From positions 288,001-352,000 of the forward strand of contig JAHPZA010000009.1 in the NCBI GenBank assembly GCA_019058445.1: a stretch of 64,000 nucleotides of DNA, in the 5' to 3' direction. Each line of letters opens with the position of its first letter. Position 1 is the stretch's first letter. The DNA is from Promethearchaeota archaeon. GTDB taxonomy: Archaea; Asgardarchaeota; Lokiarchaeia; Sigyniarchaeales; SOKP01. The notes beneath the pieces are model-generated. The model saw only the letters and a list, made by a program, of their open reading frames with translations. It was not told the DNA's origin and made no database searches. Positions 1 to 64,000 of this stretch are shown here, in pieces. Both the position numbers and the translations under genes were made by a program.

Positions 1-2120
1 ACATCTGCTTGAGCTAGCGCCGGGGCGTCATTTATTCCATCTCCTACCATCGCAACGATTTTATTAGCTTGAGATTCCTGAAGATTTTTAATAGTAAGTG
101 CCTTTTCATTGGGTAAAACTTCTGCGAGAATATGGTTTTCATCAATACCTAAATCTTTTCCTATAATGAGGGCCGTTTGCTTGTTATCACCAGTAAGCAT
201 AAAAATATCCAAACCTAATTTTCTTAATTGTATTAAAGCATAAGGAGCCTGCTCTTTGATTTTATCTGAAATGCCAATGATTCCTTTCACTTCATTATCA
301 ATACTCACTAAGATTGTGGTTCTTCCTTCTTTTTGAAATTCATGAAACTTCTCCAGATAACCTTTTAAATTAAGATTATTGTCAGCTATCAACTTCTCGT
401 TTCCAATTAACACAGATTTGCCTTTAATTTCAGTTTTTATTCCTTTTCCCGGTATAGCATCAAATTCAATCGGAGTTTCAAGAGAAAGTCCATTTTGGTT
501 TGCTTCTTCAATAATTGCTTGCCCTAAAGGATGTTCAGAACCCATTTCAGCACTACCAGCATATAAAAGCAACTCCTTTGCATCAACCCCACTTCCTTTC
601 AAATCCCTCTCCGTAAAAATTGCAGAAACTTTAGGTTTTCCAATTGTTAGAGTACCAGTTTTATCAAAAACAATCGTATTGATATTATTAATTGATTCCA
701 AAGAGTCTCCTCCTTTAATCAATATTCCATTTTCGGCGCCTTTTCCAGTTCCTACCATAACAGCGGTTGGAATTGCTAATCCTAACGCACAAGGACACGA
801 TATAACAACAATCGAAGTAAAGACTAATAGAGACAATTCAAGGCCAATCCCGGCTATGAAATACCAAAATAAAAATGCTCCTGTAGCGATTAAAACAACG
901 GTCGGTACGAAATAATTACTCACTTTATCGGCAAGCTGCTGTTTCGCAGCCTTTCTGCTCTGAGCATCCTTTACGAATTCAATAATTTGAAAAAGGAGGG
1001 TATCTTTACCGATTTTTTCAGTAGTCATATGGATTAATCCTGTTTGATTAACAGTTGCTCCAATAACTTCAGAATCTATATCTTTTTTGACATATCGGCT
1101 TTCTCCCGTGATCATTGATTCATCTACCTTTGTTTTGCCTTTGATTATCCGACCATCTACTGGAATTTTTTCACCAGGCCTTACAACTAATACGTCACCT
1201 ACTTCAATTTCTTCAATAGGTATCTCTATTTCTTTCCCATCCTTTAAAAGAGTGGCAGTTTTCGCCTGCAATCCAATTAATTTCTTAATGGCTTCTGAAG
1301 TCTGACCTTTTGTTTTATGTTCAAAGTACTTTCCGATGAGTAGAAAGGTCAATATCATGCTCATAGCTTCATAGAACGTATTACCTTGTATGAAAAACGT
1401 AGTTAAAATTGAATATATCAAAGCTGTAGTTGTACCTAATGCTACTAATACGTCCATATTTGCTGATTTATTCTTAAGTGATTTAATCGCACCTTTTAGA
1501 AAAAAAGTTCCCGCAATGGAATACTGCCCAATTGCAAGAAAAAATAAGAACAAATTTCTCTCAAAGGAAGGTGTTACAAACCAACTTATAGGAGTAATTA
1601 TAAGCATAAAAATTAATGAAGTGATTAAAATTCTGAACCGATATCTCATCTCTTTTTTATGACGTTCGATATCTTTATCTAAAGCTCCCGCTGATTTTTC
1701 AATAGCATATCCTAAATTTTTAATTTCAGAGTAGAGCTTTGTTTCTCCGATCTGAAGTTCATTAAATTCAATGAATAATTTCTCCGCCTGATAATTACCT
1801 CTTACATCATAAACACCTGTTAGATCCTTAACTTGGGCAACTAAAGAATTAAATTCATTTTCAGAAATGGTATCAGTAACTTTAATATCAATTTTTGCTA
1901 GGGTTGCTTTATATCCTAAATCTCGAATCGCCTTATTAAAATCATTATAGTTAGTCGTATTTGGGTTATATTCTACAGTCGCCTCTTCGTTAGCAAAATT
2001 TACTACTGAAGAATTAACCCCATCTAAATTTTTTAATTTTGTCTCGATCTTAAAGGCACAAGACGCACATGTCATTCCACCAAGCTTAATTTTTACTTTT
2101 TCTTTAGAAGTATCTTCCAC
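1..2120 (-). CDS. copA: Cu(+)-translocating P1B-type ATPase, runs off the window at its 3' end (absent from the ORF track)
   Basis: Manual minus-strand translation from GTG at 2120 (GGTGA SD-like upstream): HMA motif GMTCASC, a second Cys-less HMA-like domain, TGE, SCPCA, DKTGT, TGDN and GDGINDAP. Confidence 0.95.
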
Positions 2121-2273
2121 CTAAAATCACCCATTTACTCTTATTTTTCTAGATTTTATATTGATTTTTGTATTTTTTGTTTATAAATTGTAAATACTTG
2201 TCCTAATTCATAATTAAAAACTAAAAAAAAAGACTAATGATAGTATTTATTTTATAAATTAACATTGTTAGGC

Positions 2274-2591
2274 TCAAATTTCGCTCCCGCATTTTGGACA
2301 ATAATTAGATGTTTCACCATCTAATTTCTCTCCGCAATTAGGACAAAAGAAGGAACGATCTTGTAGTCTCTTATCAATTTTAGTCGCGAATGAGAGATTT
2401 TGACTAGATTGGTTTCTTAAATCATTATTATTCGAATAGTTATGTGATCCCCTATTTAGCACGTACAGAAGTATTACTACCAACAGAAGAAATATAATCC
2501 ATCCTGCTAATATATATAACCAATTTAGTGCACCCCCAGACATCCAATCCATCATATGATGCCCATCTCCATGCATTTCATCCAAAAACAT
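2274..2591 (-). CDS. Small membrane protein: His/Met-rich N-terminus, one TM helix, C-terminal zinc ribbon
   Basis: MHGDGHHMMDWM, hydrophobic helix, CPNCG...CPKCG; directly upstream of copA on the same strand. Confidence 0.8.
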   Translation of the reverse strand: MFLDEMHGDGHHMMDWMSGGALNWLYILAGWIIFLLLVVILLYVLNRGSHNYSNNNDLRNQSSQNLSFATKIDKRLQDRSFFCPNCGEKLDGETSNYCPKCGSEI

Positions 2592-2668
2592 AAAATCATC
2601 TCAACTCCTAATTTTTAACGTATTTTTTTTAGTTTTTATTTGATTTTTTTTAAATTTATTATCTTATG

Positions 2669-2690
2669 ATATATACTGAGTAGTATATAT
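2669..2690. promoter_or_regulatory. Perfect inverted repeat, candidate operator of the PadR-TRASH regulator
   Basis: ATATATACT-GAGT-AGTATATAT in the divergent intergenic region between the copper genes and the regulator. Confidence 0.6.
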
Positions 2691-2768
2691 TTAAACATGA
2701 TTATTATAAAATATATACGAAATTTTTAATATGCGAAAATCTCATATTTTAAATAGTGAGAGCTGAAA

Positions 2769-3212
2769 ATGACTGAAACCCAAGATATAAAAATTCAAAG
2801 TATAACAAGATTCTATATCCTATTATTACTAAAATCGAAAAATAGACTTACTGGATACAAGATTATTAATCGGCTAAAAGAGGACTTAGGCACGACAGCA
2901 AGTCCTACAAGCATTTATGATTTTTTAAAGACCCTTAAAGAAAAAGGATATATTGAAGATATTCAGAAAAAAAAAGCCGGTCGTGTAAAAGGAATTAAAT
3001 TAACTTCTGCAGGTGATGAATTTATTGATAAGATTTTTTCAAGATTTAACAATTTAATCGAAGCGGCAGTTGAGTCAAAGTTAAAAATATGTGCCAGTTG
3101 TGGCGTAAAATTATATGATAACTATTACACCGAAGTAGTTGATGGGAAAGAAATGAATTTTTGCTGTATACACTGCGCAAAAGCATATAAAAATTCTAAC
3201 ATTGAACATTAA
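2769..3212 (+). CDS. PadR-family wHTH regulator fused to a TRASH-like metal-binding domain
   Basis: PadR pattern (TGYKII...SPTSIYDFLKTLKEKGYI); C-terminal CASCG...FCCIHC. Confidence 0.85.
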   Translation: MTETQDIKIQSITRFYILLLLKSKNRLTGYKIINRLKEDLGTTASPTSIYDFLKTLKEKGYIEDIQKKKAGRVKGIKLTSAGDEFIDKIFSRFNNLIEAAVESKLKICASCGVKLYDNYYTEVVDGKEMNFCCIHCAKAYKNSNIEH

Positions 3213-3312
3213 GAATTAAATATTCTATATCTCTTTATTTTTATCTTAAAATAGAGAGGAAAAATAAAGCCAGACGATAAATTAATCATTGGTTGTAAGT
3301 TAATTATGTAAA

Positions 3313-3675
3313 TTACTTTTCACGATACTTTTTTATAGCATCTTGTAAAGCATCTGCAGCTAAATTGCTACAATGTAATTTAATAGGTGGAAGTCCATCT
3401 AACGCATCGGCTACATCATTTCTCGTAATTTTCATTGCCTCATCTAATGTTTTTCCTTTTGCTAACTCGGTAATCATGCTCGATGTCGCAATGGCAGCAG
3501 CACATCCAAAAGTTTGAAATGAAATATCATCAATTTTATCGTCTTTTACCTTAATGTAAATATACATTAAATCTCCACATACAGGATTTCCATGTTCTCC
3601 CACAGCATCAGCATCTTCCAATTCTCCCATGTTTCTGGGATTCTTGAAATGCTCCATAACCTTTTCTGAATAAAT
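3313..3675 (-). CDS. iscU: Fe-S cluster scaffold IscU/NifU; probable ATT start at 3675 (first ATG is at 3657)
   Basis: GNPVCGD, FQTFGC and LPPIKLHCS motifs; in-frame upstream (I)YSEKVMEHF matches the family N-terminus. Confidence 0.93.
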   Translation of the reverse strand: MYSEKVMEHFKNPRNMGELEDADAVGEHGNPVCGDLMYIYIKVKDDKIDDISFQTFGCAAAIATSSMITELAKGKTLDEAMKITRNDVADALDGLPPIKLHCSNLAADALQDAIKKYREK

Positions 3676-3901
3676 TCTTGACCACCTTAAAAAAATTCTT
3701 TCTACAATATCTAAAATGAGATAAAATGATTTAAAATTTAATGTTTATAGCTCATAAAAGATCTTAATAATATTATTTATTGAAATAATTTATTTCCAAG
3801 AAAAAGTATAGAAAAACTAGGGATTACAACTAAAATAAAGAAAGTTTATAAAGAATTCTAATAAGTTTCTTAAATAAACTTTTTTTTGAAATTAATTAAA
3901 T

Positions 3902-5038
3902 TTAGCCTACAATTCTCCTGAAAATCCTTAAGAAATTTTCACCTGCGATCTTCTTTATTTCTTGATCGCTATAGCCCCTATCAATCAATCCTTTAATAAA
4001 ATTGGGGAATTTAGCATAGCTCTCGAATCCTTTGACTTTATTTGAAAAGCTTGCTTTGTGTTCAGGTCTAAATCCGAGAATATCTAAGAATTCGCTTATT
4101 TTTGCAGCTAAGTTGTCTGGAGCGGAAAATCCGTAGAAATCAGTTCCAATACCCACATGATCAATCCCTATTAGACTTACAATATAATCAACATGATCCA
4201 GCCAATCATCTATTGTAGTGTCTGCTCTCGTTGTCAAAAAGCCCGCAACAGCTAAAACTCCTATATATCCTCCTTTTTCAGCTACTGCTTGTAAAAATTC
4301 ATCAGGTTTTCCTCTATCGTGTTCATATAACTTTTTTGAAAATGTATGAGAGCAAATAATCGGATCTCTTGAATGCTCTAAGGCATCTGTCGATGTTTGA
4401 ATACCACAATGAGATACATCGACAATCGCTCCTAAATCATTTATCTTTTCAACTACATTTAATCCAAATTCTGTAAGCCCTCTGTCTCTTCTAGCGGTGC
4501 ACCCTGTCCCCACTGGATTTTTAGAATTATAAGTCAACTGCATTATTCTAAATCCTTTCATATAATATAATTCTACTAAATCAATATCTGTTCCAATATG
4601 TTCCATCGACTGAAAGTTTAGGATAATTCCTTTTTTCTTTTCTTTAAAGGCATTTTCAATATCGTCTGCTTTTAATATCTTTACAAAAAAATCCTTTCTA
4701 TTATCAAGTATGTATGTCATAAAGGAAAAATTATGAAATACGCCTTCAAATGAATATGGTTTTTTGTATAAGGGTCCTAGAGTAAAGCTCACACAATTCG
4801 AACCTGATTCATTCCACGCATCCTTATATTTTGAAAAATAATCATCATCTGAAACAATGTTCCTTGCGAACTTTATCATAAGTTCAGGTACAATCTCCCA
4901 AGGATTCATTTCTAAAGCTAACATCTCATCGCTTGCTTTCACGAGGTCTTCTGTCCAAGGTATTGGCCCATGACTAAGAGAATCAATAATAATGGAGGAT
5001 TCCATCAATTTTGCCGTTCTATCTTCTTTTTCACTCAT
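3902..5038 (-). CDS. Membrane dipeptidase family (peptidase M19)
   Basis: QLTYN, VDVSH, SHT, HVGIGTDF and GENFLR motifs. Confidence 0.9.
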   Translation of the reverse strand: MSEKEDRTAKLMESSIIIDSLSHGPIPWTEDLVKASDEMLALEMNPWEIVPELMIKFARNIVSDDDYFSKYKDAWNESGSNCVSFTLGPLYKKPYSFEGVFHNFSFMTYILDNRKDFFVKILKADDIENAFKEKKKGIILNFQSMEHIGTDIDLVELYYMKGFRIMQLTYNSKNPVGTGCTARRDRGLTEFGLNVVEKINDLGAIVDVSHCGIQTSTDALEHSRDPIICSHTFSKKLYEHDRGKPDEFLQAVAEKGGYIGVLAVAGFLTTRADTTIDDWLDHVDYIVSLIGIDHVGIGTDFYGFSAPDNLAAKISEFLDILGFRPEHKASFSNKVKGFESYAKFPNFIKGLIDRGYSDQEIKKIAGENFLRIFRRIVG

Positions 5039-5184
5039 AATTTCACATCAAATTTAATTTAATTAATAATATCTTCCTTTCATAATTATATAATTTCTTT
5101 TGTTAATAGCAATATCTATAATTTCGAGAATATTTTATAAATTGAAAAATTAAATATTAATTAATAATAAATTCGGGAATAATT

Positions 5185-5910
5185 ATGGCTTTAACAACTT
5201 TGGATATTGTAAATGGCATTTTTGGTCTGTTGTTTGTTGGAATTTCAATAATTTTAGGAATAATTATTGTGTTAAAGTATTTCAAAACTAGGGATACTAA
5301 TTTTCTTTTAGTAGGATTTACTTGGATCCTACTTATTAGTGGGTGGTTCGGGACGAGCGTCTCTTTCTTAGTAGCTTTAATAACAGGTGGTGATGGCCTT
5401 TCATTAGAAATGATTTTGCTTTTGAATTTTATTCCGCTACCTATAGGTCTTGTCTTATGGACAATTGCCTTTACAAATTTCTTATATAAAGAAAAACAAG
5501 GATTAATTCTACTGTTTGTTGGTATTTATATCATCATATTTTATTCAGTTTTTCTTTATTTTATATTTACAGACCCTCTCGTAATTGCGGAGAAGATCTC
5601 ACCTGTAGATACCGCTGCAAGAAACATAGGGTTTGCAGTGTTTCTAATCATCTTTATAGCGATTTTCCTTTCTACAGGTATTAAGTTTGCGTTAGAGACT
5701 CTGAAGATTGACGATCCTGAAACGAAATTGAAAGGAAAATTACTCTTAATGGCATTTCCCTCATTTTGTATCGCTGGATTTTTAGATGCTTCAATTCCTA
5801 CAACAGCACTAACCTTAATAATCTTTAGGACAATTTTAATAATAAGTGCGGTTTTATTTTACGGGGGTTTCGTCTTACCAGAATGGATGAAGAAAATATT
5901 TTTAAAATAA
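5185..5910 (+). CDS. Uncharacterised ~7-TM membrane protein
   Basis: About seven hydrophobic segments; C-terminal GFVLPEWMKK. Confidence 0.75.
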   Translation: MALTTLDIVNGIFGLLFVGISIILGIIIVLKYFKTRDTNFLLVGFTWILLISGWFGTSVSFLVALITGGDGLSLEMILLLNFIPLPIGLVLWTIAFTNFLYKEKQGLILLFVGIYIIIFYSVFLYFIFTDPLVIAEKISPVDTAARNIGFAVFLIIFIAIFLSTGIKFALETLKIDDPETKLKGKLLLMAFPSFCIAGFLDASIPTTALTLIIFRTILIISAVLFYGGFVLPEWMKKIFLK

Positions 5911-6260
5911 TTATTTTTACAAATCCAGAATATATAGTGGACAATGAATTATCACGAGTTATTTAGAACTCAAACCATCAACAACAATCAATTTTGAAAT
6001 TTTTCAGATAAATTTGATTTTATATTTTAAATTATTTTTTTGTTTATTTATTTTATCAGATTGTTTGAAAATTATTTCTATAAGAATATATAATCCCTAA
6101 TATAAATTATAGCAATTAATTTAATTATTTTTATTTTTACATTAAAAATTAAAAACATTTTTATATATAATGAAACTAATAGTTCTCAATAAATTAATTG
6201 AAATTCATATTCATTTACAATATCTGATTAATACAATATAGCAAATTTACTGATATTGTT

Positions 6261-7457
6261 ATGTCCATCGTTTCTAATAAGGCCAATAAGAAAAATCAAA
6301 TTTATTTATTTGGAATTATCATTCTATTTGTGTTATTGGCATTTATAAAGAGTAATTTAAGCATAAATTTAATAAAAACTGACGAATTTATTGAAGCTGA
6401 CAGAGCCAATGATTTAAAGAGTCGAAAAACCTCGGGTTTTTGGGGTCCAAATGAAGTTTCCTATATTCATATTAATAATAATTGGACAGATGCAAGAAAT
6501 AACCTTCCTTGGGTTCAAGGGGGAGATGGATCATGGGATAATCCATTTTATATAGAAAATGTCACAATAGACGCGAGTGATTCACCTACGGGTAGTGGAA
6601 TTCTTATAGAAAATTCCATTGTGTATTTTAGAATTGAAAATTGTACTATTTATAATTCTGACTATGGTGAAGAATACGCAGGAATTCAATTGAGAAATAC
6701 ATACAATTCAAAAATAATTGATAATATAGTAAATGATAATAATTATCGTGGAATAGCTTTATCCAACTGTTATAACAACACAATTTTGGGAAACATAGCA
6801 AATGATAACTTTTTCAATGGAATATTTTTAGGTTCTTGTTATAATAACAATATATCAAACAACTATGCTAATTACAATAAAGAACATAGTGGGATTTTTT
6901 TATGGGGTTGCAATAATAACACTATCTCAGGAAATAACGCAAATTCTAATGTACATAACGGTATATTTTTACAATTTAGTAATTATAATAATGTTTCGGG
7001 AAACACAGCAAATTACAACCAACACGCAGGGATAGTATTGGGAAATAGTAATTATAATAATATTATCGGAAATGTTTTAATCAACAATGAATTGGGAATA
7101 GAGGAAATCGATTTATGCATAGGAAACATAATTAGAAATAATATCATTCACGATCGTGAGGATAATGGTGATGACGACGATGATGGTAATGATACTATAG
7201 AAAATGAAACTCTCTTTGTCATATTAATTATTTTTATTATTATTTCTTTAATTTGTGGAGGATTTAGTATTATAATAGGAAGGAAATCTGAAAATTTAGA
7301 TGATGAACCTAAACTTGATTCTTCTGAGTTAGAAAAGGAGAAAGTTATTGAAGAAGAATATATCCTTTGCGATTTATGTGGCGAAAAAATAAAAAAGGGT
7401 AGTGAAAAATGTTCATATTGTGGTAGTCTTCTTTTAGGAATTAGTGATGATGACTAA
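6261..7457 (+). CDS. NosD/CASH parallel beta-helix surface protein with TM anchor and C-terminal zinc ribbon
   Basis: N-terminal hydrophobic segment, GI.L..S.NN.I..N repeats, acidic linker, TM helix, CDLCG...CSYCG. Confidence 0.85.
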   Translation: MSIVSNKANKKNQIYLFGIIILFVLLAFIKSNLSINLIKTDEFIEADRANDLKSRKTSGFWGPNEVSYIHINNNWTDARNNLPWVQGGDGSWDNPFYIENVTIDASDSPTGSGILIENSIVYFRIENCTIYNSDYGEEYAGIQLRNTYNSKIIDNIVNDNNYRGIALSNCYNNTILGNIANDNFFNGIFLGSCYNNNISNNYANYNKEHSGIFLWGCNNNTISGNNANSNVHNGIFLQFSNYNNVSGNTANYNQHAGIVLGNSNYNNIIGNVLINNELGIEEIDLCIGNIIRNNIIHDREDNGDDDDDGNDTIENETLFVILIIFIIISLICGGFSIIIGRKSENLDDEPKLDSSELEKEKVIEEEYILCDLCGEKIKKGSEKCSYCGSLLLGISDDD

Positions 7458-7828
7458 CCTTTCAAAATTTTATTGTAATTACTATTTATTATAAATTTTC
7501 GTAGAAAATCTGAAGTAAATCCCTAAATATGGTCAAATTTAGTTAAAATTGATAGCAGAGAAAGAAGAGATTGATTAGGTATTATTTCCGATTTTGATCA
7601 ATGGTTTCATTTTGTGCAAAATAGTAAAGATTATAAAATAATTTAAGTTATATTCGAAATGGAGCTTATTTAACATTGAATTAAAATTTGTGCTAAATCT
7701 GGCATATTTATGCTCCTAAATCAATGAAAATAAAGGATTTTAACTTTTTTGATGAATTCCATAATTAAATAAAAAGAGTATCTTTATTATGATTATTTAT
7801 TTCATTAATTTTTTAACAACTATTCAGC

Positions 7829-10294
7829 TTAGTTAAGTATCATTAACTTTCTCTTATGAGGTACAGATACTTTTTCAACAAAATCAAAAGAAATATCCAC
7901 TTCTCTCGCAACATCAATTAAGGCTTTTGGAGATTGGTGAAAAAAGCAAACTTCTTTCGGTTCAAGACTTTTAATCATTTCTCGTAATTGTGTGCGATCG
8001 CCATGAAGTTTAATCTTTATTTGGGGAGCAAAGGAATTTATTAGTAATGCCCGAAATGGCATTTTCCAGGTCTCAGAAAAAGTAATTTCTTTTACATCTG
8101 ATTTATCTTCTGGATCAGGAGGGGTTATTAACTCCAATCCCGGTTCTTCATGGATAGCCCCTGATAGAAATACCATATTATGGGGATTCCTCCCGATTAT
8201 ATTTATGATATTTCTTATGATTCCATATGAGAGATCGGGAGGATGAGAAATGATGATATTATTTTTTTTGCGTAAAAAATCCAGATCATTAATGTCGAAC
8301 CATCTAAACTTAATAGAATTGAATGGATTTGCTTTATCGCGGATTAAGCGAGATATCGGACCATAAATATATTCATATCTATGATTAATGACTTGGATAT
8401 TCTTTCGAACCATTTGATCAACATAAATATTAGGTCTTTTCTTGTAATCTTTTTTCAATTGGAGCTTTCTAAAATATCTCCAAAAAATAAGCATGAATGT
8501 TATTGCTAAGCTCGATGGATCCGCACCTATTAAGCTATTATCTTCATATTCTGCCTTCTGCTCCAAAAACAATATGAGACTATGAAACTGATCCGAGATA
8601 TTGCCGAAATCTTCTTGAGCGCTTGAGGCATCTATTAACAAAAAATCGATTGGACGGGAAATCTGTTCTAAAAATCTTCTGGTACCTGCAAATGGTGTAA
8701 TGTCATAATAAGTATAATCTCCAGTAAATAAAAAGCGAAAATTCTGCACTTTAGCTAACATCATTAGCGCTCCCGGCATGTGTCCAGCATGGTAAAATGA
8801 TAAATAACATCCTTTATCCTTGAATTCAATCTTATCCCCGTTTTCCACATAAATTACATTTCGAACAATATTTACATAGTCTTGATCTTCGATCTCTTCT
8901 TGACTCTCTTGCTTTAAATATTCAGAATCTCTTAAGATATATAAATCCAAGGTAATTCTTGAGCATAAAATAGGTACTTCTGGATTTAATTTAATAAACT
9001 CTTTTACTCCAGAGATATGATCAAAATGACTATGCGAAATAAAGATTGCATCTATTTTTGGTTTATAGGATAGCTCTTTATTATTACCAGTATTCGAACC
9101 ATTTTTTTCTTCAATTTTTATAATTTTTTCATCCTTGCTCATTTCAGTTTCATCATGTTCATCAGCTTTTTCTTCCAAAGTAAGTTCAAGATCTTGAATG
9201 CTCTGAGATTCGGGTGGCTTTTCCTCTTCATTTAAAAACTCAGTTATTATTTTCCTAGTATCCTTACTATCTGCTATTATTTGATCGAAATTGGTTTTAT
9301 AGGTTTCAATATATTCAAAATATTCTTCTGTTATCCCACAGTCCAATAATATGTTTAACTTACCTAGTCCTAAAATTAGAGAATTATGATTTGGTTTCAG
9401 AGCAATCGGATAAAGACTCACTCTAATTTTTTCATCGGTGCCAATTCCATTCTTAAGGGATATCTCTTTAAAATAGTTTTCGTCAAATTTTCTTTCAATC
9501 TTGTCGACAGCAACTGAAACTTCACTTTTCCCGACTGGTACACCTGTAATATAGAAGTACCATCCATATAAATTGACCAATTTATCTAAATTATCATACA
9601 TTTTATCTCCGATTAGAGATTTTACAACAATTACCTTCTCCTGCATGTAATAAATAATTTTAGCTATGGAATTTTTTTCTTTATGGGGAATATCCTCATT
9701 TTTAAGAAAGAAATCATCTAAAACTTCTTTAATTGGTTTTTGTGGAATTTTTTTTGATTTTATCTTTTTAAAATACTTAAAATATTCTTTTGTCTTATAC
9801 AACGGTCGCATATTTTCTTTTTGTTTAAGAATAATATTCGTATTATCGAATTGATAATTCTCTACTTTGATAGTGTTCTCTTCTTTCCTCAACTTTTTTT
9901 CAGATTTTTTGGATTTTCTGGATTTTATTGGTTTTTTTTCTTTGAAACGTTTATCAGATTCAGACACAAAAAAAAACCATCCATATGCTTTAACTAGTTT
10001 ATCCCGATTCCAAATTATATCTCTCCCGGTTTTCGTGATGGCAACAATTACACGATCCTTTAGAGAATATAATATTTTTTGTATGGAGTTCTTTACTTTT
10101 GAGTTTATTATTTTATTTTCATTGGAAAAAAAGTGAATTAATACTTCTTTAATATCTTTTTGAGGAATTTTTTGCTCTTCCATTAATTTCAATTTTTGAT
10201 TATAAGACTTAATTTTAAAAGAGGATCCTAATTTCGTTAATTCTTCTATTGAAATTGAGCGATCATTAATTTTAAATTCCTCTTTTATCATCAA
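7829..10294 (-). CDS. Metallo-beta-lactamase / beta-CASP nuclease with a duplicated N-terminal domain
   Basis: LDCG, SHSHFDH, HAGHMPGA, FTGD, LHGD and FFH motifs. Confidence 0.85.
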   Translation of the reverse strand: MMIKEEFKINDRSISIEELTKLGSSFKIKSYNQKLKLMEEQKIPQKDIKEVLIHFFSNENKIINSKVKNSIQKILYSLKDRVIVAITKTGRDIIWNRDKLVKAYGWFFFVSESDKRFKEKKPIKSRKSKKSEKKLRKEENTIKVENYQFDNTNIILKQKENMRPLYKTKEYFKYFKKIKSKKIPQKPIKEVLDDFFLKNEDIPHKEKNSIAKIIYYMQEKVIVVKSLIGDKMYDNLDKLVNLYGWYFYITGVPVGKSEVSVAVDKIERKFDENYFKEISLKNGIGTDEKIRVSLYPIALKPNHNSLILGLGKLNILLDCGITEEYFEYIETYKTNFDQIIADSKDTRKIITEFLNEEEKPPESQSIQDLELTLEEKADEHDETEMSKDEKIIKIEEKNGSNTGNNKELSYKPKIDAIFISHSHFDHISGVKEFIKLNPEVPILCSRITLDLYILRDSEYLKQESQEEIEDQDYVNIVRNVIYVENGDKIEFKDKGCYLSFYHAGHMPGALMMLAKVQNFRFLFTGDYTYYDITPFAGTRRFLEQISRPIDFLLIDASSAQEDFGNISDQFHSLILFLEQKAEYEDNSLIGADPSSLAITFMLIFWRYFRKLQLKKDYKKRPNIYVDQMVRKNIQVINHRYEYIYGPISRLIRDKANPFNSIKFRWFDINDLDFLRKKNNIIISHPPDLSYGIIRNIINIIGRNPHNMVFLSGAIHEEPGLELITPPDPEDKSDVKEITFSETWKMPFRALLINSFAPQIKIKLHGDRTQLREMIKSLEPKEVCFFHQSPKALIDVAREVDISFDFVEKVSVPHKRKLMILN

Positions 10295-10523
10295 TTAATG
10301 CAAATTTTCGATACAAAAAATTCTTACGATTTTTCTAAAAATCAATTTTTCAAATTTAAACGTAAATTTAAGTTATTTAAAAAATGCATGTATTATCATT
10401 ATTTTTTTGTTGTTCTTAATTTATAATTTATTTTCTATTGATTTGCATAACTTTAAAAATACGTAATGCATTATTGTTTGATTTTCGAATAAAATTTAAG
10501 TTTAAAAATAGCAAGTATAGCTG

Positions 10524-11678
10524 ATGGTAGAAATGGAAATGTATAATCCCCTTTTTATGAGTATTTTTCAAATCTTTTTATCTATATTAGCTGCTGTTTC
10601 ATTTGGATTAGCGTGCAGAAAAAGAAAAGATTTATTATTTTGGTTTTATGGAGTTATTTTTCTGTGTGTAGGTGTGTTATTAATGGGTCTTGAAATGATA
10701 TACAGTATTGATCTTTTTGAGTTAGTATCTTATATATTTTGTTTAGTCGCCTCTGTAGTAATCTTTGTAAGTGTTGCCAAAGAATATTATGAAATTTTCA
10801 TGAAGAGCAATGTAAAAACGAAGATCTCAAAATTAAAATATTTAGCAGCAACTACAATAAGTACTTTTGAAATATTAATGATTGGAGTTATTGGTTTTAT
10901 GCTAATCATTACTATGTTAACGGTATTTATGTTATTTCGTATTTATTTACGAAATAAAACATTAACCCATGCATTTATGAGTATGGTATTATTAGGGGCT
11001 TGGTTAACAACAATACTTTTGTTGTTAGATTATTTATTTAATGTACCTAGTACAAGAGAAATTAGTTCAGAAACAACGACAGTTTTTCTTGTAATTTTGA
11101 CGGCTACAGGTATAGTTGCAGTTCTTGAGCATAAAATTACAAGAACAAATTTATTTTTAAAAGATGTGATTAATACTTCCCAAGAATCTAGTGTAAATGT
11201 TGCTTCTATGGCAATAGAATTATCTGCAAGTGCAAGTGAAGTTAATTCTGCATCGGAAGAAATTGCTTCACAAACTCAGGAGATGGCTGTAACTACACAA
11301 AAAATATTTGATTCCTCTTATGAGATTCAGAGAATTATGGAATTACTTGTCAATATCTCAGAACAAACTAATTTACTTGCATTAAATGCGAGTATTGAAG
11401 CAGGAAGAGCAGGTATCGAAGGACGAGGTTTTGCGGTTGTAGCAAAAGAAGTAAGAAATTTAGCTGAAGAATCAAGAAAAGTGGTTTCAAACTCTGGAGT
11501 AAAAATAAATGAAATTCTTGAGAAAATTCGTGATACTACATTTGTAATGCAAACCATAAGTTCTTCTGCTGAGGAACAAACATCCTCAATGGAAGAGATA
11601 AATAATACAGCTAATAAATTAGGTTTAATTGCTGAAGAATTAAAAAAATCTCTGACTCATGCATCAGTCTTCAACTAA
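10524..11678 (+). CDS. Multi-TM protein with a short methyl-accepting chemotaxis signalling domain
   Basis: 6-7 TM helices followed by [36 protein letters not shown]. Confidence 0.9.
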
Positions 11679-11847
11679 AATATCAATTCCATATATAATA
11701 CAAAATATAAGATAAAAAAGAATAATTTTATAGAATTCTTATAAATTCTTTAAAACGACTAAACATCGTTTATTATTTTCTGTTAATACTTGTTAAGCCT
11801 TTTGATATAAAAGAAAAAATTAAGTTTATTCCATAATTTAACAAGTT

Positions 11848-13335
11848 ATGAATTATCATTTCCTACACGACTTTTTATATCCAAATAGCATTGCGTTCTA
11901 TGGTGCAAATAATAAAGGAACCGGAATTGCTTCGTTTCAGGTAATAAATTTAATATTATCCAAATACAGGGGTAAGGTCTTTCCAATTCATTTAAATTTA
12001 GATTCTGTTATGGGCTATAAAGCTTATAGATCTATATCTGAGCTTCCAGAAGTCCCAGACTTAGTCATAATATATTTACCTCCAAAAATCGTGCCAGAAA
12101 TTTTTCGAGAATGTGGAGAAAAAGGAGTTAAAAGAATTATCATAGTTTCCGGAGGATTTAGAGAGATGATTGGAGATCGAAAGAATATATATACAGAGCA
12201 AATAAGTCAAATTGCTGAAAAATATGGTATACGCTTTATTGGGCCAAATTGTTTAGGTTTTTACAATAATTGGATTTATCCTGAGGATGATACAGTTGCC
12301 TTAAATACATCAATTTGGGAAAAATTAAAACGAGGCAAGTTTTCAATAGCATCTCAAAGTGGCACTCTTTCAAGTCATATCTGGTTCGACCCTGAATACA
12401 TCGATATGGGCTTAAGCAGATCACTTTCAATTGGAAATGAAGCGAATATTGATATTGTAGATTGCTTAGAATATTTAAAAGAAGATGATAAGACAGAAGT
12501 TATAGGCTTGTACATAGAAGAAATTAAGCGTGGAAAAAGATTTTTTGAATTGGCGACAGAGATTAGTCCTAATAAGCCAATAATCGCAATTTATCTTGGT
12601 GGCACAGAAGCAGCAGAAAGGGCTGTGAGAAGCCATACAGGTTCAATTGCGGGGAATTCTAAAATTTACAGCGCTGTTTTTAAAAAGGCAGGAATAATTA
12701 AGACCGAATTGGTTGAGGAATTTTTAGATATCGCTATGGTGTTATCTAAAGGAGTCTTGCCAAAAGGTAGGCGAGTTGGAGTTATAACTAATTCGGGAGG
12801 GCCAGGCGCAATGATAGCTAATCACGCAGAAAAGGTTGGTTTAAAAATTCCAGAGTTTAGTGAATCATTGCAGGTAAAATTAAAATCTATGACTTCACAC
12901 ACCGCAAGTACTCGTAACCCTTTAGACAGTACATTTGATATGAATCTGATCAATTACTACATAAATTTACCCAAAGCAGTAATGAAATCTGGAGAAGTCG
13001 ACCTTATTTTCATGTATGGGGTATTTGGGTATCATGATGTTTTAGGTAAATATCTAAATAATGAAAGGATTGCACACTCAATTGACATGACGCAGGAATT
13101 TTTAAAAATTAAAGGCAATCTAGAGGATATATTGATTAGACCTACCTTAAAATTATCAAAAAGATTATCAATTCCAATTATTTACATAAATCCCGAAAAC
13201 TATTCTAGCCCCTGGTCAATTAGTATTAAAGAATGTGGGGGTACGTTATTTCAATTTTGGGATCGCCCCGTAAGAGTCATGGCCAAAATATGTGAGTATG
13301 CAGCGTATAAGCAGAAAAATTCTATAGGAAACTAA
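11848..13335 (+). CDS. ADP-forming acyl-CoA synthetase (ACD), alpha subunit
   Basis: CoA-binding domain, GPNCLG, SQSG, SHTGSIAG (phospho-His), TNSGGPG. Confidence 0.9.
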   Translation: MNYHFLHDFLYPNSIAFYGANNKGTGIASFQVINLILSKYRGKVFPIHLNLDSVMGYKAYRSISELPEVPDLVIIYLPPKIVPEIFRECGEKGVKRIIIVSGGFREMIGDRKNIYTEQISQIAEKYGIRFIGPNCLGFYNNWIYPEDDTVALNTSIWEKLKRGKFSIASQSGTLSSHIWFDPEYIDMGLSRSLSIGNEANIDIVDCLEYLKEDDKTEVIGLYIEEIKRGKRFFELATEISPNKPIIAIYLGGTEAAERAVRSHTGSIAGNSKIYSAVFKKAGIIKTELVEEFLDIAMVLSKGVLPKGRRVGVITNSGGPGAMIANHAEKVGLKIPEFSESLQVKLKSMTSHTASTRNPLDSTFDMNLINYYINLPKAVMKSGEVDLIFMYGVFGYHDVLGKYLNNERIAHSIDMTQEFLKIKGNLEDILIRPTLKLSKRLSIPIIYINPENYSSPWSISIKECGGTLFQFWDRPVRVMAKICEYAAYKQKNSIGN

Positions 13336-13339
13336 TTAT

Positions 13340-14275
13340 TTAAGGTAATTTATTTAATTTACTCATAAAAATTGACGCATCTTTAAGAGTTAATGCTAAT
13401 CCTTGCATTAAATTAACATATTTTTTAGCAAAATAAATTTTCCCCTCGAATTTAGGATTATTCTTAATTTCATCAAGGTTAAGAATAACAGATTTCGAAA
13501 CACTAATGCCTAAAGAGTCAATATAGACCGTATCACCATCCTGAAATGAGGAAATATAGTTCACCTTAGAGTGGATCCAATAATCGCTTAATGGTTGTTC
13601 TATTTTTATATCTTTTTTAACTAATTTTTCTTTAGGTCTTTCCAATTTATTAATTTTTTCAATTAAATTTTCTAAATAACTATTAGCTTCATTTAAATTA
13701 ACCTTAGAAGACAATAGTAAAATAAGATTTAAGGATATCTCTTTAAGTTGAAAAACCCTTGAAATTACTTTTTGTTCATTTTCCAATAAAAATATTGTTA
13801 GTTTTACGTTAATTTTTTGGTTTTTCTCCTGATTTTCCATATGATTTGCCATAACTAGAAAGATATCATCCGGCAAAGAAGAATACATAACTTTTCCTTC
13901 TAAATTAAATATTGCTCCTCCTAAAATCTCTTTATCTATGAGTGATTCTCTTAAAATTTCTACAATATTTTTTATTAATTGGGATAAAGTATATGTTATT
14001 ATACCTTCCTTATCCTTAGCTTCACTTTCATAGAATTCTATTTTGGTAATTTCGAAATCGGCATTTTGGTATGCTCTTACGTTGAAATCTTTATCGATAA
14101 ATGCTTGAAAGCTGTGTTTGCATACAAATTCAGAAGGAATTGAAATGGTTGTTAGATGTTCACTTCGTTTAGTCAATTCCATAGGAATTTTTAAGAATTT
14201 CTCTTTTCCGCATCTCGGACATACTAATCTGATTTTTACGTAATTTTCTCTGAAAATCTCATCCTCGGATAGCAT
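13340..14275 (-). CDS. Zn-ribbon plus roadblock/longin-like domain protein
   Basis: CPRC...CKH..F..FID; central ILGGAIFNLEGKVMYSSLP resembles roadblock/LC7 folds. Confidence 0.6.
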   Translation of the reverse strand: MLSEDEIFRENYVKIRLVCPRCGKEKFLKIPMELTKRSEHLTTISIPSEFVCKHSFQAFIDKDFNVRAYQNADFEITKIEFYESEAKDKEGIITYTLSQLIKNIVEILRESLIDKEILGGAIFNLEGKVMYSSLPDDIFLVMANHMENQEKNQKINVKLTIFLLENEQKVISRVFQLKEISLNLILLLSSKVNLNEANSYLENLIEKINKLERPKEKLVKKDIKIEQPLSDYWIHSKVNYISSFQDGDTVYIDSLGISVSKSVILNLDEIKNNPKFEGKIYFAKKYVNLMQGLALTLKDASIFMSKLNKLP

Positions 14276-14435
14276 AGAAGACTTTGGTTAGATCTGATAA
14301 TTAAAAACTTAATTGAATAATGGTAAAACTTATTTAAATATCTTCACAGTCTTAGGTTATTAAATTTGTTATACAATTCAGTCATAAAATGATTTACTTA
14401 TGATGAAGATCAGATTTACAAACATTATTAAACTT

Positions 14436-15632
14436 TTACTTTACTCCTTTTTTTAGAGGAGACATTTTTCTTAATCGTTCGATTACATTCGGTAATTTCT
14501 CAAAAAAATACTCAATATCCTCTTCAGTTGTAAATCTCCCTATAGTTGCTCTCATTGAGCCATGTGCCTCCTCAGGTCTTAATCCGATTGCCAATAAGAC
14601 ATGGGAAGGATCTAAAGATTTGGAAGAACAAGCTGAGCCTGTGGAAACTCCAATCCCATCCATATCCAAATCCAAAACGATAGATTCTCCTTCTATATAT
14701 TTAAAACTTATATTTACATTATTAGGGAGGCGTTGTGTAGGATGCCCGTTTAAAGATGAATCCTCAATATTTTCTAAAATCCAATTAATAATTGTATCTC
14801 GTAATTTAATTTGGCGATTTGCTTCTTCATTCATTTCTCCTTTTGCTAATTCAACAGCTTTTGCAAAACCTGCGATAAGAGGTACAGCAACAGTACTAGG
14901 ACGCATATCTTTTTCATGCCCTCCACCCCACATAATTGGACTCACATACTTTCCAATGCCTTTTTTAATACCCTTATTCTTCATGTACAATAGTCCAATT
15001 CCTTTCGGACCATATAGCTTATGTGAACTGGCTGATAATAAGTCAATATTCATTTCTTCGACATCTATTGGAACTTTTCCAAATGCTTGAACTGCATCAG
15101 TATGAAAAATAATATCATGCGTTTTAGCAATAGCACCAATTTCTCTTATAGGCTCAATCGTTCCAATCTCATTATTGGCAAACATAATGCTTATTAAAAT
15201 GGTCTCATTCGTAATGGCTTTCTCCAAATCTTCGGGACTTATTAAACCATATTTATCTACCGGTAACCATGTCACTTTAAATCCGTCTTTTTCCCACTGC
15301 TTACACGGATTTTCTACCGCGTGATGTTCGATTGAAGATGTAATGATATGCCTCCCTCGATTCATATTTTTTAATACTACCCCGGTTATCGCTATATTAT
15401 CCGCCTCCGTCCCTGATGATGTAAAAATAATATCCTGTTTGTTAGCATTAATCAGACCTGCTATAGATTTTCTCGATTTCTCTAATAATTGTCCCGCTTT
15501 TTGACCAATTGAATGTAGACTTGAAGAATTTCCGTATGTTTCTTTAAAATGTTTATTAACTTCGTCTATAACACGGGGATCCATAGGAGTTGTAGCAGCG
15601 TTGTCTAAATATACATATTTAGTGTCAGTCAT
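14436..15632 (-). CDS. iscS: Cysteine desulfurase, IscS/NifS type
   Basis: YLDNAATTP, SSHKLYGPKG (PLP lysine), STGSACSS. Confidence 0.95.
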   Translation of the reverse strand: MTDTKYVYLDNAATTPMDPRVIDEVNKHFKETYGNSSSLHSIGQKAGQLLEKSRKSIAGLINANKQDIIFTSSGTEADNIAITGVVLKNMNRGRHIITSSIEHHAVENPCKQWEKDGFKVTWLPVDKYGLISPEDLEKAITNETILISIMFANNEIGTIEPIREIGAIAKTHDIIFHTDAVQAFGKVPIDVEEMNIDLLSASSHKLYGPKGIGLLYMKNKGIKKGIGKYVSPIMWGGGHEKDMRPSTVAVPLIAGFAKAVELAKGEMNEEANRQIKLRDTIINWILENIEDSSLNGHPTQRLPNNVNISFKYIEGESIVLDLDMDGIGVSTGSACSSKSLDPSHVLLAIGLRPEEAHGSMRATIGRFTTEEDIEYFFEKLPNVIERLRKMSPLKKGVK

Positions 15633-15801
15633 AAAATAAACCTAAGAAATAATTCTCGATAAATAATAAAGCAACTCATATTTTTTAAAATATCTGTTCA
15701 ATTACATAGTTTAAGAATTACTAGTAATTATAAAATAAAAGAAATATGAAAAAATATTATTTGATTTTATTTTTTATATCAAAAACAGAAGAGGCGCAAA
15801 A

Positions 15802-16374
15802 ATGGTTTTTAAATTAATGTGGGGCATTACAGGAACAGGTTATGTTATTAAGGAATCAATTGATTTGATGAAAGATCTACAGGATGAGTTTGGTGAAGAT
15901 ATAAGAATTACTGTAATGCTCTCAAAAGAAGGTGCTGCTGTAGTGAAGTGGTATAAACAGTGGAATTATTTAACTGAAACCGTAAAAAAGGTACATATAG
16001 AACAAACACCTAATATTCCGTTCTTTGCCGGAGCACTTCAAATAGGTAACTATGATATTTTTATTTGTTGCCCTGTTTCTGCTAATTCTGTAGCTAAAAT
16101 CGTTTATGGGATAGCTGATACTTTAATTACCAATTGTGTAGCGCAAGCAATAAAAGGTGGAGTCACAGCATATATTTTTCCATCTGACCAAGATTTTGAA
16201 CCAATTACAACTACTAAACCAAATGGAGAGCCTTTAGTGTTAAAAATTAGAGACATTGAGATAGAAAATATAAATAAACTAAAAAAATTGGAAGGCATAT
16301 ATGTAATTAAGGATTTTTCAGATATAAATAAATTAATCCTTGATAAAATTAAAGACAAATCGCAAAATCCTTAG
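15802..16374 (+). CDS. Archaeoflavoprotein (AfpA / dihydromethanopterin reductase-like)
   Basis: WGITGTG, PVSANSVAKIVYGIADTLITN.VAQA. Confidence 0.85.
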   Translation: MVFKLMWGITGTGYVIKESIDLMKDLQDEFGEDIRITVMLSKEGAAVVKWYKQWNYLTETVKKVHIEQTPNIPFFAGALQIGNYDIFICCPVSANSVAKIVYGIADTLITNCVAQAIKGGVTAYIFPSDQDFEPITTTKPNGEPLVLKIRDIEIENINKLKKLEGIYVIKDFSDINKLILDKIKDKSQNP

Positions 16375-16410
16375 TAAAAATCATTATAGTTTAAGCTTTT
16401 TTCTTTATAT

Positions 16411-17127
16411 TTAATCCTCTATGATATGTTTGTTGTTGAGATAACAGATTCTTATCATTAGAAATGAGGCAACAATAATTAAAACAATATCAATATATAT
16501 TCCGAATATTAAGATGTTCAATATTCCTATCCATAAAGATATAATTGCAACAACTATCTCTAATTTCTTTGACCTAGGTACTTTATTAATACAGAGAAAA
16601 CCACAAATTGTTAGTAATGTAGGGCTATTTAAAAGCCCCAATGGTGATAAATATAATGCGTTTAACCAAATTGGGCTCCCGACCCAATATAAATACCAGA
16701 AACCAAAAGAAAAACTAATTATAGCAAAAACGCGGGAAATTCTATCGGTGTTTTTTAAATCCCAAGTTAATTCCTTATTAAAATACGCATTAATAGTTAA
16801 TACAAAGATAAGTGAAAAAAAAATTATGTCTGGAATAAGCATAAAAAGTAATGCAATAATTGCTGTCGTTATAGCGAAAAATGCCATAAGTCCTGCGTAT
16901 AATTCGTCATTTACCTTCTTGAAAATTATTCCTTCTACAAGGATCGTCAGAAAGATCACATGTGTCAGAACTGTATAGGGTTTAAAAAAATAAAGAGCCA
17001 CTCTCATTGAAAACCTTATTTCTTCAGATGTTTTGTAGACAAAAAATATCCAACAACTAAGAGAAATTAAAAATGCAATAATTATCCATCCTACAATTTC
17101 TTTCAAGAATTGTTCTCTCATATTCAT
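16411..17127 (-). CDS. Multi-pass membrane protein
   Basis: Hydrophobic throughout; SPLGLLNSPTL motif. Confidence 0.7.
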   Translation of the reverse strand: MNMREQFLKEIVGWIIIAFLISLSCWIFFVYKTSEEIRFSMRVALYFFKPYTVLTHVIFLTILVEGIIFKKVNDELYAGLMAFFAITTAIIALLFMLIPDIIFFSLIFVLTINAYFNKELTWDLKNTDRISRVFAIISFSFGFWYLYWVGSPIWLNALYLSPLGLLNSPTLLTICGFLCINKVPRSKKLEIVVAIISLWIGILNILIFGIYIDIVLIIVASFLMIRICYLNNKHIIED

Positions 17128-17283
17128 GATCTACAGGTTAATTTTTTGATGAGGAGTTCCTCTCTTCATACTTAAATTATAATTTTTAAAAGATTGCCTA
17201 TAAAAATAAGTGAACTGAGTTTTTTCAAGTTTATTAAATATCAAAATTAAAATCCAATGGAAGATAAAATAGAGTAGATTCGC

Positions 17284-17706
17284 ATGATTTTTCAAGAAGA
17301 TATTCTTCCACAGCGATTTTATATATCTTTTATTACAATTTTAGTGGTTGCATTTATAATTTTTGTGCTCGGAATCATCATAACAAGATGGTGGGCAATA
17401 AAGGAAAATTGGAATGATACTTATAAACCGTCAATTCGTTTAAATTCATTGTGGCTAATTAGCAATTTATTGCTATTTATATTATTCATCCCTATGATTT
17501 ATGGATTATTTATTGGTGCATTAACTTCATTTTTAGTAAATATAAGTATTGGTGCTTTTTTTACCTCAAAATTCTACGGGAAAAAAGTTAAAGAATCGCT
17601 AATCTTTGTATTTTTTATCGTAATAATGTTATTCATAATATGGTTTATCCTTTATCTTATTACAACTATAATAATCGCTATTATAGTAATTGGATTACAA
17701 ACTTAA
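17284..17706 (+). CDS. Small 4-TM membrane protein
   Basis: Four hydrophobic helices. Confidence 0.7.
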   Translation: MIFQEDILPQRFYISFITILVVAFIIFVLGIIITRWWAIKENWNDTYKPSIRLNSLWLISNLLLFILFIPMIYGLFIGALTSFLVNISIGAFFTSKFYGKKVKESLIFVFFIVIMLFIIWFILYLITTIIIAIIVIGLQT

Positions 17707-17768
17707 TTGAATTTATCCATAATCCTTTTCAAATTATATTAATAGAATAAATTAGGAAAGAGTACTTC

Positions 17769-18218
17769 TTAATTCTCAAATTTTACCGGTTTAAGTGCTT
17801 TTTGAGGACAACTCAGTTCACATTTTAAGCATCCTTGACATTTCGAAATTTCTTTAAATTTAAACCGAATCCCATCACTCTCTTCACCATTTTTTTTGAC
17901 TTTACCTACGTAAAATAAATGTTTAGGGCAGAAATTGCCATTATTATCTACACAATCCAAACACATATTACATTTTTCATGATCAACTTTTATAGCTAAT
18001 ACTTGATTAGGGATTTGTATAGAAGTTACTTGAACTGCGTTCCTTGGACATACTTGCACACAATTTAGACACGCAACACATTTTGAATAGTCTACAAGCC
18101 GAATACCATTCTCAAAATAAATTGCTTTAGCTTTACATGCTTTTAAGCATCTCTCACAGCGCATGCATAGATTTTGATCAATTTGAATGGGAACAAATTT
18201 TTCCTTTATTTTAGACAA
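17769..18218 (-). CDS. Polyferredoxin (four [4Fe-4S] motifs)
   Basis: CMRCERC, CVACLNC..VCP, CNMCLDC...FCP, CQGCLKC..SCP. Confidence 0.9.
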   Translation of the reverse strand: MSKIKEKFVPIQIDQNLCMRCERCLKACKAKAIYFENGIRLVDYSKCVACLNCVQVCPRNAVQVTSIQIPNQVLAIKVDHEKCNMCLDCVDNNGNFCPKHLFYVGKVKKNGEESDGIRFKFKEISKCQGCLKCELSCPQKALKPVKFEN

Positions 18219-18494
18219 CTCTTTCTTTAGGGGTTTTGCTAATTATTAATCTAATGTTTCCTTAATTTTATTAAACTAATATTTGCTTTTTAACTTCATT
18301 TTTATAATATATTTAAGAAGTTATGAAAGAAAAAGCACAATTATATTTTTGATTTCTGACTAAAATGTCTATATCACAGATTAGAGAGCTATTTTCAGGT
18401 ATTTGATAATATTTCAAGTTGGAATTTATTTTAATATAAAACTCGCGATTTAAATACTTACAAATTTATTTCAATTATGAGTGTGAATTAAGTT

Positions 18495-18779
18495 ATGGGA
18501 AATGGATTTGGAATTGCTTCCATTATTTTAGGAGTATTAGGGATTCTTTTTAGTATTATTGGAATTATCCTCGGACCTCTTGCAATAATATTCGGAATAC
18601 TATAAATGAAAAAAGGTGACAATAGAACAGTAGGTATTGTTGGATTAATTCTTGGAATAATTGCATTGATCCTTGGTATTATTTGGTTAGCTTGGCTCAT
18701 AGCAGTTATTTCTGGAAGCGGTGCTGGTGGTAGCAGTGGCGGTACTACAAGTGGTGGCGGCACCTTTTTTGGTGGTTAA
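18495..18779 (+). pseudogene. DUF4190-like small membrane protein gene with an internal in-frame TAA at 18603
   Basis: Manual translation MGNGFGIASIILGVLG...LAIIFGIL*MKKGDNRTVGIVGLILGII...GGSSGGTTSGGGTFFGG*; not in the ORF track. Confidence 0.7.
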
Positions 18780-18906
18780 ATCTATAAAAATTATTTAAAT
18801 TTAATTTTAACTTTTTTTTTTAGTTTGTTCTCTGGAAAATGTTATAAGCAAAATGAGATTTCTAAACTAACAAATGAGAAAAATATTAAAAAATAAGATT
18901 TAAAAC

Positions 18907-19701
18907 TTATTGGAAATATCGTGTATATTCTTTTCCGGTTTGTTGAGGCAGTTGCTGCTGTTGCTGATATTGTTGAGCTTTTTGCGCTAATTCTAACATT
19001 TTGGCTTTTATCTCTTTTCCTTCTTCGATAAGTTTCGAAGTATCTATACTTAAATTATAGATCTGATTTAGTACTTCGATAATTGCAGCTGCTCCTTCTG
19101 GTGTGGGTATTTCTAATACAGGTGTAAAAAGGGCGTAGGCGTTTAGCTTGTTTGTAAGCGCTTCGTTTAATACTGTCGCTTCCGGCCCAACGATTATTCC
19201 CTTATCTATCTTCTCCATTTCAAATTCCCCTAATCTTTCCATCATACCTTTTTCAGCAGCATAATAGACAGGATAGTCATCGATTATACCACGTTGAGGT
19301 ATTCCTTGAAAAATTACAATTTCCTTTGCTTTTACATCTTCATTTAAAGCCCAATTGCATATAGTCTTAGATAAATCATTATATGCGGTGCTTACTTGAA
19401 ATGGAACCTCACAAATGCCCACTATTAAATTATTCTGAGGAGAATAATATAATCTGAATGGATGTTTAAGAACACCCTGATAAAAGACCGATATAGGGGG
19501 AAGATATTCTGATGTTATGAATCCGATTTCCTTAATGTCGGGAATTTGATCAATTAACGAATTTGAAATAATCGGACCAATTAGACCAATACCAGCGAAA
19601 CCTAAAATCATTGTGGCATTAGGGTTAATCTCGGTTCTCAAATCCTCAATGATAATAGAACTTTTCTTTCCTTTTTCGCATATGTACTCTTTCTTTACCA
19701 T
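18907..19701 (-). CDS. PAC2-family proteasome assembly chaperone
   Basis: GFAGIGLIGPI, HPFRLY, PTPEGAA, LIEEGKEI; Q-rich tail. Confidence 0.85.
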   Translation of the reverse strand: MVKKEYICEKGKKSSIIIEDLRTEINPNATMILGFAGIGLIGPIISNSLIDQIPDIKEIGFITSEYLPPISVFYQGVLKHPFRLYYSPQNNLIVGICEVPFQVSTAYNDLSKTICNWALNEDVKAKEIVIFQGIPQRGIIDDYPVYYAAEKGMMERLGEFEMEKIDKGIIVGPEATVLNEALTNKLNAYALFTPVLEIPTPEGAAAIIEVLNQIYNLSIDTSKLIEEGKEIKAKMLELAQKAQQYQQQQQLPQQTGKEYTRYFQ

Positions 19702-20035
19702 AACAATTCACTTCAATTTGAATTTTTTATTTTTATTTTAAATATATTATTAAAAACACTCTTATTAAAACTAATCACACTAAGAGTTAAAAAAATTATG
19801 TTCATACAAAACATTCTATTAGTTAAAGTCATATTAAATGTCCATATTTTGAAACTCTAATTGGATACTATATTACTCATTGGAAATCTGAATATAAAAA
19901 TTAATTTGTAATAATTCATAGAGAAAAACCTTCCATTGAAATAGCTTTTTACCACATTTTCTCAAAATATTTATAAAATATCATATTCATTCACTTAGCT
20001 TAATAATAAATTATAAACACTTTGAGGGTTTTAAG

Positions 20036-20833
20036 TTGCTCTTAGAATTAAAAGATATTACAATCCCTACTGAAGATGGCAAATGCGTCATCGTAAATAA
20101 TGTCTCTTTTGGAGTTAAGGAAGGCTCTATTCATGCGGTAATAGGTCCGAATGGATCAGGAAAATCAACCTTAGCATATACAATCATGGGACTAAAAATG
20201 TATAATCCTAGTCAAGGAAAAATATATTTTGATGGGATCGATATAACAAATATGACTCTTACTGAGCGAGCTAAACTAGGTATGACCTTGGCCTGGCAAG
20301 AACCTGCTAGAATAGACGGATTGACAGTTCCTAATTATATTGCACTAGGAATGAAAGACAAAACTAATTTGAAAGAAAAAGTTATAGAAGCATTAGAAAT
20401 TGTCAATTTAGAGCCTGAAAGATATCTCACTCGGACTATTGATGAATCCTTAAGTGGAGGAGAGAGAAAAAGAGTAGAATTGGCAGCAGCTATTGCAATG
20501 CGGCCAAGATTAATCATTTTGGATGAGCCCGATTCAGGTTTAGATATGATAGTTATAGAAGATTTCTTAAATATTTTTAATAAAATAAAGAATCTTGAAA
20601 TGACAATATTACTCATTACCCACAGAGAGGATATTGGAATGGTAGCTGATTATGGTACCCTAATATGGCGGGGAAATCACATAATTACAGATGAATTTCC
20701 AAAAGTAATGCTAAGATACTGCGCTAAGGCAGGTTTAAAAGAGTTTTGTAAAAGAACTTTATTTAAAAATGACGGTACGTGTTTTGACGAGGATTACATT
20801 GATAGGATATTTAGAGAGGAGGGATCCTCATGA
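20036..20833 (+). CDS. sufC: SufC-like (SmsC-type) ABC ATPase
   Basis: GPNGSGKST, LSGGERKR, LDEPDSGLD; C-terminal Cys residues; overlaps the next gene. Confidence 0.9.
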   Translation: MLLELKDITIPTEDGKCVIVNNVSFGVKEGSIHAVIGPNGSGKSTLAYTIMGLKMYNPSQGKIYFDGIDITNMTLTERAKLGMTLAWQEPARIDGLTVPNYIALGMKDKTNLKEKVIEALEIVNLEPERYLTRTIDESLSGGERKRVELAAAIAMRPRLIILDEPDSGLDMIVIEDFLNIFNKIKNLEMTILLITHREDIGMVADYGTLIWRGNHIITDEFPKVMLRYCAKAGLKEFCKRTLFKNDGTCFDEDYIDRIFREEGSS

Positions 20834-21792
20834 CTGATAGCGACTATCCAGAAGAAATTTTACAAAGTCTTGAAGATTATAATATTGATATAAGAGATTT
20901 CTTACCCGGACACGGAGGAGGTGCTAAATTACTTTTAGATTTCAATAAGATTAAGGGAGTTGAACAAATAGAGGGAATTATCTTAAAGGGGAGAGAAATC
21001 CCAAATGGTATAGTGGCAGATGTCGTGATTAAAGAAGGTACTAAATTAGAGGAACCCGTCCATTTATGTTTTGGGGTGAGTAAAGAGACCGGTATCCAAG
21101 AAATATTCCCCAGAATAATCGCAGAAGACAATACTGAAGTAAAAGTTCAAGCACATTGCAGTTTTCCTAAAGCTAATGGATTGATTCATAAAATGTTCGG
21201 ACATTTTTACATTGGTAAGAATTGTAATTTTAATTACAGTGAAACCCATTATCATGGGGAAAATAGTGGAGCTTTGGTCGCGCCTGTTGGTTACATGTAT
21301 GTTGGGGAAAATAGCGTCTTTGAAAATAATTTTAATCTCACTAAAGGTACCCCAGGAAAAGTTAAAATTATGTTAGATATTTATGCAATGGAAAATAGTG
21401 TGATAAGATCAAATATTCGAGCATTTGGGAAAAATATAAAAGATTCCGTTAGAATTAGAGATGCAATTTATCTGGAAGGGAAAAACGCAAGAAGTGTTTT
21501 AAAAATGAAGGCTGCTGCCAGAGATGGCGGGGAAGTCTTGATGTATGGAATCACTGAAGGTAACGCCCCGAATTGTAATGGACACGTGGAATGCAGTGAA
21601 ATCGTACTTGGTAAAGGTTCTATATGTCGAGCTCGCCCATTTATCCGAGCTACAGACCCCATGTCGAGCGTATCTCACGAAGCTTCTTTAGGTCGATTTC
21701 CGCAAAAATGGCTTGACGAAATAATGGCAAAAGGACTAAACGAAGAAGAAGCTACTGAAATACTAATAGAGGCGATGTTAAGGGAAGAATAA
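20830..21792 (+). CDS. sufB: SufB/D-family (SmsB-type) Fe-S assembly protein
   Basis: PVHLCFG, AHCSFP, GHVECSE, VSHEASLG, MAKGL.EEEA. Confidence 0.9.
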   Translation: MTDSDYPEEILQSLEDYNIDIRDFLPGHGGGAKLLLDFNKIKGVEQIEGIILKGREIPNGIVADVVIKEGTKLEEPVHLCFGVSKETGIQEIFPRIIAEDNTEVKVQAHCSFPKANGLIHKMFGHFYIGKNCNFNYSETHYHGENSGALVAPVGYMYVGENSVFENNFNLTKGTPGKVKIMLDIYAMENSVIRSNIRAFGKNIKDSVRIRDAIYLEGKNARSVLKMKAAARDGGEVLMYGITEGNAPNCNGHVECSEIVLGKGSICRARPFIRATDPMSSVSHEASLGRFPQKWLDEIMAKGLNEEEATEILIEAMLREE

Positions 21793-21864
21793 TTTAATAT
21801 TATAATAGAATATAAATAAAATCAAGTTTTTAATAATTTAAATTTTTAAAAGAAGTGATAAAAT

Positions 21865-22383
21865 ATGGCAGAAAATGAAATTAATGTAGGAGATCAAGCG
21901 CCTCTCTTCAAGATTGATTCTTATAATGCGGGCACTATTGATTTGGCTGAACTTATTGGAAAAGAAAAAATAGTATTAATTTTTTCCAGATATTTTGGTT
22001 GTCCTATTTGTCAATTAGATTTAAAAACCTTATTAGAACGTTCTAAAGAGATAGAGAATAAAGGAGCAAAAATCTTATACATTACTCAAAGTGGAGAAAA
22101 AGTTGCAAAAGAATTTATTGAGAGTAAAGGCATCCCGTTTCCGGTTATTCCCAGTAGTAAAGATGAGTTGTATAAAGACTATGGATTGGGGCCTATGATA
22201 AAAGAAGCTGCGAAACAGGTCAAAGCTAAAGTAAAAGAAGCGTTTGCTTTAGGATTTGAGCATGGAGAGTATGAAGGTTGGGAGCCACAGTGTCCTGGTC
22301 AATTTGTAATCGATACGGATGGTAAGATAGTTCATGCAAAACCGGGTTGGTTGGAAGTCGATGCTATCCTTGAGGTATTATAA
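21865..22383 (+). CDS. AhpC/TSA peroxiredoxin-like protein
   Basis: GDQAP.F, FSRYFGCPIC, QCPGQFVID. Confidence 0.85.
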   Translation: MAENEINVGDQAPLFKIDSYNAGTIDLAELIGKEKIVLIFSRYFGCPICQLDLKTLLERSKEIENKGAKILYITQSGEKVAKEFIESKGIPFPVIPSSKDELYKDYGLGPMIKEAAKQVKAKVKEAFALGFEHGEYEGWEPQCPGQFVIDTDGKIVHAKPGWLEVDAILEVL

Positions 22384-22435
22384 CCTCTTATAAATCGAGA
22401 ATATTATTTTTAAATTTTTAGAAAGGACTTAAAAT

Positions 22436-23080
22436 ATGAAGGAAAATACTAAATATAGCGATTATCGTTTTGTAGGAAAAATAAATGTTGATGAAAATCA
22501 ACCCTGGTTTGATTTTGCTTCAAATAAGCCCTGGGACGAGGGTGAGATACCATGGGTTGTCGAGAATAAAGTAAGGAGAGAAATATTAATAAAACTCGCA
22601 GAAGGTCCCATGACTTTTGAAGAAATCTATAATAGTATTAATTTTGCTCCCAAACCATTGCTGATCTCAAAAGAAGAATATGAATGTAAACTTGCATTTC
22701 AGTGGACTAAAGACACTATAGAAAATCATTTAATGAATCTTGTATGGTATAACCTAATAAAGAAGATCAATGGGAAATACGAATTAGCATTTCCCATTTT
22801 AAAAATAGATCAAGAAAATGAACTTGAATCCTATATTACGAAATATGCTGAAAACTGGCTAAAAGTAATAAAAGAAATAAAAGAGGACTTAAACTCTAAG
22901 AAAGGGATTTTGAGTAATAAATCAACCTTACAAGCAATTATAATTGAAAAAACAGTTGAAAAATTATATATTTTATTAAAAAGAGAAAAAATCGTCCCAG
23001 ACGAGCCAAATATAAAAATCTTGTGGGCAGAACAGCTCAGAAAAATAAAATTTGAAGATTGGGTGGAAAAAAACTTCTAA
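22436..23080 (+). CDS. Putative winged-helix DNA-binding protein
   Basis: RREILIKLAEGPMTFEEI ... HLMNLVWYNLI (ArsR-like with an insertion). Confidence 0.6.
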   Translation: MKENTKYSDYRFVGKINVDENQPWFDFASNKPWDEGEIPWVVENKVRREILIKLAEGPMTFEEIYNSINFAPKPLLISKEEYECKLAFQWTKDTIENHLMNLVWYNLIKKINGKYELAFPILKIDQENELESYITKYAENWLKVIKEIKEDLNSKKGILSNKSTLQAIIIEKTVEKLYILLKREKIVPDEPNIKILWAEQLRKIKFEDWVEKNF

Positions 23081-23359
23081 TTTTTTTCCAAATTTTAAGC
23101 TCTAAATATAATTTAGCACTTTTTTTAATAGATTGTTATTAAATCCGAGTATTATAAATGATACTCTGATCCTTGAGTGAATTTTTTGTAGTTGGAATAA
23201 TCTATGAATTTAAAAATTCTCTTTTTTATATTATATACCTGAAATTTATAAAATAGAATCTTTTTTAGTAATCAAATTATTTGGTAAAATATATCGCTTT
23301 AAAAAGATTTAAATTTATACAAAATAAATTTATTTTTATTATTTGGAGTTATTTTATTG

Positions 23360-23932
23360 ATGATGATGAAAAAGAAATCTTTTAATGAACTTTTAAGTAT
23401 TGACGATGATGATAAAAAAATCATCGAGATGATTGAAAAAGATCCTGACATTACCCATAGCGACATAGCAAAAGAAATTGAGAAGTCACAACCAGCTGTA
23501 GGAGCTCGAATTATTAAGCTTGAACGTAAACACCTCCTAACGAAACAAGTAGGATTCAATATAAAGAAAGTTGATATTAAAGTCTCAATTGCCTATATCT
23601 CTACAAAAGATGTCGATAAAATAGTAGAAAAAATTGAAGATTGTCCTTTCATTAACCACGCGTTCAAGATAAGCGGAGAATATAATTTACTTTGTTTTAT
23701 AACTGCTTCGGATCTCCAAACTATTGAAAGGTTGATTGATTTATGCTTCCGTAGAGATAAGGATGTTATAAATGTAAAAACGAGTATCCTTATTGAGTCA
23801 ATACACGATTTTGTGGTACCTATTGATTTTCAAATAGAGAATTTTGATGGAAGATATTGTTCTCCGCAATGCTCTTTAGCAGATGAAGTGAAATATAAAT
23901 TCAAAGTAGAGGATCTGGAAAAAGAAGAGTAA
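23360..23932 (+). CDS. Lrp/AsnC-family regulator
   Basis: HTH THSDIAKEIEKSQPAVGARI, CPF...FKISG, Cys tail CSPQC. Confidence 0.9.
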   Translation: MMMKKKSFNELLSIDDDDKKIIEMIEKDPDITHSDIAKEIEKSQPAVGARIIKLERKHLLTKQVGFNIKKVDIKVSIAYISTKDVDKIVEKIEDCPFINHAFKISGEYNLLCFITASDLQTIERLIDLCFRRDKDVINVKTSILIESIHDFVVPIDFQIENFDGRYCSPQCSLADEVKYKFKVEDLEKEE

Positions 23933-23956
23933 TTAAAAAATTTCATTTTTATTAAT

Positions 23957-24496
23957 TTAAATTAAACCCTGCTTCTTAGCGAGCTTATACTTACATTTTT
24001 CACCACATCCTACTTCATCATTAGGGTCGTGATCTTCCGAATCGAAATCAATTGGCAAAATAAGATCTTTAGCAATTTCGGTAACAACCTCCATAGAAGC
24101 CATACTCACGTCTGAATTATTCCGAAAATGATAATTCACAACTGTATCTAATTTTTCTAATTTACTGCTTGCCAAGAGAATACATATATTATGTGCTCCG
24201 CTTAACCGAAAGGCATTAAGCATGAATGGGCAACATTTTGCCATATCCATGATCTCCTCTGGATTCTTCGAATTAACTTCCACGGTAGCTAAGAAAAGCT
24301 CAACCTTTTTAAAATTGATTCCTGGCTGAAATTGTAATATTCCAGACTTTTCCAGTTTTTTAATTCGCATCCCTACAGTAGGCTGACTTCTATCGATTTT
24401 TTCAGCAATTTCAGTATGCGTAAGATTTGGGTCTTCTTGGACTAATGAAATTATTTTTCTATCCACATCATCCAGCTTTAGCTTTTCACTTATCAT
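23957..24496 (-). CDS. Lrp/AsnC-family regulator
   Basis: THTEIAEKIDRSQPTVGMRI, CCPF..AFRLSG, tail CGEKC. Confidence 0.9.
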   Translation of the reverse strand: MISEKLKLDDVDRKIISLVQEDPNLTHTEIAEKIDRSQPTVGMRIKKLEKSGILQFQPGINFKKVELFLATVEVNSKNPEEIMDMAKCCPFMLNAFRLSGAHNICILLASSKLEKLDTVVNYHFRNNSDVSMASMEVVTEIAKDLILPIDFDSEDHDPNDEVGCGEKCKYKLAKKQGLI

Positions 24497-24791
24497 GTGT
24501 CTCTCAAGTTAAATTTTAGTTTAGACTTAATTTAAATTTAGTTTTTAACATATATAATTTGTTAGTTTTTTAATGCTTCTAAATTTAATCCTTAAAGATG
24601 TAAATTAGTTATAAAATCGATAAAGTGTAAATATAAGAATCAAATAAGGGGACTGATAAAAAAGTCTATAATCAATAATATCCCTTCTAAATAGTGTAAT
24701 ATAGAAGATATTTAAAAACCTATGTAATTTGAAAGATTAAATTCTGTTAAAATTTTAGATAAAATTCATAAAAAAGTAAAAGTGGAATAAA

Positions 24792-25010
24792 TTAATCTTT
24801 CCAGCAATGATGATCCAATTTACATTCACATCTACTAAAATTAAAATCAAATGGTATAACAAAATCGGTCATAATGTCCGTTATTAGATCTATTGTAACT
24901 TTCAGTACATCAGGATTGCTTCTTAAATGAATATTGACAATCTTATCAATATCTTCGACATTAAATCCTGCCATCATAATACTCATATCGGTATTTCCGC
25001 TCAATCTAAA
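24792..25010 (-). pseudogene. Orphan 3' half of an lrp gene (displaced original end of 31637..32143)
   Basis: FRLSG...CECKLDHHCWKD nearly identical to the C-terminal half of the 31637 gene; HTH absent. Confidence 0.9.
24796..25010. repeat. 215-bp direct repeat, left copy (att-like)
   Basis: Ungapped manual alignment to 31644..31858, about 29 mismatches, mostly at third codon positions. Confidence 0.92.
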
Positions 25011-25263
25011 TGCTACTATCGGATTAAATACCAAAATATTTTTGAAATTCCTAAATTTATCAAATCGTTGAAAGTAAAAAAAATGGAATAAATTTGTAAT
25101 GAGACTTATAGATTTCTAATACTTATTTTAGAGGAATTAGCACATTTTTGAATAATTTGGAATATTAATATTAAGTGAATAACTCGTTCACTAAGAAAGA
25201 AATCCCTAAGAAATCAAAGTAAAAATTAAATTAAAAAAAAAGAAGTTAAAATAGAAGTAGGGC

Positions 25264-25421
25264 TTAAATGTAGCCATTCTTTCGAAGGATATTCACCCAT
25301 CCGCACGTACAGGCTTCACAGTCGGGTTCCCATTCCTATAACAGTTCGAGCAGGTTATGACGGAATCAAAACTCGCTTGCTCTAACAAATTCATCAATAG
25401 TTCCTCCTTCTCTTCACTCAT
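25264..25421 (-). pseudogene. Small zinc-finger protein, frameshifted
   Basis: MSEEKEELL...VITCSNCYRN / frameshift / EPDCEACTCGWVNILRKNGYI*. Confidence 0.65.
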
Positions 25422-25424
25422 AGT

Positions 25425-25709
25425 TTAGTGCTCACCTGTAGATCTGTTTTTGAGAATAATATAGAATTGCATGAGCTCGTTAAATGTGAGACATTTGATA
25501 TTACAGCCTGTCTTACATAGCTCGTACACATAGTTCGCTTCTAAGAAGTTAATTACATAGGTGTACCATTGTTCTAAGGGGATGTGTTCTGGAAGTGCTT
25601 TCCTTACGAGTGGCAAAAAGGCGTTCATAGTGAGGTTTTTGCTATATAATTGTTCAAATTCTTTTCGGTGGTATTTCATTTCGGGGGGCGGGGTGTGTAG
25701 CGAATACAT
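25425..25709 (-). CDS. Hypothetical mobile-element protein
   Basis: 94-aa ORF tightly packed with its neighbours (TAA-ATG junction at 25712-25707). Confidence 0.6.
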   Translation of the reverse strand: MYSLHTPPPEMKYHRKEFEQLYSKNLTMNAFLPLVRKALPEHIPLEQWYTYVINFLEANYVYELCKTGCNIKCLTFNELMQFYIILKNRSTGEH

Positions 25710-25860
25710 TTAGCGAAATCGCTCTCCGTATCGGTCATTAAACTTTTCAAAATCCATATCATCTTCTAACATATCTTTTAAGATGTCATAGGCATCCAGA
25801 ATCGGGGAATTAGGAGAAATAAATTCAAAATCCTTGTAGATAAATTCTAATTTTTTTCAT
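25710..25860 (-). pseudogene. Small acidic protein frameshifted in an A7 run after the ATG
   Basis: Removing one A gives MKKLEFIYKDFEFISPNSPILDAYDILKDMLEDDMDFEKFNDRYGERFR*. Confidence 0.55.
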
Positions 25861-25972
25861 CCTAATGTAAAAGTGGCAGGATCGAATTCTTCAGAAAAGA
25901 ACTCCTGGATGAAAAATATAATGTTCATAGTGCTACTATATATTTTACGCACGGAACGGAATAATTCATTAA

Positions 25973-26433
25973 TGGAAATTCATTACTGAAGGTATTATCA
26001 CCGCCCACAATATTTTAAGTTCTACCGAAGAAATTGAAATTAATGGCGGATATAACAAATTTACAGGAATAGTGAATGAAGGAATTGCCTCTGAAATCAT
26101 AAAAGTGACTCCCCGGGAGGGAGTATACTATGATAACACGTTAGGGTTCCAACCTGAGACGATTGATGGTTCTTATTACTATATGGACGGTGATTTTGAC
26201 GGGAAGATGGAAACAATATTGGTAGCAGATGTGGAAGGCAACATAATCGCTGTCGGGTTTGATTACGATTATAATTCATATTTCGTACCCCATAAACGAG
26301 ATCTAGTTCACATTCACGTGCGTGAATCACAATTTTCTGAAGATGAGGGATACTTTAACTCAAGCATAAATTACTGGACTGTTATGACGAGGACGATGAT
26401 TATATCTCTCTTGAAAAGACATTCTCGGACAGC
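25973..26433 (+). pseudogene. Frameshifted upstream part of the giant protein gene, lacking a native start
   Basis: Frame opens after TAA at 25970; contains DGDFDG and DYDYNS Ca-binding-like motifs; the frame of the 26434 ORF is already open from ~26359. Confidence 0.7.
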
Positions 26434-29400
26434 TTGTTTGACTTATGGAAAATTCAATTCTCTGGGGGTTCGAGTGTACTATTAGATGAAGTATCCCAGC
26501 TTACTTTTGATAAATTTGCGGAATCTCTCACTCCAGAAAAAGTACGAGCAGATTTTGCGTGGCAATTAATTTCCACGGGTGTTGCGCTTGGCGTAGGAGC
26601 ATTAGCGGGGAAGTTAGGATTTGCGCTGACGTATGCGGGTATGAATATTTGGAAAGGGGTAGTAGACCAAATGGAGCAGGACAATCTGATCGCTTCGAAG
26701 ACATATCACGACGAGAATTACCGCGGTAAGAAATCATTATCGGAGACGCCTTGGTATGATGATTTCTTTGGAGATTCCATTACCACCGCGTTTATTGGTA
26801 ATCCATTCGGCGTATATGCGCCCGTAGTATTTGAGACCGAGAAGTATAAATATGAGGGTCAAGTGGTATTAGCACCTATGGGCGGGTCTAAGACAAAAAG
26901 TATTGAGGAGTCATTTTTATCCAGCGGACTTCAGGCAAAATACGTATACACTCCATTAGATTTTTCCCTTCAAACCCGGAATTATCTAGGATATTCTGAT
27001 CTTACTGATGTACGATGTCAAGGATTAATTGATGATGATTTAATGGTTGATTATTGGGTTGAATCTGCGCTAAGCATAGACTTCGGCATGTCAGGCAGCC
27101 CATATGAAATAGCCTACGAGGGGCTTACCCATTACCAAGAAAATCTGGACGTATTCTCCCGCCTCTGGAACGCCCCGCATTCCATTACATACCTTGAAAA
27201 TAACGCTGCCCTATCTACCAAGCAAAACCAAGATGATGATCTGAATAAAATTATCCCCTATATGGATGATTACTATCCAACCCTTTTATTAAGTGATGTG
27301 AACAACATTAAAACTCTTCCCGAATTCTACGAGGATTATCCTATCATTGTCTCAGAAGAGGTCTATGACGATATTTGCGATGAGTTGTTTGATAGGGAGT
27401 TAGATAGCTTCTATAAAGTATGGGAAAAAGGAGAAGGTCAAGATCTACGCATCATCCCCGGAGGTTCCACGCATACATTAAAAGCCGATATTGATCACAT
27501 TAACGTATATGTCTGTACTTACAAAACAGGGGGCGATAAAGCGAGCTTTGGTTACGATAAATTTGACACCTTGGAAAGCGATGATTATGCATTTGATGAG
27601 AATTCAGGGCAGATTATCTTTGATTCATCTATCATAGAGAAGTTTAAAGGTAAAATTGACGAGAAAGAAGATGTCAATTCAAACTATCAATATTGTATTG
27701 TTTTAGAGATTTTTGTAGAAAAGTTCCGCTCTATCAATGACACCAAAGACCTTACTACTGAGGAGATGAAACAGATTGCGTCCATGCAAGCCATTCAGGT
27801 AGCAGTATTGGAGTATTATTATCAATTCCAATTAGCTGTACAAAGCCAATCCAAGATCAATGAGATCGCCTATACTGTTGCTCTCACAGCAGCCACTACC
27901 GCGATTTTATGCCCCCAACAGATTCTATCTGAGACGTTAGAAGAATTATTCTTAGACCCGCTTATTGAAGCCTCTGTATCTGGTATTACCAGAGAGATTG
28001 GTAAAGCTATGGGTATAGAGGATACCACATACGCCGAAATCGTGTTTTCCACCATGGCAGAAACCGGGCGTGAAACTGCTATGGGGTTAGGGACCACGTT
28101 TAATGAGCAATCCCAATGGCGCCAAAACCGATACATTCACAAAATATTTAAAAAGATCACTGCCTACCAGCAGCAACAGGCAGCTGCCCATCAAAATAAT
28201 ATTATAGAGGAAGTGAAACAATCATCCGAACAAGATACTTCTGATACAGCGCAGACGTCTTTAATTATATTTGGCAGAGCAATCCAACAAGCTGCCATCT
28301 ATGCCAAGCTAAGGAATATGGATGTGAAACAGCGCAAACAGATTGCAAAACTTCCCGCAAAACAGATTCTCGCCATTTTAACTGGAAAAGAAGCGGTAGA
28401 TTTCGATTTAGATTCTAAGCTACCTGCTCCCAATCCGTTCTATATGGGTGACGATGATGATGAGGGAACAATCGTGTATAATGAAAGGCTAAATGCGCTT
28501 ATTCGACTCAATATGTTGAGCGGTAATCGGTTAAATTCTATCTCCGATGAGAAAAAGCAGAGACAATTGCCAAAAGGATTATGGGAAAAAACTGTTAGAA
28601 TGGTTCAAGCACAAAGTCTTAATATTCTTCAAGATAGTAAGGGTATTTGGACTTTGGATCCATATATGATTGCCAGAGATATCCTACAAGAGCAAGGATA
28701 TGATATAAGTAATACTCTTTTTGCTGGAAATATGGCACCAAGATTTATCGCTTCAGCAGATTCTATTGAGAAATATATAACATTAATTAGTTTATACATT
28801 AATGACTTCCAACATTGTTTAAGAAGTAACAATTTGATTGAAGCTCTTGACATATTAGATGTAAAATCAGACGTCTCAAGAAAGATTATTCAAGATATTT
28901 TGGATAGTGGTAATAAAGTAAAAATTCAATTAGCTAAGCATATCCTTAACAAGATCTTAGACCTTAAAATTACAAAGAAGTTACCAGCTGATGCTATTAT
29001 AGGAAATACCGAATCATTAAAAATTTGGCAAAAAGGATTTTACAAAAAATTAAAATCAGGCAGTTTTCGAGGGGTTGTGTATAAAGTTTACTTCAACCTT
29101 CCAGGAACGGTTTATGATTATAAAAATAGCCATTATATTGGTAATCAATATATTGGTGCAACTGGTAGAATGAATCCTAAAATCCGTTTTTATGAAGAAA
29201 TTTGGCAAGCATTAGAAGCTACTCAAGATACAAGGCAAAAGAAAATTACTCAATGGTTATTGCATCCCACTCCACAAAATTTGCCGATTTTGACGACTAA
29301 AAATAAATATTTTAAAGCAATAATTTTTGCAATGCGTTTTTCAGGGATAACAGTCAAGGAAATCCTTGATTATAAGAAGCAGATAGATGCTCATCCATCA

Positions 29401-30492
29401 AAAAAGTGGGATATAGCAATGAAAATAGCTGATAGGTTAGAAACGAGTAATATTGTTAAGTTCACACCTATAGAAGTAACTGAGTCTCTCGACTATGCAT
29501 TTAAGAGAGAAAGACAATTAGTTTTAGCTTATCAGAAAAGAAAAGGATCAATAGATACTCTATTAAACTCAATAGTTCCTGCTGGCGTATTTGCAGCATC
29601 AATAGATCTTCCTTGGTTTGATATTGCAATAATGATTGCAATGGGGTACCCTATAAAACAAATAGCAGAACATTTATCAAACGAATATCCAGAATACCAT
29701 GGAATCCATAGGAATACTATTACCCGTGGAATAGAAGAATTATTTGGTGATTTTTATCAAGCTCAAGAGGAATTGTTGGGAGGGTCAATTGAATACCTTT
29801 TAGATTTTAGTGAAGAACTATTAGGGCGCGAATCTGGTGCTGTACGGCGCTATTTGCAGATACAACATGATATTAGAATCCATAGAACTGTGTATTATAA
29901 AGCTAAGAAAGACATAACTTGGTTTTATCAGTACTTGTGGGGTTCAGTAGGTCTGAAATTTGATCAAGACAAAGTAAAGTCTCTTATTGATCGTCTCCCT
30001 CCCGCTAAGATAGATCCTCATACTGTAAACAGAATTGTCAACGCATACTCCCTTAGATTATACGGTCAACCAAGAATAACGTGGTATAAGTGGGCAATTG
30101 AAAATAAAGATGATGTTTCGATTGCTAATGAACTCAATATTAATAGAAAGACTGTTAGCAAGATATGGGACACTTTGTTAGAAGATATATTACAAGATAC
30201 ACAGATACCAAATTTGATTCTAGCCACGAATAGCAAAGAAGCAATAAAATCATACCTTAGATCTCAAATAGCGATCGCTTTATTACAAAGGGGCGTCTCA
30301 ATGGATTATATTTGGACTTATGTTTTTGGAGAATCTGTTACTCCCTATCAAGCTCAAAAAAGAGATGAATTTTTTCAAAAATTAGCGTTGGGGTCCTATT
30401 TACACTCTGAGGATGTTTTACTTGGATTTTATGATACATTCTGGCTTGAATTTCATGAGATTCTTTATAATGCCCCCTCAGGCATAATTTAA
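26434..30492 (+). CDS. C-terminal remnant of a giant polymorphic-toxin-like protein with a GIY-YIG nuclease and HTH domains
   Basis: Acidic N-part, Gly/Ala hydrophobic helices, Q-rich linker, GVVYKV...YIGATGR..PKIRF...RERQ...LLNS, two HTH-like segments. Confidence 0.7.
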   Translation: MFDLWKIQFSGGSSVLLDEVSQLTFDKFAESLTPEKVRADFAWQLISTGVALGVGALAGKLGFALTYAGMNIWKGVVDQMEQDNLIASKTYHDENYRGKKSLSETPWYDDFFGDSITTAFIGNPFGVYAPVVFETEKYKYEGQVVLAPMGGSKTKSIEESFLSSGLQAKYVYTPLDFSLQTRNYLGYSDLTDVRCQGLIDDDLMVDYWVESALSIDFGMSGSPYEIAYEGLTHYQENLDVFSRLWNAPHSITYLENNAALSTKQNQDDDLNKIIPYMDDYYPTLLLSDVNNIKTLPEFYEDYPIIVSEEVYDDICDELFDRELDSFYKVWEKGEGQDLRIIPGGSTHTLKADIDHINVYVCTYKTGGDKASFGYDKFDTLESDDYAFDENSGQIIFDSSIIEKFKGKIDEKEDVNSNYQYCIVLEIFVEKFRSINDTKDLTTEEMKQIASMQAIQVAVLEYYYQFQLAVQSQSKINEIAYTVALTAATTAILCPQQILSETLEELFLDPLIEASVSGITREIGKAMGIEDTTYAEIVFSTMAETGRETAMGLGTTFNEQSQWRQNRYIHKIFKKITAYQQQQAAAHQNNIIEEVKQSSEQDTSDTAQTSLIIFGRAIQQAAIYAKLRNMDVKQRKQIAKLPAKQILAILTGKEAVDFDLDSKLPAPNPFYMGDDDDEGTIVYNERLNALIRLNMLSGNRLNSISDEKKQRQLPKGLWEKTVRMVQAQSLNILQDSKGIWTLDPYMIARDILQEQGYDISNTLFAGNMAPRFIASADSIEKYITLISLYINDFQHCLRSNNLIEALDILDVKSDVSRKIIQDILDSGNKVKIQLAKHILNKILDLKITKKLPADAIIGNTESLKIWQKGFYKKLKSGSFRGVVYKVYFNLPGTVYDYKNSHYIGNQYIGATGRMNPKIRFYEEIWQALEATQDTRQKKITQWLLHPTPQNLPILTTKNKYFKAIIFAMRFSGITVKEILDYKKQIDAHPSKKWDIAMKIADRLETSNIVKFTPIEVTESLDYAFKRERQLVLAYQKRKGSIDTLLNSIVPAGVFAASIDLPWFDIAIMIAMGYPIKQIAEHLSNEYPEYHGIHRNTITRGIEELFGDFYQAQEELLGGSIEYLLDFSEELLGRESGAVRRYLQIQHDIRIHRTVYYKAKKDITWFYQYLWGSVGLKFDQDKVKSLIDRLPPAKIDPHTVNRIVNAYSLRLYGQPRITWYKWAIENKDDVSIANELNINRKTVSKIWDTLLEDILQDTQIPNLILATNSKEAIKSYLRSQIAIALLQRGVSMDYIWTYVFGESVTPYQAQKRDEFFQKLALGSYLHSEDVLLGFYDTFWLEFHEILYNAPSGII

Positions 30493-30562
30493 AAAGTATA
30501 GTTTTTTATTAAAATATAGGAAAAGGATTTTGTTTTCTTGTAAAACAAAAAAGTCTTGTTAC

Positions 30563-31504
30563 ATGATAATGAAAAAAAGAACATGGTTTTTCACCACAAG
30601 AAGTCTAGAAGACGAGGGAGAGGGAAAATTTGAAGAAATTTTTGTCAATATATGTGGTCTCGATTTTTGGAAATATCGACAAGAACCTAGTCTGCTTTCG
30701 AAATTCATATTAGAAAGCCACTTAGATGAAATAATCAATTATATTGAGTATCATAAACACCAACAATTAAAAAGATACCAAACCTCTAACGATAAGTTAA
30801 AAATTAGGGAAGGAATAGATTTATTATATGCTCTTGCGTACCAAATTCTTGCAATATTAATTCTTGAGACTGGCTCCATTTTACCTGATAAGGTAAAAAA
30901 CGAGGTTTTAAGAGCAACAATATGGGATTTTGATAAACGATGGGGCTTCTCTTCAGCGTATATAGAACCGAGAAAAAATTATCTAAAATATCTGCGGAAT
31001 GCTATATTAAACTACAATTCTGGTAAGAAGGTTTTATTTGTGGATAGTCCTGAGTTGAAAATTCTTAATAAAGGTAAAGAAGCTACGATAATTGAAGGTT
31101 TAGAAGGATTGTTTGATAACATAGTAAGAGCGCAAGAAGTCACCCGGCTCGATTTAAGCAATTGCAATTTGAAATCTATCCCTGAAGAAGTATTCTTTTT
31201 TACTAATCTTAGAGAATTATATTTAAGTGGAAATAAATTAAGGGAGATTCCTAGTGATATTAAGGTCTTGCAAAATCTTGAAGTTTTAGATTTGTCTCAT
31301 AACGATTTTGAATCCTTCCCAGAGGTAGTTGTGGAGCTATCGTCTCTTGAAGTATTAGATTTAATTAAGAATAGAATTAGTGAAATACCAGAATCTATTT
31401 TATGCCTCGATAATTTATATTATTTACACTTAGGAGGCAATCCAGTTGATTTTGTTAAGTTACATTCGCTACTTCCGGATATCTATATTGGCTATCCATA
31501 TTAG
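30563..31504 (+). CDS. Helical N-terminal domain plus LRR; candidate immunity protein
   Basis: LxxLxLxxNxLxxIP repeats in the C-terminal third; directly downstream of the nuclease-tipped gene. Confidence 0.8.
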   Translation: MIMKKRTWFFTTRSLEDEGEGKFEEIFVNICGLDFWKYRQEPSLLSKFILESHLDEIINYIEYHKHQQLKRYQTSNDKLKIREGIDLLYALAYQILAILILETGSILPDKVKNEVLRATIWDFDKRWGFSSAYIEPRKNYLKYLRNAILNYNSGKKVLFVDSPELKILNKGKEATIIEGLEGLFDNIVRAQEVTRLDLSNCNLKSIPEEVFFFTNLRELYLSGNKLREIPSDIKVLQNLEVLDLSHNDFESFPEVVVELSSLEVLDLIKNRISEIPESILCLDNLYYLHLGGNPVDFVKLHSLLPDIYIGYPY

Positions 31505-31636
31505 CCCACACAGATTAATTAAATTATCTCTACATTTAGGATACTCCATATTTAAAGAACGAATAGTTGAATCAATTATAACTTGAAATATTTAATAAAA
31601 AGGATTTACCAGAAAATTTATACTTTGTTTTTCAGA

Positions 31637-32143
31637 CTACTCTTCTTTCCAGCAATGTTTATCTAATTTGCATTCGCATTTACTAAAATTAAAGTCAAAT
31701 GGTATAACAAAATCGGTCATAATATCTGTAATTAGATTTATCGTAACTTTAAGTACATCAGGATCGCTTCTTAAGTGAATATTGACAATCCTTTCGATGT
31801 CTTCAATCGTAAAACCTGCCATCATAATACTCATATTTATATTACCGCTCAGTCTAAAACAATTCAAGAGAAATGGACATTTTTTAACAATGTCATATAT
31901 ATTATCAGGGTTGTTTGTCTGGAGATCAACTCTTGCAAAATACATATCGGCTGCTTTCAGATTTATTCCTGCTTGAAACTGTAGGACGCCTTGCTCTTCA
32001 AGTCTTCGAATTCTCATTCCTACAGTAGGTTGGCTCCTATTAACTTTTTCGGCGATTTGGGTATGTGTTAGATTAGGTTGATCTTGGACTAAAGCAATAA
32101 TTTTTTTATCAATTTCATCCATTTTTAATACTTCACTCATCAT
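31637..32143 (-). CDS. Lrp/AsnC-family regulator (integration target, intact)
   Basis: THTQIAEKVNRSQPTVGMRI, CPF..CFRLSG, tail CECKLDKHC. Confidence 0.9.
   Translation of the reverse strand: MMSEVLKMDEIDKKIIALVQDQPNLTHTQIAEKVNRSQPTVGMRIRRLEEQGVLQFQAGINLKAADMYFARVDLQTNNPDNIYDIVKKCPFLLNCFRLSGNINMSIMMAGFTIEDIERIVNIHLRSDPDVLKVTINLITDIMTDFVIPFDFNFSKCECKLDKHCWKEE
31644..31858. repeat. 215-bp direct repeat, right copy (att-like)
   Basis: Exact blocks shared with the left copy: CCTGCCATCATAATACTCATAT (31815-31836 = 24967-24988) and a 29-bp block (31695-31723 = 24847-24875). Confidence 0.92.
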
Positions 32144-32346
32144 TTTTTATTTTCCCCTTGTTAAATTTTTATTATCGGTCTATCGTTTATTGACGGTTAA
32201 TCGATATAACGATACCATCATATTTAAATATTACGGTAGGTCCTAGATCTTTATCTTATTGAAATTAATAAATCATTAGTAAAATCTTTAAAAGCTTTCA
32301 AATTCATCTTAAATTCAAACATTCAGTCCAAAAATTTTGAAATACC

Positions 32347-32682
32347 ATGAGTGAGTTAACAGAAAAGATTGCAGACTTTCTAAAAATACTTTCAGACCAA
32401 ACGCGACTTGAGATCTTGGAACTATTAAGAAATGGTGAAAAAACCTCAAAAGAAATACAAGAGCGATTAGGTAAAAGCCAATCAACAATATCTCAGCATC
32501 TGAAAAGATTGAACGATGAGGATCTCATCATCAATGAAGAAAAGGACAATATAAACTACTATCGGATTAAGTATCAATATATTTTTAAAATCCTTAAATT
32601 TATCCAATCATTCGTAATAACCCTCCAAAAAGAGAAAATTAGAAAGCTAAGTGAATTAAATATTGAAGATACTCTATCATAA
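32347..32682 (+). CDS. ArsR/SmtB-family regulator
   Basis: LSDQTRLEILELL...SQSTISQHLKRL. Confidence 0.9.
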   Translation: MSELTEKIADFLKILSDQTRLEILELLRNGEKTSKEIQERLGKSQSTISQHLKRLNDEDLIINEEKDNINYYRIKYQYIFKILKFIQSFVITLQKEKIRKLSELNIEDTLS

Positions 32683-32732
32683 GTGTTCCTTTTTAAGAAC
32701 CTTAAAAAAACAGTTGAATAAAATCAAAAAAT

Positions 32733-33281
32733 ATGACAGAATCATCAAAAATTGCCAAGGTTTTATTATTAGCAGGACTCGATAATAGCGGTAAGACTTC
32801 GATCGCATACAGTTTAAGAGGAACAAGGAACTTACCAACTTTTTGTAAGACAAAACCGACTGTTAGAAGAAATATAGTATCAATTAAAGCTTATGATTCA
32901 GAGTATGTAATCTGGGATCTTGGGGGTCAAGAAGCGTATAGAGACGAATATATAGAAAATTTTGATAATTATTTCAAGGGATTAGACAAACTTATCTACG
33001 TTTTTGATGTCCAAGATTTGAGACGATATGATTCAGCATTAGATTATTTCGAGAAAATCATCAATTTGTTAAAAGAAAGAAATGATGTAAGTGAAATTGA
33101 AGTTTTAATTTTCCTGCATAAATTTGATCCTGATTTAAGCACTATTCGACCAGAAATCACTGACGAGATTATAGATGATTTAAAAGAAAACATTAAAAAA
33201 ATAATAGATAAAACGGATTTCTTTTATCAAATATTTAAAACAAGTATTTATTGTTTATTTGACAAAACTGTTACCGATTAG
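32733..33281 (+). CDS. Small GTPase, Arf/Rag-like
   Basis: G1 GLDNSGKT, G2 PT, G3 WDLGGQ, G4 HKFD, TSIY. Confidence 0.9.
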   Translation: MTESSKIAKVLLLAGLDNSGKTSIAYSLRGTRNLPTFCKTKPTVRRNIVSIKAYDSEYVIWDLGGQEAYRDEYIENFDNYFKGLDKLIYVFDVQDLRRYDSALDYFEKIINLLKERNDVSEIEVLIFLHKFDPDLSTIRPEITDEIIDDLKENIKKIIDKTDFFYQIFKTSIYCLFDKTVTD

Positions 33282-33302
33282 AATAAGACTTATTTTTAAT
33301 TA

Positions 33303-33569
33303 CTAATCAATAGTTATAGCGCCTAATTTGCAGGCAGTAGTACAAATATGGCATTTTACGCAACGATCTTCCCGATCTTCCACAACAACACATTTTGGGG
33401 TAGAATCCTTATTAATGACTTGATAAATCCCCCTAAAACATTCTTCTTCACATGCGAAATTTTCGCATTCTGGGCATTTACTCGTATCAATGTGATGAAA
33501 TTTATAACTTTCAATCGTTTTCTGATCGTTAGCTTCACTCATCCTATTTATGTAAGTTAAAAAATCCAT
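33303..33569 (-). CDS. Ferredoxin (two clusters)
   Basis: CPEC..FAC...C and CVKCHICTTAC. Confidence 0.85.
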   Translation of the reverse strand: MDFLTYINRMSEANDQKTIESYKFHHIDTSKCPECENFACEEECFRGIYQVINKDSTPKCVVVEDREDRCVKCHICTTACKLGAITID

Positions 33570-33659
33570 TTATCTCTTCACTTTATAGAATATAAAACAA
33601 TTTTTTATTATCCTTTCACAAAATACTCTAAATAGATAATTTCAATTGAATTTATAATA

Positions 33660-34328
33660 ATGATCCCAATTAAATATCCACTCTTTGAAATACCTAATTT
33701 GAAACAAGGAACTTTTCAGGAAAGACCTAATCGATTCATCGCTGAGATCGAATACAAAGGAAAAATAGAAACTGCACATGTCCATGACCCAGGGAGATTA
33801 AAAGAATTACTTATAAAAGGGGCAAAAATTCTCTTTACTCACTCCAAAGGCAAGTTAAAATATTACATAAAGGCTGTAAAATGCGAGGATGAGTGGGTAC
33901 TAATTGACACTGCTCAACATTCGAAAATTGCTATGAAAGTATTTTCTTATTTGCCAGAATTCACGCATGTTAAAGAATTTAAAAAGGAAGTTAAGCTTGG
34001 AAATAGTAGAATTGACTTTATGCTTGATGGGATTCCTTTAGAAGTTAAGGGAGTTACTCTTGTAAAAGATGGATTAGCATTATTTCCGGATGCTCCAACA
34101 GAGCGAGGTACTAGGCATGTAAATGAGATTATTCAACATCATGGAATTATTTTATTTTTAATATTTCGAAAGGCAGAAAAATTTGCTCCTAATTGGGAGA
34201 CTGATCCAAAATTTTCTGAAAAATTAAGCGAAGCAAGGAATAATGGAATTAAAATATATGTAGTTCAAATTTCTTTTGATGGAAAAATGTTATATTATCA
34301 CGGAAGAATTAAACTAGCAGATTTCTGA
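33660..34328 (+). CDS. sfsA: SfsA-family nuclease
   Basis: RPNRF, HVHDPGRLKELL, SRIDF, LEVKGVTL, FPDAPTERG.RH. Confidence 0.93.
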   Translation: MIPIKYPLFEIPNLKQGTFQERPNRFIAEIEYKGKIETAHVHDPGRLKELLIKGAKILFTHSKGKLKYYIKAVKCEDEWVLIDTAQHSKIAMKVFSYLPEFTHVKEFKKEVKLGNSRIDFMLDGIPLEVKGVTLVKDGLALFPDAPTERGTRHVNEIIQHHGIILFLIFRKAEKFAPNWETDPKFSEKLSEARNNGIKIYVVQISFDGKMLYYHGRIKLADF

Positions 34329-34462
34329 ATTAAATCTAAAATTATAAGTCATTTAAACATTAAATCAAGCTAATTTAAACGGTAAACATTTAAATTTTAG
34401 AACTCTTACCATATTAATATCATTCAAATGAACAAAATGGTATAAATTAGGCGTCACGAAGT

Positions 34463-35146
34463 TTGAGTTCTATAATTTTAATTGAAGATGAAATAATAGT
34501 CTATGATCTGGTAAAAGAATATTTGCAAAAGAAACCGCTATTTAATCTTGAAGAAATCGTCAGTTTTTTAAATTATAGATTAAAATCAAACATGAATTTT
34601 AATAGAAACAAGATCACATTAGTTATTAAAGCTCTTATAAAGAAGAAATTAATCTTACCTGGAACTAAATTGGCTAGAGATGACATTTTAGAAGTTGCCA
34701 AACGGGTAGAAATATATGATTATATTACTGCAATGCCAGGTGCACATTTATCTGAAATCAAGGAATATCATGAAATAGGGAGCAATCATGTTATATGGCA
34801 TTTAAAATGGTTAGAAAAATTCGAATTTATTAGGTCTGCAAGATTTAAAAATCAAAAGGCGTATTTCAACTCAAAATTTGACAAGAGATATGATGAAATT
34901 TTTTTTTATTTAAGAAATGCTAAAGTAAAAAAAATAATAAAACTGCTACGTAAGGAATCATCATCAATGAACCTTACAAATATATCAGATAACCTAAATA
35001 TCCACTATACCACAGTAAAAAAGTATATGAATATCTTACAGAAGTTTAATTTATTAATGGAGGTTGATGAAGAACACAAACAGGAATATTTGCTAAATCC
35101 TAAAATGTTCGCAATAATACAAAATGTTATTGATAATTTGAAATAG
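34463..35146 (+). CDS. Multi-wHTH transcriptional regulator
   Basis: R.EIYDYI..MPG.H...WHLKWLEKF, second HTH ISDNLNIHYTTVKKY. Confidence 0.8.
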   Translation: MSSIILIEDEIIVYDLVKEYLQKKPLFNLEEIVSFLNYRLKSNMNFNRNKITLVIKALIKKKLILPGTKLARDDILEVAKRVEIYDYITAMPGAHLSEIKEYHEIGSNHVIWHLKWLEKFEFIRSARFKNQKAYFNSKFDKRYDEIFFYLRNAKVKKIIKLLRKESSSMNLTNISDNLNIHYTTVKKYMNILQKFNLLMEVDEEHKQEYLLNPKMFAIIQNVIDNLK

Positions 35147-35268
35147 TAAGGATTTATTTACCTTTAATTTTTGAAAATGATTAAAACTGAGTTCAATATT
35201 CTTCCAATGGGATTTAAAAAATATAATTTAGTCTATCTAATTGAATTAAAAATCTTTGATAAAATGTC

Positions 35269-38214
35269 ATGAGTTCTCGCAAAAAACTTAAAATTCTGAT
35301 TTTAATGGAATTGTTTATTATATTAGCAATAATTTTTAGTTCAATCAATAATGAGAACTATATAAATGATATTTCTGATCAAAATTCTGAGGATAAGCTA
35401 CAATACGATAATCAATTCACAAAAATTAAGAATCAGGGCTATTGGAATTTGACTGGAAGTCCTATTTTTATTAATGGAAGTGCTACAGGCATGGGTGCTC
35501 AAAATTGGACTTGGGCTGAAAGTCATGACTGGTGCACTAAGATTAATGGAGCATATATTATTGAAAACGTCACTATCGATGGTCGAGATGTGGATGGGCG
35601 TTTAATAGACATCGTTGATTCAAATGATCCCTTTATTATTAGAAATTGCACATTAATTGATTCAGATTATGGAAATTACTTCGCAGCTTTAAGATTACAT
35701 AATACAAATAATAGTTTAATAATTAACAATAATTTTTCAAATTCTAATTACAATGGGATATTACTTGAAAATAGTAAAAATAATACAATATCGAATAATT
35801 TATTAAATGACAACCAGTATGGAATACATTTAGCTGATTATAGCAACAACAATACTATTTACAACAATACAGCAAACGGAAACGGATGGTGTGGAATTCT
35901 ACTAGGTGGAGGATTACAGGGACAATCATTTAATAATATTATTAAAAACAACACTTTTAATTTTAATACAGTTTATGGAATATCTTTGACTAGTGGTTCA
36001 ATAAATAATACTATTTCAAATAATACTGTGAGCTATAACACAGGAAAGGGGATTATGCTAGGTTCCCAGTGTAATAATAATACTATCACAGATAACTACA
36101 TCTGCGAAAATGGAGATAGTAATTATGATTATGGAATTCATTTATATGATACTTGTAATAAGAATAAAATAATCAATAACACTATTGTAAATAATTATGA
36201 TTCGGGAATTTATTTGGAAGATCAATGTAATTATAATATTATTTATGATAATATTATAAGTGATAACGGAATCAATGGAATAGAATTAGACGATCGATGT
36301 AATTACAATAATATAACTGATAATACAATTTCCAATAATAGTCAAAATGGAATTTATCTATATCAAATGTGTGAATACAATGGGATAGAAAATAATACAA
36401 TAAATGATAATAAAAATCACGGAATTTATTTGCATCAATCATGTGGTAATACTGGTTATAATGTGATTTCAAACAATACTATTAATGATAATAGTCAAGA
36501 TGGAATACATTTGCTGAATTTCTGTAATAATAACAATATCACTGGAAATTTAGTAAGGGATAATGGAGAGAATGGAATTTATTTATCTACAATATGTAAT
36601 AACAACAATATAACGGGTAATACGGTAAGTTTTAACAATCAACAGGGCATCTTTATTGATAATTACTGTTATAATAATTATATTACAGGAAACACGGTAA
36701 GTCTTAACAATCAACATGGTATCAATTTAGATAATGGGTGTTATGATAATTATATCACAGGAAATACAGTAGAAAATAATTTGAATGGAATAAATATAGT
36801 TGATTGTGATGATACAAATGTATCGAAAAATATAGTTTATTCTAATAATCAACATGGAATTGCTTTGTCAGGATGTAATAATTGTAACCTTACAGGAAAT
36901 AATGTTTATCAGAACGATGAAGATGGATTTATCTTAGAAAATTCTTATGATCTTTATCTGTATAATAATAGTGTAACTCTCAATCTTGACCATGGGATTT
37001 ATCTAATTAACACGAATAATTCTGATATTGTTGAATGTAAAGCTAATAGCAATTTTAAAGATGGTATTAGATTATTTGGAAGTCATAATATTACGATCAT
37101 TAATAGTTCAGCTAATTCCAATGCGATTTATGGGATTGCATTACTAGAGAGTCATTTTAATAAAATGGAAAATAATACTGAAACAATTAGCTTGAATGGT
37201 GTTAGTGGCATATATTTAGAGGGTAGTCATAATAATACTATTACTAGAAATAATATCAATAATAATCCTATTGGTATCCAATTAGTAAATTCATTTAATA
37301 ACACAATATCTCCTAACACCTTTATTGGTAATGGAATTAACATATTATATGGTGTTATCGTAATAGATGATGGATCATCAAGCGATGGAGGAGGGGGAGA
37401 TGGAAGTGTTAAAGATGAATTTCCAATAATTATCATCATCATTATTGTAATTGGGAGTGTAGGTTCTGTAGCTTCCTTAGCAGTAAGGTCATCTATGAAG
37501 AAAGGTAAAGTAAGTTATTCAGGTAAAAAAGGTCTTTCAAAAGAACAGAAAGCTAAAGCTAAAAAGAAAGGGATGTTAAATTTTGAAAATGAAACAGGCG
37601 AATTAGAAACTATTAAATCAGCTAAAGAAATTCAAAAGAAAACCAAGTCAATTACAGATGAATTTCAGAAGAAAATGGATCAATTAGAACCAAAATCAAA
37701 ATCTCAAGAATTAACTGAGGCAGAAAAAGCTGAACTAGCAAAAACGGAAGCAGAAATGGAAGTTGATAAGCAGAAATTTATATGTGTTGTGCATAGGGGA
37801 CCAATTCATGGTTCAAATATTTATCTTTGTAAGCATTGTGAGACCTTTTATTGTGAAAGATGTGCTAAGGTCCTTAAAATGAAAGGAGAGAAATGCTGGA
37901 ATTGTGAGAATGAAATTGATATTGAAATCACAGAAAGAGATCGTAATACCCTGTTAGAGAAAAAAGCTGTTGATTTAATTGAAGATATAATTAATGAGAA
38001 ACAATTTGTTAGAGATTTTGTTGAATCTAATAAAGATATTGAAGAAATTCCTCAAATAAAAGACTATCTTTTTTCATTAATAACTCTTGAAGAATTAGTT
38101 AAAATTGATTTAATAGAACTATCACCAGAGGATAAAAAGCGCTTTATTAAAGAGTTAATTCTTCTAGATTATAATGAACGAGAAAACTATTTGGATGAAA
38201 TACTTAAGGAGTAA
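35269..38214 (+). CDS. Large NosD/beta-helix surface protein with TM helix and a C-terminal RING-like Zn finger
   Basis: Many GI.L...C.NN.I..N repeats, G/D linker, poly-Ile TM, Lys-rich stretch, CVVH-x11-CKHC-x4-CERC-x10-CWNC. Confidence 0.85.
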   Translation: MSSRKKLKILILMELFIILAIIFSSINNENYINDISDQNSEDKLQYDNQFTKIKNQGYWNLTGSPIFINGSATGMGAQNWTWAESHDWCTKINGAYIIENVTIDGRDVDGRLIDIVDSNDPFIIRNCTLIDSDYGNYFAALRLHNTNNSLIINNNFSNSNYNGILLENSKNNTISNNLLNDNQYGIHLADYSNNNTIYNNTANGNGWCGILLGGGLQGQSFNNIIKNNTFNFNTVYGISLTSGSINNTISNNTVSYNTGKGIMLGSQCNNNTITDNYICENGDSNYDYGIHLYDTCNKNKIINNTIVNNYDSGIYLEDQCNYNIIYDNIISDNGINGIELDDRCNYNNITDNTISNNSQNGIYLYQMCEYNGIENNTINDNKNHGIYLHQSCGNTGYNVISNNTINDNSQDGIHLLNFCNNNNITGNLVRDNGENGIYLSTICNNNNITGNTVSFNNQQGIFIDNYCYNNYITGNTVSLNNQHGINLDNGCYDNYITGNTVENNLNGINIVDCDDTNVSKNIVYSNNQHGIALSGCNNCNLTGNNVYQNDEDGFILENSYDLYLYNNSVTLNLDHGIYLINTNNSDIVECKANSNFKDGIRLFGSHNITIINSSANSNAIYGIALLESHFNKMENNTETISLNGVSGIYLEGSHNNTITRNNINNNPIGIQLVNSFNNTISPNTFIGNGINILYGVIVIDDGSSSDGGGGDGSVKDEFPIIIIIIIVIGSVGSVASLAVRSSMKKGKVSYSGKKGLSKEQKAKAKKKGMLNFENETGELETIKSAKEIQKKTKSITDEFQKKMDQLEPKSKSQELTEAEKAELAKTEAEMEVDKQKFICVVHRGPIHGSNIYLCKHCETFYCERCAKVLKMKGEKCWNCENEIDIEITERDRNTLLEKKAVDLIEDIINEKQFVRDFVESNKDIEEIPQIKDYLFSLITLEELVKIDLIELSPEDKKRFIKELILLDYNERENYLDEILKE

Positions 38215-38254
38215 TTCTTTTTTAAGCGCTTAATTTTTATATTTTTATTTGAAA

Positions 38255-39682
38255 TTATTTATCTTCAATATTAATTCCTAAGTTTCTAAGCTTTTCCCTT
38301 ATTTCATCGCTAATATCATAAAGTTTTTTCTCTCTCAATTTGTTCCTGATATCTTTAATAATTTCCAAGAGTGAATTAATGATTTTATCTTTCTCATCAA
38401 CTGTGCCATTAAATTTGTCTTTAAGTTGTTGCTTTAGATTAGGGAATAATCCAAAAATCTCATCTATTGTTTCGATGAAATTAAAGAATTTATCCTTGAA
38501 CGTATTGGTAACCTTGTTATTCTCTTCAAAAACAATACGATTAATCTCTCTAAATAATGTCATAATTTCTGCAATTGCTATAGGAGTGTTAAAGTCATCA
38601 TCCATAGCACTAACGACATTTTGCTCTGTACTGTCTATTTTATTAATTAACTCCGCTATTTTATGAGTTTCATGATCGATGGTTTTTATGTCGTTAATAT
38701 TTCGAATTGTATTTTTCAGTCTCTCATAATTTTTTTTAGCCTGATTCATATTATCTAATGAGTAATTTACCGATTTTCTATAATGGCTGGAAATTAGAAA
38801 TAATCTGATAACCATCGGGTCATATTCTTTGGCCACTTCTGAAACAAGAAAAAAATTCCCAAGGCTTTTAGACATTTTCTCATTATCAACATTTACAAAA
38901 CCGTTATGCATAAAATAGTTCGCAAAGGGCTTGCCGGTGTATGCTTCAGATTGAGAAATTTCATTACGATGATGTGGGAATTTCAAATCCTGCCCGCCTC
39001 CATGAATATCAATTGTTTCACCAAGATAATTAATTGCCATTGCGGTGCATTCAATATGCCATCCTGGCCTCCCTTTTCCCCAAGGGCTTTCCCAAAAAGG
39101 CTCATCTTCCTTTGATTTTTTCCATAGTGCGAAATCTTTTGGATTTTTCTTCTCTTCTATATGATTATAATCGATTTCCTCCTCTTCTTCAGCCTCTAAA
39201 TCCTCCTCTGAAATATTTTGCAAGATTGTCCTATATTTTGAAAATGAGTTTACATCAAAATATACAGAAGCATTACTTTCATAGGCATGTCCTTTTGATA
39301 TTAGTCCCTGCACTATTTCTATCATAAAATCGATAACTTCAGTAGCACGCGGATTTTTATAATCCTTTTGAATATTTAAAATATCCATAATTTCCTCGTA
39401 TTCTTTTATATACTGCTCGCTTAGTGTTTTATAGTCAACGCCGCGCTCATTCGCCCTCTTAATGATTTTATCATCAATATCAGTATAATTTTTCACAAGT
39501 TTTATTTCAAACCCTTTAAATTTAAAATAACGTCTTATCAAATCGAAAGCTACAGCTGACTTCGCATGCCCTAAATGGGGGCTGTCATATACAGTTGGTC
39601 CACACACGTACATTAATACTTCATTTGGATTCAGAGGTTTAAACTCTTCTTTTTTAAATGTTAGACTATTGTAAAGCTTCAT
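38255..39682 (-). CDS. cysS: Cysteinyl-tRNA synthetase
   Basis: YVCGPTVY, HLGH, GRPGWHIEC, FPHH.NE, KMSKS; ATG at 39682 preceded by GGTGA. Confidence 0.97.
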   Translation of the reverse strand: MKLYNSLTFKKEEFKPLNPNEVLMYVCGPTVYDSPHLGHAKSAVAFDLIRRYFKFKGFEIKLVKNYTDIDDKIIKRANERGVDYKTLSEQYIKEYEEIMDILNIQKDYKNPRATEVIDFMIEIVQGLISKGHAYESNASVYFDVNSFSKYRTILQNISEEDLEAEEEEEIDYNHIEEKKNPKDFALWKKSKEDEPFWESPWGKGRPGWHIECTAMAINYLGETIDIHGGGQDLKFPHHRNEISQSEAYTGKPFANYFMHNGFVNVDNEKMSKSLGNFFLVSEVAKEYDPMVIRLFLISSHYRKSVNYSLDNMNQAKKNYERLKNTIRNINDIKTIDHETHKIAELINKIDSTEQNVVSAMDDDFNTPIAIAEIMTLFREINRIVFEENNKVTNTFKDKFFNFIETIDEIFGLFPNLKQQLKDKFNGTVDEKDKIINSLLEIIKDIRNKLREKKLYDISDEIREKLRNLGINIEDK

Positions 39683-39737
39683 TGATAATATCACCGAGAA
39701 GGTTAGTTAGTAAAAGACATTGAAAATCAATAATTAG

Positions 39738-39874
39738 AGCCAGCGGTGGGATTTGCATCCAAAATGGAAAGCCATTTTAAGTTTTGCACCCACGAATAAC
39801 CGCTCTGCAGGCGGTCTCCTTAACTACTCGGAATTGCGCTATTAGCGTATATGCTATTATATAGATACGCTGGC
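39738..39874 (-). tRNA. tRNA-Cys(GCA) with a 31-nt T-loop intron (39752..39782) and a ~33-nt insertion near positions 9-11; alternative 5' end at 39886
   Basis: Acceptor GCCAGCG/CGCTGGC + U73, anticodon arm ACCGC-CTGCAGA-GCGGT, T stem GTGGG/CCCAC, D stem TCC/GGA. Confidence 0.85.
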
Positions 39875-40062
39875 AAAGACGCTGGCATGTAATACTCTAT
39901 TTAATAATTAATTCCTTATTATGTTATTTTTGTTATATTTATTTAAATATTTAGTTCTAATTGTTTTTTATCTTTTTTCCTTTTAATATATACAAGATTG
40001 AGACTTTGGTTTTATCAAAAGGAGGTTAGTAACTATATTTAAATAAAAATTACGGGAATGAA

Positions 40063-40995
40063 TTATTCTAAATCACTCCATAGAGGAGTACTTAAATATC
40101 TTTCACCCCAATCGCACACAATAAATACTATGTTTTCTCCTTGTTCAAATTCCTTAGAAACTTCATGAATTGCTGCCCAAGCAATTGCCCCAGAACTTAT
40201 TCCAGCAAAGATTCCTTCTAACCTTGCCAATTTTCGGGCAGTAGCAATTGCGTCTTTATATTCAACTTGAATAACCTTATCATAAATTTCAGTATTAAGT
40301 ACATCAGGCACGAACCCTGCACCAATTCCTTGGATTTTATGAGGTCCCGGTTTACCCCCAGATAAGACTGGTGAGTTTTTAGGCTCAACAGCATATACTT
40401 TAAGCCTGGCTCCTACTCTATCTTTGAGAATCTCGCCTACTCCTGTAATAGTACCCCCTGTTCCAACTCCTGCCACAAATGCATCTACTTGCCCAGCTAA
40501 ATCATTGAATATTTCTTTTGCAGTAGTTCTGCGGTGAATATCTGGATTAGCTAAATTCTTGAATTGCTGTGGAATGAATATATTTCCTTCTTCTTTAGCC
40601 AACTCTTCAGCTTTGGCAATAGCTGCTTTCATACCACCTCCTTTTGGAGTCAGAATTACTTTCGCACCAAAAGCCTTTAGAACTTGCCTTCTTTCAATTG
40701 TAACACTTTCGGGCATCGTAAGGACTAAGTTATATCCTTTTGAAGCACACACTAGAGCTAATCCAATTCCGGTGTTTCCTGAAGTCGGTTCAATTATAGT
40801 CGTATCTTTAGATATTATGCCCTCCTCTTCGGCTTTTTCAATCATTGCCATTCCGATTCTGTCTTTAACAGAGCCTCCCGGATTGAAATATTCACATTTA
40901 GCATAAAGATTGGGTTTAATCCCTTCGGTTATTCTATTTAGTTTTACAAGAGGAGTCCTTCCTATTGTTTCGATTATATTATTATATGCTCCCAT
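40063..40995 (-). CDS. cysK: Cysteine synthase A
   Basis: NPGGSVKDR, EPTSGNTG, GVGTGGT, HKIQGIG, ERYLST. Confidence 0.96.
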   Translation of the reverse strand: MGAYNNIIETIGRTPLVKLNRITEGIKPNLYAKCEYFNPGGSVKDRIGMAMIEKAEEEGIISKDTTIIEPTSGNTGIGLALVCASKGYNLVLTMPESVTIERRQVLKAFGAKVILTPKGGGMKAAIAKAEELAKEEGNIFIPQQFKNLANPDIHRRTTAKEIFNDLAGQVDAFVAGVGTGGTITGVGEILKDRVGARLKVYAVEPKNSPVLSGGKPGPHKIQGIGAGFVPDVLNTEIYDKVIQVEYKDAIATARKLARLEGIFAGISSGAIAWAAIHEVSKEFEQGENIVFIVCDWGERYLSTPLWSDLE

Positions 40996-41053
40996 TTAAT
41001 TTCATCTCACGTTATTTAATTTTGATTCATAATATAACAAATTTCCAAAAATA

Positions 41054-41899
41054 TTAGATTCCTCCACCATAATCACCATAAAAAATTTCTATATCACCTT
41101 CTTTTGGTTGTTTAATAATAGAAAATTTTTTTTCTAATTCTTGTATTCTTTTTTCTAATGCCGAAATCGTGATGGATAAAGGATCTGGCATATCTCCATG
41201 CCGGAGGTCAATTTTTTCTATTTTTTCACCTTTTCTCGAAATGATTTTCCCAGGAACTCCCACAACCACTGAATTTGAAGGGATATCATTTACTACCACG
41301 GAATTAGCCCCCACTCTCACATTATCTCCTATCTTTACAGGTCCTAGTACTTTTGCCCCTGTACCTAAAACAACATTATTTCCAATCGTCGGATGCCGTT
41401 TTTTCTTTTCAAGGGATGTACCTCCTAAAACCACTCCAGCATAGATCGTAACATTATTTCCGATTTCAGCAGTTTCTCCGATGACAACCCCAGTTCCATG
41501 GTCAATAAAAAAATCACTGCCAATAGTAGCTCCAGGATGAATTTCAATGGCTGTCAATTCACGAGCGATATCTGATATATATCTCGGGATAAAAGGCATC
41601 CCTAATTTCCAGAAGAAATGACTAATACGATAAAGAAGAACTGCTTTTATACCAGGATAACTAGTAAGTACTTCTAAAAGACTACTGGCAGCAGGATCTT
41701 TATGAAACGCAGCACTTACATCTGAGACAAAAAAATCTAAAATTTTTTGTAATTCTTTATCAATATCTTGACGATCAACATCTGAAGTTCTATAATTCAA
41801 GTCTAATATGCATTCTGCGCAATATGCTGGACCATTTTGCTCTTTTGTACCCAGGTTTTTACCACAATTTAAGCAGTGTAGGAACTTTTTCATTGACAT
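41054..41899 (-). CDS. cysE: Serine O-acetyltransferase with an N-terminal Zn-finger extension
   Basis: DPAA, EIHPGA.IG..FFIDHG.G, KRHPT, hexapeptide repeats; CLNC...CAEC; ends DYGGGI. Confidence 0.95.
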   Translation of the reverse strand: MSMKKFLHCLNCGKNLGTKEQNGPAYCAECILDLNYRTSDVDRQDIDKELQKILDFFVSDVSAAFHKDPAASSLLEVLTSYPGIKAVLLYRISHFFWKLGMPFIPRYISDIARELTAIEIHPGATIGSDFFIDHGTGVVIGETAEIGNNVTIYAGVVLGGTSLEKKKRHPTIGNNVVLGTGAKVLGPVKIGDNVRVGANSVVVNDIPSNSVVVGVPGKIISRKGEKIEKIDLRHGDMPDPLSITISALEKRIQELEKKFSIIKQPKEGDIEIFYGDYGGGI

Positions 41900-42104
41900 T
41901 TGATCACATATAATACTTTAGAAATTTTATATTTCTATCTATAAAGACTTTATTATCATAATTTCATATAAATTTGGTTTATAATTTAAAAAGAAAATAG
42001 AATATAAGACTACACTATTCTTGCTATATCCTATGATTATTAAATATATTATAACTTTTTGAAAAAAAATTGCTAAGAAGAGAACAGAATAATTTTAAGA
42101 TCAA

Positions 42105-42392
42105 TTATTCTCCGAGTAATTCTTTAACTTCCTCCATTCCTTCTTGCATTTCTTTTTCCTGTTGTTTGTCATGTTTTAACAATAAGTATTGGAATTCTCC
42201 AACATGTTCTTTTTCCTCTTTCGCTACGTCCATTAAAACTGCCTTTATATTTTTATCATCAGTTAATGCTGCCATCTGTTCGTATAGGTTTATGGCATCT
42301 AATTCAGCCAACATTGCTGTTCGGAGTATTTGTTTATTGAGAGCTTCCTTACTTACCTTTTCAAGAATAATAGGGATATTTGCTAAAGTCAT
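42105..42392 (-). CDS. Short ferritin-like protein (encapsulated-ferritin/Flp type)
   Basis: AELDAINLYEQ...EEKEHVGEF. Confidence 0.85.
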   Translation of the reverse strand: MTLANIPIILEKVSKEALNKQILRTAMLAELDAINLYEQMAALTDDKNIKAVLMDVAKEEKEHVGEFQYLLLKHDKQQEKEMQEGMEEVKELLGE

Positions 42393-42667
42393 TTTATTAC
42401 CTCCTTTTAGATTTATTTTTATTTGGATTGTAAATCCTTACACTTTATGTTCTGATAATATCATTTAAAAAATTGACGTATAAAACTTATAAAGTGACTT
42501 TTTAAGGGAATTTATAAATTAAAGATAATCATCTCATAAACAATATCTTATAATTAGCAAAACCTGCCAATTTTTAATAAATCATAGAAAAAACGTTTAA
42601 TAACCCAATCGCTCTATTTTGATAACAGAAATCATATACTTAAAAAAATTAAAAAAAGTGAAATCTT

Positions 42668-42973
42668 ATGTCAGAACAAGAAAAACTTTATGTATCTCCT
42701 GATGTATGTATGTGGCCAAATGATGAACACGATACATACCATATTGAAATTACCTTACCGGGAGTGGAAAAGGACACTTTAAAATTGAAAATGCATGAGG
42801 ATTCATTTTTCATTAAAGGGGAAACAGATGATACAGTATACATAGGTTCTTATGCCGTATGTTGTGAAATTGACCCTGAAAAGGCTAAAGCTTTTTACAA
42901 AAATGGATTACTTAAGATAGATGTTCCCTTTAAAGAACCTGAGTTCCATAGCATTGATGTAGCCATAGACTAA
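42668..42973 (+). CDS. Hsp20/alpha-crystallin small heat-shock protein
   Basis: LPGVEK...AKAFYKNGLLKI.VP. Confidence 0.9.
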   Translation: MSEQEKLYVSPDVCMWPNDEHDTYHIEITLPGVEKDTLKLKMHEDSFFIKGETDDTVYIGSYAVCCEIDPEKAKAFYKNGLLKIDVPFKEPEFHSIDVAID

Positions 42974-43015
42974 CAATAAAAAAATACTTCTTTTTTTTAT
43001 TATTTCTTTAATTGT

Positions 43016-43729
43016 TTATGATTTAGCAAATTTCTCTTTAGATGCTATCAAAGCTTTAACATCAAAAGGTTTACCATGAGCGGGATAAATGGTTTTTGCC
43101 CCGTGATCGATGATTTTCTGCCAACTTTCAAAGACGGTATTTATATCCTGAGCAAAAATTGGTCTCTTTTTTATACCGGTGAATTTTAGAAAATTCATAG
43201 CTACATCACCAACAAAAGCATTCCCATTAGCTAATACAATAGCTAGATGATCCGAAGTATGTCCGGGAGTATAGAGGATAGCACCATCTATTCCTAGCGT
43301 CTTTAAAAGTTCATGATTATCACTATCAAGAATGATATCTTCTTCTGATAATCTTACCGGGGGATATCCAAATTCATGAAACCGCTCAAACAATTTAAAT
43401 GTGAACTTGACGCGCTTATTAATTGGTAGTGCATCTTCTTCAGGTTTTCCTTGTTCTAAATAAGATAAAGCATTCTTATGAACAATAATTTTCGCTCCAG
43501 TTTTTTCCACTAATTTAGTTGCAAAACCGGCGTGATCATCATGATGATGGGTTAAAAAAAGATACTTGATATCAGTTAGATTTATCTTAATTTTCTTAAT
43601 TTTCTTTTCAAATTTTTCATAATCTTTTGGATAACTGGTATCTATTAATAAGTACCCTTCATTGCATTTTAAAAAGTAGCAATTCGTATAGCTTAATTTT
43701 ATGGACTGAATTTCATTTGATTTTTCCAT
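43016..43729 (-). CDS. MBL-fold metallo-hydrolase
   Basis: THHHDDHAG, TPGHT, GD, PAHG. Confidence 0.9.
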   Translation of the reverse strand: MEKSNEIQSIKLSYTNCYFLKCNEGYLLIDTSYPKDYEKFEKKIKKIKINLTDIKYLFLTHHHDDHAGFATKLVEKTGAKIIVHKNALSYLEQGKPEEDALPINKRVKFTFKLFERFHEFGYPPVRLSEEDIILDSDNHELLKTLGIDGAILYTPGHTSDHLAIVLANGNAFVGDVAMNFLKFTGIKKRPIFAQDINTVFESWQKIIDHGAKTIYPAHGKPFDVKALIASKEKFAKS

Positions 43730-43855
43730 ATAGATAATAAACCAAAATAATATATAAAATAAATAAAAACAAAATAAGAAGCAATTTTTTTTAATATCAC
43801 ATCCTTATGAAAAATAATCCAAATTGCAAAGAGAAAAGAAAGTTGGTGTTTTCTT

Positions 43856-45427
43856 TTGAAAAAAAAAGTTCACAATAAAATCGAATACTATAGGTATAAG
43901 ATTCAAAAGGCTTCTTTAGATTTAAAAGCGTTACTCCGGGAGGAAATTGAAGAATATGAAATCTTGTTATATGGAAAAAGAGGACTTCGTTATAGGATTG
44001 ATCGGCTCGAGCAACTATTATATGGAGAGGTTGAGAAACATTGGTTTAACGAATTAAGAGGGCAGAGCCATGCATTAAATAACATAAGAATCTTTTTTAA
44101 GGGTAGTTATAGCTCATTTGTCATAAAAAATCTTATAAAAAGCATCTCTCAAATAGGAATAATTAATATTATTAAATTAGCATTGCATCAAATGAAAGTA
44201 AGTAATGAGATGAGAAAAATCAACTCAAATATTAGTCATAACGATGAATTTAATGCAATTCTTCAGTATCGAAAAAAAGAAAAGCTCAAACTCTTAAGAG
44301 AGCCTAAAGAAGAAGAGGGATTAACATCATATGAGCGATTCAATAAAGCTGTTCAGCTAAAGGAACCCGATCGAATTCCAATAACCCCTTTGATGGACTA
44401 CTTTTATGCTGCAAATAATAATATGTCATCCAAAGAATTTGTTTTGGGTCCTATTGAAAATCTTTTTACCGCTGTAAGAAATACTTATGCAAAATTTGAA
44501 GGGAAGCTCGATATGGTACACCTCCCTATGGGTCGCCTATACGCCTTTTATAATATATTACCTTTAGGGCCATCGGGATTTTATAATGAGTTAGATTATT
44601 CTGATGAAATTCCAAGCACTCTTCAATTTATAGAAAAAGGGTATATAAAAACAAAGGATCTTAAAAAAATAAAAAAATTAGGGTTAAGATCGATCTGGAG
44701 ACCTGTGAGTAATTTAAAGATTCTTGAAACTCAAGCTGATTTTCTAAAAATTGGAAAATATATTAATTATTGGGAACATAAAAAGCACGTACCCATTTAT
44801 GCTACGAGTGGAATCGTTACACCTTTAGAAGGTTTATGCTATTTAATGGGTATAAAGAATTGGGCTAAAGCAATTAGGAAACACAAGGAAGAGCTCAGAG
44901 AATTTTGTGAACTACTTCTGGACTCTACCCTAGCTAATGATTATGTAATGTATTCATTGTCTCAAGTAAAAAGGACTTACATTTGTTTGGAACGTGTAAG
45001 TCCAATGTTTATTTCTCCTAATGATTTTGAGGAATTAGTTTTACATGATCTAAGAGAAATCGTTAAAGAAAATGTTAGAAATGGTCTTACTACTGTATTT
45101 CATATGGATACTGATTGGACTCCTTTCTTTCATTATTTCCTCGAATTCCCTAAAAATGGAAAGTATATTCTTCACTTAGAAGATTCTGATATTTTTAAAG
45201 CAAAAGAAATGCTGGGTAGTCGATTTTGTATTATGGGTAATATTCAAACAAAATTCTTACGATTTGGAACAGAACAACAAATAATAGATAAAACCAAAGA
45301 ATTAATTGAGGGTTGTAAAGAAGGAGGGGGATACATGATGGCAGAGGGTTGTGAGGTCGCTCCAGATACTCCTTTTAAGAATCTTAAGATTTGGGTAGAA
45401 ACAACCTTGAAATATGGAGCATACTAA
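43856..45427 (+). CDS. Uroporphyrinogen decarboxylase / MtaA-CmuA family protein with an N-terminal extension
   Basis: EPDRIP, FHMD, CIMGNI, GGGYMM..GCEV.P.TP..N. Confidence 0.8.
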   Translation: MKKKVHNKIEYYRYKIQKASLDLKALLREEIEEYEILLYGKRGLRYRIDRLEQLLYGEVEKHWFNELRGQSHALNNIRIFFKGSYSSFVIKNLIKSISQIGIINIIKLALHQMKVSNEMRKINSNISHNDEFNAILQYRKKEKLKLLREPKEEEGLTSYERFNKAVQLKEPDRIPITPLMDYFYAANNNMSSKEFVLGPIENLFTAVRNTYAKFEGKLDMVHLPMGRLYAFYNILPLGPSGFYNELDYSDEIPSTLQFIEKGYIKTKDLKKIKKLGLRSIWRPVSNLKILETQADFLKIGKYINYWEHKKHVPIYATSGIVTPLEGLCYLMGIKNWAKAIRKHKEELREFCELLLDSTLANDYVMYSLSQVKRTYICLERVSPMFISPNDFEELVLHDLREIVKENVRNGLTTVFHMDTDWTPFFHYFLEFPKNGKYILHLEDSDIFKAKEMLGSRFCIMGNIQTKFLRFGTEQQIIDKTKELIEGCKEGGGYMMAEGCEVAPDTPFKNLKIWVETTLKYGAY

Positions 45428-45447
45428 TTTTGAATTTATCAGTGAAA

Positions 45448-46392
45448 TTAATATTCTATTTCCATCTCTTTAAGATAGTCAAAAGCAGAATAGGCCGCAA
45501 TTACCCCTTCAGCTACCCCTGTGATGGCTTGCTTGAAAGGAGCGTCTGCAACATCTCCCGCGGCGAAAATACCGGGGATATTTGTTTCAGACTTTCGGTT
45601 GATAATGATTTCACCTTTTTCATTTGTGTTAACTCCAATTCTTTTAGCAAGATCTGAATTTGGATTTGATCCGATTTCGATAAATACCCCATCAACCTCA
45701 AATTCCTTACCATTATCAAATATTACTGCTCTTACGGAATTATCTCCTTTTATTCCCGTAATATTAGTTTTATAGATAATCTCGATTTTTTCATTATCAT
45801 ATACACGCTTTTTATTTATGGGTTCCGCTCGTATTTCTTCTCCCCGATATATAATGTATACCTTTTTCGCATTTTGGGTAAGGAACAGTGCTTCTTTTGT
45901 GGCAGAATCACTCCCACCTATGACACAAACTACTTTATCCTTAAAGAACGGACCATCACATGTAGCACAATAAGACACTCCTCTTCCCGTAAATTCCTCT
46001 TCTCCGGGGATTCCCAGTTTTCTTCTTTCTGAACCAGTGGCGATGCAAATTGTACGGGCTTTAAACTGCTGAAAAAAGGATTGAAGAACAAAATAATCCT
46101 CTTTTTGTTCAATGCTCCCTATCTCATCGGAAATATAAGAAATATTTAACGATTGCATATGTTCTCTAAACATTTCCATGAATCCTGGACCGCTTACAGA
46201 AGTAATTCCCGGATAATTCTCTATAATATGAGTTGTTGCGATTAATCCGCCAAATGTTTTTCCAACAATAAGTACGTCCATCGCGAAGCGAGCAGCATAA
46301 ATCGCACAGCCAATAGCCGTTGGACCTCCTCCTAAAACGATAATATCATAAATCTTTTCGGGATCGAACCCGAGTGAATCAGTAGGAAACAC
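45448..46392 (-). CDS. trxB: Thioredoxin reductase
   Basis: GGGP, GRGVSYCATCDG, GIFAAGD, KQAITGV. Confidence 0.95.
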   Translation of the reverse strand: MFPTDSLGFDPEKIYDIIVLGGGPTAIGCAIYAARFAMDVLIVGKTFGGLIATTHIIENYPGITSVSGPGFMEMFREHMQSLNISYISDEIGSIEQKEDYFVLQSFFQQFKARTICIATGSERRKLGIPGEEEFTGRGVSYCATCDGPFFKDKVVCVIGGSDSATKEALFLTQNAKKVYIIYRGEEIRAEPINKKRVYDNEKIEIIYKTNITGIKGDNSVRAVIFDNGKEFEVDGVFIEIGSNPNSDLAKRIGVNTNEKGEIIINRKSETNIPGIFAAGDVADAPFKQAITGVAEGVIAAYSAFDYLKEMEIEY

Positions 46393-47062
46393 GTATATTC
46401 CCTCCTATTAATGATCGTAATATTTCATTTGGCCCAACCATCCCAGTAATTGTCTTTTGATCATTGATGATTGTGTAGGGGACACCTGCGGCATCATAAT
46501 ATTGGCCGATATCTTGATTGTGGTTTATATCGATAATTACCGTTCTAATCTTCCCCTCAGAAGCTAGCGCAAACATATTCGCGATGGTAATAACTTGAGG
46601 ACAATAGGGACAAGTTTCCGTCATCATTATTTTTATTGTACTAGGCTCTATCCTGTTTAAATTCTGTTTTATTGTAGCTTCATAATAATTAGGGGCACCT
46701 GCAAAAGTAAATATTGATTGAATAAAGGGCTGGATCTCAGCACCCTGAGGAGCTGCTAAGTACCTGATTACCTCTCTTCCATTATTATCGATAAAAAGAA
46801 TTGTGGGCACACGAGAAATATCATATTGCTTCACAAACTCAGGATTATCATCTATTGACATTTCTTCAATGGTGAGCATTCCATTTGAGTTTTCCTCATA
46901 AATTCGTAATAATGTCATGAATTGACTACAATCCATACAAGCTCTTATCTTAGATCCATCTGCCTCAATCCTTTGAGAAGTAAAAACTTTTAATTTTACT
47001 GGTGTTTTTAATTTAGCCATTTCCCTCCGAATAATTTCCTTATAATGTTCATCTGAAGACAT
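46379..47062 (-). CDS. Protein disulfide oxidoreductase (two thioredoxin folds)
   Basis: CMDC and CPYC sites, RVP and GVP cis-Pro motifs. Confidence 0.9.
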   Translation of the reverse strand: MSSDEHYKEIIRREMAKLKTPVKLKVFTSQRIEADGSKIRACMDCSQFMTLLRIYEENSNGMLTIEEMSIDDNPEFVKQYDISRVPTILFIDNNGREVIRYLAAPQGAEIQPFIQSIFTFAGAPNYYEATIKQNLNRIEPSTIKIMMTETCPYCPQVITIANMFALASEGKIRTVIIDINHNQDIGQYYDAAGVPYTIINDQKTITGMVGPNEILRSLIGGNIRVSY

Positions 47063-47096
47063 TTCGAATCATACCTCCTTATTTTTAATTTATATG

Positions 47097-47789
47097 TTAA
47101 GCATACATCCCGTCAAAATCTCTTTTTCCTTTTGTGAGTTTATCTAATAAGTCTTGAGGTGAAAACATGCCATAAATATGTTCTTTTTCATTTATCATTG
47201 TATGGGGAACTCCCTGAATTTGGTATTTCATCGCAATGTCTTGATTGGCGTTAATATCAATGATATTGACTTTAATTTTTCCATCTGATAAAGTAGCAAA
47301 TAAATTTGCAATAGGTACAACTGTGGGACAATATGGGCATGTATGAGTAATAAACAATTTGATTTCTGATTTCCCGATTTTCTTAAGGTTTGTCATGATG
47401 GTGTCTTTGTAAAAAGAAACCGATCCAGAGAAATCTTGTAAACTTTTAATAAAAGGTGCTAATTCTGCTCCTGAAGGTTCTGCGGTATACCGTATGACTT
47501 CCCGATCTTTTTCATCTATAAAAAGAATAGTTGGAATTCTTACAACCTTATATTTTTCTACGATGTCAGGATTCTCCTCAGTGGAGTATTCTTCAACATC
47601 TAATTTACCATTAGAGTGCTGTTCCAATACATTCAACAAATTAAAAGTGCTATCACATGCCATACACTGTCTAATTTTTGTTCCATCGTCTTGAGTTTTG
47701 AAATCGGTAAATAATTTTAAAGAGACTCTGTCTTTCAATTTAGCCATTTCATTTATTATAAGTTTTTCATTTTGAACTATGTAGGACAT
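47097..47789 (-). CDS. Protein disulfide oxidoreductase, tandem paralog
   Basis: CMAC and CPYC sites; colinear with the neighbouring gene. Confidence 0.9.
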   Translation of the reverse strand: MSYIVQNEKLIINEMAKLKDRVSLKLFTDFKTQDDGTKIRQCMACDSTFNLLNVLEQHSNGKLDVEEYSTEENPDIVEKYKVVRIPTILFIDEKDREVIRYTAEPSGAELAPFIKSLQDFSGSVSFYKDTIMTNLKKIGKSEIKLFITHTCPYCPTVVPIANLFATLSDGKIKVNIIDINANQDIAMKYQIQGVPHTMINEKEHIYGMFSPQDLLDKLTKGKRDFDGMYA

Positions 47790-48011
47790 CTTTAAATCTA
47801 CTCTTTGTGATTTAACCTAAGATAATTTAGGCAATTTAATATAAAAATCTTTTATACTCTAATCTATAAGAAAATAGCATAAAAAGGTTATTCTAATAAA
47901 AATAAAATTATCATTTCAATTTATAAAATAAAAAAATAGGACTCTTGAAGAAATGATATTATATTTATCATCTAATCAACGAATGAAATAAAAAAAAGAT
48001 TTGAAGATAAT

Positions 48012-49820
48012 CTAGTTAAGATGTTTTTTAATATAATCTATTGTCTTTGTTAAGAGAGGGATTTTTTCTTCCCAATTAAACATTGCCGAAATATGGCCTG
48101 CCTTTTCAAACAAATTAAATTCATGAGGGTGATTTTTTTCTTTAAGTTTGTCAATAAATCTTTCGATTGGTTCTATTGGGCATCTTGTGTCATTTTTACC
48201 CCCCATTATCATTACAGGAGCCTTTATATCAGAAACAAATGTAATTGGACTTCGATCTAAATATAACTGCTTTAATTCTTTTCGTGGTTTTCCTCCAAAC
48301 AGAGCCGCTTCAAATTGTTGGAAGAATAGATCTGATAATTTATACATATGAAGCCAGTCCACGACAGGTACCAAAGAAACTCCTGTAACAAAAACATTGG
48401 GTTTTTTTGTTAGTGCTATTAATGTCATGTAGCCACCATAGGAAGCACCAGTTATACTCAATTTAGATCCATCAATTTCTGATCGTTCTTTCAGCCATTT
48501 TGCTCCGTAGACAACATCTTCTAAATCTCCACCCCCAGGATCACCTATATCCAAATTTTGGAATTCCGTACCATAACCCGTTGATCCTCTATAGTTCGGA
48601 GCTAAAACTGCCATACCATTCTGGGAAAAAGCTTGGTGGTTCATTCCGTAAATCCAAGAATCACTAGTCTGACTCCAAGGTCCACCGTGGATATGCATTA
48701 CTGCAGGAATTTTTGCTTTTTCAGAAATAGCAGGAATATACCACCCATGGATTTTATGTCCATCAAACGAATCATACCATATAGACTGAGGAGGGGTAAA
48801 TTTTGTAATATCTATATTAAAATCTCTTGTGGTAAGAGGCTTTATGGACTCTGTTCCTAATTCGTGAATATATAATCCATAAGGATCTTTTAGTGAAGAA
48901 TGTAATGTAATGATTTTTTTACCATCCTTACTAATTTTTGGCCACTCAACAGTACCTATTGGAAATGGAAGAGGTTCCTCAACACTGACTCCAATAGGAT
49001 GACCACGTAAAGTTGATCGCCCATGTTTAGCTACAATATAATAAATCTTATCACCTTTAGGGCTCCAAACAGCTCCACCAAAATAAGGATTGGCATCCTC
49101 CTCTTGATCTAACTCTAGCATGATAGAGTCTTCCCCTTGAAATTCTTGGATATAGAGTCTTCCCCGCCCAGTTGCTTCGCTAAATAAAGCTAACTTTTTA
49201 TCATCAGAAGACCACGAAGGAATCCCATCTCTTGTATCTTTTTTAATACTATAAATAATAATATCAGATGGATCTTTTCTATTTATAACAGATACTTCAG
49301 TATCTATAAAACTTTTGATGGATGTACAAGCAAACCATTTAGCATCATGAGAATAATGTAAGTCGTATAGTATTGGTCCCTTATAATCCAGAATGTACGA
49401 TTCTTCAGTTTTAAGATTAATTGTTTCTATACCTCCGCCTTTAGGGGATATAATTGTGCGGGAAATCTCCATTCCATCAGGATTCCATGAAATTCCCATT
49501 GTTCTATAAGGATTTATGCTTATTTGTTTTTTCTCTCCATCTTCAGTTGAAAGGTTGAAAAGATGAGAGATTTCATCTCCATCTTTATCCATGGGATAAA
49601 CAATATATTTACCGTCTGGTGATAAATTACCTCCTAGGATGGATTGATTCTCCTTAGTTAATTGCTTAGGCCCTTTACTTAAATCTGTGGGAAGGAGATA
49701 TAGTTGTAGCAAACCAGTATTATTAGAGGAATAAATAATGTATTTACAATTCTCATCTGTATCAAAACTCCAAATAATAGGAATCTTAACAATATCTTCA
49801 ATTGTGATGCTAATTTTCAT
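48012..49820 (-). CDS. S9 family (acylaminoacyl/prolyl oligo) peptidase
   Basis: Beta-propeller region, HGGP, NYRGSTGYG, GASYGG, NDTRCP, GH. Confidence 0.93.
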   Translation of the reverse strand: MKISITIEDIVKIPIIWSFDTDENCKYIIYSSNNTGLLQLYLLPTDLSKGPKQLTKENQSILGGNLSPDGKYIVYPMDKDGDEISHLFNLSTEDGEKKQISINPYRTMGISWNPDGMEISRTIISPKGGGIETINLKTEESYILDYKGPILYDLHYSHDAKWFACTSIKSFIDTEVSVINRKDPSDIIIYSIKKDTRDGIPSWSSDDKKLALFSEATGRGRLYIQEFQGEDSIMLELDQEEDANPYFGGAVWSPKGDKIYYIVAKHGRSTLRGHPIGVSVEEPLPFPIGTVEWPKISKDGKKIITLHSSLKDPYGLYIHELGTESIKPLTTRDFNIDITKFTPPQSIWYDSFDGHKIHGWYIPAISEKAKIPAVMHIHGGPWSQTSDSWIYGMNHQAFSQNGMAVLAPNYRGSTGYGTEFQNLDIGDPGGGDLEDVVYGAKWLKERSEIDGSKLSITGASYGGYMTLIALTKKPNVFVTGVSLVPVVDWLHMYKLSDLFFQQFEAALFGGKPRKELKQLYLDRSPITFVSDIKAPVMIMGGKNDTRCPIEPIERFIDKLKEKNHPHEFNLFEKAGHISAMFNWEEKIPLLTKTIDYIKKHLN

Positions 49821-49914
49821 TCACCTATGATTTTTTAGTTCATAAAAATTTGATTTCGATTAGGTTAAGTATAGTTTAGATTTGAATTAAATTATTTGAA
49901 TTTTTTTTGCAATA

Positions 49915-52590
49915 TTACAAACTCTCTTTTAAGATATTCCTTAAAACTGTATGTAAAATTCCTCCATTCTTATAATATTCGATATCAACAGGAGTATCTA
50001 ATCTCGCAACTACTTTAAAAGTTTTTTCTTGTCCATTATCAGATTTAGCAATAACAGTCAACTCCCCTTGCGGGACTATTTCTTTAATCCCTAATATTTC
50101 ATAGGTTTCATTACCTATAAGTCCTAATGAATTTGCATTCTCACCATCTTTAAATTGAAGAGGTAAAACTCCCATTCCGACAAGATTACTTCTATGAATT
50201 CTTTCAAATGATTCAGCTAACACAGCTTTAATGCCTAATAATTGTGTTCCCTTTGCTGCCCAATCCCTTGAACTGCCCATGCCATAATCACCGCCCGCAA
50301 GGATTAATAACGGAATACCTTTCTTTTCATAGTCCATAGCCGCATCATAGATAGGAACTACAGTCCCCGATATATGATTAATGGTCCATCCTCCTTCTTT
50401 ATCCACGAGTTTATTTCTAATTCTTATATTTCCAAATGTACCTCGCATCATTACTTCATGATTTCCCCTTCTTGATCCAAATGAATTGAAATCTTTCACA
50501 TCTATTCCTTTTGAAATTAGATATTGCCCTGCGGGCATATCTTCTGGAATGGCTCCAGCCGGAGAGATGTGATCAGTTGTAACACTTACCCCCAATAATG
50601 CTAGTACTTTAGAGTTTTGAATGTTCTCCAAGGGGGGTTCATGAATTGGAAAATCTAGAAAAAATGGAGGTTCACGAATATATGTTGATTTTTCATCCCA
50701 CTTATACACCTCATCTTCAGGAGGATTGAGTTGATTCCAAAGATCCCATCCTTTAAAAATTTCACTATATTCCTTAGTAAATAAATCAGGACCGACAAAT
50801 TCATTAGTTAATTTTCTGATTTCATCGGCACTTGGCCAAATATCTTTTAAATATACGGGGTTATCGCTTTTATCTACACCTAATGGATCCTGGTACAAAT
50901 TTATCGCAACCGTACCTGCCAAAGCAAATGCTACAACCAGAGGAGGAGAAGCGAGATAGTTTGCTCTTACATGAGGACTAATCCGACCTTCAAAATTTCT
51001 ATTACCACTTAACACCGCAGCGGCAACGAGATCATGTTTATTTATTTCCTTAACAAACTCATCCTTTAAAGGACCACTATTTCCAATACAAGTTGTGCAT
51101 CCATAACCCACTAAATTAAATCCTAATTGTTCGAGGTAGGACATTAGACCTGAATTTTTCATATAATCAGTTACCACTCGGGACCCTGGTGCGAAACTAG
51201 TCTTTACATGATTAGGGACTTTTAAACCTCTTTCTAATGCATTTCTAGCTAACAAACCTGCTCCGATCATTACCGAAGGATTAGATGTATTGGTGCATGA
51301 TGTAATAGCAGCAATTATTACTGCCCCATGATTTAATTTATCCCCTCTGGAAATATTATTTGTTTCATTTGGTTTATTAAACATTGTTTTCATGCTCTCT
51401 AAAAATGTTTTTTTCATTTCTGGAAGCAGTATTCTGTCTTGGGGTCGCTTCGGACCTGCTAGACTTGGTTCCACCTTACTTAAATCAACTTCTATATATT
51501 CGCTAAATTCTGGCGTAGGTGATTCTTTCGAATAAAATATTCCGACTTTCTTCAAGTACTTTTCCACTAAATCAATTTGCTCATCCTTTCTCCCACTTAA
51601 TTTTAAATAATATAGAGTCTCCTCATCAACAGGAAAAAAACCCATAGTTGCCCCATATTCGGGAGACATATTGGCAATTGTTGCTCTGTCTGCTAAACTT
51701 AACTCTTTTAAGCTAGGTCCATAAAACTCAACAAACTTTCCAACAACTCCATGTTTTCTTAGGATTTGAGTAATAGTTAACACCACATCTGTTGCTGTCA
51801 CTCCAGATTTTATTTCCCCTATTAATTTAACTCCAACAACTTCAGGTATGGGCATATAATAAGGCTGACCTAAAAGAACTGCCTCTGCTTCAATACCACC
51901 CACACCCCACCCTAAAACACCTAAACTATTAATCATAGTAGTATGAGAATCTGTTCCTACTAAAGTATCTGGAAAGGAAATATTTTCTCCATTCACTTTT
52001 CTTAAATGCACTACTGAAGCTAAATACTCTAAATTAACTTGATGGCAAATACCTCGACTAGTGGGAACTACCCTAAAATTATTAAATACGCTCTGTGCCC
52101 ATTTTAAAAATAAATATCTTTCACGATTGCGCTCCATCTCCATTTCTTCATTTTTTTGAATCGCATTTTCAGTCCCATAAAAGTCAACTTGTATAGAGTG
52201 GTCAATTACTAAATCAGCAGGTACTACAGGATTTATTCGGGAAGGATCTCCTCCAGCTCTTTCCATAGCGGAACGTAGTGCTGCTAAATCAACCATCGCT
52301 GGAACACCCGTAAAATCTTGAAGGAGAACTCGAGATGGTATATACGGAATTTCCACTACATTATCACTATTTGGTACCCAGTTTAATAGGGCGAGAACAT
52401 GATCTTTAGTAATAAGCTCATCATCTAAATTTCTTACCATATTTTCTAGCAAAATTCGGAGAGAATAAGGTAATCTACTAATGTCTCCTAAATCTAAATC
52501 TTTTAATTTTTGAATATTATATATTGCAGTAACTCCTAGCTTGGTCTCTAAATTCTGCTTTAGTTTACGTTTTAATTCAAAACCATCCAA
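49915..52590 (-). CDS. acnA: Aconitate hydratase A
   Basis: QDFTGVP, DSHTTM, SCTNTSNP, GCTTCIGNSG, GSSRDWAAKG. Confidence 0.97.
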   Translation of the reverse strand: MDGFELKRKLKQNLETKLGVTAIYNIQKLKDLDLGDISRLPYSLRILLENMVRNLDDELITKDHVLALLNWVPNSDNVVEIPYIPSRVLLQDFTGVPAMVDLAALRSAMERAGGDPSRINPVVPADLVIDHSIQVDFYGTENAIQKNEEMEMERNRERYLFLKWAQSVFNNFRVVPTSRGICHQVNLEYLASVVHLRKVNGENISFPDTLVGTDSHTTMINSLGVLGWGVGGIEAEAVLLGQPYYMPIPEVVGVKLIGEIKSGVTATDVVLTITQILRKHGVVGKFVEFYGPSLKELSLADRATIANMSPEYGATMGFFPVDEETLYYLKLSGRKDEQIDLVEKYLKKVGIFYSKESPTPEFSEYIEVDLSKVEPSLAGPKRPQDRILLPEMKKTFLESMKTMFNKPNETNNISRGDKLNHGAVIIAAITSCTNTSNPSVMIGAGLLARNALERGLKVPNHVKTSFAPGSRVVTDYMKNSGLMSYLEQLGFNLVGYGCTTCIGNSGPLKDEFVKEINKHDLVAAAVLSGNRNFEGRISPHVRANYLASPPLVVAFALAGTVAINLYQDPLGVDKSDNPVYLKDIWPSADEIRKLTNEFVGPDLFTKEYSEIFKGWDLWNQLNPPEDEVYKWDEKSTYIREPPFFLDFPIHEPPLENIQNSKVLALLGVSVTTDHISPAGAIPEDMPAGQYLISKGIDVKDFNSFGSRRGNHEVMMRGTFGNIRIRNKLVDKEGGWTINHISGTVVPIYDAAMDYEKKGIPLLILAGGDYGMGSSRDWAAKGTQLLGIKAVLAESFERIHRSNLVGMGVLPLQFKDGENANSLGLIGNETYEILGIKEIVPQGELTVIAKSDNGQEKTFKVVARLDTPVDIEYYKNGGILHTVLRNILKESL

Positions 52591-52651
52591 TTATATCACT
52601 TAACAATTTCTCTATTAAATTGAATAAGATTAAAAATAATATTTAAATCTG

Positions 52652-53923
52652 TTATCTTTCGTGCATTGTTATATAATTCTTATCAAGCTCACCTATATAA
52701 CGAAGTCGAGGTCTGATAAGTTTATTATCCGAAAGCTGTTCAATTGCATGAGCGACCCATCCTGCACTTCTTGACGCAGCAAATAAAGGGGTAAATAAGG
52801 GCGTAGGAATTCCTAAAATATGCAAGAGCCCTGCTGAATACAAGTCCACATTAGGGTAAATTTTTTTAGTGTTTATCATATATTCAGTTAATAACTCGGT
52901 CATTTCAAAGATATTATCTATTTCTCCATGTTCCGTATCATGTACCAGATCTGGAATACTTTCAATAATTTCACCTCTTTCCCAGCGTTCCCAGAAAAAT
53001 TTTGATATTTCACGCAGAATTTTTGCTCGAGGATCCCAAGTCTTATAAACTCTGTGTCCAAATCCCATAATTTTTTCTTTGTTTTCCAATTTAGTTTTTA
53101 GCCACGGCAAGACATCCTCCTTTTTTTTTATTTCTTCCAACATCATTCTTACAACTCTCTCATTTGCACCTCCATGTAATGGGCCTCTGAGAGTACCAAT
53201 TGCACTAGTAATCCCGCTGTATATATCTGATAAAGTAGAAACAGTTACTCTACATGAGAAGGTAGATGAATTAATTGAATGATCGGCATGACAGATTAAC
53301 ACATCGTCGAAGGCCTTTTCGATATCTCCACTAGGCTCTCTCCCAGTCATCATATAATAATAATTGGCAGCGTGAGAAAGTTCTTCAGATGGTTCAATTA
53401 ATGGTAAATTAGTTTGGATCCTGTGTGAAAATGCCAATACAGTTGGAATTTTTGCGATGATTCTAATACCCTTTCGGATATTTGCCTCTTCTGTGAAGAT
53501 ATAGTCGTCAGGATCGTAAAGAGATAATGCCGAAATGGATGTACGTAATAGTTCAATCCGAGTAGTGTTCCTCGGATAACTTTTAAGAATAGTCAAAATA
53601 TTGTCGGGGATATTTCGCTCTTTGATTAATTGATCTTTGAAAGAACTTAATTGATTTTTAGATGGTAGCCGACCATAAATTAAAAGATAAGCTACCTCTT
53701 CAAATGTTGAATTATTCACTAAATCCTCAAGTGAATAACCTCTGTAATATAATTTTCCGTGATCTCCATCAATGAAAGTAATCAGGCTATCATCCACGTA
53801 TATTCCTACTAATCCTTTATATGTTTTAGAGCGATCAAGTTCACATAACTGTGATTCTTCCTCCTCATAATCCTCACATACAAAAGTATCTGGTGTTTCA
53901 CATTTACTTGGATGTTGACTCAT
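52652..53923 (-). CDS. gltA: Citrate synthase family protein
   Basis: HADHSINSST, GPLHGGANE, GFGHRVYK..DPRA, PNVD. Confidence 0.92.
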   Translation of the reverse strand: MSQHPSKCETPDTFVCEDYEEEESQLCELDRSKTYKGLVGIYVDDSLITFIDGDHGKLYYRGYSLEDLVNNSTFEEVAYLLIYGRLPSKNQLSSFKDQLIKERNIPDNILTILKSYPRNTTRIELLRTSISALSLYDPDDYIFTEEANIRKGIRIIAKIPTVLAFSHRIQTNLPLIEPSEELSHAANYYYMMTGREPSGDIEKAFDDVLICHADHSINSSTFSCRVTVSTLSDIYSGITSAIGTLRGPLHGGANERVVRMMLEEIKKKEDVLPWLKTKLENKEKIMGFGHRVYKTWDPRAKILREISKFFWERWERGEIIESIPDLVHDTEHGEIDNIFEMTELLTEYMINTKKIYPNVDLYSAGLLHILGIPTPLFTPLFAASRSAGWVAHAIEQLSDNKLIRPRLRYIGELDKNYITMHER

Positions 53924-54045
53924 AATTGAAAAACCTTTTTTGTCATATTTCTTTGGTAATTTACCTTTAATGAACTTAAATTGATATTTAATTCTAATTT
54001 TTATAAAAAATTAATAGAAAAGATGTAGGAAAAAACAATAAGAAG

Positions 54046-55098
54046 TTAAACTAAAATATCTGGTGTGATCTCTGCTAAAGATTTTACACCCGTCATTTTC
54101 ATTGCTTTGGCTAAGGTTTTTTGTAGATATTCCATTTGTAATCTAACTCCCAATATTCCAGCTCCCACAGCAGCTCTTACTAAGTCTCGTCCTATGAGTA
54201 CCGCATCAGCACCTAATGCTAACATTTTTAATACATCATAACCATTTCTAATTCCTCCATCGGCTAAAATCATAATTTTGTCTTCCACCTCAGCTACAAT
54301 ATCAGGAAGTACATCAGCAGTTCCGGGTGTGTGGTCAAGTACTCGTCCTCCATGATTAGAGACCACAATGGCAGATGCTCCTACCTCAACAGCAGCTAAT
54401 GCGTCTTCACTACACATAATCCCCTTAATAATAACAGGTAATGACGTTGATTTCACTAATTCTTCAAGGTCTTCCACACTTTTACGATAAATGGGTCTAT
54501 CGTATTTCACCATGGCATAAGAACCACACCCATCGATATCTGTTCCTACAGCAATAGCTCCTGCGACTTCTGCCTTTTTAAAAAATTTAATAATAAGATC
54601 TTGATCACGGGGTTTAACAATTTTAACACCCCACCCATTTGCTTCGGCTATGGCATCAATCCCCCAAGTATTTTCTAATGAATAGGAATAAGAGTCTCCA
54701 CGCCATCCTACTGTTTTAGCTTCTTTGCACCCAAACACAACTGATCTACAAAACCCTTTTTCAGTAATTACTTCTTCACCTCCAAAGCTATTTACTCCAG
54801 CTACACTTGCTCCCATTATCGGCATTGATAATGCTCTCCCGAAAAAAAAGAATTTCGTATCAGGTTCAAAATGAGGTCCTATTACCCTCATTTTAAGCTT
54901 AATTTTTTTTAGGGCAAGAAAATTATTATGAAAGCTTGAGCCGCTTCCAACCCCTCCAATTCCAAGAGGCTTTCCATAACTATGACCCTGACATAATCTT
55001 GTATCCAGACCGTCACAATTCCTATATACTCCACAGATGCCTTTTAATTTGTCTCGTGCTTTTTCTCTAACGTCCGGAAGTGTGATATTTCCTGACAA
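54046..55098 (-). CDS. FMN-dependent alpha-hydroxy-acid dehydrogenase/oxidase
   Basis: KGIM, VVSNHGGRVLD, DGGIR.G.DVLK.LALGA..V.IGR; N-terminal Cys cluster. Confidence 0.92.
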   Translation of the reverse strand: MSGNITLPDVREKARDKLKGICGVYRNCDGLDTRLCQGHSYGKPLGIGGVGSGSSFHNNFLALKKIKLKMRVIGPHFEPDTKFFFFGRALSMPIMGASVAGVNSFGGEEVITEKGFCRSVVFGCKEAKTVGWRGDSYSYSLENTWGIDAIAEANGWGVKIVKPRDQDLIIKFFKKAEVAGAIAVGTDIDGCGSYAMVKYDRPIYRKSVEDLEELVKSTSLPVIIKGIMCSEDALAAVEVGASAIVVSNHGGRVLDHTPGTADVLPDIVAEVEDKIMILADGGIRNGYDVLKMLALGADAVLIGRDLVRAAVGAGILGVRLQMEYLQKTLAKAMKMTGVKSLAEITPDILV

Positions 55099-55118
55099 AT
55101 CTCATTCCACCCGTATTA

Positions 55119-56510
55119 TTAAACCATCTTTTTGGGATCTAATAAAGTATCTAAATCCTCATCAAATTCTAAGCCCATTTCCATTATCACTTCTTTGATA
55201 GTTTTTCCCTCATTGAATGCTTTTTGTGCGATTACCGAACATTTATCGTAGCCGATGTAAGGACTTAGATTTGTAACTAACATAATGAGTTTTTCTAATT
55301 GCGAATTTATTTGAATTTTATTAGCTTTCAAATCCAATAAACAATTTTCTATAAAAGATTGAATTGCATTACTTAAAATCTGAATTGAATCGAGAATATT
55401 GTATATTATAATAGGTTTACATATGTTAAGATCCAAAATGCTTCCATACCCCTCGCCAAAAGATACAATAGCATCATTTCCAAACACCTGTATGCATACT
55501 TGAATAAGAGCCTCCGATTGAGTTGGATTAGTTTTTCCAGGCATTATGGAGGATCCCGGCTCATTTTGTGGCAAAATCAATTCAGAGAGCCCCGCCCGAG
55601 GTCCGCTCCCCATCCATCTAATATCATTTGCCATTTTCATTAATGAAAGTGATAATTGTCTTAATGCCGCACTGGCATTAACAAGGGTATTATGAGAAGC
55701 GATACCTTCAGCTTTTACAGGGTTTAGCTTAATAGGGTACTTAGTAATTTCAGATAATTTTCTAACCACAATTTTCGCAAAATCTTTATGAGCATTAATT
55801 CCTGTCCCTAAAGCAGTTCCTCCTAATGGAATATAACACAACTCATCGAACACATATTTAAGTCTTTTTTCACTGATTTCAATCTGTTTTCTATAAACCT
55901 CAAATTCCAATGAAATTGGGATAGGTACAGCATCCTGTAGGTGAGTTCTTCCGACTTTAATAATCCCATTAAAATCTCTGATTTTCTGGTTCAAAGTTTC
56001 AATTAAGTTTTTAATTACTGGAAAAAGCTTATTACTCAATAAATGTAGAACTGATACATGCATAGTTGTAGGGATTACATCGTTAGAAGATTGCCCTTTA
56101 TTCACGTGATCATTAGGGTGAACTGGATACTTTTTACCCATAGGATGTCCCATTATTTCATTTGCTCTATTAGCCAGAACTTCATTCATATTCATATTGG
56201 TCTGGGTACCAGATCCTGTTTGATAAATGTCAATAGGAAATTGATCAAAATGCTTATTTTCTTCTAATATTTCTTTCATTGATAAAAGAAGTGCATCTCC
56301 AATTCCCTTTTCTACTAATTTTAACTCTAAGTTAGCTAACAAACATGTTTTTTTAACTTCTGCAAGTGAGCGAATAAAGATATCTGGAAATCTTTTTTTG
56401 CTAATTTGGAAATTTTGAATGGCTCTTTGTGTATTTATACCCCAGTAAACATTACTAGGAACATTCATTTCGCCTAAAACATCCTTTTCTTTACGAAATT
56501 CTTCATTCAT
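55119..56510 (-). CDS. fumC: Class II fumarate hydratase
   Basis: QTGSGTQTNMN.NE, GRTHLQDA, GSSIMPGKTNP. Confidence 0.95.
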   Translation of the reverse strand: MNEEFRKEKDVLGEMNVPSNVYWGINTQRAIQNFQISKKRFPDIFIRSLAEVKKTCLLANLELKLVEKGIGDALLLSMKEILEENKHFDQFPIDIYQTGSGTQTNMNMNEVLANRANEIMGHPMGKKYPVHPNDHVNKGQSSNDVIPTTMHVSVLHLLSNKLFPVIKNLIETLNQKIRDFNGIIKVGRTHLQDAVPIPISLEFEVYRKQIEISEKRLKYVFDELCYIPLGGTALGTGINAHKDFAKIVVRKLSEITKYPIKLNPVKAEGIASHNTLVNASAALRQLSLSLMKMANDIRWMGSGPRAGLSELILPQNEPGSSIMPGKTNPTQSEALIQVCIQVFGNDAIVSFGEGYGSILDLNICKPIIIYNILDSIQILSNAIQSFIENCLLDLKANKIQINSQLEKLIMLVTNLSPYIGYDKCSVIAQKAFNEGKTIKEVIMEMGLEFDEDLDTLLDPKKMV

Positions 56511-57267
56511 TTTTGATCCACTTATCTCTTATATCTTTTATAGCAGTTCCGGGCATAATATTTTTAGGACAAACGCGATTACAAATAAAGAACTTCTCAC
56601 AAGCGGGTACGCCATCTTCTTTTATAATCCGCGAAACTACTTTCTGTTGCTTTTCTTTAGTTATTCGTGAATCATTTATAAATCTATCTGCCTTTGCGAG
56701 TTGGGCCGGTCCCAGATAACTTGGATTTTTATTACTAACAGGGCATGCCCAGCATAAGCCACATAGTATACAATATACTAATCTCTCAATTACTTTCATT
56801 TGGGTTGGAGATTGTTTTGATTCTGGTGCTACATCGTTCCATTCTCTTACCAAATAAGGTTCAATTTCTCGATAAAATTTCCAAAAGGGTTCCATATCTA
56901 CGACTAAATCTTTAAGAACTTTCATATTGGGCAATGGTTCAATTAAAATTTCATTCTCTTTATCCCAATATGAGTGATCTCCAAATTCAAACTCAGGTAT
57001 ATTGATTGACTTTTTCGCCGTTTTAAGTGTAGATACTTGCACTCTACATGCTAGCATAGGAACTTTATCTATTGTCATCCCACAAGAGCCACATATTGCT
57101 CCTCTACACGCATATCTAAAAGCGAGTGTAGAATCAAAATGATCTTGTATATAAAACAAAGCTTCAAGGACACTCATTCCTTTAGATATTGGAAGTTCAT
57201 ACCTTTCATAACGTATATCTCCATTTCCAGGATTTCTATAAACTAATAATTTGACATTTTTTGTCAT
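56503..57267 (-). CDS. sdhB: Succinate dehydrogenase/fumarate reductase Fe-S subunit
   Basis: CRGAICGSC...C, CILCGLC..CP, C.....C..VCP; ATG at 57267 just after the sdhA stop. Confidence 0.93.
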   Translation of the reverse strand: MTKNVKLLVYRNPGNGDIRYERYELPISKGMSVLEALFYIQDHFDSTLAFRYACRGAICGSCGMTIDKVPMLACRVQVSTLKTAKKSINIPEFEFGDHSYWDKENEILIEPLPNMKVLKDLVVDMEPFWKFYREIEPYLVREWNDVAPESKQSPTQMKVIERLVYCILCGLCWACPVSNKNPSYLGPAQLAKADRFINDSRITKEKQQKVVSRIIKEDGVPACEKFFICNRVCPKNIMPGTAIKDIRDKWIKNE

Positions 57268-57268
57268 T

Positions 57269-58981
57269 TCAATAAGCACGCTCCTTTACTTCAAATATTC
57301 CCAATATAACGGGTTTTTGTTTCAGCTCTAAACCATCTTTAGTTCTATAAACTAAAGAGTGCCAAAGAAAATTCTTATCATCTCGTTCAGGATAGTCCCA
57401 GCGGTAATGTGCACCCCTACTCTCTTTCCTCATCAAAGCAGCATATGCAGTTACTTCTGCAATATCTAACATACTTCTAAGCTCCAAAGTGCGAATAAGA
57501 CCATAATTAAATTTACGATCTGATGTTGCTATGTGTACGTCTTGAAAATCTTCTTGTAATCTTTTAAGATCCTCATACGCGTATTTAAGTTCATCTTGTT
57601 TTCGAAAAACTCCAACATATTGATTCATAATTCCTCCCATGGCCTGCCTTATTACAACTGGTTTTTTACCGCTGTTATTTTCCCATTTTTTAAATAAATC
57701 TTCAGTTTCCTTTAATACTTTATTTTCAACATTTTCTCTGATAGGTGAGGATGGTCTTGAGGGTAAGCCTTTTTCCAATAACTTTCTGCCAATGGCTCTT
57801 CCGAATACTGAAGTTTCTAATAATGAATTACCCCCTAAACGATTTGCTCCATGAACAGAAAGGCATGAACATTCCCCAACAACCCATAGTCCAGACAAAT
57901 CAGTTTCTCCAAAATCTCCTTCAAATTTTGTAGCTATCCCTCCCATACTATAATGTTGACCAGGTTGTACGGGGATTGGCTCCTCAATTGGATCTATTCC
58001 CGCAAAGTAAATACTTATCTCTCGAATCCCGGGAAGCCTTTCATTTATTTTATTCGCACCTAAATGAGTAAGATCTAGATTAACGTAAGCATTTTCGAAG
58101 CCACGCCCTTCCATGACTTCAATGTCGATTGCCCTCGCTACCATATCACGAGGTGCAAGTTCCATTGCCTTTGGGGCAGTTTTGCTCATAAATCGTTCAC
58201 CTTCATTGTTATACAAAAGCCCTCCTTCTCCGCGTGCCCCCTCGGTAATTAAAATATTTGTACCATATAAAGTTGTAGGATGGAATTGTACAAATTCACA
58301 GTCTTGCATTGGAACTCCCGCTCTGAAAGCTGCGCCATTTCCATCTCCTGTATTGATAATTGCATTTGTAGAGCTTTTAAACATTCTCCCAAATCCTCCC
58401 GTGGCGAGAATAACATACAATGATCGAAATATCACAAGTTCCCCGCTGGCAATATCAAGACAGATGACGCCAGCGATTTTATTCTCAACAACAATAAGGT
58501 CAATCAAGAAATATTCATCGAAAAATTTAACACTATTTCTAACACACTGTTCATATAAGGTATGCAAAAGTGCATGTCCAGTACGATCTCCTGCGTAACA
58601 AGTACGAGGAAAGCCAGCTCCTCCGAAAGGTCTTTGGGCAATTAAGCCAGAATCTAACCGCGAAAATGGAGCTCCCATACTCTCAAATTCAATCACAATT
58701 TTTGGAGCTTCTTCACACATAAACATTACTACGTTTTGATCAGCTAAATAGTCGGAGCCTTTAACTGTATCAAACGCATGTCCTTTCGGGGTATCATCCT
58801 TGCCAACTTCTAGATTGCCTAGAGCAGCGTTAATTCCTCCTTGAGCAGCTCCTGAATGGCTACGTACAGGATATACTTTACTAATAATCGCTACATTCCA
58901 TTGAGATGATAATTCCAAACCAGCTCTTAGGCCACTAAGTCCTGCCCCTACAATAATTACATCAAATTCTTCAATATCCAT
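57269..58981 (-). CDS. sdhA: Succinate dehydrogenase/fumarate reductase flavoprotein
   Basis: RSHSGAAQGG, QFHPT, ITEGARGEG, HYSMGG, HGANRLGGNSL. Confidence 0.96.
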   Translation of the reverse strand: MDIEEFDVIIVGAGLSGLRAGLELSSQWNVAIISKVYPVRSHSGAAQGGINAALGNLEVGKDDTPKGHAFDTVKGSDYLADQNVVMFMCEEAPKIVIEFESMGAPFSRLDSGLIAQRPFGGAGFPRTCYAGDRTGHALLHTLYEQCVRNSVKFFDEYFLIDLIVVENKIAGVICLDIASGELVIFRSLYVILATGGFGRMFKSSTNAIINTGDGNGAAFRAGVPMQDCEFVQFHPTTLYGTNILITEGARGEGGLLYNNEGERFMSKTAPKAMELAPRDMVARAIDIEVMEGRGFENAYVNLDLTHLGANKINERLPGIREISIYFAGIDPIEEPIPVQPGQHYSMGGIATKFEGDFGETDLSGLWVVGECSCLSVHGANRLGGNSLLETSVFGRAIGRKLLEKGLPSRPSSPIRENVENKVLKETEDLFKKWENNSGKKPVVIRQAMGGIMNQYVGVFRKQDELKYAYEDLKRLQEDFQDVHIATSDRKFNYGLIRTLELRSMLDIAEVTAYAALMRKESRGAHYRWDYPERDDKNFLWHSLVYRTKDGLELKQKPVILGIFEVKERAY

Positions 58982-59039
58982 AAAATACCAACTATTCTAT
59001 ATATTTTAATTTGAATTATAATATAAAAAACAATATGGA

Positions 59040-59897
59040 TTAGCGAAATGTTTCTAATAATTCATTAAATTTAATTTTGTCTAATTCCCTTTTGTAGAGG
59101 GGAGTGCTGTCATTATCGTAAATCCCTACATTTTCTTCGTAAGTTTTTTTATTGGGATTAAGGTATAAAATTCCTAAAGGGAATTTTCTAGTTTCTAAAG
59201 CTTTTTCAATTGCTTTATTTTGGTCATAAGGATCATGAGAATCATCTAAATAATAAGTGTTTTGTTTATACCACTCATAGGTGTTGACCCGATTGAAAGA
59301 GACGCATGGACAAAATAAATCTATCAAGGCATATCCTTTATGTTTGATAGCTTTTTTAAGGATCTCTTTAGTTTGTTCAATATCGCCCACAAAAGCACGG
59401 GCTACAAAGGAAGCATCTAATGATATAGCTATTGCCGGTGCATTAAAAGGCTGATTATATACTCCTTTTACTTGTACCTTTGTTACAAAGCCAATTTGGC
59501 TTGTAGCAGAAGCCTGTCCCTTAGTAAGTCCATATACCTGATTATTGTGTACGATATTCACAATATCCGGATTATACCGAATCGTATGTAGAAAATGATT
59601 ACCTCCCTCACTAAAAGTGCACCCGTCTCCACTAACTGCTATGACTGTAAGTTCTGGATTGGCAGCTTTGGCTCCAAGTGCATTGGATAAATATCGCCCA
59701 TGTAGTCCATTAAAACTCTGGGATTTCATGAAATGTGGAAATTTTCCAGCTTGACCAATTCCCGATATTAAAGCAAATTCATATGGTTTTATTCCTAATT
59801 CGCTAAGGGTTTCTTTCATTATTCTAAGAGCAAGATAATTTCCACAACCTGGACACCACGAAATTTCTGCATCTCGATCAAAAATATTACTTGACAT
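59040..59897 (-). CDS. korB: 2-oxoacid:ferredoxin oxidoreductase, beta subunit
   Basis: WCPGCG, LHGR, GDG...[22 protein letters not shown]. Confidence 0.93.
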
Positions 59898-59998
59898 TTT
59901 CTTAATTATTTTCTCGAATAATTAAGATATCTTTTACTAACGAATAAATAAATTCTTTCTTAATAGTTTATAATAAGACTTAGGACTATGAATTATAT

Positions 59999-61828
59999 TT
60001 AAAAGTAATCTAATGTTTTTTGCTTTCTAAGTCTTATAAAATCTTCAGTACTAAAGTTTTTTATGTTTTTTTCTTCATATTTCTTTAATAATTGTTCTAA
60101 ACTGTAAATATCCTTCTCAGCACTTAATTGAATTATATCATAGAAAGTACTTGTATGGTTTTCAGGAATTCCTATTATTTTTTCGAATAATAAAGGAGAT
60201 ACTAATCTAGTATCATCCATCTTAACCTGTTTAGTTTTATATCGAATACTTGATGGAAGCTCAAAATATAATTTATATGAATCCCACCTAGTTCCAACAA
60301 GAAGGAGCAATGAATTAGGAAGATTTCTATACTTTGAAGTTTTCCTTGCGATAAGATTCTTATGTAATTTATTTCTTTTGAAAAATCCTAAAGAAAACTC
60401 TATTAAAAGATAATCTTTTGATGCCAATAGGTAATAAAAATTACTTAGAAAATTTCTAAGCTCTGGTATCTCTTCAACTAATTTCTTGAATCTAGTTTTC
60501 AAATGTTTTAAAAAGGTATTATTGATGATTATTATTGCATCTATCCGAAAACCTTGTTGTGGATAAAAAATTTCAGTCTCAGTAAAATATATCGGAGTTA
60601 AATTTTGCCCATTAATAATATCAGGTATAAAGAATTTTAATATATCGTGATTAAGGATTCCGATTCGCTGATTGATTATTTGCCGTGAATTTAGATTTAG
60701 ATAACTTACTATATCAGAATATGATTTATTGAATCTTAATATTGAATTTAAAAACCCCCGATAATATTTTTCTACTTCTTCATAAGAGGGAGCTTCATTT
60801 TCATCTAACTCAAAAATTTCAGATAAATCAGGATAAATAATTTCTATAAAATAATTTAATAATCCTTTATACGTCGTTTGCGTGTAAATTACTTCCCAAT
60901 GAGGATCAAATCCTAGATATTTTACAAAATCATTGTAAGTATAATCTAGTCTTTTTAAAGATTTTCTAAATCCCCGAAATTCTGATTTATCTATTTGACC
61001 GCTTTTAGGTATTTCTTTAAGTCCAAAATCGTGCTTTAATCTCAAATTAGGTAAGATTTTTTCATAAAAAAACTTAATATGCTTTTCTAAATCCCAGCCA
61101 ACATAACTATACTTATATTCAATATTAGGTGTAAAACCAGCACCAATGATTATATCATTCAGATTTAAACCCAATGTATTATATGCCCTTTTCCAATAGC
61201 CGGAAAAACCTGCTTTTTCTATATCATCTTCAGAAGGACTTTTGTTAAATATTGGATAAATAACTTCTCGAAAAAAGTCAATGGCTAAACTATTATTGAT
61301 TAACCAATCGTAGCGATGAATTAAAGTTCTATATTTAATATTATGTTTTTTAAAAAATGAAATTTCTGCTTTTGAAAAATTAAATCTTTTGATAAATAGA
61401 TTTGCTTTTTTTACAATATCTCCATAATTTAACTTACGATAATCAAGAGCTCTTATGAATTTATTATTTATTATTCGCATGACCTCTCTCATAGGAGCCT
61501 CATCAGGTAATAAAGAGTATTGTTTCTGAACTAATTTAGTTAATATTTTATCTTTTAAGTATCTGGAAGCGTTAAGTATTGCATCTTTATAATATCTTGG
61601 ATATCCATTTTCATTCCAATCTAAAAAACTCCAATTTTGGCGCTTAACAACAATATGTTCTTTGCTCATAAAATCTTTCAAATGCCCATTTTTTATAAGA
61701 TCTTCAATATCAGAATTATTAAGCTCCTCGGTTTTCTCATATTTCTGTTTCTTTATAGAACAAAATCCAAAGTTCTCACATTCTAACTCTTCTTTAATGG
61801 ATTTTTCTTTTTCGTACTCTTTAGACAT
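59999..61828 (-). CDS. Repeat-containing putative endonuclease (C-terminal PD-(D/E)xK-like domain)
   Basis: Four ~55-aa helical repeats followed by E...RIDAII...LIEFS. Confidence 0.55.
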   Translation of the reverse strand: MSKEYEKEKSIKEELECENFGFCSIKKQKYEKTEELNNSDIEDLIKNGHLKDFMSKEHIVVKRQNWSFLDWNENGYPRYYKDAILNASRYLKDKILTKLVQKQYSLLPDEAPMREVMRIINNKFIRALDYRKLNYGDIVKKANLFIKRFNFSKAEISFFKKHNIKYRTLIHRYDWLINNSLAIDFFREVIYPIFNKSPSEDDIEKAGFSGYWKRAYNTLGLNLNDIIIGAGFTPNIEYKYSYVGWDLEKHIKFFYEKILPNLRLKHDFGLKEIPKSGQIDKSEFRGFRKSLKRLDYTYNDFVKYLGFDPHWEVIYTQTTYKGLLNYFIEIIYPDLSEIFELDENEAPSYEEVEKYYRGFLNSILRFNKSYSDIVSYLNLNSRQIINQRIGILNHDILKFFIPDIINGQNLTPIYFTETEIFYPQQGFRIDAIIIINNTFLKHLKTRFKKLVEEIPELRNFLSNFYYLLASKDYLLIEFSLGFFKRNKLHKNLIARKTSKYRNLPNSLLLLVGTRWDSYKLYFELPSSIRYKTKQVKMDDTRLVSPLLFEKIIGIPENHTSTFYDIIQLSAEKDIYSLEQLLKKYEEKNIKNFSTEDFIRLRKQKTLDYF

Positions 61829-62237
61829 GTTTTTATCACATCACTTTGTTATCTTGATCTTAAATAGATTAGAACGTAATATTTTAACATTTTTTTAAAA
61901 CTATTCAAATACCGAAACGAATATATAATTCTTTTTCATCATATTTAAATCTTTGATTTTTGACAGAATTTAGAAATGGATAAAAAATTATATATAAAAT
62001 AGATTTTATTAAACTACAATGGGCATGAATAGAAAAGAAATCGTTGAGGAAATTAGAATTGTACTGAATCAAAATGAAGATCTAAAGGACGTTAAATTTA
62101 AACCGCATTATAAAAGTAAATTTTTGACCTCATCCATGATATAGTAATCCTATATTTTCTATTCAAGCTTATAATATACTTAATATTTATTTCTTTATTA
62201 TTTAATTTGATAGATGTAAGACAAAAATTTCTATTAA

Positions 62238-63254
62238 ATTGGTGAAAATAAAATATCAAAAAGAAAATCAGAAATAAATTCTTTTAATTTTAAAATTATT
62301 TGCCTATTGATTTGTATTGTGAGTCTTATTATTAGTTTTATAAGTTTATATATAATTCAGGGCTTACTAGGAATAATTTTGTTTTGTATATTTTTTAACA
62401 TGTTATTAATTTTTATATATATCAATTCACGTATCATATTCCAATTTAACACCAGTTTAATAGGTGTATCATTATTTTTGATTGGACTTGCCTTTGCAAT
62501 ATCAACATTAGTTTTTAATCCATTTAACATCTTAGGAACATTATTGTTTGCTATTATTTATATGGTAATGATCGTAGTTGGAATATTATTTATTAAAGAT
62601 GGAATAAAATTCAAACAAAAAGATAAAAAATGTAATCAACTAGTTATAGAAAAAATAATTCACAAAAATAAGATGGATAAAGAAGAAGTTCAGGTTTTAG
62701 AAAATTTAGAAAGAATTCTTGGAAGGAAAATTGCGCGATTAAATAACATTAATTATGATACAATTGGAGTTCAAATTGTTGAAAATAAAATCGTAGGATT
62801 GGCCTTGTATAAATGCGAGCTAAATTATTTACCAGATTACATAGGTGAACTTAAATCACTCCAAGTATTAGGTTTGAGTTCTAATCAATTAAAAGAACTC
62901 CCTGAATCTATAGGCAGATTAAACTCTCTGAAAATATTAGATTTAGATAATAATCAGTTAAAAAAACTCCCTGAATCCATTGGTCAATTATCATCTCTAG
63001 AGGGATTATTAAGTCTAAGAAATAATCAATTAACTAAACTTCCAGAGTCCATTGGAAAATTAAAATCTCTTAAAGAATTTAATTTAAGTAAAAATAAATT
63101 AACAACTTTACCTGATGCTTTTAAAGCACTTGAATCACTTGAAATTTTAGATATACGATTTAATCCGTTATCTAAGTCAAAAAATCAAGATGATAGGACC
63201 AAAATAATATTAAAATATTTGAAAAAGCATGGTGTTAAAATTTATAAATCTTAG
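62238..63254 (+). CDS. Membrane protein (about 4 TM) with C-terminal LRRs; start uncertain (ATT 62238 or TTG 62307)
   Basis: Hydrophobic N-terminus; LPESIGxLxSLxxLxLxxNQL repeats. Confidence 0.88.
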   Translation: MGENKISKRKSEINSFNFKIICLLICIVSLIISFISLYIIQGLLGIILFCIFFNMLLIFIYINSRIIFQFNTSLIGVSLFLIGLAFAISTLVFNPFNILGTLLFAIIYMVMIVVGILFIKDGIKFKQKDKKCNQLVIEKIIHKNKMDKEEVQVLENLERILGRKIARLNNINYDTIGVQIVENKIVGLALYKCELNYLPDYIGELKSLQVLGLSSNQLKELPESIGRLNSLKILDLDNNQLKKLPESIGQLSSLEGLLSLRNNQLTKLPESIGKLKSLKEFNLSKNKLTTLPDAFKALESLEILDIRFNPLSKSKNQDDRTKIILKYLKKHGVKIYKS

Positions 63255-63301
63255 TTCTTCTTAAGGAAATTATTATTATAAATAAAAGATTTAAATTCTA
63301 C

Positions 63302-63547
63302 TTGGAAAAAGGATTATCAATAGTCTCAATCATTATTGGTGCATGTTTTGTTATATATTTCTGGATTCTAATTGGTTTAACACTGTTTTGGATTAGTTTT
63401 TCAAATTATTATATCAATTGGAATATATTTATCCCAATCTTAATTATCTTGTTCTTAGGAATAATCGCAATCATTATTGGAATAAAAGGATTAAGAAACA
63501 AATTATATAAAGAAAAGATAACTCAAATTCGGTTTTACTTCTTTTAA
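63302..63547 (+). CDS. Small 2-TM protein
   Basis: Two hydrophobic helices; stop codon overlaps the convergent korA stop. Confidence 0.55.
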   Translation: MEKGLSIVSIIIGACFVIYFWILIGLTLFWISFSNYYINWNIFIPILIILFLGIIAIIIGIKGLRNKLYKEKITQIRFYFF

Positions 63548-64000
63548 TCACCCTCAACAATTTTTTTTAATTTTTGGTGTAATTCTTCTACTGAAAACAC
63601 ATAACCACTGTACTTTAATATGTTTATATCGATCTTTACATGAGTCTCTAACTCTACTAACTTGGCAAATTGCCCTGTAGGATTGTTTTCGATTGCGATA
63701 ATCTTTTTCGCTTTATTCACATGGTCAATAATACTTGAATGTAAAGGATAGACTTGCTTAAAATGCAAAAATGCGATATCTTCTCGGTTCAGAGTTTCGA
63801 GTGCTTCTTTAATTAAATAGTAGTTGCTTCCCCATCCTATGATTAAAAATTCATAATCATCATTTCCAATGAGTTCAGGTGGTGTAGCTATCTTTTTGAT
63901 GAGTTCAAGTTTCTTATACCGTTTTTCAACTGTTTTTTTCCTAATGGTTGGATCTTCTGTAATATTTCCTTCTTCTGTATGAGTATGACTATCCGCATCT
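63544..64000 (-). CDS. korA: 2-oxoacid:ferredoxin oxidoreductase alpha subunit, 3' part (5' end outside the window)
   Basis: Manual translation H..EGNITED, IIGWGS, HFKQVYPL, IENNPTGQFA, ILKYSG. Confidence 0.92.
   Translation of the reverse strand, partial: DADSHTHTEEGNITEDPTIRKKTVEKRYKKLELIKKIATPPELIGNDDYEFLIIGWGSNYYLIKEALETLNREDIAFLHFKQVYPLHSSIIDHVNKAKKIIAIENNPTGQFAKLVELETHVKIDINILKYSGYVFSVEELHQKLKKIVEGD

Follow-up and report, generated by a model that had tools for sequence, protein, structure and literature searches.

Organization of the locus

The DNA analyzed here (the window) is a stretch of 64,000 nt from a Promethearchaeota archaeon (Asgardarchaeota; Lokiarchaeia; Sigyniarchaeales; SOKP01) and corresponds to positions 288,001-352,000 of the forward strand of contig JAHPZA010000009.1 in assembly GCA_019058445.1, a genome of 4.6 Mb in 10 contigs (92.6% complete, 4.3% contamination). 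An island of 6.6 kb without an integrase gene was found between an intact lrpC/arsR pair and a gutted second copy of the same pair. The features of this region, in window coordinates, are as follows.

23357..23932, plus strand: lrpA, Lrp/AsnC regulator of 191 aa, native neighbour (Pfam HTH_AsnC-type and AsnC_trans_reg)
23957..24496, minus strand: lrpB, Lrp-type regulator of 179 aa (Pfam HTH_24/HTH_AsnC)
24656..24791, no strand: native downstream flank of lrpC, still joined to the remnant and collinear with relatives
24792..25013, minus strand: lrpC' remnant, the last 73 codons with their own stop (87% to 31644-31858)
25013..25069, plus strand: arsR' fragment, codons ~71-89 of 111, fused to lrpC' (86% to 32556-32612)
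25070..25850, no strand: left arm of the island (no homologue found)
25851..25979, no strand: 129-nt patch with 94% identity to a second island on contig 6
25982..30492, plus strand: large-protein gene, broken here; a single ORF in the contig-6 paralogue and in genome G006
29068..29577, plus strand: predicted nuclease domain (GIY-YIG) within the large protein, with predicted HTH domains after it up to 30492
30530..31504, plus strand: gene for an LRR protein of 324 aa, the final island gene (Pfam LRR_8/LRR_4)
31505..31636, no strand: right arm of the island, at present lying downstream of intact lrpC; no homology to the native flank
31637..32143, minus strand: intact lrpC, 168 aa (repeat copy 31640-31861)
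31862..32555, no strand: interval of ~695 bp absent from the remnant, as follows from the two collinear repeat blocks
32347..32682, plus strand: intact arsR-type HTH gene, divergent from lrpC (Pfam HTH_5; repeat copy 32556-32612)

The genes on both sides of the island have counterparts in related genomes. Orthologues of lrpA are present at an unchanged position in G001-G003 with 84-89% identity, and the arsR orthologue in G002 (83%) also keeps its position. The lrpB gene is a tandem paralogue of lrpC (~50% amino-acid identity), and its orthologues in G003 and G002 (91-93%) directly adjoin lrpC. The order of genes in same-genus relatives with an empty site is lrpA, lrpB, lrpC, arsR and Arf, all adjacent, and compared with these genomes the window carries an insertion of ~7.1 kb. 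The preliminary description of this DNA had noted that removal of the interval would restore three adjacent lrp genes and had named an empty site in related genomes as a check; both were confirmed, as lrpB and lrpC lie side by side and the insertion is missing in G002 (contig C259), G001 (contig C70) and the metagenome contig L063. The spacer between lrpB and lrpC was found to contain a His-kinase gene in G003 and a ferredoxin gene plus ~2 kb in G012, and such differing content among relatives makes this spacer a variable spot. An undeleted double pair was not found among nine same-genus genomes or in the metagenome scan.

A second, gutted copy of the lrpC/arsR pair

A direct repeat of 215 nt (24796-25010 and 31644-31858), covering the last 71-73 codons of lrpC, was recovered in a search of the whole genome with an E value of 5e-69. 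Its identity of 87% without gaps is in good agreement with the ~86% that had been counted by hand. Comparison with orthologs extended the left copy's homology to lrpC by three bases, up to 25013, and this copy was found to end with its own TAA stop at 24792-24794. The boundary codon is GCA (Ala) in the left copy and in all relatives, and TGT in intact lrpC. Collinearity of 24656-25013 with positions 9281-9644 of G003 (81.5%) and with L063 (80%) supports that the remnant occupies the native position and has kept the native downstream flank. At the amino-acid level the remnant is 90-92% identical to the orthologues P0037 and P0045, and its end branch in the tree has a length of 0.019.

No homology above shuffled controls was detected past either repeat end. 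At the inner edge of the lrpC repeat (25010-25013 and 31858-31861) the copies differ, with no identical core. The 22-bp exact block that had been suggested as an att core does exist (24965-24986 and 31813-31834); however, it lies 24-27 nt inside the repeat end and thus off the junction, it encodes part of the protein as a conserved MSIMMAG block, and the same sequence is found in lrpC of G002, where the site is empty. The remnant ORF of 80 aa, which starts at lrpC residue 95, was also considered as a functional stand-alone RAM-domain protein. The Pfam domain of lrpC spans residues 72-138, and this candidate was rejected because the ORF is without the first strand and helix of the domain.

It had been described earlier that the left copy ends abruptly in the middle of the gene. 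The lrpC homology does stop at 25013, but the copy continues into arsR at 25013-25069. This 57-nt arsR' match has an E value of 6.5e-13 genome-wide and is the sole such match in the genome, and the fragment shares the derived states CGG and AAATTTATC with intact arsR. As the left copy runs straight into the 3' part of arsR, the remnant is the lrpC/arsR pair minus its middle of ~695 bp. In other words, the lrpC 3' end (minus strand) is followed by the arsR 3' part (plus strand), equal to 31644..32612 minus 31862..32555, and the missing interval comprises the 5' part of lrpC, the divergent promoter spacer and the 5' part of arsR. The two repeat blocks abut in the order, orientation and strand of the intact locus, and therefore a single deletion explains the remnant. 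At the deletion joint the overlap is 1 nt; the deletion endpoints carry CAATCTAAA and CAATATAAA, which are 8/9 identical and 3 nt away, a likeness that may be due to chance in such AT-rich DNA. The 3' end of arsR' is cut off by the island.

Divergence and selection on the two copies

The differences between the lrpC copies had been characterized as mostly synonymous. In raw codon counts they amounted to 15 synonymous and 11 non-synonymous changes, and after normalization dN was 0.069 and dS 0.709, with a dN/dS of 0.10. Both copies were therefore working genes for most of their divergence. On its own branch the remnant has 8 synonymous and 3 non-synonymous changes (binomial p 0.001 against neutrality), and thus it was a functional gene until recently. 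The corresponding numbers are 7 and 9 for the 3' part of intact lrpC, 2 and 4 for the arsR' fragment, a relaxed pattern, and 2 and 0 for intact arsR, all of these substitution counts being small.

Comparison with the closest ortholog, P0037, supports the remnant as the orthodox allele and intact lrpC as a gene with an orthodox N-part and an unusually diverged C-part (residues 95-168). The intact C-part differs from P0037 at 16 residues, the remnant at 6 and the N-part at 3 of 94, corresponding to 97% identity for the N-part and 77% for the C-part of the intact protein. Against the family C/N ratio of 1.77, the 16 versus 3 differences of intact lrpC gave p 0.013, and when the N-part was combined with the remnant instead, the ratio was 1.83, in line with the family. 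No unique changes were present in residues 66-94, a result with p ~0.14 under acceleration of the entire RAM domain. The earlier suggestion of an allele brought in from a related host is consistent with the odd 3' part of the intact gene and the orthodox remnant; however, the two 3' ends as sisters were not rejected in the AU test (p 0.28), which therefore does not tell import from in-situ duplication. The maximum chi-square test for a recombination breakpoint inside the repeat gave p 0.16. Nucleotide distance to G003, G002 and L063 was also tried as a way of telling the native from the foreign copy and was set aside, the differences being within sampling error.

Content of the island

The left arm contains two small minus-strand ORFs (25293..25421 and 25425..25709), neither of which gave a Pfam or PHROG match, and the arm is without another copy in the genome. 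GC3 of the second ORF (94 aa) is 0.47 versus ~0.27 in the flanking native genes. The 129-nt patch matches the 3' end and downstream sequence of a DUF2299 gene in the contig-6 island. It is followed by the large-protein gene, which is truncated at its 5' end at ~25980 and frameshifted near 26375-26385, so that it is listed as two ORFs (26072..26485 and 26434..30492). Members of this protein family share a conserved N-terminal region (35-45% over ~550 aa, 35-52% identity over the first 550-620 aa), and their C-terminal halves are unrelated and not alignable. Each member of the cassette family is followed by a small gene or an LRR gene; in the contig-6 paralogue, too, an LRR gene stands after the large-protein gene. 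Taken as a whole, the island is a patchwork of broken pieces and as such fits illegitimate recombination.

The C-terminal tip of the large protein is predicted to be an I-TevI-like GIY-YIG nuclease with HTH domains. Its homologues P0012, P0017 and P0018 scored above the Pfam GIY-YIG cut-off at the aligned position, and the contig-6 paralogue scored 23.3 bits with Pfam GIY-YIG; the window's own tip gave nothing by Pfam, nor by phmmer against PDB sequences. A structure model of the GIY-YIG tip (pLDDT 74) was best matched, in a wide VIA-align search among 48,161 chains, by 1ln0_A, the I-TevI catalytic domain, at a middling Z of 7.1 (rmsd 2.7, 87/92 aligned). The next match was T4 EndoII, and HTH folds were matched downstream; Foldseek with the whole 503-aa tip model returned no match in the PDB. 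The predicted nuclease and HTH domains together form the last ~500 aa of a protein of 1,350-1,450 aa and not a small stand-alone ORF.

Search for hallmarks of mobility

No recombinase was matched by Pfam or PHROG in any island ORF. Across the genome, PF00589 matched two genes (C9:114.6 kb and C6:27 kb), one at a distance of at least 170 kb and the other on a different contig, and the serine recombinase profile PF00239 had no match in the 4.6 Mb. Terminal inverted repeats pairing the island ends were not found at 25070/31643, neither tRNAs nor Rfam families were matched in the window region or the contig-6 island, and a scan of IMG/VR with the cassette revealed nothing related. The paralogous cassette on contig 6 is located between two AMP-binding genes, with no lrp, target duplication or flanking repeat. 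At three homologue loci in other assemblies the gene tables contained no Lrp-family Pfam match, and tblastn of the window's lrp and arsR proteins against these loci found nothing. No lrp was present at the contig-6 copy, at loci L102-L105 or at the G006 copies (short contigs, without upstream flanks). An element family targeting Lrp, as put forward in the preliminary description, is contradicted by these copies without lrp. The proposed att duplication of the integrase type found no support either; there is no nearby recombinase, and the sequence past the repeat is arsR, not element-specific.

Origin of the arrangement

The locus is a scar left by recombination, and not by a new site-specific mobile element. 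We consider it somewhat probable that the whole lrpC/arsR pair was duplicated around the island, with a later loss of the middle of one copy. The sequence of events and the mode of recombination that we infer are as follows. A segment of at least 969 bp, equivalent to 31644-32612 and made up of the entire lrpC, four fifths of arsR and the divergent promoter spacer between them, would have been duplicated in direct orientation, with one copy on either side of the 6.6-kb cargo island. The left copy, at the native position, would have remained a working lrpC for most of its history, until a single deletion of ~695 bp joined lrpC codon 95 to arsR codon ~71 and took both 5' halves together with the shared promoter. 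The pair may have arrived with the island from a sister lineage; in that case homology would have anchored the join on the right, and on the left the DNA would have been joined illegitimately within the resident arsR (homology-facilitated illegitimate recombination, HFIR, or a single crossover of a Campbell-type circle). Alternatively, a tandem duplication may have come first, the island entering its joint later.

Two observations on intact lrpC speak against duplication followed by deletion: its extra amino-acid divergence lies wholly within the duplicated part, and the three-base change from GCA to TGT falls exactly at the inner repeat boundary. Both would need domain-specific acceleration and a coincidence under that reading, and both are expected if the intact copy also has a junction, that is, if there was a true 3'-end replacement. 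Such a replacement without an integrase, otherwise built as in the preliminary description, is possible, though we are doubtful of it. A break in lrpC at codon 94/95 would have been repaired from a donor with the island between the arsR 3' part and lrpC, perhaps a circular element carrying a captured lrpC-arsR segment, or a relative with the double pair; homology repair at the right end would have copied the island from the donor, together with the 3' end of lrpC on one side and 57 nt of arsR on the other, and the new end would then have been joined to the left break end without homology. As in homing, the cut may have come from the cassette's own GIY-YIG nuclease. All four pieces fit this scheme, the supposed incoming ones looking relaxed (7 : 9, and 2 : 4 for arsR') and the supposed native ones constrained (8 : 3 and 2 : 0); the divergent tract of intact lrpC begins at the repeat boundary with the triple-base codon change, the N-part and C-part differ in identity to P0037 (97% versus 77%), and the cassette architecture of a predicted I-TevI-like nuclease plus HTH agrees with it. 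However, the donor must already have had the order arsR-island-lrpC, and hence the scheme is not simpler. In contrast to free-standing homing enzymes, this nuclease carries ~850 aa of further protein on its N-terminal side, and its gene is 5'-truncated and frameshifted here. The cassette family does not neighbour lrp in its other copies, and the AU (p 0.28) and breakpoint (p 0.16) tests were not significant, with small counts. It is rather improbable that Lokiarchaeia have in the GIY-YIG/HTH-tipped cassette a mobile gene of the homing type, which cut lrpC near codon 95, with repair bringing in both the cassette and a diverged lrpC 3' end; if so, the ligand-binding part of a regulator would have been swapped without any integrase.

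Integration by an integrase that has since been lost, with an attP carrying the lrpC 3' end and the 22-bp block as core, is the full reading of the preliminary description; it would account for direct repeats flanking an insertion absent from relatives and for a gene restored by the island-side copy. We regard this as very unlikely, in view of an island without a recombinase in a genome with two tyrosine and no serine recombinase genes, repeats that are 87% and not 100% identical, and a 22-bp block that is 24-27 nt from the end and also present in the uninterrupted lrpC of G002. Moreover, the two sides share at most 1 nt at the actual joints, an arsR fragment stands past the repeat, the same cassette family occurs elsewhere without an lrp target or flanking repeat, and no related cassette was found in IMG/VR. 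A false partial duplication, created by the stitching of two related populations during assembly, is equally hard to believe. An assembly of 10 contigs with this completeness and contamination may be metagenome-derived, and the copies do differ at a between-species level; however, the joint of codon 95 to codon ~71 offers no common k-mer for an assembler to cross, the left and right flanks are each collinear with relatives over many kb, and copies with 13% divergence would not be merged or confused.

Comparison with known systems and implications

Restoration of the 3' end of the target gene is well known from integrative elements, such as the tRNA-targeting elements of archaea and bacteria and the casposons at the aEF-2 3' end. 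Like these, the present insertion is bracketed by a direct repeat of a gene 3' end, an intact gene standing on one side and a displaced 3' end on the other. Unlike them, the island has no integrase or Cas1, its repeat of 218 nt is 87% identical and shows no identical core at the joint, the displaced 3' end runs on into the neighbour gene, and the cassette family was not found again at this target. The free-standing GIY-YIG homing endonucleases of phages (I-TevI, Seg/Mob) cause co-conversion of flanking markers; homing is not normally known to leave a partial duplication. The resemblance to them consists in the C-terminal 500 aa of the island protein, which are predicted to have an I-TevI-like fold followed by HTH, and in an island between conserved genes with an empty allele in relatives and an adjoining diverged allele. 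In contrast to them, the putative nuclease makes up the tip of a protein whose length is at least 1,350 aa and whose N-terminal ~550 aa are conserved, and the gene is broken here.

Among the integrated elements of Asgard archaea, aloposons use tRNA genes as integration sites and contain, besides a ParA-like gene set, tandem genes whose proteins have 3,000-6,000 aa (PMC8813620). The island has in common with such elements the Asgard host, a large-protein cargo and its absence from relatives; it was rejected as an aloposon, as there are no tandem genes for 3,000-6,000-aa proteins, no ParA-like set and no tRNA site here.

For toxin/immunity loci, HFIR that leaves displaced remnants has been published as a model (PMC5361080), with examples including T6SS effector-immunity arrays and C-terminal displacement in Rhs (PMC5361080 and references therein). 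The large protein has traits of polymorphic toxins, namely a conserved N-terminal region with unrelated tips and a putative nuclease tip (Pfam, fold match). As at those loci, there would be a homology anchor on one side and an illegitimate join on the other without an integrase, a mechanism that we infer here; the resident copy is displaced and survives as an orphan or remnant, and the cargo is a large protein with a variable tip and a nuclease end, together with a downstream partner gene. The present locus differs in its archaeal host and in its anchor, which is the unrelated neighbouring lrpC/arsR pair and not a conserved part of the toxin gene.

The locus by itself opens no new question, and a partial gene repeat around an island is insufficient to call an att site. 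It provides a clearly bounded example of cargo uptake in an Asgard archaeon (Promethearchaeota) without a site-specific recombinase, by recombination at a variable spot between tandem regulators. It is also a dated relic: there was once a second working lrpC, the loss of which is recent, and the regulator that survives has an unusually diverged ligand-binding part.

Direct repeat and remnant gene pair

In the genome under study (4.6 Mb, 10 contigs, 31% GC; relatives titled Promethearchaeota), whose contig 9 supplies the window at 288001-352000, a repeat search and local alignment gave an ungapped direct repeat of 215 nt at 87% identity, 24796-25010 versus 31644-31858 (E 5e-69 in a whole-genome search), bearing out the lrp 3'-end repeat of about 86% in the preliminary description. 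The following features are concerned:

24792..25013: lrpC', 3' end of a second lrpC copy
25013..25069: arsR', fragment fused to lrpC'
25070..31636: island, integrase-less DNA
31637..32143, minus strand: intact lrpC, with a Pfam HTH_AsnC-type match and a weak AsnC_trans_reg match; its 3' end is the repeat
32347..32682, plus strand: arsR-type gene transcribed divergently from lrpC; its 3' part is the source of arsR'

The left lrpC copy retained an open frame of 80 codons with its own TAA stop. It had been described as ending abruptly mid-gene; lrpC does stop there, but it runs into 25013-25069, which starts two bases past the left lrpC copy and matches 32556-32612 of arsR at 86% (genome-wide E 6.5e-13, the sole such match in the genome). 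Alignment with orthologs extended the lrpC part to 25013, where the final codon, GCA (Ala), is shared with every relative but replaced by TGT in the intact gene. The direct run from the lrpC 3' end into the arsR 3' part argues that the remnant is probably an lrpC/arsR pair with its middle excised. The absent segment corresponds to 31862..32555 and takes in the 5' half of each gene along with the promoter spacer between them; the deletion endpoints bear CAATCTAAA and CAATATAAA, and the joint itself is a one-base overlap. No further homology was found beyond either side of the repeat.

The locus in related genomes

On contig 259 of the relative G002, the order is Ahp, a hypothetical gene, lrpA(+), lrpB(-), lrpC(-), arsR(+), an Arf-like GTPase, ferredoxin and SfsA, collinear with the window apart from 24497..31636 and with an lrpB-lrpC gap of 128 bp. 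The three adjacent lrp genes expected on removal of the insert are thus seen in a row, and the empty site that was to be looked for in relatives was found in G002, in the metagenome contig L063 and in the relative G001. The same spacer holds a 379-aa histidine-kinase-like gene and no repeat in G003, and different content again in G012, so it is a variable spot. Together, the remnant and the flank to its left (24656-25013) align collinearly with G003 and L063 at the 3' end of lrpC and downstream of it, whereas the sequence downstream of intact lrpC (31505-31636) does not; the remnant thus occupies the native position.

Other changes were seen nearby. Beside lrpC in the relative G001 (C70; L026 8139-8345), a further deletion has affected the locus: arsR is lost, as are codons 1-128 of the Arf-like GTPase, of which only residues 129-181 are left. 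The lrpC-arsR spacer of G003 is some 650 bp longer and is where two contigs break off (C167 end; C278, 25283-26084), suggesting a repeat at that spot in G003. Window positions 34325-38252 (about 3.9 kb), which encode an HTH protein at 34463..35146 alongside other ORFs, are missing from G002 and G003, whose synteny picks up at 38253; a second insertion specific to the lineage thus lies just 2 kb from the first.

Divergence of the two copies

Between the two lrpC 3' ends dN was 0.069 and dS 0.709 (dN/dS 0.10), the dS lying close to the between-species range for the same segment (0.53 for G003-L063; 0.8-2.1 for the genome under study against G002, G003 and L063). Branch changes were polarised using G003, L063 and G002, and all substitution counts are small numbers, based on 57-285 nt. 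The lrpC' branch carried 8 synonymous and 3 non-synonymous changes, significantly non-neutral (p 0.001), so this copy was a functioning gene until recently; the intact lrpC branch carried 7 and 9 in the repeat segment. For arsR' the counts ran the other way, 2 and 4, against 2 and 0 for intact arsR, a pattern that fits an arsR' crippled earlier, when the island severed its 3' end. Both copies share derived states relative to the three relatives, at five sites in lrpC and as CGG and AAATTTATC in arsR.

Intact lrpC was compared with 15 close orthologs from a search of 5.8 billion proteins. Its N-part (residues 1-94) was 87-97% identical to them, its C-part only 72-80%, and the C-part of the remnant 74-92%. 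The C-part/N-part ratio of per-site divergence was 1.77 in the family, 1.83 for the N-part joined to the remnant and 2.84 for the N-part with the intact C-part; against P0037, one of the closest relatives, 3 differences fell in the N-part and 16 in the C-part (p 0.013). In the C-part tree the remnant had an end branch of 0.019 in a clade with P0037, P0045, P0046 and P0048 (support 90/86), and the intact copy was an unplaced branch of 0.25. The two copies as sisters were not rejected by the AU test (p 0.28), and a breakpoint test within the repeat was not significant (p 0.16). The earlier point that the functional gene now has a diverged effector-binding end, with the orthodox end displaced, therefore holds as an observation. 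Past the RAM domain, lrpC finishes with a tail rich in Cys and His, C-x-C-x4-5-H-C-W (window 31640-31700), that is conserved in its orthologues, falls outside the Pfam domain and may bind metal.

Island content and a paralogous cassette

At the left of the island, 780 nt with two small ORFs had no relatives found. A 129-nt patch shares 94% identity with the 3' end of a contig-6 DUF2299 gene and the sequence after it; diverged by only 6%, the patch is far more recent than the separation of the two lrpC copies. Next comes a large-protein gene which, set against its single-ORF relatives, is cut short at about 25980 and has a frameshift near 26380, and then an LRR gene (Pfam). The first ~550 residues of the large protein are 35-52% identical to a contig-6 paralogue, several copies in genome G006 and eight metagenome proteins, among which the C-terminal halves differ. 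Homologues of its C-terminal 503 residues exceed the Pfam GIY-YIG cut-off at the aligned position. An AlphaFold model of these residues (pLDDT 74) matched best, among 48,161 chains, the I-TevI catalytic domain (Z 7.1, rmsd 2.7 Å, 87/92 residues); T4 EndoII ranked next, and HTH folds came after it. A GIY-YIG, I-TevI-like nuclease tip is thus predicted; the Z-score is middling, yet three lines of evidence agree. The N-terminal region also gave weak matches (E ~1e-6) at G009:C21 ~39.6 kb and G036:C5 ~32.6 kb, within open frames of 14,473 and 12,725 aa; parts of giant proteins may be relatives of this family.

The related cassette lies in the same genome:

L049 5966-18260 (contig 6, ~863.97-876.26 kb): 12.3-kb island between two tandem AMP-binding paralogues

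These paralogues adjoin each other in G002 and G003. The contig-6 island encodes the paralogous large protein (1,450 aa, Pfam GIY-YIG), LRR and WD40 proteins, a 773-aa metallophosphoesterase and DUF2299. Both AMP-binding paralogues (L049 4031-5770 and 18342-19789) are interrupted at about the same domain position, one by a single in-frame TAA and the other by a frameshift; they could be pseudogenes, sequencing errors or recoding. A 110-190-nt sequence at L049 16817-17011 recurs at 71-90% on many contigs of G002, G003, G005, G006 and G009; it represents either a dispersed repeat or a small gene present in multiple copies, and ARAGORN and Rfam found nothing in it.

Origin of the structure

An integrase-type, site-specific integration at lrpC failed most of its defining tests, and we consider it highly improbable. 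No recombinase, tRNA or Rfam family was found in the island, nor an inverted repeat pairing its two ends; the genome has just two PF00589 genes, both far off, and no PF00239, and no cassette relatives were found in IMG/VR. The 22-bp block CCTGCCATCATAATACTCATAT, proposed as an att core, lies 24-27 nt inward of the repeat end, encodes MSIMMAG and is identical in the uninterrupted lrpC of G002; coding conservation accounts for this identity. The idea of an element family targeting lrp fell likewise: the contig-6 island lacks both lrp and a target duplication, and three homologue loci in other assemblies have housekeeping neighbours, with no Lrp-family Pfam match in their gene tables and no tblastn match to the lrp and arsR proteins of the window. 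An assembly artefact is equally improbable, as the joints have no sequence in common and each flank matches relatives collinearly.

Every model needs the order arsR(3' part)-island-lrpC(stop) at some stage, an order that exists at the joint where the pair has been directly duplicated, or in a circle with island and pair. On the simplest path, which we favour slightly, a double pair formed and one deletion then gutted the left copy. The double pair could have come by import with the island, with a homology anchor on the right and an illegitimate join in the resident arsR (cf. PMC5361080), or by tandem duplication and then insertion at the joint; a single deletion would have removed the middle of the left copy. 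The main rival, a break in lrpC at codon 94/95 that was repaired from an arsR-island-lrpC donor, with homology guiding one side and end-joining closing the other, would account for the odd tract and the triple-base codon change exactly at the repeat boundary, and would give the I-TevI-like nuclease a role. However, it is not simpler than duplication plus deletion, the nuclease gene here is broken, and we regard such repair as rather unlikely.

In this genome of the Asgard lineage, the locus is a real and clearly legible recombination scar that encloses a decaying cargo island lacking an integrase; it does not represent a new family of integrative elements that target lrp. As a kind of feature it is ordinary, and its moderate interest lies in the documented example and in the odd C-terminal part of lrpC, the regulator that survives.

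Follow-up and report, generated by a model that had tools for sequence, protein, structure and literature searches.

What is encoded by a long reading frame that lacks a start, changes frame and is followed directly by a gene for leucine-rich repeats (LRRs)? The question arises from a 64,000-nucleotide stretch of Promethearchaeota DNA (the window), for which a sequence-only reading had proposed a polymorphic toxin-immunity pair: the remnant of a giant protein with a GIY-YIG/helix-turn-helix (HTH) tip and an LRR-fused partner. We found that the locus copies the C-terminal end of a family of giant surface proteins of Asgard archaea (Promethearchaeota), in a truncated form that carries a frameshift. 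In the literature searched we found no description of this family. The window copy has the appearance of a C-terminal cassette that is orphaned or in decay, and we put the chances at about even that it is such a cassette of a family behaving like a polymorphic effector system with swappable tips.

The damaged gene and its island

The gene opens with a start-less frame of 170 codons (25973-26485, + strand), in which the first possible ATG, GTG or TTG does not occur before 26072 and upstream of which stops lie in all frames. It is joined via a frameshift to a second open frame of 1377 codons (26359-30492, + strand). Both pieces are collinear with a paralog from the same genome (P0011) and, since they align to it in order, the frameshift noticed in the sequence-only reading is real. 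Comparison with the DNA of the paralog placed it near 26365-26380, at a 3n+1 deletion of about 10 nt; programmed frameshifting was rejected, as homology puts the shift at this deletion and no slippery site was found there. The closest relative of the window's open frame is 48% identical. An acidic DxDxDG-type motif, Gly/Ala-rich hydrophobic regions and a Q/A linker (28162-28194), all described earlier, were found in their places.

The window copy lies within a 6.6-kb strain-specific island inserted in the 3' end of an Lrp gene (Table 1), and both family copies of the host genome (G000) are in strain-specific islands. A single relative locus (G170:C259:6936-7152) matches the left and the right repeat alike. 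The segment resembling P0036, a gene that sits 5 kb upstream of the paralog P0011, marks the 5' truncation point of the giant-family gene. No integrase was found in the island, whose only other frame is the pseudogene-like one, and ARAGORN called no tRNA genes in the window.

Table 1. Features of the locus and its island, in window coordinates.
Feature	Coordinates	Strand	Basis
Left direct repeat, displaced 3' end of Lrp/AsnC gene, 87% identical to 31644-31858	24796..25010	-	Sequence comparison
57-nt fragment from inside ArsR gene, 86% identical to 32556-32612, abutting the Lrp fragment	25013..25069	+	Sequence comparison
Pseudogene-like frame interrupted by two in-frame stops; without relatives in 134 family genomes	25293..25856	-	ORF reading, search
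129-nt segment matching the 3' end of P0036 and the sequence after it at 94% identity	25851..25979	+	Sequence comparison
Start-less first gene piece, pre-core with DGDFDG at 26186; matches P0011 residues ~55-190	25973..26372	+	Homology
Frameshift zone, 3n+1 deletion relative to paralog, no slippery sequence	26359..26385	+	DNA comparison
Conserved core module, ~660 aa	26434..28413	+	No known fold
Hypervariable tip, 692 aa	28414..30489	+	Comparison with family tips
GIY-YIG nuclease domain with ~80-residue helical insertion (residues 879-1048)	29068..29577	+	Alignment, model, fold match
First HTH domain (residues 1057-1105)	29602..29748	+	Z 5-6.6 to HTH domains
Second HTH domain, LuxR/GerE-like (residues 1208-1277)	30055..30264	+	Z 5-6
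Partner gene with a helical domain (~30665-31100) joined to five LRRs of 23 residues (31139-31480)	30563..31504	+	Pfam LRR_8, repeat reading
Right direct repeat, now 3' end of intact Lrp/AsnC gene 31637-32143	31644..31858	-	Sequence comparison

The window copy could be simply dead, a non-functional relic of a rearranged island beside which the LRR gene acts alone or not at all, and we consider this a serious possibility of slightly less than even probability. It agrees with the missing start codon, the truncation at a fragment from the neighbourhood of a paralog, the frameshifting deletion, and the left part of the island, a patchwork of gene fragments and a frame interrupted by stops. Against it, neither the 1377-codon frame nor the partner gene has acquired a stop in this DNA of about 37% G+C, although the flanking repeats have diverged by 6-13%. 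Open frames between diverged flanks suggest that the damage is very recent, that selection maintains a product started internally (at TTG 26434) or that the copy is used as a recombination reservoir.

A giant-protein family with hypervariable tips

The family module occurs in Promethearchaeota ORFs of 1,100 to 14,552 aa, in which an N-terminal transmembrane anchor is followed by a huge acidic body, a conserved module of ~1,070 aa with Gly/Ala-rich hydrophobic helices and a hypervariable tip of 455-749 aa. Full-length relatives have 4-7 N-terminal transmembrane helices, and their body, thousands of acidic, Ser/Thr/Asn/Tyr-rich residues, is probably extracellular. The designation of the window gene as a giant protein remnant proved correct, as the same module forms the C-terminal end of ORFs of 9,130 and 14,552 aa with N-terminal transmembrane helices; a similar module closes more distantly related giants, which are 12,000-20,000 aa long. 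No full-length giant with a matching core, with which the cassette could recombine, was found in the host genome, although this is only 92.6% complete. Many family copies are cut off by a contig end shortly before the core, which near-identical repeats would be expected to cause. In one relative (G265:C185) a giant is followed by an array of small genes including paralogs, then by a short form and an LRR gene, which is the layout of a main gene plus an orphan cassette. The short forms P0005, P0007, P0010 and P0011 have no N-terminal signal or transmembrane segment.

The core comprises long helices with Gly/Ala-rich hydrophobic segments (26554-26652 and 27865-27915 in the window; three such segments in most members), a beta-rich middle and the invariant motifs E..E..DP..E (27940-27969) and GRE (28060-28074). 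In the core model (pTM 0.71) the hydrophobic segments are buried in a soluble-looking helical bundle. The best Foldseek matches, phicrAss001 portal chains (E ~0.01), were discarded as meaningless (TM 0.07, rmsd 38 Å); the best hits of a VIA-wide search were helical bundles (Z 5.6), an ESM Atlas shape search gave TM <=0.22, and Atlas feature searches with the core and with the helical domain of the partner returned nothing usable. Pfam gave zero matches at E<=0.001 across the whole 9,130-aa giant or in the window protein (P0001), and in neither did it detect a known export, trafficking or processing domain (Sec/T5SS/T6SS/T7SS, HINT, RHS, pre-toxin). Export could follow an as yet undescribed archaeal route.

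Paralogs from the same genome are 85-100% identical through pre-core and core, and identity then drops abruptly to about 15-30% at a point some 30-70 residues past the third hydrophobic segment. We observed this sharp break in three genomes (G168 L051/L052/L054, G190 L056/L057 and G227 L065/L066), and several differently tipped paralogs occur within one genome. The 26 tips compared are mostly unrelated or mosaic; in one pair (L009 and L054) the tips are up to 65% alike, the cores ~40%, and the downstream genes are related at 38%. This distribution of identity suggests that tips may be replaced wholesale by recombination. The expectation from the sequence-only reading that homologs would end in different C-termini, with different downstream genes, thus withstood the comparison. 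Nuclease domains were also recognized in other tips, GIY-YIG in P0011 and L059 and LAGLIDADG_3 in P0010 (27.9 bits against a cut-off of 22.6), while 17 of the 26 lack an endonuclease domain according to Pfam or the tip HMM. Among 20 further tips, Pfam reported only a sub-threshold weak HTH (L012) and ubiquitin-like and GIY-YIG domains (L059).

The nuclease tip and its downstream partner

A HMMER search with residues 700-1352 against 1.84 billion proteins retrieved 22 relatives. Most genes related to the window tip stand alone, code for 350-500 aa and lack a core in front of them. Three of the 22 pass the Pfam GIY-YIG cut-off of 22.6 bits (P0016 with 24.6, P0021 with 31.9 and P0022 with 27.7), as does the paralog P0011; the window protein itself stays below the gathering threshold of PF01541, with no match at E<=1. 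Alignment with the relatives showed that the catalytic set Y883, Y906-I-G908, R918, E1026 and N1045 is kept. When the AlphaFold model of the tip (pLDDT 75.7) was compared exhaustively by VIA-align, the I-TevI catalytic domain (1ln0_A) ranked first of 48,161 chains (Z 7.6, rmsd 2.7 Å, 89 of 92 residues), and T4 EndoII gave a Z of 5.7. Although a Z of 7.6 is of medium strength, the match spans the entire domain and is in agreement with the sequence evidence. Foldseek with the whole 498-residue tip model found nothing below E 0.06 in the PDB, and a PDB sequence search with the tip gave zero matches. From alignment and model, the window tip is predicted to be an I-TevI-like GIY-YIG nuclease followed by at least two HTH domains, in keeping with the GIY-YIG hallmarks (~29070-29580) and the two HTH-like segments noted before any search.

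Of the 26 loci in which a tip is defined, 22 have a same-strand ORF of 130-511 aa after it, mostly within about 150 nt of the stop. In the window it joins a helical domain to LRRs, just as described earlier (LRR_8, PF13855, 67.7 bits against a 27-bit cut-off), and its tandem LxxLxLxxNxL repeats have a period of 23 residues (69 nt). Repeats of the ribonuclease-inhibitor type have a period of 28-29 residues; the partner is not of this type, which weakens a simple toxin-immunity reading. LRR partners stand behind six of nine nuclease-type tips and one of 17 others (Fisher estimate about 0.002, for non-independent loci). The host genome has about 20 LRR genes in 4.6 Mb and both its family copies have one directly downstream; LRR genes beside family members are far commoner than this density predicts. 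Tip similarity and downstream-gene similarity covary weakly (r 0.27, permutation p 0.012, mostly driven by one pair), because the same partner families (helical domain, "ITLKL" domain, LRR) are found after tips that are not related. The free-standing relative P0014 was rejected as a carrier of a similar partner, its neighbours being unlike that of the window. The partner proteins are made up of repeats of the scaffold type (LRR, WD40) and carry no signal peptide. Complex prediction with tip residues 855-1352 and the window partner (score 0.00) speaks neither for nor against binding. The LRR gene may be an antidote to the tip.

Function of the tips and relation to known systems

If the family is a polymorphic effector system, the anchored giant would offer its conserved module to an adjacent cell, into whose membrane the hydrophobic helices would insert, and the tip would enter and damage DNA, in the window by means of the I-TevI-like DNase and its HTH DNA-binding domains. 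The co-oriented cytoplasmic partner, with its helical domain and LRRs, would neutralize the tip in the producer and its kin, and the window copy would at most be kept as a silent reservoir or yield a fragment by internal initiation. We infer the steps of export, delivery, toxicity and immunity. The toxin-immunity proposal has stood in part: swappable tips, the nuclease fold and recurrent LRR partners speak for it; weak covariation, reused partners, homing-type tips, the lack of a known export domain, short forms devoid of an N-terminal signal or transmembrane segment and the damaged state of the window copy speak against it. Furthermore, the tips are 3-5 times longer than typical bacterial toxin domains and are built like site-specific homing endonucleases, with GIY-YIG or LAGLIDADG and several HTH domains; the accessible sections of the 2012 toxin survey (PMC3482391) do not mention LAGLIDADG or homing endonucleases. 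If the three hydrophobic segments were ordinary transmembrane helices, they would leave the tip in the cytoplasm of the producer, which also argues against an effector.

The resemblance to homing endonucleases raises the possibility that the tips are selfish cassettes which invaded the 3' end of conserved giant genes and spread by cutting tip-less or differently tipped alleles, followed by repair copying. On this view the break in identity would mark the limit of co-conversion, and the partner genes would have hitch-hiked or act as regulators. The order of the window tip, catalytic domain first and HTH modules after, is that of I-TevI; LAGLIDADG_3 is present in another tip cluster, relatives of the window tip are mostly free-standing, and both copies of the host genome are in strain-specific islands. 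Nevertheless, all 26 members carry a tip of similar length fused in frame to the C-terminus of a membrane module, unlike known free-standing, intron or intein endonucleases, most tips show no endonuclease domain to Pfam or the tip HMM, several differently tipped paralogs coexist in one genome and a co-oriented partner gene is nearly universal. We regard homing cassettes as unlikely.

Somewhat less probable still is that the tip is the membrane-tethered DNA-binding tail of a giant surface receptor, in which the three helices are truly transmembrane, the tip is cytoplasmic and contact of the ectodomain frees or switches on the tail with its HTH and nuclease domains, possibly through a cut at the invariant Asp-Pro, with LRR, WD40 and helical partners as cytoplasmic adaptors or inhibitors. 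An odd number of hydrophobic segments between the body and the tip, HTH-rich tips, partners of scaffold repeats without signal peptides and the same partner families beside different tips would fit such a receptor. But short forms that look like orphans, and tips exchanged wholesale among nearly identical paralogs, are hallmarks of conflict systems and not of signalling, the catalytic GIY-YIG residues are retained, and the model buries the Gly/Ala-rich segments in a soluble-looking bundle. That the giants are contact receptors and not weapons, their DNA-binding or nuclease tail held by adaptors and released on cell contact, for example at Asp-Pro, seems to us quite improbable. In a related variant, tips of the site-specific type would choose where giant-gene islands integrate.

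Asgard giant genes are numerous and functionally blank (PMC8813620; bioRxiv 10.1101/2023.11.21.568195), and the locus with its relatives gives them a testable logic: a conserved pre-tip module with no known fold, a C-terminal effector swapped by recombination, and dedicated LRR or WD40 partner genes on eukaryote-like scaffolds. If the tips were delivered toxins, this would be a new machine of contact-dependent antagonism with a new membrane-crossing module, in hosts living in tight syntrophic consortia; if not, the family would be an unusual surface-to-DNA device. In either case, tip and partner together (nt 28414-31504) are short enough to be expressed and tested directly.

Among known systems, the hypervariable gene module of Thermococcales (PMC8416519) is described, in the accessible part of that source, with Ig domains and with no reported nuclease tip or LRR partner. 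The aloposons of Heimdallarchaeum (Wu et al. 2022, PMC8813620) likewise place Asgard giant genes on integrated strain-specific elements, with the integration site just downstream of the giants. They consist of tandem genes for 3,000-6,000-aa proteins (Otus, Ephialtes), integrate at tRNA genes and are preceded by a conserved set of four genes, one of them for a MinD/ParA ATPase; the window locus differs in layout, with one truncated gene and an LRR gene placed in a protein-coding Lrp gene. With I-TevI and other GIY-YIG homing endonucleases (PDB 1ln0) the window tip shares the catalytic fold, the Y/YIG/R/E/N set, the HTH modules that follow and free-standing relatives. Homing genes of this type are free-standing or encoded in introns or inteins, whereas here the domain has an ~80-residue helical insertion, is fused in frame to a membrane-associated giant module outside any intron and has no known target site. 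Bacterial polymorphic toxins (CdiA-CT/CdiI, Rhs; Zhang et al. 2012, PMC3482391) are also among the closest systems known. The accessible text of that survey includes Tox-URI1 toxins of the GIY-YIG fold and Imm-LRR immunity proteins, and reports classical systems to be rare in archaea. The bacterial systems and the giant family both have a large conserved carrier with an abrupt switch to unrelated C-termini, swapped here between close paralogs in three genomes, GIY-YIG/URI-fold nuclease tips, a variable gene directly downstream, sometimes with LRRs, and 5'-less orphan cassettes, here the window copy and the short form with its LRR gene in G265:C185. In contrast to the bacterial systems, the host is an archaeon (Promethearchaeota), the carrier reaches 14,552 aa with no Pfam domain and, in place of a known export or processing module, shows only N-terminal transmembrane helices, the ~1,070-aa pre-tip module with hydrophobic helices is new, the tips have multiple HTH domains and are in part LAGLIDADG-like, and the partners are reused.

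Core module and exchangeable tips

Residues 1-~770 of P0001, the protein read from the 1377-codon frame of the window, matched six proteins, 1,045-1,822 aa long, with differing C-termini, as the sequence-only reading had expected of homologs. A profile of the core, the conserved module that holds the Gly/Ala-rich hydrophobic segments, was searched against 400 genomes of the phylum and matched in 55; of these, 50 belong to the window's own family, which contributed 134 of the genomes. The named relatives were Promethearchaeota MAGs. Open frames containing the core ran from about 1,100 to 14,552 aa, and the frames with weaker matches reached 20,619 aa. The core occupied residues 7952-8578 of a 9,130-aa frame and 13248-13932 of a 14,552-aa frame, each continuing for about 550-620 residues; across 26 members the post-core tip measured 455-749 aa, and in more distant giants of 12,000-20,000 aa a core-like module near the end was followed by 700-1,900 residues. 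The conserved region reached ~430 residues further upstream than the core, and the starts of two short forms, P0005 and P0007, coincided exactly with its upper boundary. At their N-terminus the giants carry 4-7 hydrophobic helices, and their body is acidic and rich in Ser/Thr/Asn/Tyr; a Pfam search detected no domain whatever in them. In the predicted core model (pTM 0.71) very long helices are bundled round a beta-rich domain, with the hydrophobic segments inside the bundle; structural searches with this model gave no convincing match. Just past the second hydrophobic helix an Asp-Pro (E..E..F.DP..E) was invariant in all 25 members of the family alignment and could be a self-cleavage or metal-binding site.

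Paralogs within one genome were nearly identical until 30-70 residues past the third hydrophobic segment and unrelated thereafter: identity fell to about 20% from 93-100% among the three copies in G168, from 85-95% in G190 and from 100% in G227. Furthermore, the contig breaks off a short way upstream of the core in many family copies, which is what collapsed repeats would produce. The tips are mosaic, with parts common to few pairs only. One tip cluster was LAGLIDADG_3-like and six tips belonged to the GIY-YIG/HTH family or contained a Pfam GIY-YIG domain, while the domain search recognised nothing in the remaining tips.

The split gene of the window and its island

The claim of a start-less, frameshifted reading frame was borne out. 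In the first, 170-codon frame (stop to stop) no ATG, GTG or TTG occurs before 26072, and all reading frames upstream of it are closed. Both this frame and the overlapping 1377-codon frame aligned collinearly with P0011, a 1450-aa paralog on contig C6 of the same genome, and hence are two pieces of a single gene that a frameshift has divided. At the DNA level, the window gene differed from the paralog by a 3n+1-base deletion of about 10 nt, which excluded a slippery site as the cause. The acidic motif, the Q/A linker and both Gly/Ala-rich hydrophobic segments were found in place (table). Despite the missing start codon and the frameshift, 1377 codons and the partner gene are still open.

The 6.6 kb between two copies of a 215-nt direct repeat (87% identity), itself a copy of the 3' end of an Lrp/AsnC gene, form an island flanked by two Lrp/AsnC paralogs (51% identical). 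In the relative G170 both paralogs (134 nt apart), ArsR and a GTPase gene are contiguous and the two repeat copies correspond to one single place, so that the island is an insertion or a strain-specific segment. Its left part is a patchwork including an ArsR fragment, and a 129-nt piece located precisely at the truncation point of the giant-family gene shares 94% identity with the closing stretch of a gene that lies 5 kb upstream of P0011, whose own 12-kb neighbourhood is likewise absent from G170 and G174. A search for an integrase in the island found none. Divergence of the flanking repeats amounts to 6-13%, yet the frame and its partner stay open, which would argue for recent damage or continued selection. 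On the opposite strand the left part of the island also holds a ~188-codon frame broken by exactly two in-frame stops; it had no relatives among the 134 family genomes, and either a recoded gene or a pseudogene of orphan origin is represented here.

Coordinates of features in the window and at related loci
Location	Feature	Remark
23957-24496 (-)	Lrp/AsnC paralog	left flank of island
24796-25010	direct repeat	left copy
25293-25856 (-)	frame with two in-frame stops
25973-26485	first frame of split gene	170 codons
26186	DGDFDG motif
26359-30492	second frame of split gene	P0001
26365-26380	deletion	approximate position
26554-26652	hydrophobic segment	Gly/Ala-rich
27865-27915	hydrophobic segment	Gly/Ala-rich
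27955-27960	invariant Asp-Pro
28162-28194	Q/A linker
30563-31504	partner gene	LRR_8, 67.7 bits
31637-32143 (-)	Lrp/AsnC gene	right flank; source of repeat
31644-31858	direct repeat	right copy
62307-63254 (+)	second LRR gene	315 aa; distant from any giant-family gene
L006:12497-13786 (-)	'ITLKL' domain gene
L006:6925-8064 (-)	'ITLKL' domain gene
L008:13310-14593	'ITLKL' domain gene
L063:4454-5686 (-)	'ITLKL' domain gene
L062:5567-6436 (-)	'ITLKL' domain gene
L006:16875-16980 (G000:C6:874874-874979)	~105-nt repeat	85-90% identity; several sites in the window's genome (C1, C4, C9) and same-genus genomes; may be a MITE-like element or small RNA
L059:6637-8385 (-) (G225:C71)	tip with ubiquitin-family domain (29.3 bits)	directly joined to GIY-YIG (22.7 bits)
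G265:C185:32000-51000 (L096)	giant stop, small-gene array, short form and LRR gene
G206:C13:141759-142481	weak core-like match	inside a 20,619-codon open frame, among the largest archaeal ORFs encountered

The GIY-YIG/HTH tip and the partner genes

Neither Pfam (whole P0001) nor a PDB sequence search with the tip returned a match. When residues 700-1352 were run in full through HMMER against 1.84 billion representatives, 22 remote relatives emerged, most of them free-standing and 350-500 aa long. Three of the 22 passed the Pfam GIY-YIG threshold, as did the tip of P0011 (23.3 bits). Aligned with these relatives, the window protein keeps Y883, Y906-I-G908, R918, E1026 and N1045. The AlphaFold model built from this alignment (pLDDT 75.7) was compared with 48,161 PDB representatives. 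The catalytic domain of I-TevI came first (89/92 residues, P0001 residues 879-1048, rmsd 2.7 A, Z 7.6), with T4 EndoII and one GIY-YIG restriction enzyme ranking lower. The Z score of the modelled domain is middling by itself, yet the match runs through the domain from end to end and is consistent with what the sequence shows. In addition, residues 1057-1105 and 1208-1277 of the model matched HTH domains (Z 5-6.6). The proposed GIY-YIG/HTH tip is thus real and lies where it had been placed.

Directly after the tip, the predicted co-oriented gene joining a helical domain to LRRs (five repeats of 23 residues) was confirmed. Of the 26 loci whose tip is defined, 22 had a same-strand ORF of 130-511 aa after it, in most cases no more than about 150 nt from the stop. 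These ORFs fall into few families: LRR proteins, an 'ITLKL...IYIKG' domain with LRR or WD40, a helical domain and several small families. The window partner's helical domain has a stand-alone counterpart following a 9,447-aa giant (36% identity, E 9e-23), and one joined to LRRs follows the 9,130-aa giant. The window's genome has only about 20 LRR genes in total, yet one follows each of its two family copies. LRR partners accompanied six of nine nuclease-type tips versus one of 17 other tips (estimated Fisher about 0.002, the loci not being independent), and tip and partner similarity were weakly correlated (r 0.27, permutation p 0.012). The clearest cassette-like pair was L009/L054, in which the tips are closer than the cores and the downstream genes are related. 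At L096 the stop of a giant precedes an array of small co-oriented genes, two of which are paralogs (156 and 165 aa). Next come a short form of 1283 aa and, overlapping the stop of that form, an LRR gene of 304 aa; this resembles a main gene plus orphan cassette, or poly-immunity plus orphan.

As a separate observation, the ~150-residue 'ITLKL' domain ('..ITLKL..TNIYIKG..' then a helical part) has no Pfam match, is fused to WD40 or LRRs or stands alone, and repeatedly adjoins giant-family genes in several genomes.

Comparison with known systems

In structural terms the family architecture fits the definition of a polymorphic effector system. Of the toxin-immunity pair proposed in the sequence-only reading, the swappable tips were borne out; a known export or processing module was absent and the partners were not strictly tip-specific. 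For these two reasons, and because the tips are long and homing-endonuclease-like and delivery, toxicity and immunity are only putative for the family, we do not file it within the polymorphic toxin class proper. The searched literature contained no description of the core module or the swappable tips; giant Asgard genes appear there only as uncharacterised or as aloposon parts.

That the tips are selfish endonuclease cassettes is unlikely, and that the tip serves as the membrane-tethered DNA-binding tail of a receptor is slightly more so. Given its architecture and its closest analogues, we favour, at about even probability, a contact-dependent antagonism or recognition system, of which the window would hold an orphan or decaying cassette. 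The closest known analogues are the bacterial polymorphic toxins, among which tips of GIY-YIG fold (Tox-URI1) and immunity proteins built of LRRs are likewise found (PMC3482391). The tip of the window protein itself has the same layout as an I-TevI-type homing endonuclease.

Follow-up and report, generated by a model that had tools for sequence, protein, structure and literature searches.

In a run of TCA genes of a Lokiarchaeial genome, the place of malate dehydrogenase (MDH) is taken by a gene encoding a divergent protein of the FMN_dh family, here called X. Given this place in the operon and the recurrence of its relatives among genes of the cycle, X is probably an undescribed NAD-independent malate/oxaloacetate enzyme. 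On balance, its sequence and surroundings favour a soluble, NAD-independent FMN/Fe-S L-malate:acceptor oxidoreductase, which would act at the malate/oxaloacetate step of a TCA or methylcitrate-type cluster. We infer malate as the substrate from the gene context, and L-malate, as an (S)-2-hydroxy acid, fits the stereochemistry of the FMN_dh family. The conversion of malate to oxaloacetate is the thermodynamically hardest oxidative step of the TCA cycle, and we know of only three enzyme families that carry it out. Full-text literature searches returned no functional assignment of the X subfamily and nothing tying it to malate, and the databases name its homologues only as 'alpha-hydroxy-acid oxidizing protein' or 'putative L-lactate oxidase'. 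Three other readings, in which X acts on 2-hydroxyglutarate, acts on lactate or in an oxygen-exposure module, or serves mainly as an electron module, are less well supported than the malate reading.

If the malate reading is true, X would represent a fourth malate/oxaloacetate family, relying on FMN and an iron-cysteine centre and independent of both NAD and quinones, with carriers among Asgard archaea, methanogens, sulfate reducers, spirochaetes and Fibrobacterota. Such a family would close a recurring hole in the metabolic reconstructions of anaerobes, including the Asgard models for the eukaryotic host lineage, and would redraw the electron flow of the TCA branch in X carriers, with rubredoxin or ferredoxin replacing NADH. 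Furthermore, it would supply a gene with which NAD-independent malate oxidation could be tested in sulfate reducers that use the TCA cycle, and X would be the first glycolate-oxidase family member with a demonstrated internal iron-sulfur relay.

The TCA gene run and the malate enzymes of its genome

The analysed window, a stretch of 64,000 nucleotides, carries X on the reverse strand (54046..55098) as an ORF that starts with TTG and encodes 350 amino acids. The assignment of this ORF to the FMN_dh family and its position about 20 bp after fumC, as given in the initial annotation, are both borne out: the Pfam FMN_dh profile (PF01070) matches X with 215.9 bits (E 1e-63, cut-off 24.9), and 20 nt separate the fumC stop at 55119 from the X start. 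The start of gltA lies 122 nt downstream of the end of X. All the TCA genes of the run are on the reverse strand. In the direction of transcription, X is preceded by korB, for the beta subunit of a 2-oxoacid:ferredoxin oxidoreductase (59040..59897), sdhA/frdA, for the flavoprotein subunit (57269..58981), sdhB/frdB, for the iron-sulfur subunit (56503..57279), and fumC, for a class II fumarase (55119..56510), and is followed by gltA, for an oxaloacetate-consuming type II citrate or 2-methylcitrate synthase (52652..53923), and acnA, for aconitase A (49915..52590). The fumarase was recognised by Pfam Lyase_1 and FumaraseC_C and by TIGR00979 (E 2e-167), and the other genes by Pfam/NCBIfam profiles. 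The ORF list of the window contains no membrane-anchor genes for sdhAB in the TCA run.

The gene order originally proposed, korA, korB, sdhA, sdhB, fumC, X, gltA, acnA, stands from korB through acnA and fails at the ORF taken as korA. This ORF, directly upstream of korB (59999..61828, reverse strand), encodes an orphan protein of 609 aa that matches no Pfam or NCBIfam family, and it lies in an insert of ~3.6 kb with 25.8% GC, the GC content of the window being ~31%. The insert, whose opposite strand has a gene for an LRR protein, holds korB apart from the true korA, whose 3' part is found at 63544..64000 on the reverse strand according to the ORF list and which continues past the window end; its POR_N match spans contig positions 351937-352626, in a 585-aa frame. 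The sucCD genes and two CCG-domain genes are located just outside the window.

The observation that the window holds neither an NAD-MDH nor an MQO proved correct and extends to the whole genome, a 4.6-Mb assembly of 10 contigs. No gene for Ldh_1_N, Mqo, Ldh_2 or malic enzyme turned up in profile searches of these 4.6 Mb, which are 92.6% complete, so that the ~7% of the genome missing from the assembly bears on this absence. Searches of the same genome by tblastn with Asgard MDH/LDH and Ldh_2 queries likewise revealed no MDH or Ldh_2. The malate made by FumC is thus left with no other recognisable route to oxaloacetate for GltA. About 10 weak FMN_dh matches elsewhere in the genome were considered as paralogues of X and were rejected, as they are NMO-family proteins.

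Gene neighbourhoods and co-occurrence with known malate dehydrogenases

Close homologues of X (~70% identity) are present in Promethearchaeota (Loki), Thor, Heimdall, Hod and Hermod MAGs. Among 201 sampled Asgard genomes, 36 have an X orthologue of at least 60% identity, and a sister form (X') of ~420 aa and 43-46% identity is found in five further genomes. Apart from the copies next to fumC described below, the ORFs flanking these copies were blasted against the TCA proteins of the window, and beyond Asgard archaea one genome per species was scanned, yielding 80 loci whose flanks were compared in the same manner.

Orthologue coordinates combined with a FumaraseC_C scan place X directly downstream of fumC in 12 Loki genomes from four genera, and the fumC-X pair also occurs on Thor contigs. 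A Thor cluster adds an ICL/PEP-mutase-family gene, which together with the citrate/2-methylcitrate synthase II type of gltA fits a role of X in a TCA or methylcitrate-type cycle. In Hodarchaeales the arrangement is korB-X, with sdhAB or fumC-acnA within 4-10 kb, while one Heimdall family has X-gltA-acnA and Sif has X-gltA-icd. The Asgard sister form is part of X'-(gap)-korB-fumC-sdhA-sdhB or icd-X'-gltA-acn clusters. Nine copies of one Heimdall family have no TCA neighbour. Outside Asgard archaea, sucC-sdhBA-acn-fumC is divergent from X in Treponemataceae, gltA-X is found in Fibrobacteria and Chitinivibrionales (Fibrobacterota), gltA ... korB-X in Desulfobacteraceae, including Desulfocicer vacuolatum DSM 3385, and sdhAB-fumC-X in one unclassified bacterium. 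In Myxococcales (Myxococcota) and Methanosarcinales, acnA-gltA adjoins X, and six genomes of Methanobacteriaceae/Methanobacteriota carry sdhA-sdhB-fumC-X'. No TCA genes lie within 8 kb of the homologues at 42-47% identity that come from Clostridia, Fusobacterium, Desulfovibrionaceae, Nitrospirota and Spirochaetota. For single representative relatives, short contigs leave the context uninformative.

A maximum-likelihood tree built from 104 copies places X in a clade of 56 loci, and the branch that parts this clade from a sister clade of 48 loci has 100% SH-aLRT support. TCA genes are found within about 8-9 kb of X at 37 of the 56 loci in the X clade and at none of the 48 in the sister clade, where a common neighbour theme was looked for and not found. 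The 37 TCA-linked copies, which show at least 10 gene orders, thus all belong to the X clade (the TCA clade), whose range covers Loki, Thor, Hod, Heimdall and Sif as well as Methanobacteriaceae, Methanosarcinales, Desulfobacteraceae, Myxococcota, Spirochaetota and Fibrobacterota. The conserved synteny anticipated for X was found on checking, given that fumC, korB or gltA is a direct neighbour of X or its rubredoxin-fused sister across many Asgard families and in several bacterial and methanogen lineages. A canonical mdh in the same cluster, named beforehand as an observation that would speak against a malate dehydrogenase, did not appear, with no MDH/LDH-like protein among the 2715 ORFs around the 104 loci. 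Moreover, the fumC of the genome studied here is 63% identical to that of its congener, and 83% and 71-73% identical to the X-linked fumC of other lineages; this closer resemblance to X-linked copies suggests that the genes of the block around X move together.

Certain of these gene orders would also suit a different substrate. In Hodarchaeales and Desulfobacteraceae, X comes right after korB with a gap of 0-40 nt, as might be expected if X oxidised L-2-hydroxyglutarate (or another substrate that yields 2-oxoglutarate) to supply KOR, or to repair 2-hydroxyglutarate formed by side reactions, L-2-hydroxyglutarate being likewise an (S)-2-hydroxy dicarboxylate. This alternative seems rather unlikely, since no kor gene adjoins X in the sdhAB-fumC-X operons of Methanobacteriaceae or in the fumC-X arrangements of Loki and Thor, and gltA-X or X-gltA adjacency at several loci also speaks against it. 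Additionally, we know of no anaerobic pathway in the X-carrying lineages that makes L-2-hydroxyglutarate a main-flux metabolite, which counts against a dedicated dehydrogenase for it.

With regard to the known MDH families, the anti-correlation of X and mdh predicted at the outset is seen in part. X is the only recognisable MDH candidate in its own genome, in Desulfocicer vacuolatum and in a Fibrobacteria MAG. In the genome of the cultured Desulfocicer vacuolatum DSM 3385, which has no Ldh_1_N, Mqo or Ldh_2, X immediately follows korB, and the group to which this organism belongs has been described as oxidising acetate via a modified citric-acid cycle (PMC2702500). The Fibrobacteria MAG has, besides X, only an LDH-type gene with Gln102, and Mqo was not found in the own genome of X or in five other carriers. 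The prediction breaks down with the Ldh_2 genes of 30 of the 36 Asgard carriers and with an Arg102 MDH in Hodarchaeales.

The Ldh_1 family is represented by strong Ldh_1_N matches in 9 of the 36 Asgard carriers. Specificity position 102 of this family has Arg in the MDH type and Gln in the LDH type (PMC13147460). Four Loki-order carriers have Ldh_1 genes of the LDH type, with Gln102, and all five Hodarchaeales carriers have genes of the MDH type, with Arg102. In the non-carrier genomes of the family to which the X genome belongs, Gln102 is present in five of six Ldh_1 genes, the sixth being unreadable. The Ldh_1 proteins of Loki carriers were therefore rejected as MDHs, because all the genes checked are of the Gln102, LDH type. 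Genes of the Ldh_2 family, absent from the X genome itself, are found in 37 of 40 genomes of its family, in addition to the Asgard carriers mentioned above. The Ldh_2 family includes the archaeal MDH of M. jannaschii, and the Ldh_2 genes of Asgard carriers could encode MDHs of this kind. The context of the Ldh_2 genes in Loki is uninformative. In Treponemataceae and Methanobacteriaceae, the X carriers have genes of both families, Ldh_1 and Ldh_2.

Neither X nor an Ldh_1 MDH is present in 10 of the 23 fumC-bearing genomes of the family, including both genomes of the same genus, in which fumC is part of a different cluster (sucDC/icd/fumC/aconitase). The gap at the malate step is thus common and is not always filled by X. 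Altogether, the phyletic complementarity of X and MDH is weak, and the initial proposal of an FMN-dependent L-malate dehydrogenase finds support in the kept synteny and in the lack of mdh in the clusters, and partial support in the anti-correlation with mdh.

Fold, active site and cysteine-rich loop

The FMN_dh match of X falls into two stretches, a strong one at residues 207-349 and a weak one at residues 15-145. In Pfam, the families of the FMN barrel are the only matches of X, and none is obtained to Ldh_1, Ldh_2 or Mqo; what is proposed for X is hence an analogous function and not membership of these families. The NAD(P)-dependent MDHs of Ldh_1 (PF00056/PF02866) and Ldh_2 (PF02615) catalyse the pathway step proposed for X, but bear no sequence or fold relation to it. 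Mqo (PF06039) has the same proposed role as X, being an NAD-independent flavoenzyme that converts malate to oxaloacetate and is able to coexist with NAD-MDH, whereas its fold is unrelated to that of X, its cofactor is FAD, and it is membrane-associated and uses a quinone as acceptor.

The AF2 model of X has a pLDDT of 93.9 and, in Foldseek searches, gives TM values of 0.75-0.79 (E 1e-23 to 1e-25) against chains of the 5zzp, 1tb3, 1gox and 1fcb type, which correspond to mandelate oxidase, long-chain hydroxy-acid oxidase, glycolate oxidase (GOX) and flavocytochrome b2 (FCB2); for mandelate oxidase, GOX and FCB2 the TM values are 0.77-0.79. As modelled, X is a (beta/alpha)8 barrel superposable on enzymes of the GOX/FCB2 type. 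This TIM-barrel fold is common to the FMN-dependent (S)-2-hydroxy-acid oxidases and dehydrogenases of PF01070 (GOX/HAO1, L-lactate oxidase, mandelate oxidase/dehydrogenase, LldD), with which X also has in common the C-terminal half (K225, SNH249GGR252, the DGG(I/V)R motif and GR304) and the expected chemistry, in which FMN would oxidise an L-2-hydroxy acid to the 2-oxo acid. In the 104 homologues, the catalytic His/Arg motif typical of alpha-hydroxy-acid oxidases, S247-N-H249-G-G-R252 (54343..54360, reverse strand), does not vary, and it aligns to the solved HAO1 and LOX structures. Residues H249, R252, K225 and D187 of X correspond to His254, Arg257, Lys230 and Asp157 of GOX and are invariant in 104 of 104 sequences.

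In contrast to these enzymes, the N-terminal half of X is barely recognisable by sequence, and X occurs in strict anaerobes. The differences in the active site emerge from a profile-profile alignment. Tyr24 of GOX aligns to L45 of X, just past a Cys insert (residues 22-44) that stands at the canonical place of Tyr24; Tyr129 falls in a deletion of X, and the Arg164 loop is shortened and devoid of Arg, the loss of these three residues being read from the alignment and not from coordinates and finding weaker support in a second alignment. By the same profile-profile alignment, Gln127 of GOX is replaced by K162, which is invariant in the family, and loop 4 is shortened, which leaves X without the membrane-binding insert found in LldD and mandelate dehydrogenase. 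Fold and catalytic core thus place X in the FMN_dh superfamily, three of whose substrate-binding residues it lacks.

These losses, together with the shortened loop 4, argue against an ordinary lactate or glycolate oxidase, the function to which the database names of the homologues and the identity of the best solved relatives (lactate, glycolate and mandelate oxidases) would point. X could accordingly be a generic dehydrogenase or oxidase of L-lactate or short-chain 2-hydroxy acids whose place in the operon reflects no more than a loose co-regulation with central carbon metabolism. A variant of this reading would make X part of an oxygen-exposure module, with rubredoxin-dependent O2/ROS detoxification receiving its electrons. 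The variant would gain from the role of rubredoxin as the usual donor to the O2-detoxifying enzymes of anaerobes, and one rubredoxin-fused relative of X adjoins a peroxiredoxin gene. Both forms of this reading appear unlikely. In NCBIfam every match of X is below its equivalog cut-off, and the LldD and L-lactate oxidase equivalogs (NF033901 and TIGR02708), whose matches are confined to the C-terminal half, reach 135.3 bits where 550 are required and 116.3 where 645.5 are required. Besides the three missing substrate-binding residues, the linkage to TCA genes in at least 10 gene orders and many phyla, with none in the sister clade, counts against a lactate enzyme, as does the fact that beside X we saw neither a lactate permease gene nor genes for lactate utilisation.

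Residues that could hold the second carboxylate of a dicarboxylic substrate were sought in the alignment of the 104 sequences. Position 205 (R/K) and R308 are basic across the TCA clade and not in its sister, and would suit any dicarboxylate, 2-hydroxyglutarate as well as malate, while R133 and Y139 are invariant in the core group only. No clean second-carboxylate signature common to the whole TCA clade was found among the 104 sequences, and a 90%/10% filter for clade-specific residues retained only G42, S98 and S193.

The N-terminal Cys motif reported earlier is present exactly as described, C22-x5-C28-D-G-x5-C36 (54991..55035, reverse strand), and from its sequence and family conservation is a probable Fe-S or metal site. 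C22, C28 and C36 are nearly invariant across the X family, and C117 is conserved in 40 of 41 members of the core group of the TCA clade. All 48 copies of the sister clade carry C-x2-C-x2-C-x4-C; the TCA clade keeps three of these Cys, with Tyr/Phe at the second position, and adds two small inserts. Loss of the middle Cys from CxxCxxC is the classic 3Fe-4S pattern, as in centre 3 of SdhB. Fe-S binding by X is plausible, and we infer from the sequence pattern that the loop may form a 3Fe-4S-type site. In the AF2 model, the pLDDT of the loop is lower, at 63-72.

Putative redox partners and electron path

The nearest non-orthologous representatives are rubredoxin-FMN_dh fusions. An N-terminal rubredoxin is also present on the Asgard sister form and on the copies of Methanobacteriaceae and Methanosarcinales, and the copies of Desulfobacteraceae and Myxococcota have a mini-rubredoxin of 35-45 aa (CxxC...CxxC). 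The fusion of rubredoxin or mini-rubredoxin to many members of the TCA clade points to the transfer of single electrons to an iron protein. X itself lacks such a fusion and possesses the internal Cys loop only; a stand-alone rubredoxin is encoded 41 kb from X in the same genome, at contig positions 384433-384567. A comparable architecture is known from flavocytochrome b2, the yeast L-lactate:cytochrome c oxidoreductase, in which an N-terminal b5-type haem domain accepts the electrons of FMN, at the place where relatives of X carry their rubredoxin. Unlike in flavocytochrome b2, the redox domain of these relatives is of the iron-cysteine and not of the haem type, X is unfused, and the predicted substrate is malate instead of lactate.

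In the proposed mechanism, FMN held in the glycolate-oxidase-like TIM barrel would take two electrons from the (S)-2-hydroxy acid with the help of His249, Arg252, Lys225 and Asp187. The electrons would then leave singly through a Cys-ligated metal centre (C22, C28, C36 and perhaps C117) in the loop beside the active site, in a manner analogous to the FMN-to-haem transfer of flavocytochrome b2, and would be handed on to a small rubredoxin- or ferredoxin-type iron protein. The reaction could run in either direction, as malate oxidation pulled by an acceptor of higher potential or as oxaloacetate reduction by ferredoxin reduced by KOR. The standard potentials of rubredoxins are about -60 to +30 mV, those of oxaloacetate/malate and NAD+/NADH being -166 mV and -320 mV, respectively. 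Since the potential of rubredoxin lies above that of oxaloacetate/malate, an acceptor of the rubredoxin type would make malate oxidation exergonic, much as is argued for Mqo. If ferredoxin reduced by KOR were the donor, oxaloacetate reduction would be strongly favoured and could serve a fermentative route that leads from aspartate or oxaloacetate to succinate.

The remodelled active site, devoid of Tyr24, Tyr129 and Arg164 and with a putative redox loop beside it, would also be compatible with a protein whose substrate is not a free 2-hydroxy acid and which functions mainly as an electron-input/output module for a fumarate reductase formed by the anchor-less SdhAB. The sdhAB run without membrane-anchor genes and the existence of sdhAB-fumC-X operons are in line with this view, and a diversity of function in the family is apparent from more distant members, which have ATP-grasp or HAD fusions or Tat signal peptides. 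Nonetheless, such a role seems quite improbable, given that the His, Arg, Lys and Asp of hydroxy-acid dehydrogenation are retained in every one of the 104 sequences, and many X loci have no sdhAB nearby.

Malate oxidation by X and the anchor-less SdhAB could also be parts of a single system. Together with FumC they might form a quinone-free and NAD-free redox module, in which electrons would travel from malate through X and its 3Fe-4S-type centre to rubredoxin and on to fumarate reduction by SdhAB, with the net conversion of two malate to oxaloacetate, succinate and H2O. The sdhA-sdhB-fumC-X(rubredoxin) operon of Methanobacteriaceae would be the pure form of this module, and the X class would provide the gene for the NAD(P)-independent malate dehydrogenase of Desulfobacter, an activity that was reportedly detected in the 1980s. 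We regard this extension as doubtful.

fumC types and possible mobility of the TCA block

The fumC gene of the window's own genome (G000; window 55119-56510) shares 83% and 71-73% identity with the fumC genes that are linked, in other Loki and Thor lineages, to X, the FMN_dh-family candidate malate/oxaloacetate oxidoreductase. Its identity to a fumC from the same genus (locus L015:9318-10709) is only 63%, and this latter gene is placed in a sucDC/icd/fumC/aconitase cluster without X. Two types of fumC are present, and lateral mobility of the kor-sdh-fumC-X-gltA-acnA block is possible.

Surroundings of the TCA run

Just past the window end, sucC-sucD, divergent from korA, are followed by two CCG-domain (HdrB/SdhE-like) genes (G000:C9:353527-358215, on the window's contig). 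This pair of CCG-domain genes may supply the partner that the anchor-less SdhAB lacks. The G000 genome yielded no close icd orthologue. korA and korB are parted by an insert of about 3.6 kb with 25.8% GC (window 59900-63540), which holds a lysine/asparagine-rich orphan ORF of 609 aa (61828..59999, minus strand), with no match in Pfam or NCBIfam, and a leucine-rich-repeat protein of 315 aa (62307..63254, plus strand). In the relatives at loci L041 and L042, the room 5' of korB suits a contiguous korA. The TCA run and an S9 peptidase are followed closely, on their downstream side, by two thioredoxin/glutaredoxin-like double-domain proteins in tandem and a thioredoxin-reductase-like flavoprotein (window 45448-47789).

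Relatives of X and other oxidoreductase families

The non-TCA sister clade of X (loci noted: L082, L084, L097, L101 and L117, from Desulfovibrionaceae and Nitrospirota; L091, L093, L102, L106, L108, L110 and L111) includes fusions of about 750 aa that join an ATP-grasp/LAL_C2 ligase domain to an FMN_dh domain, as well as a HAD-FMN_dh fusion (P0175). Some forms bear twin-arginine (Tat) signal peptides and, judging from these signals, are probably periplasmic.

The NMO family (nitronate monooxygenase/FabK-like, PF03060) is unusually expanded in G000, with about ten paralogues of 335-390 aa each (for instance, L002:1066-2100 and L006:991-2145). Ldh_2-family genes are missing from this genome and occur in 37 of the 40 genomes of its family. 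They frequently form tandem pairs (Asgard genomes G065, G138 and G144; L146-L148), and in these three genomes they have no metabolic context and are adjoined by a cation-efflux transporter gene.
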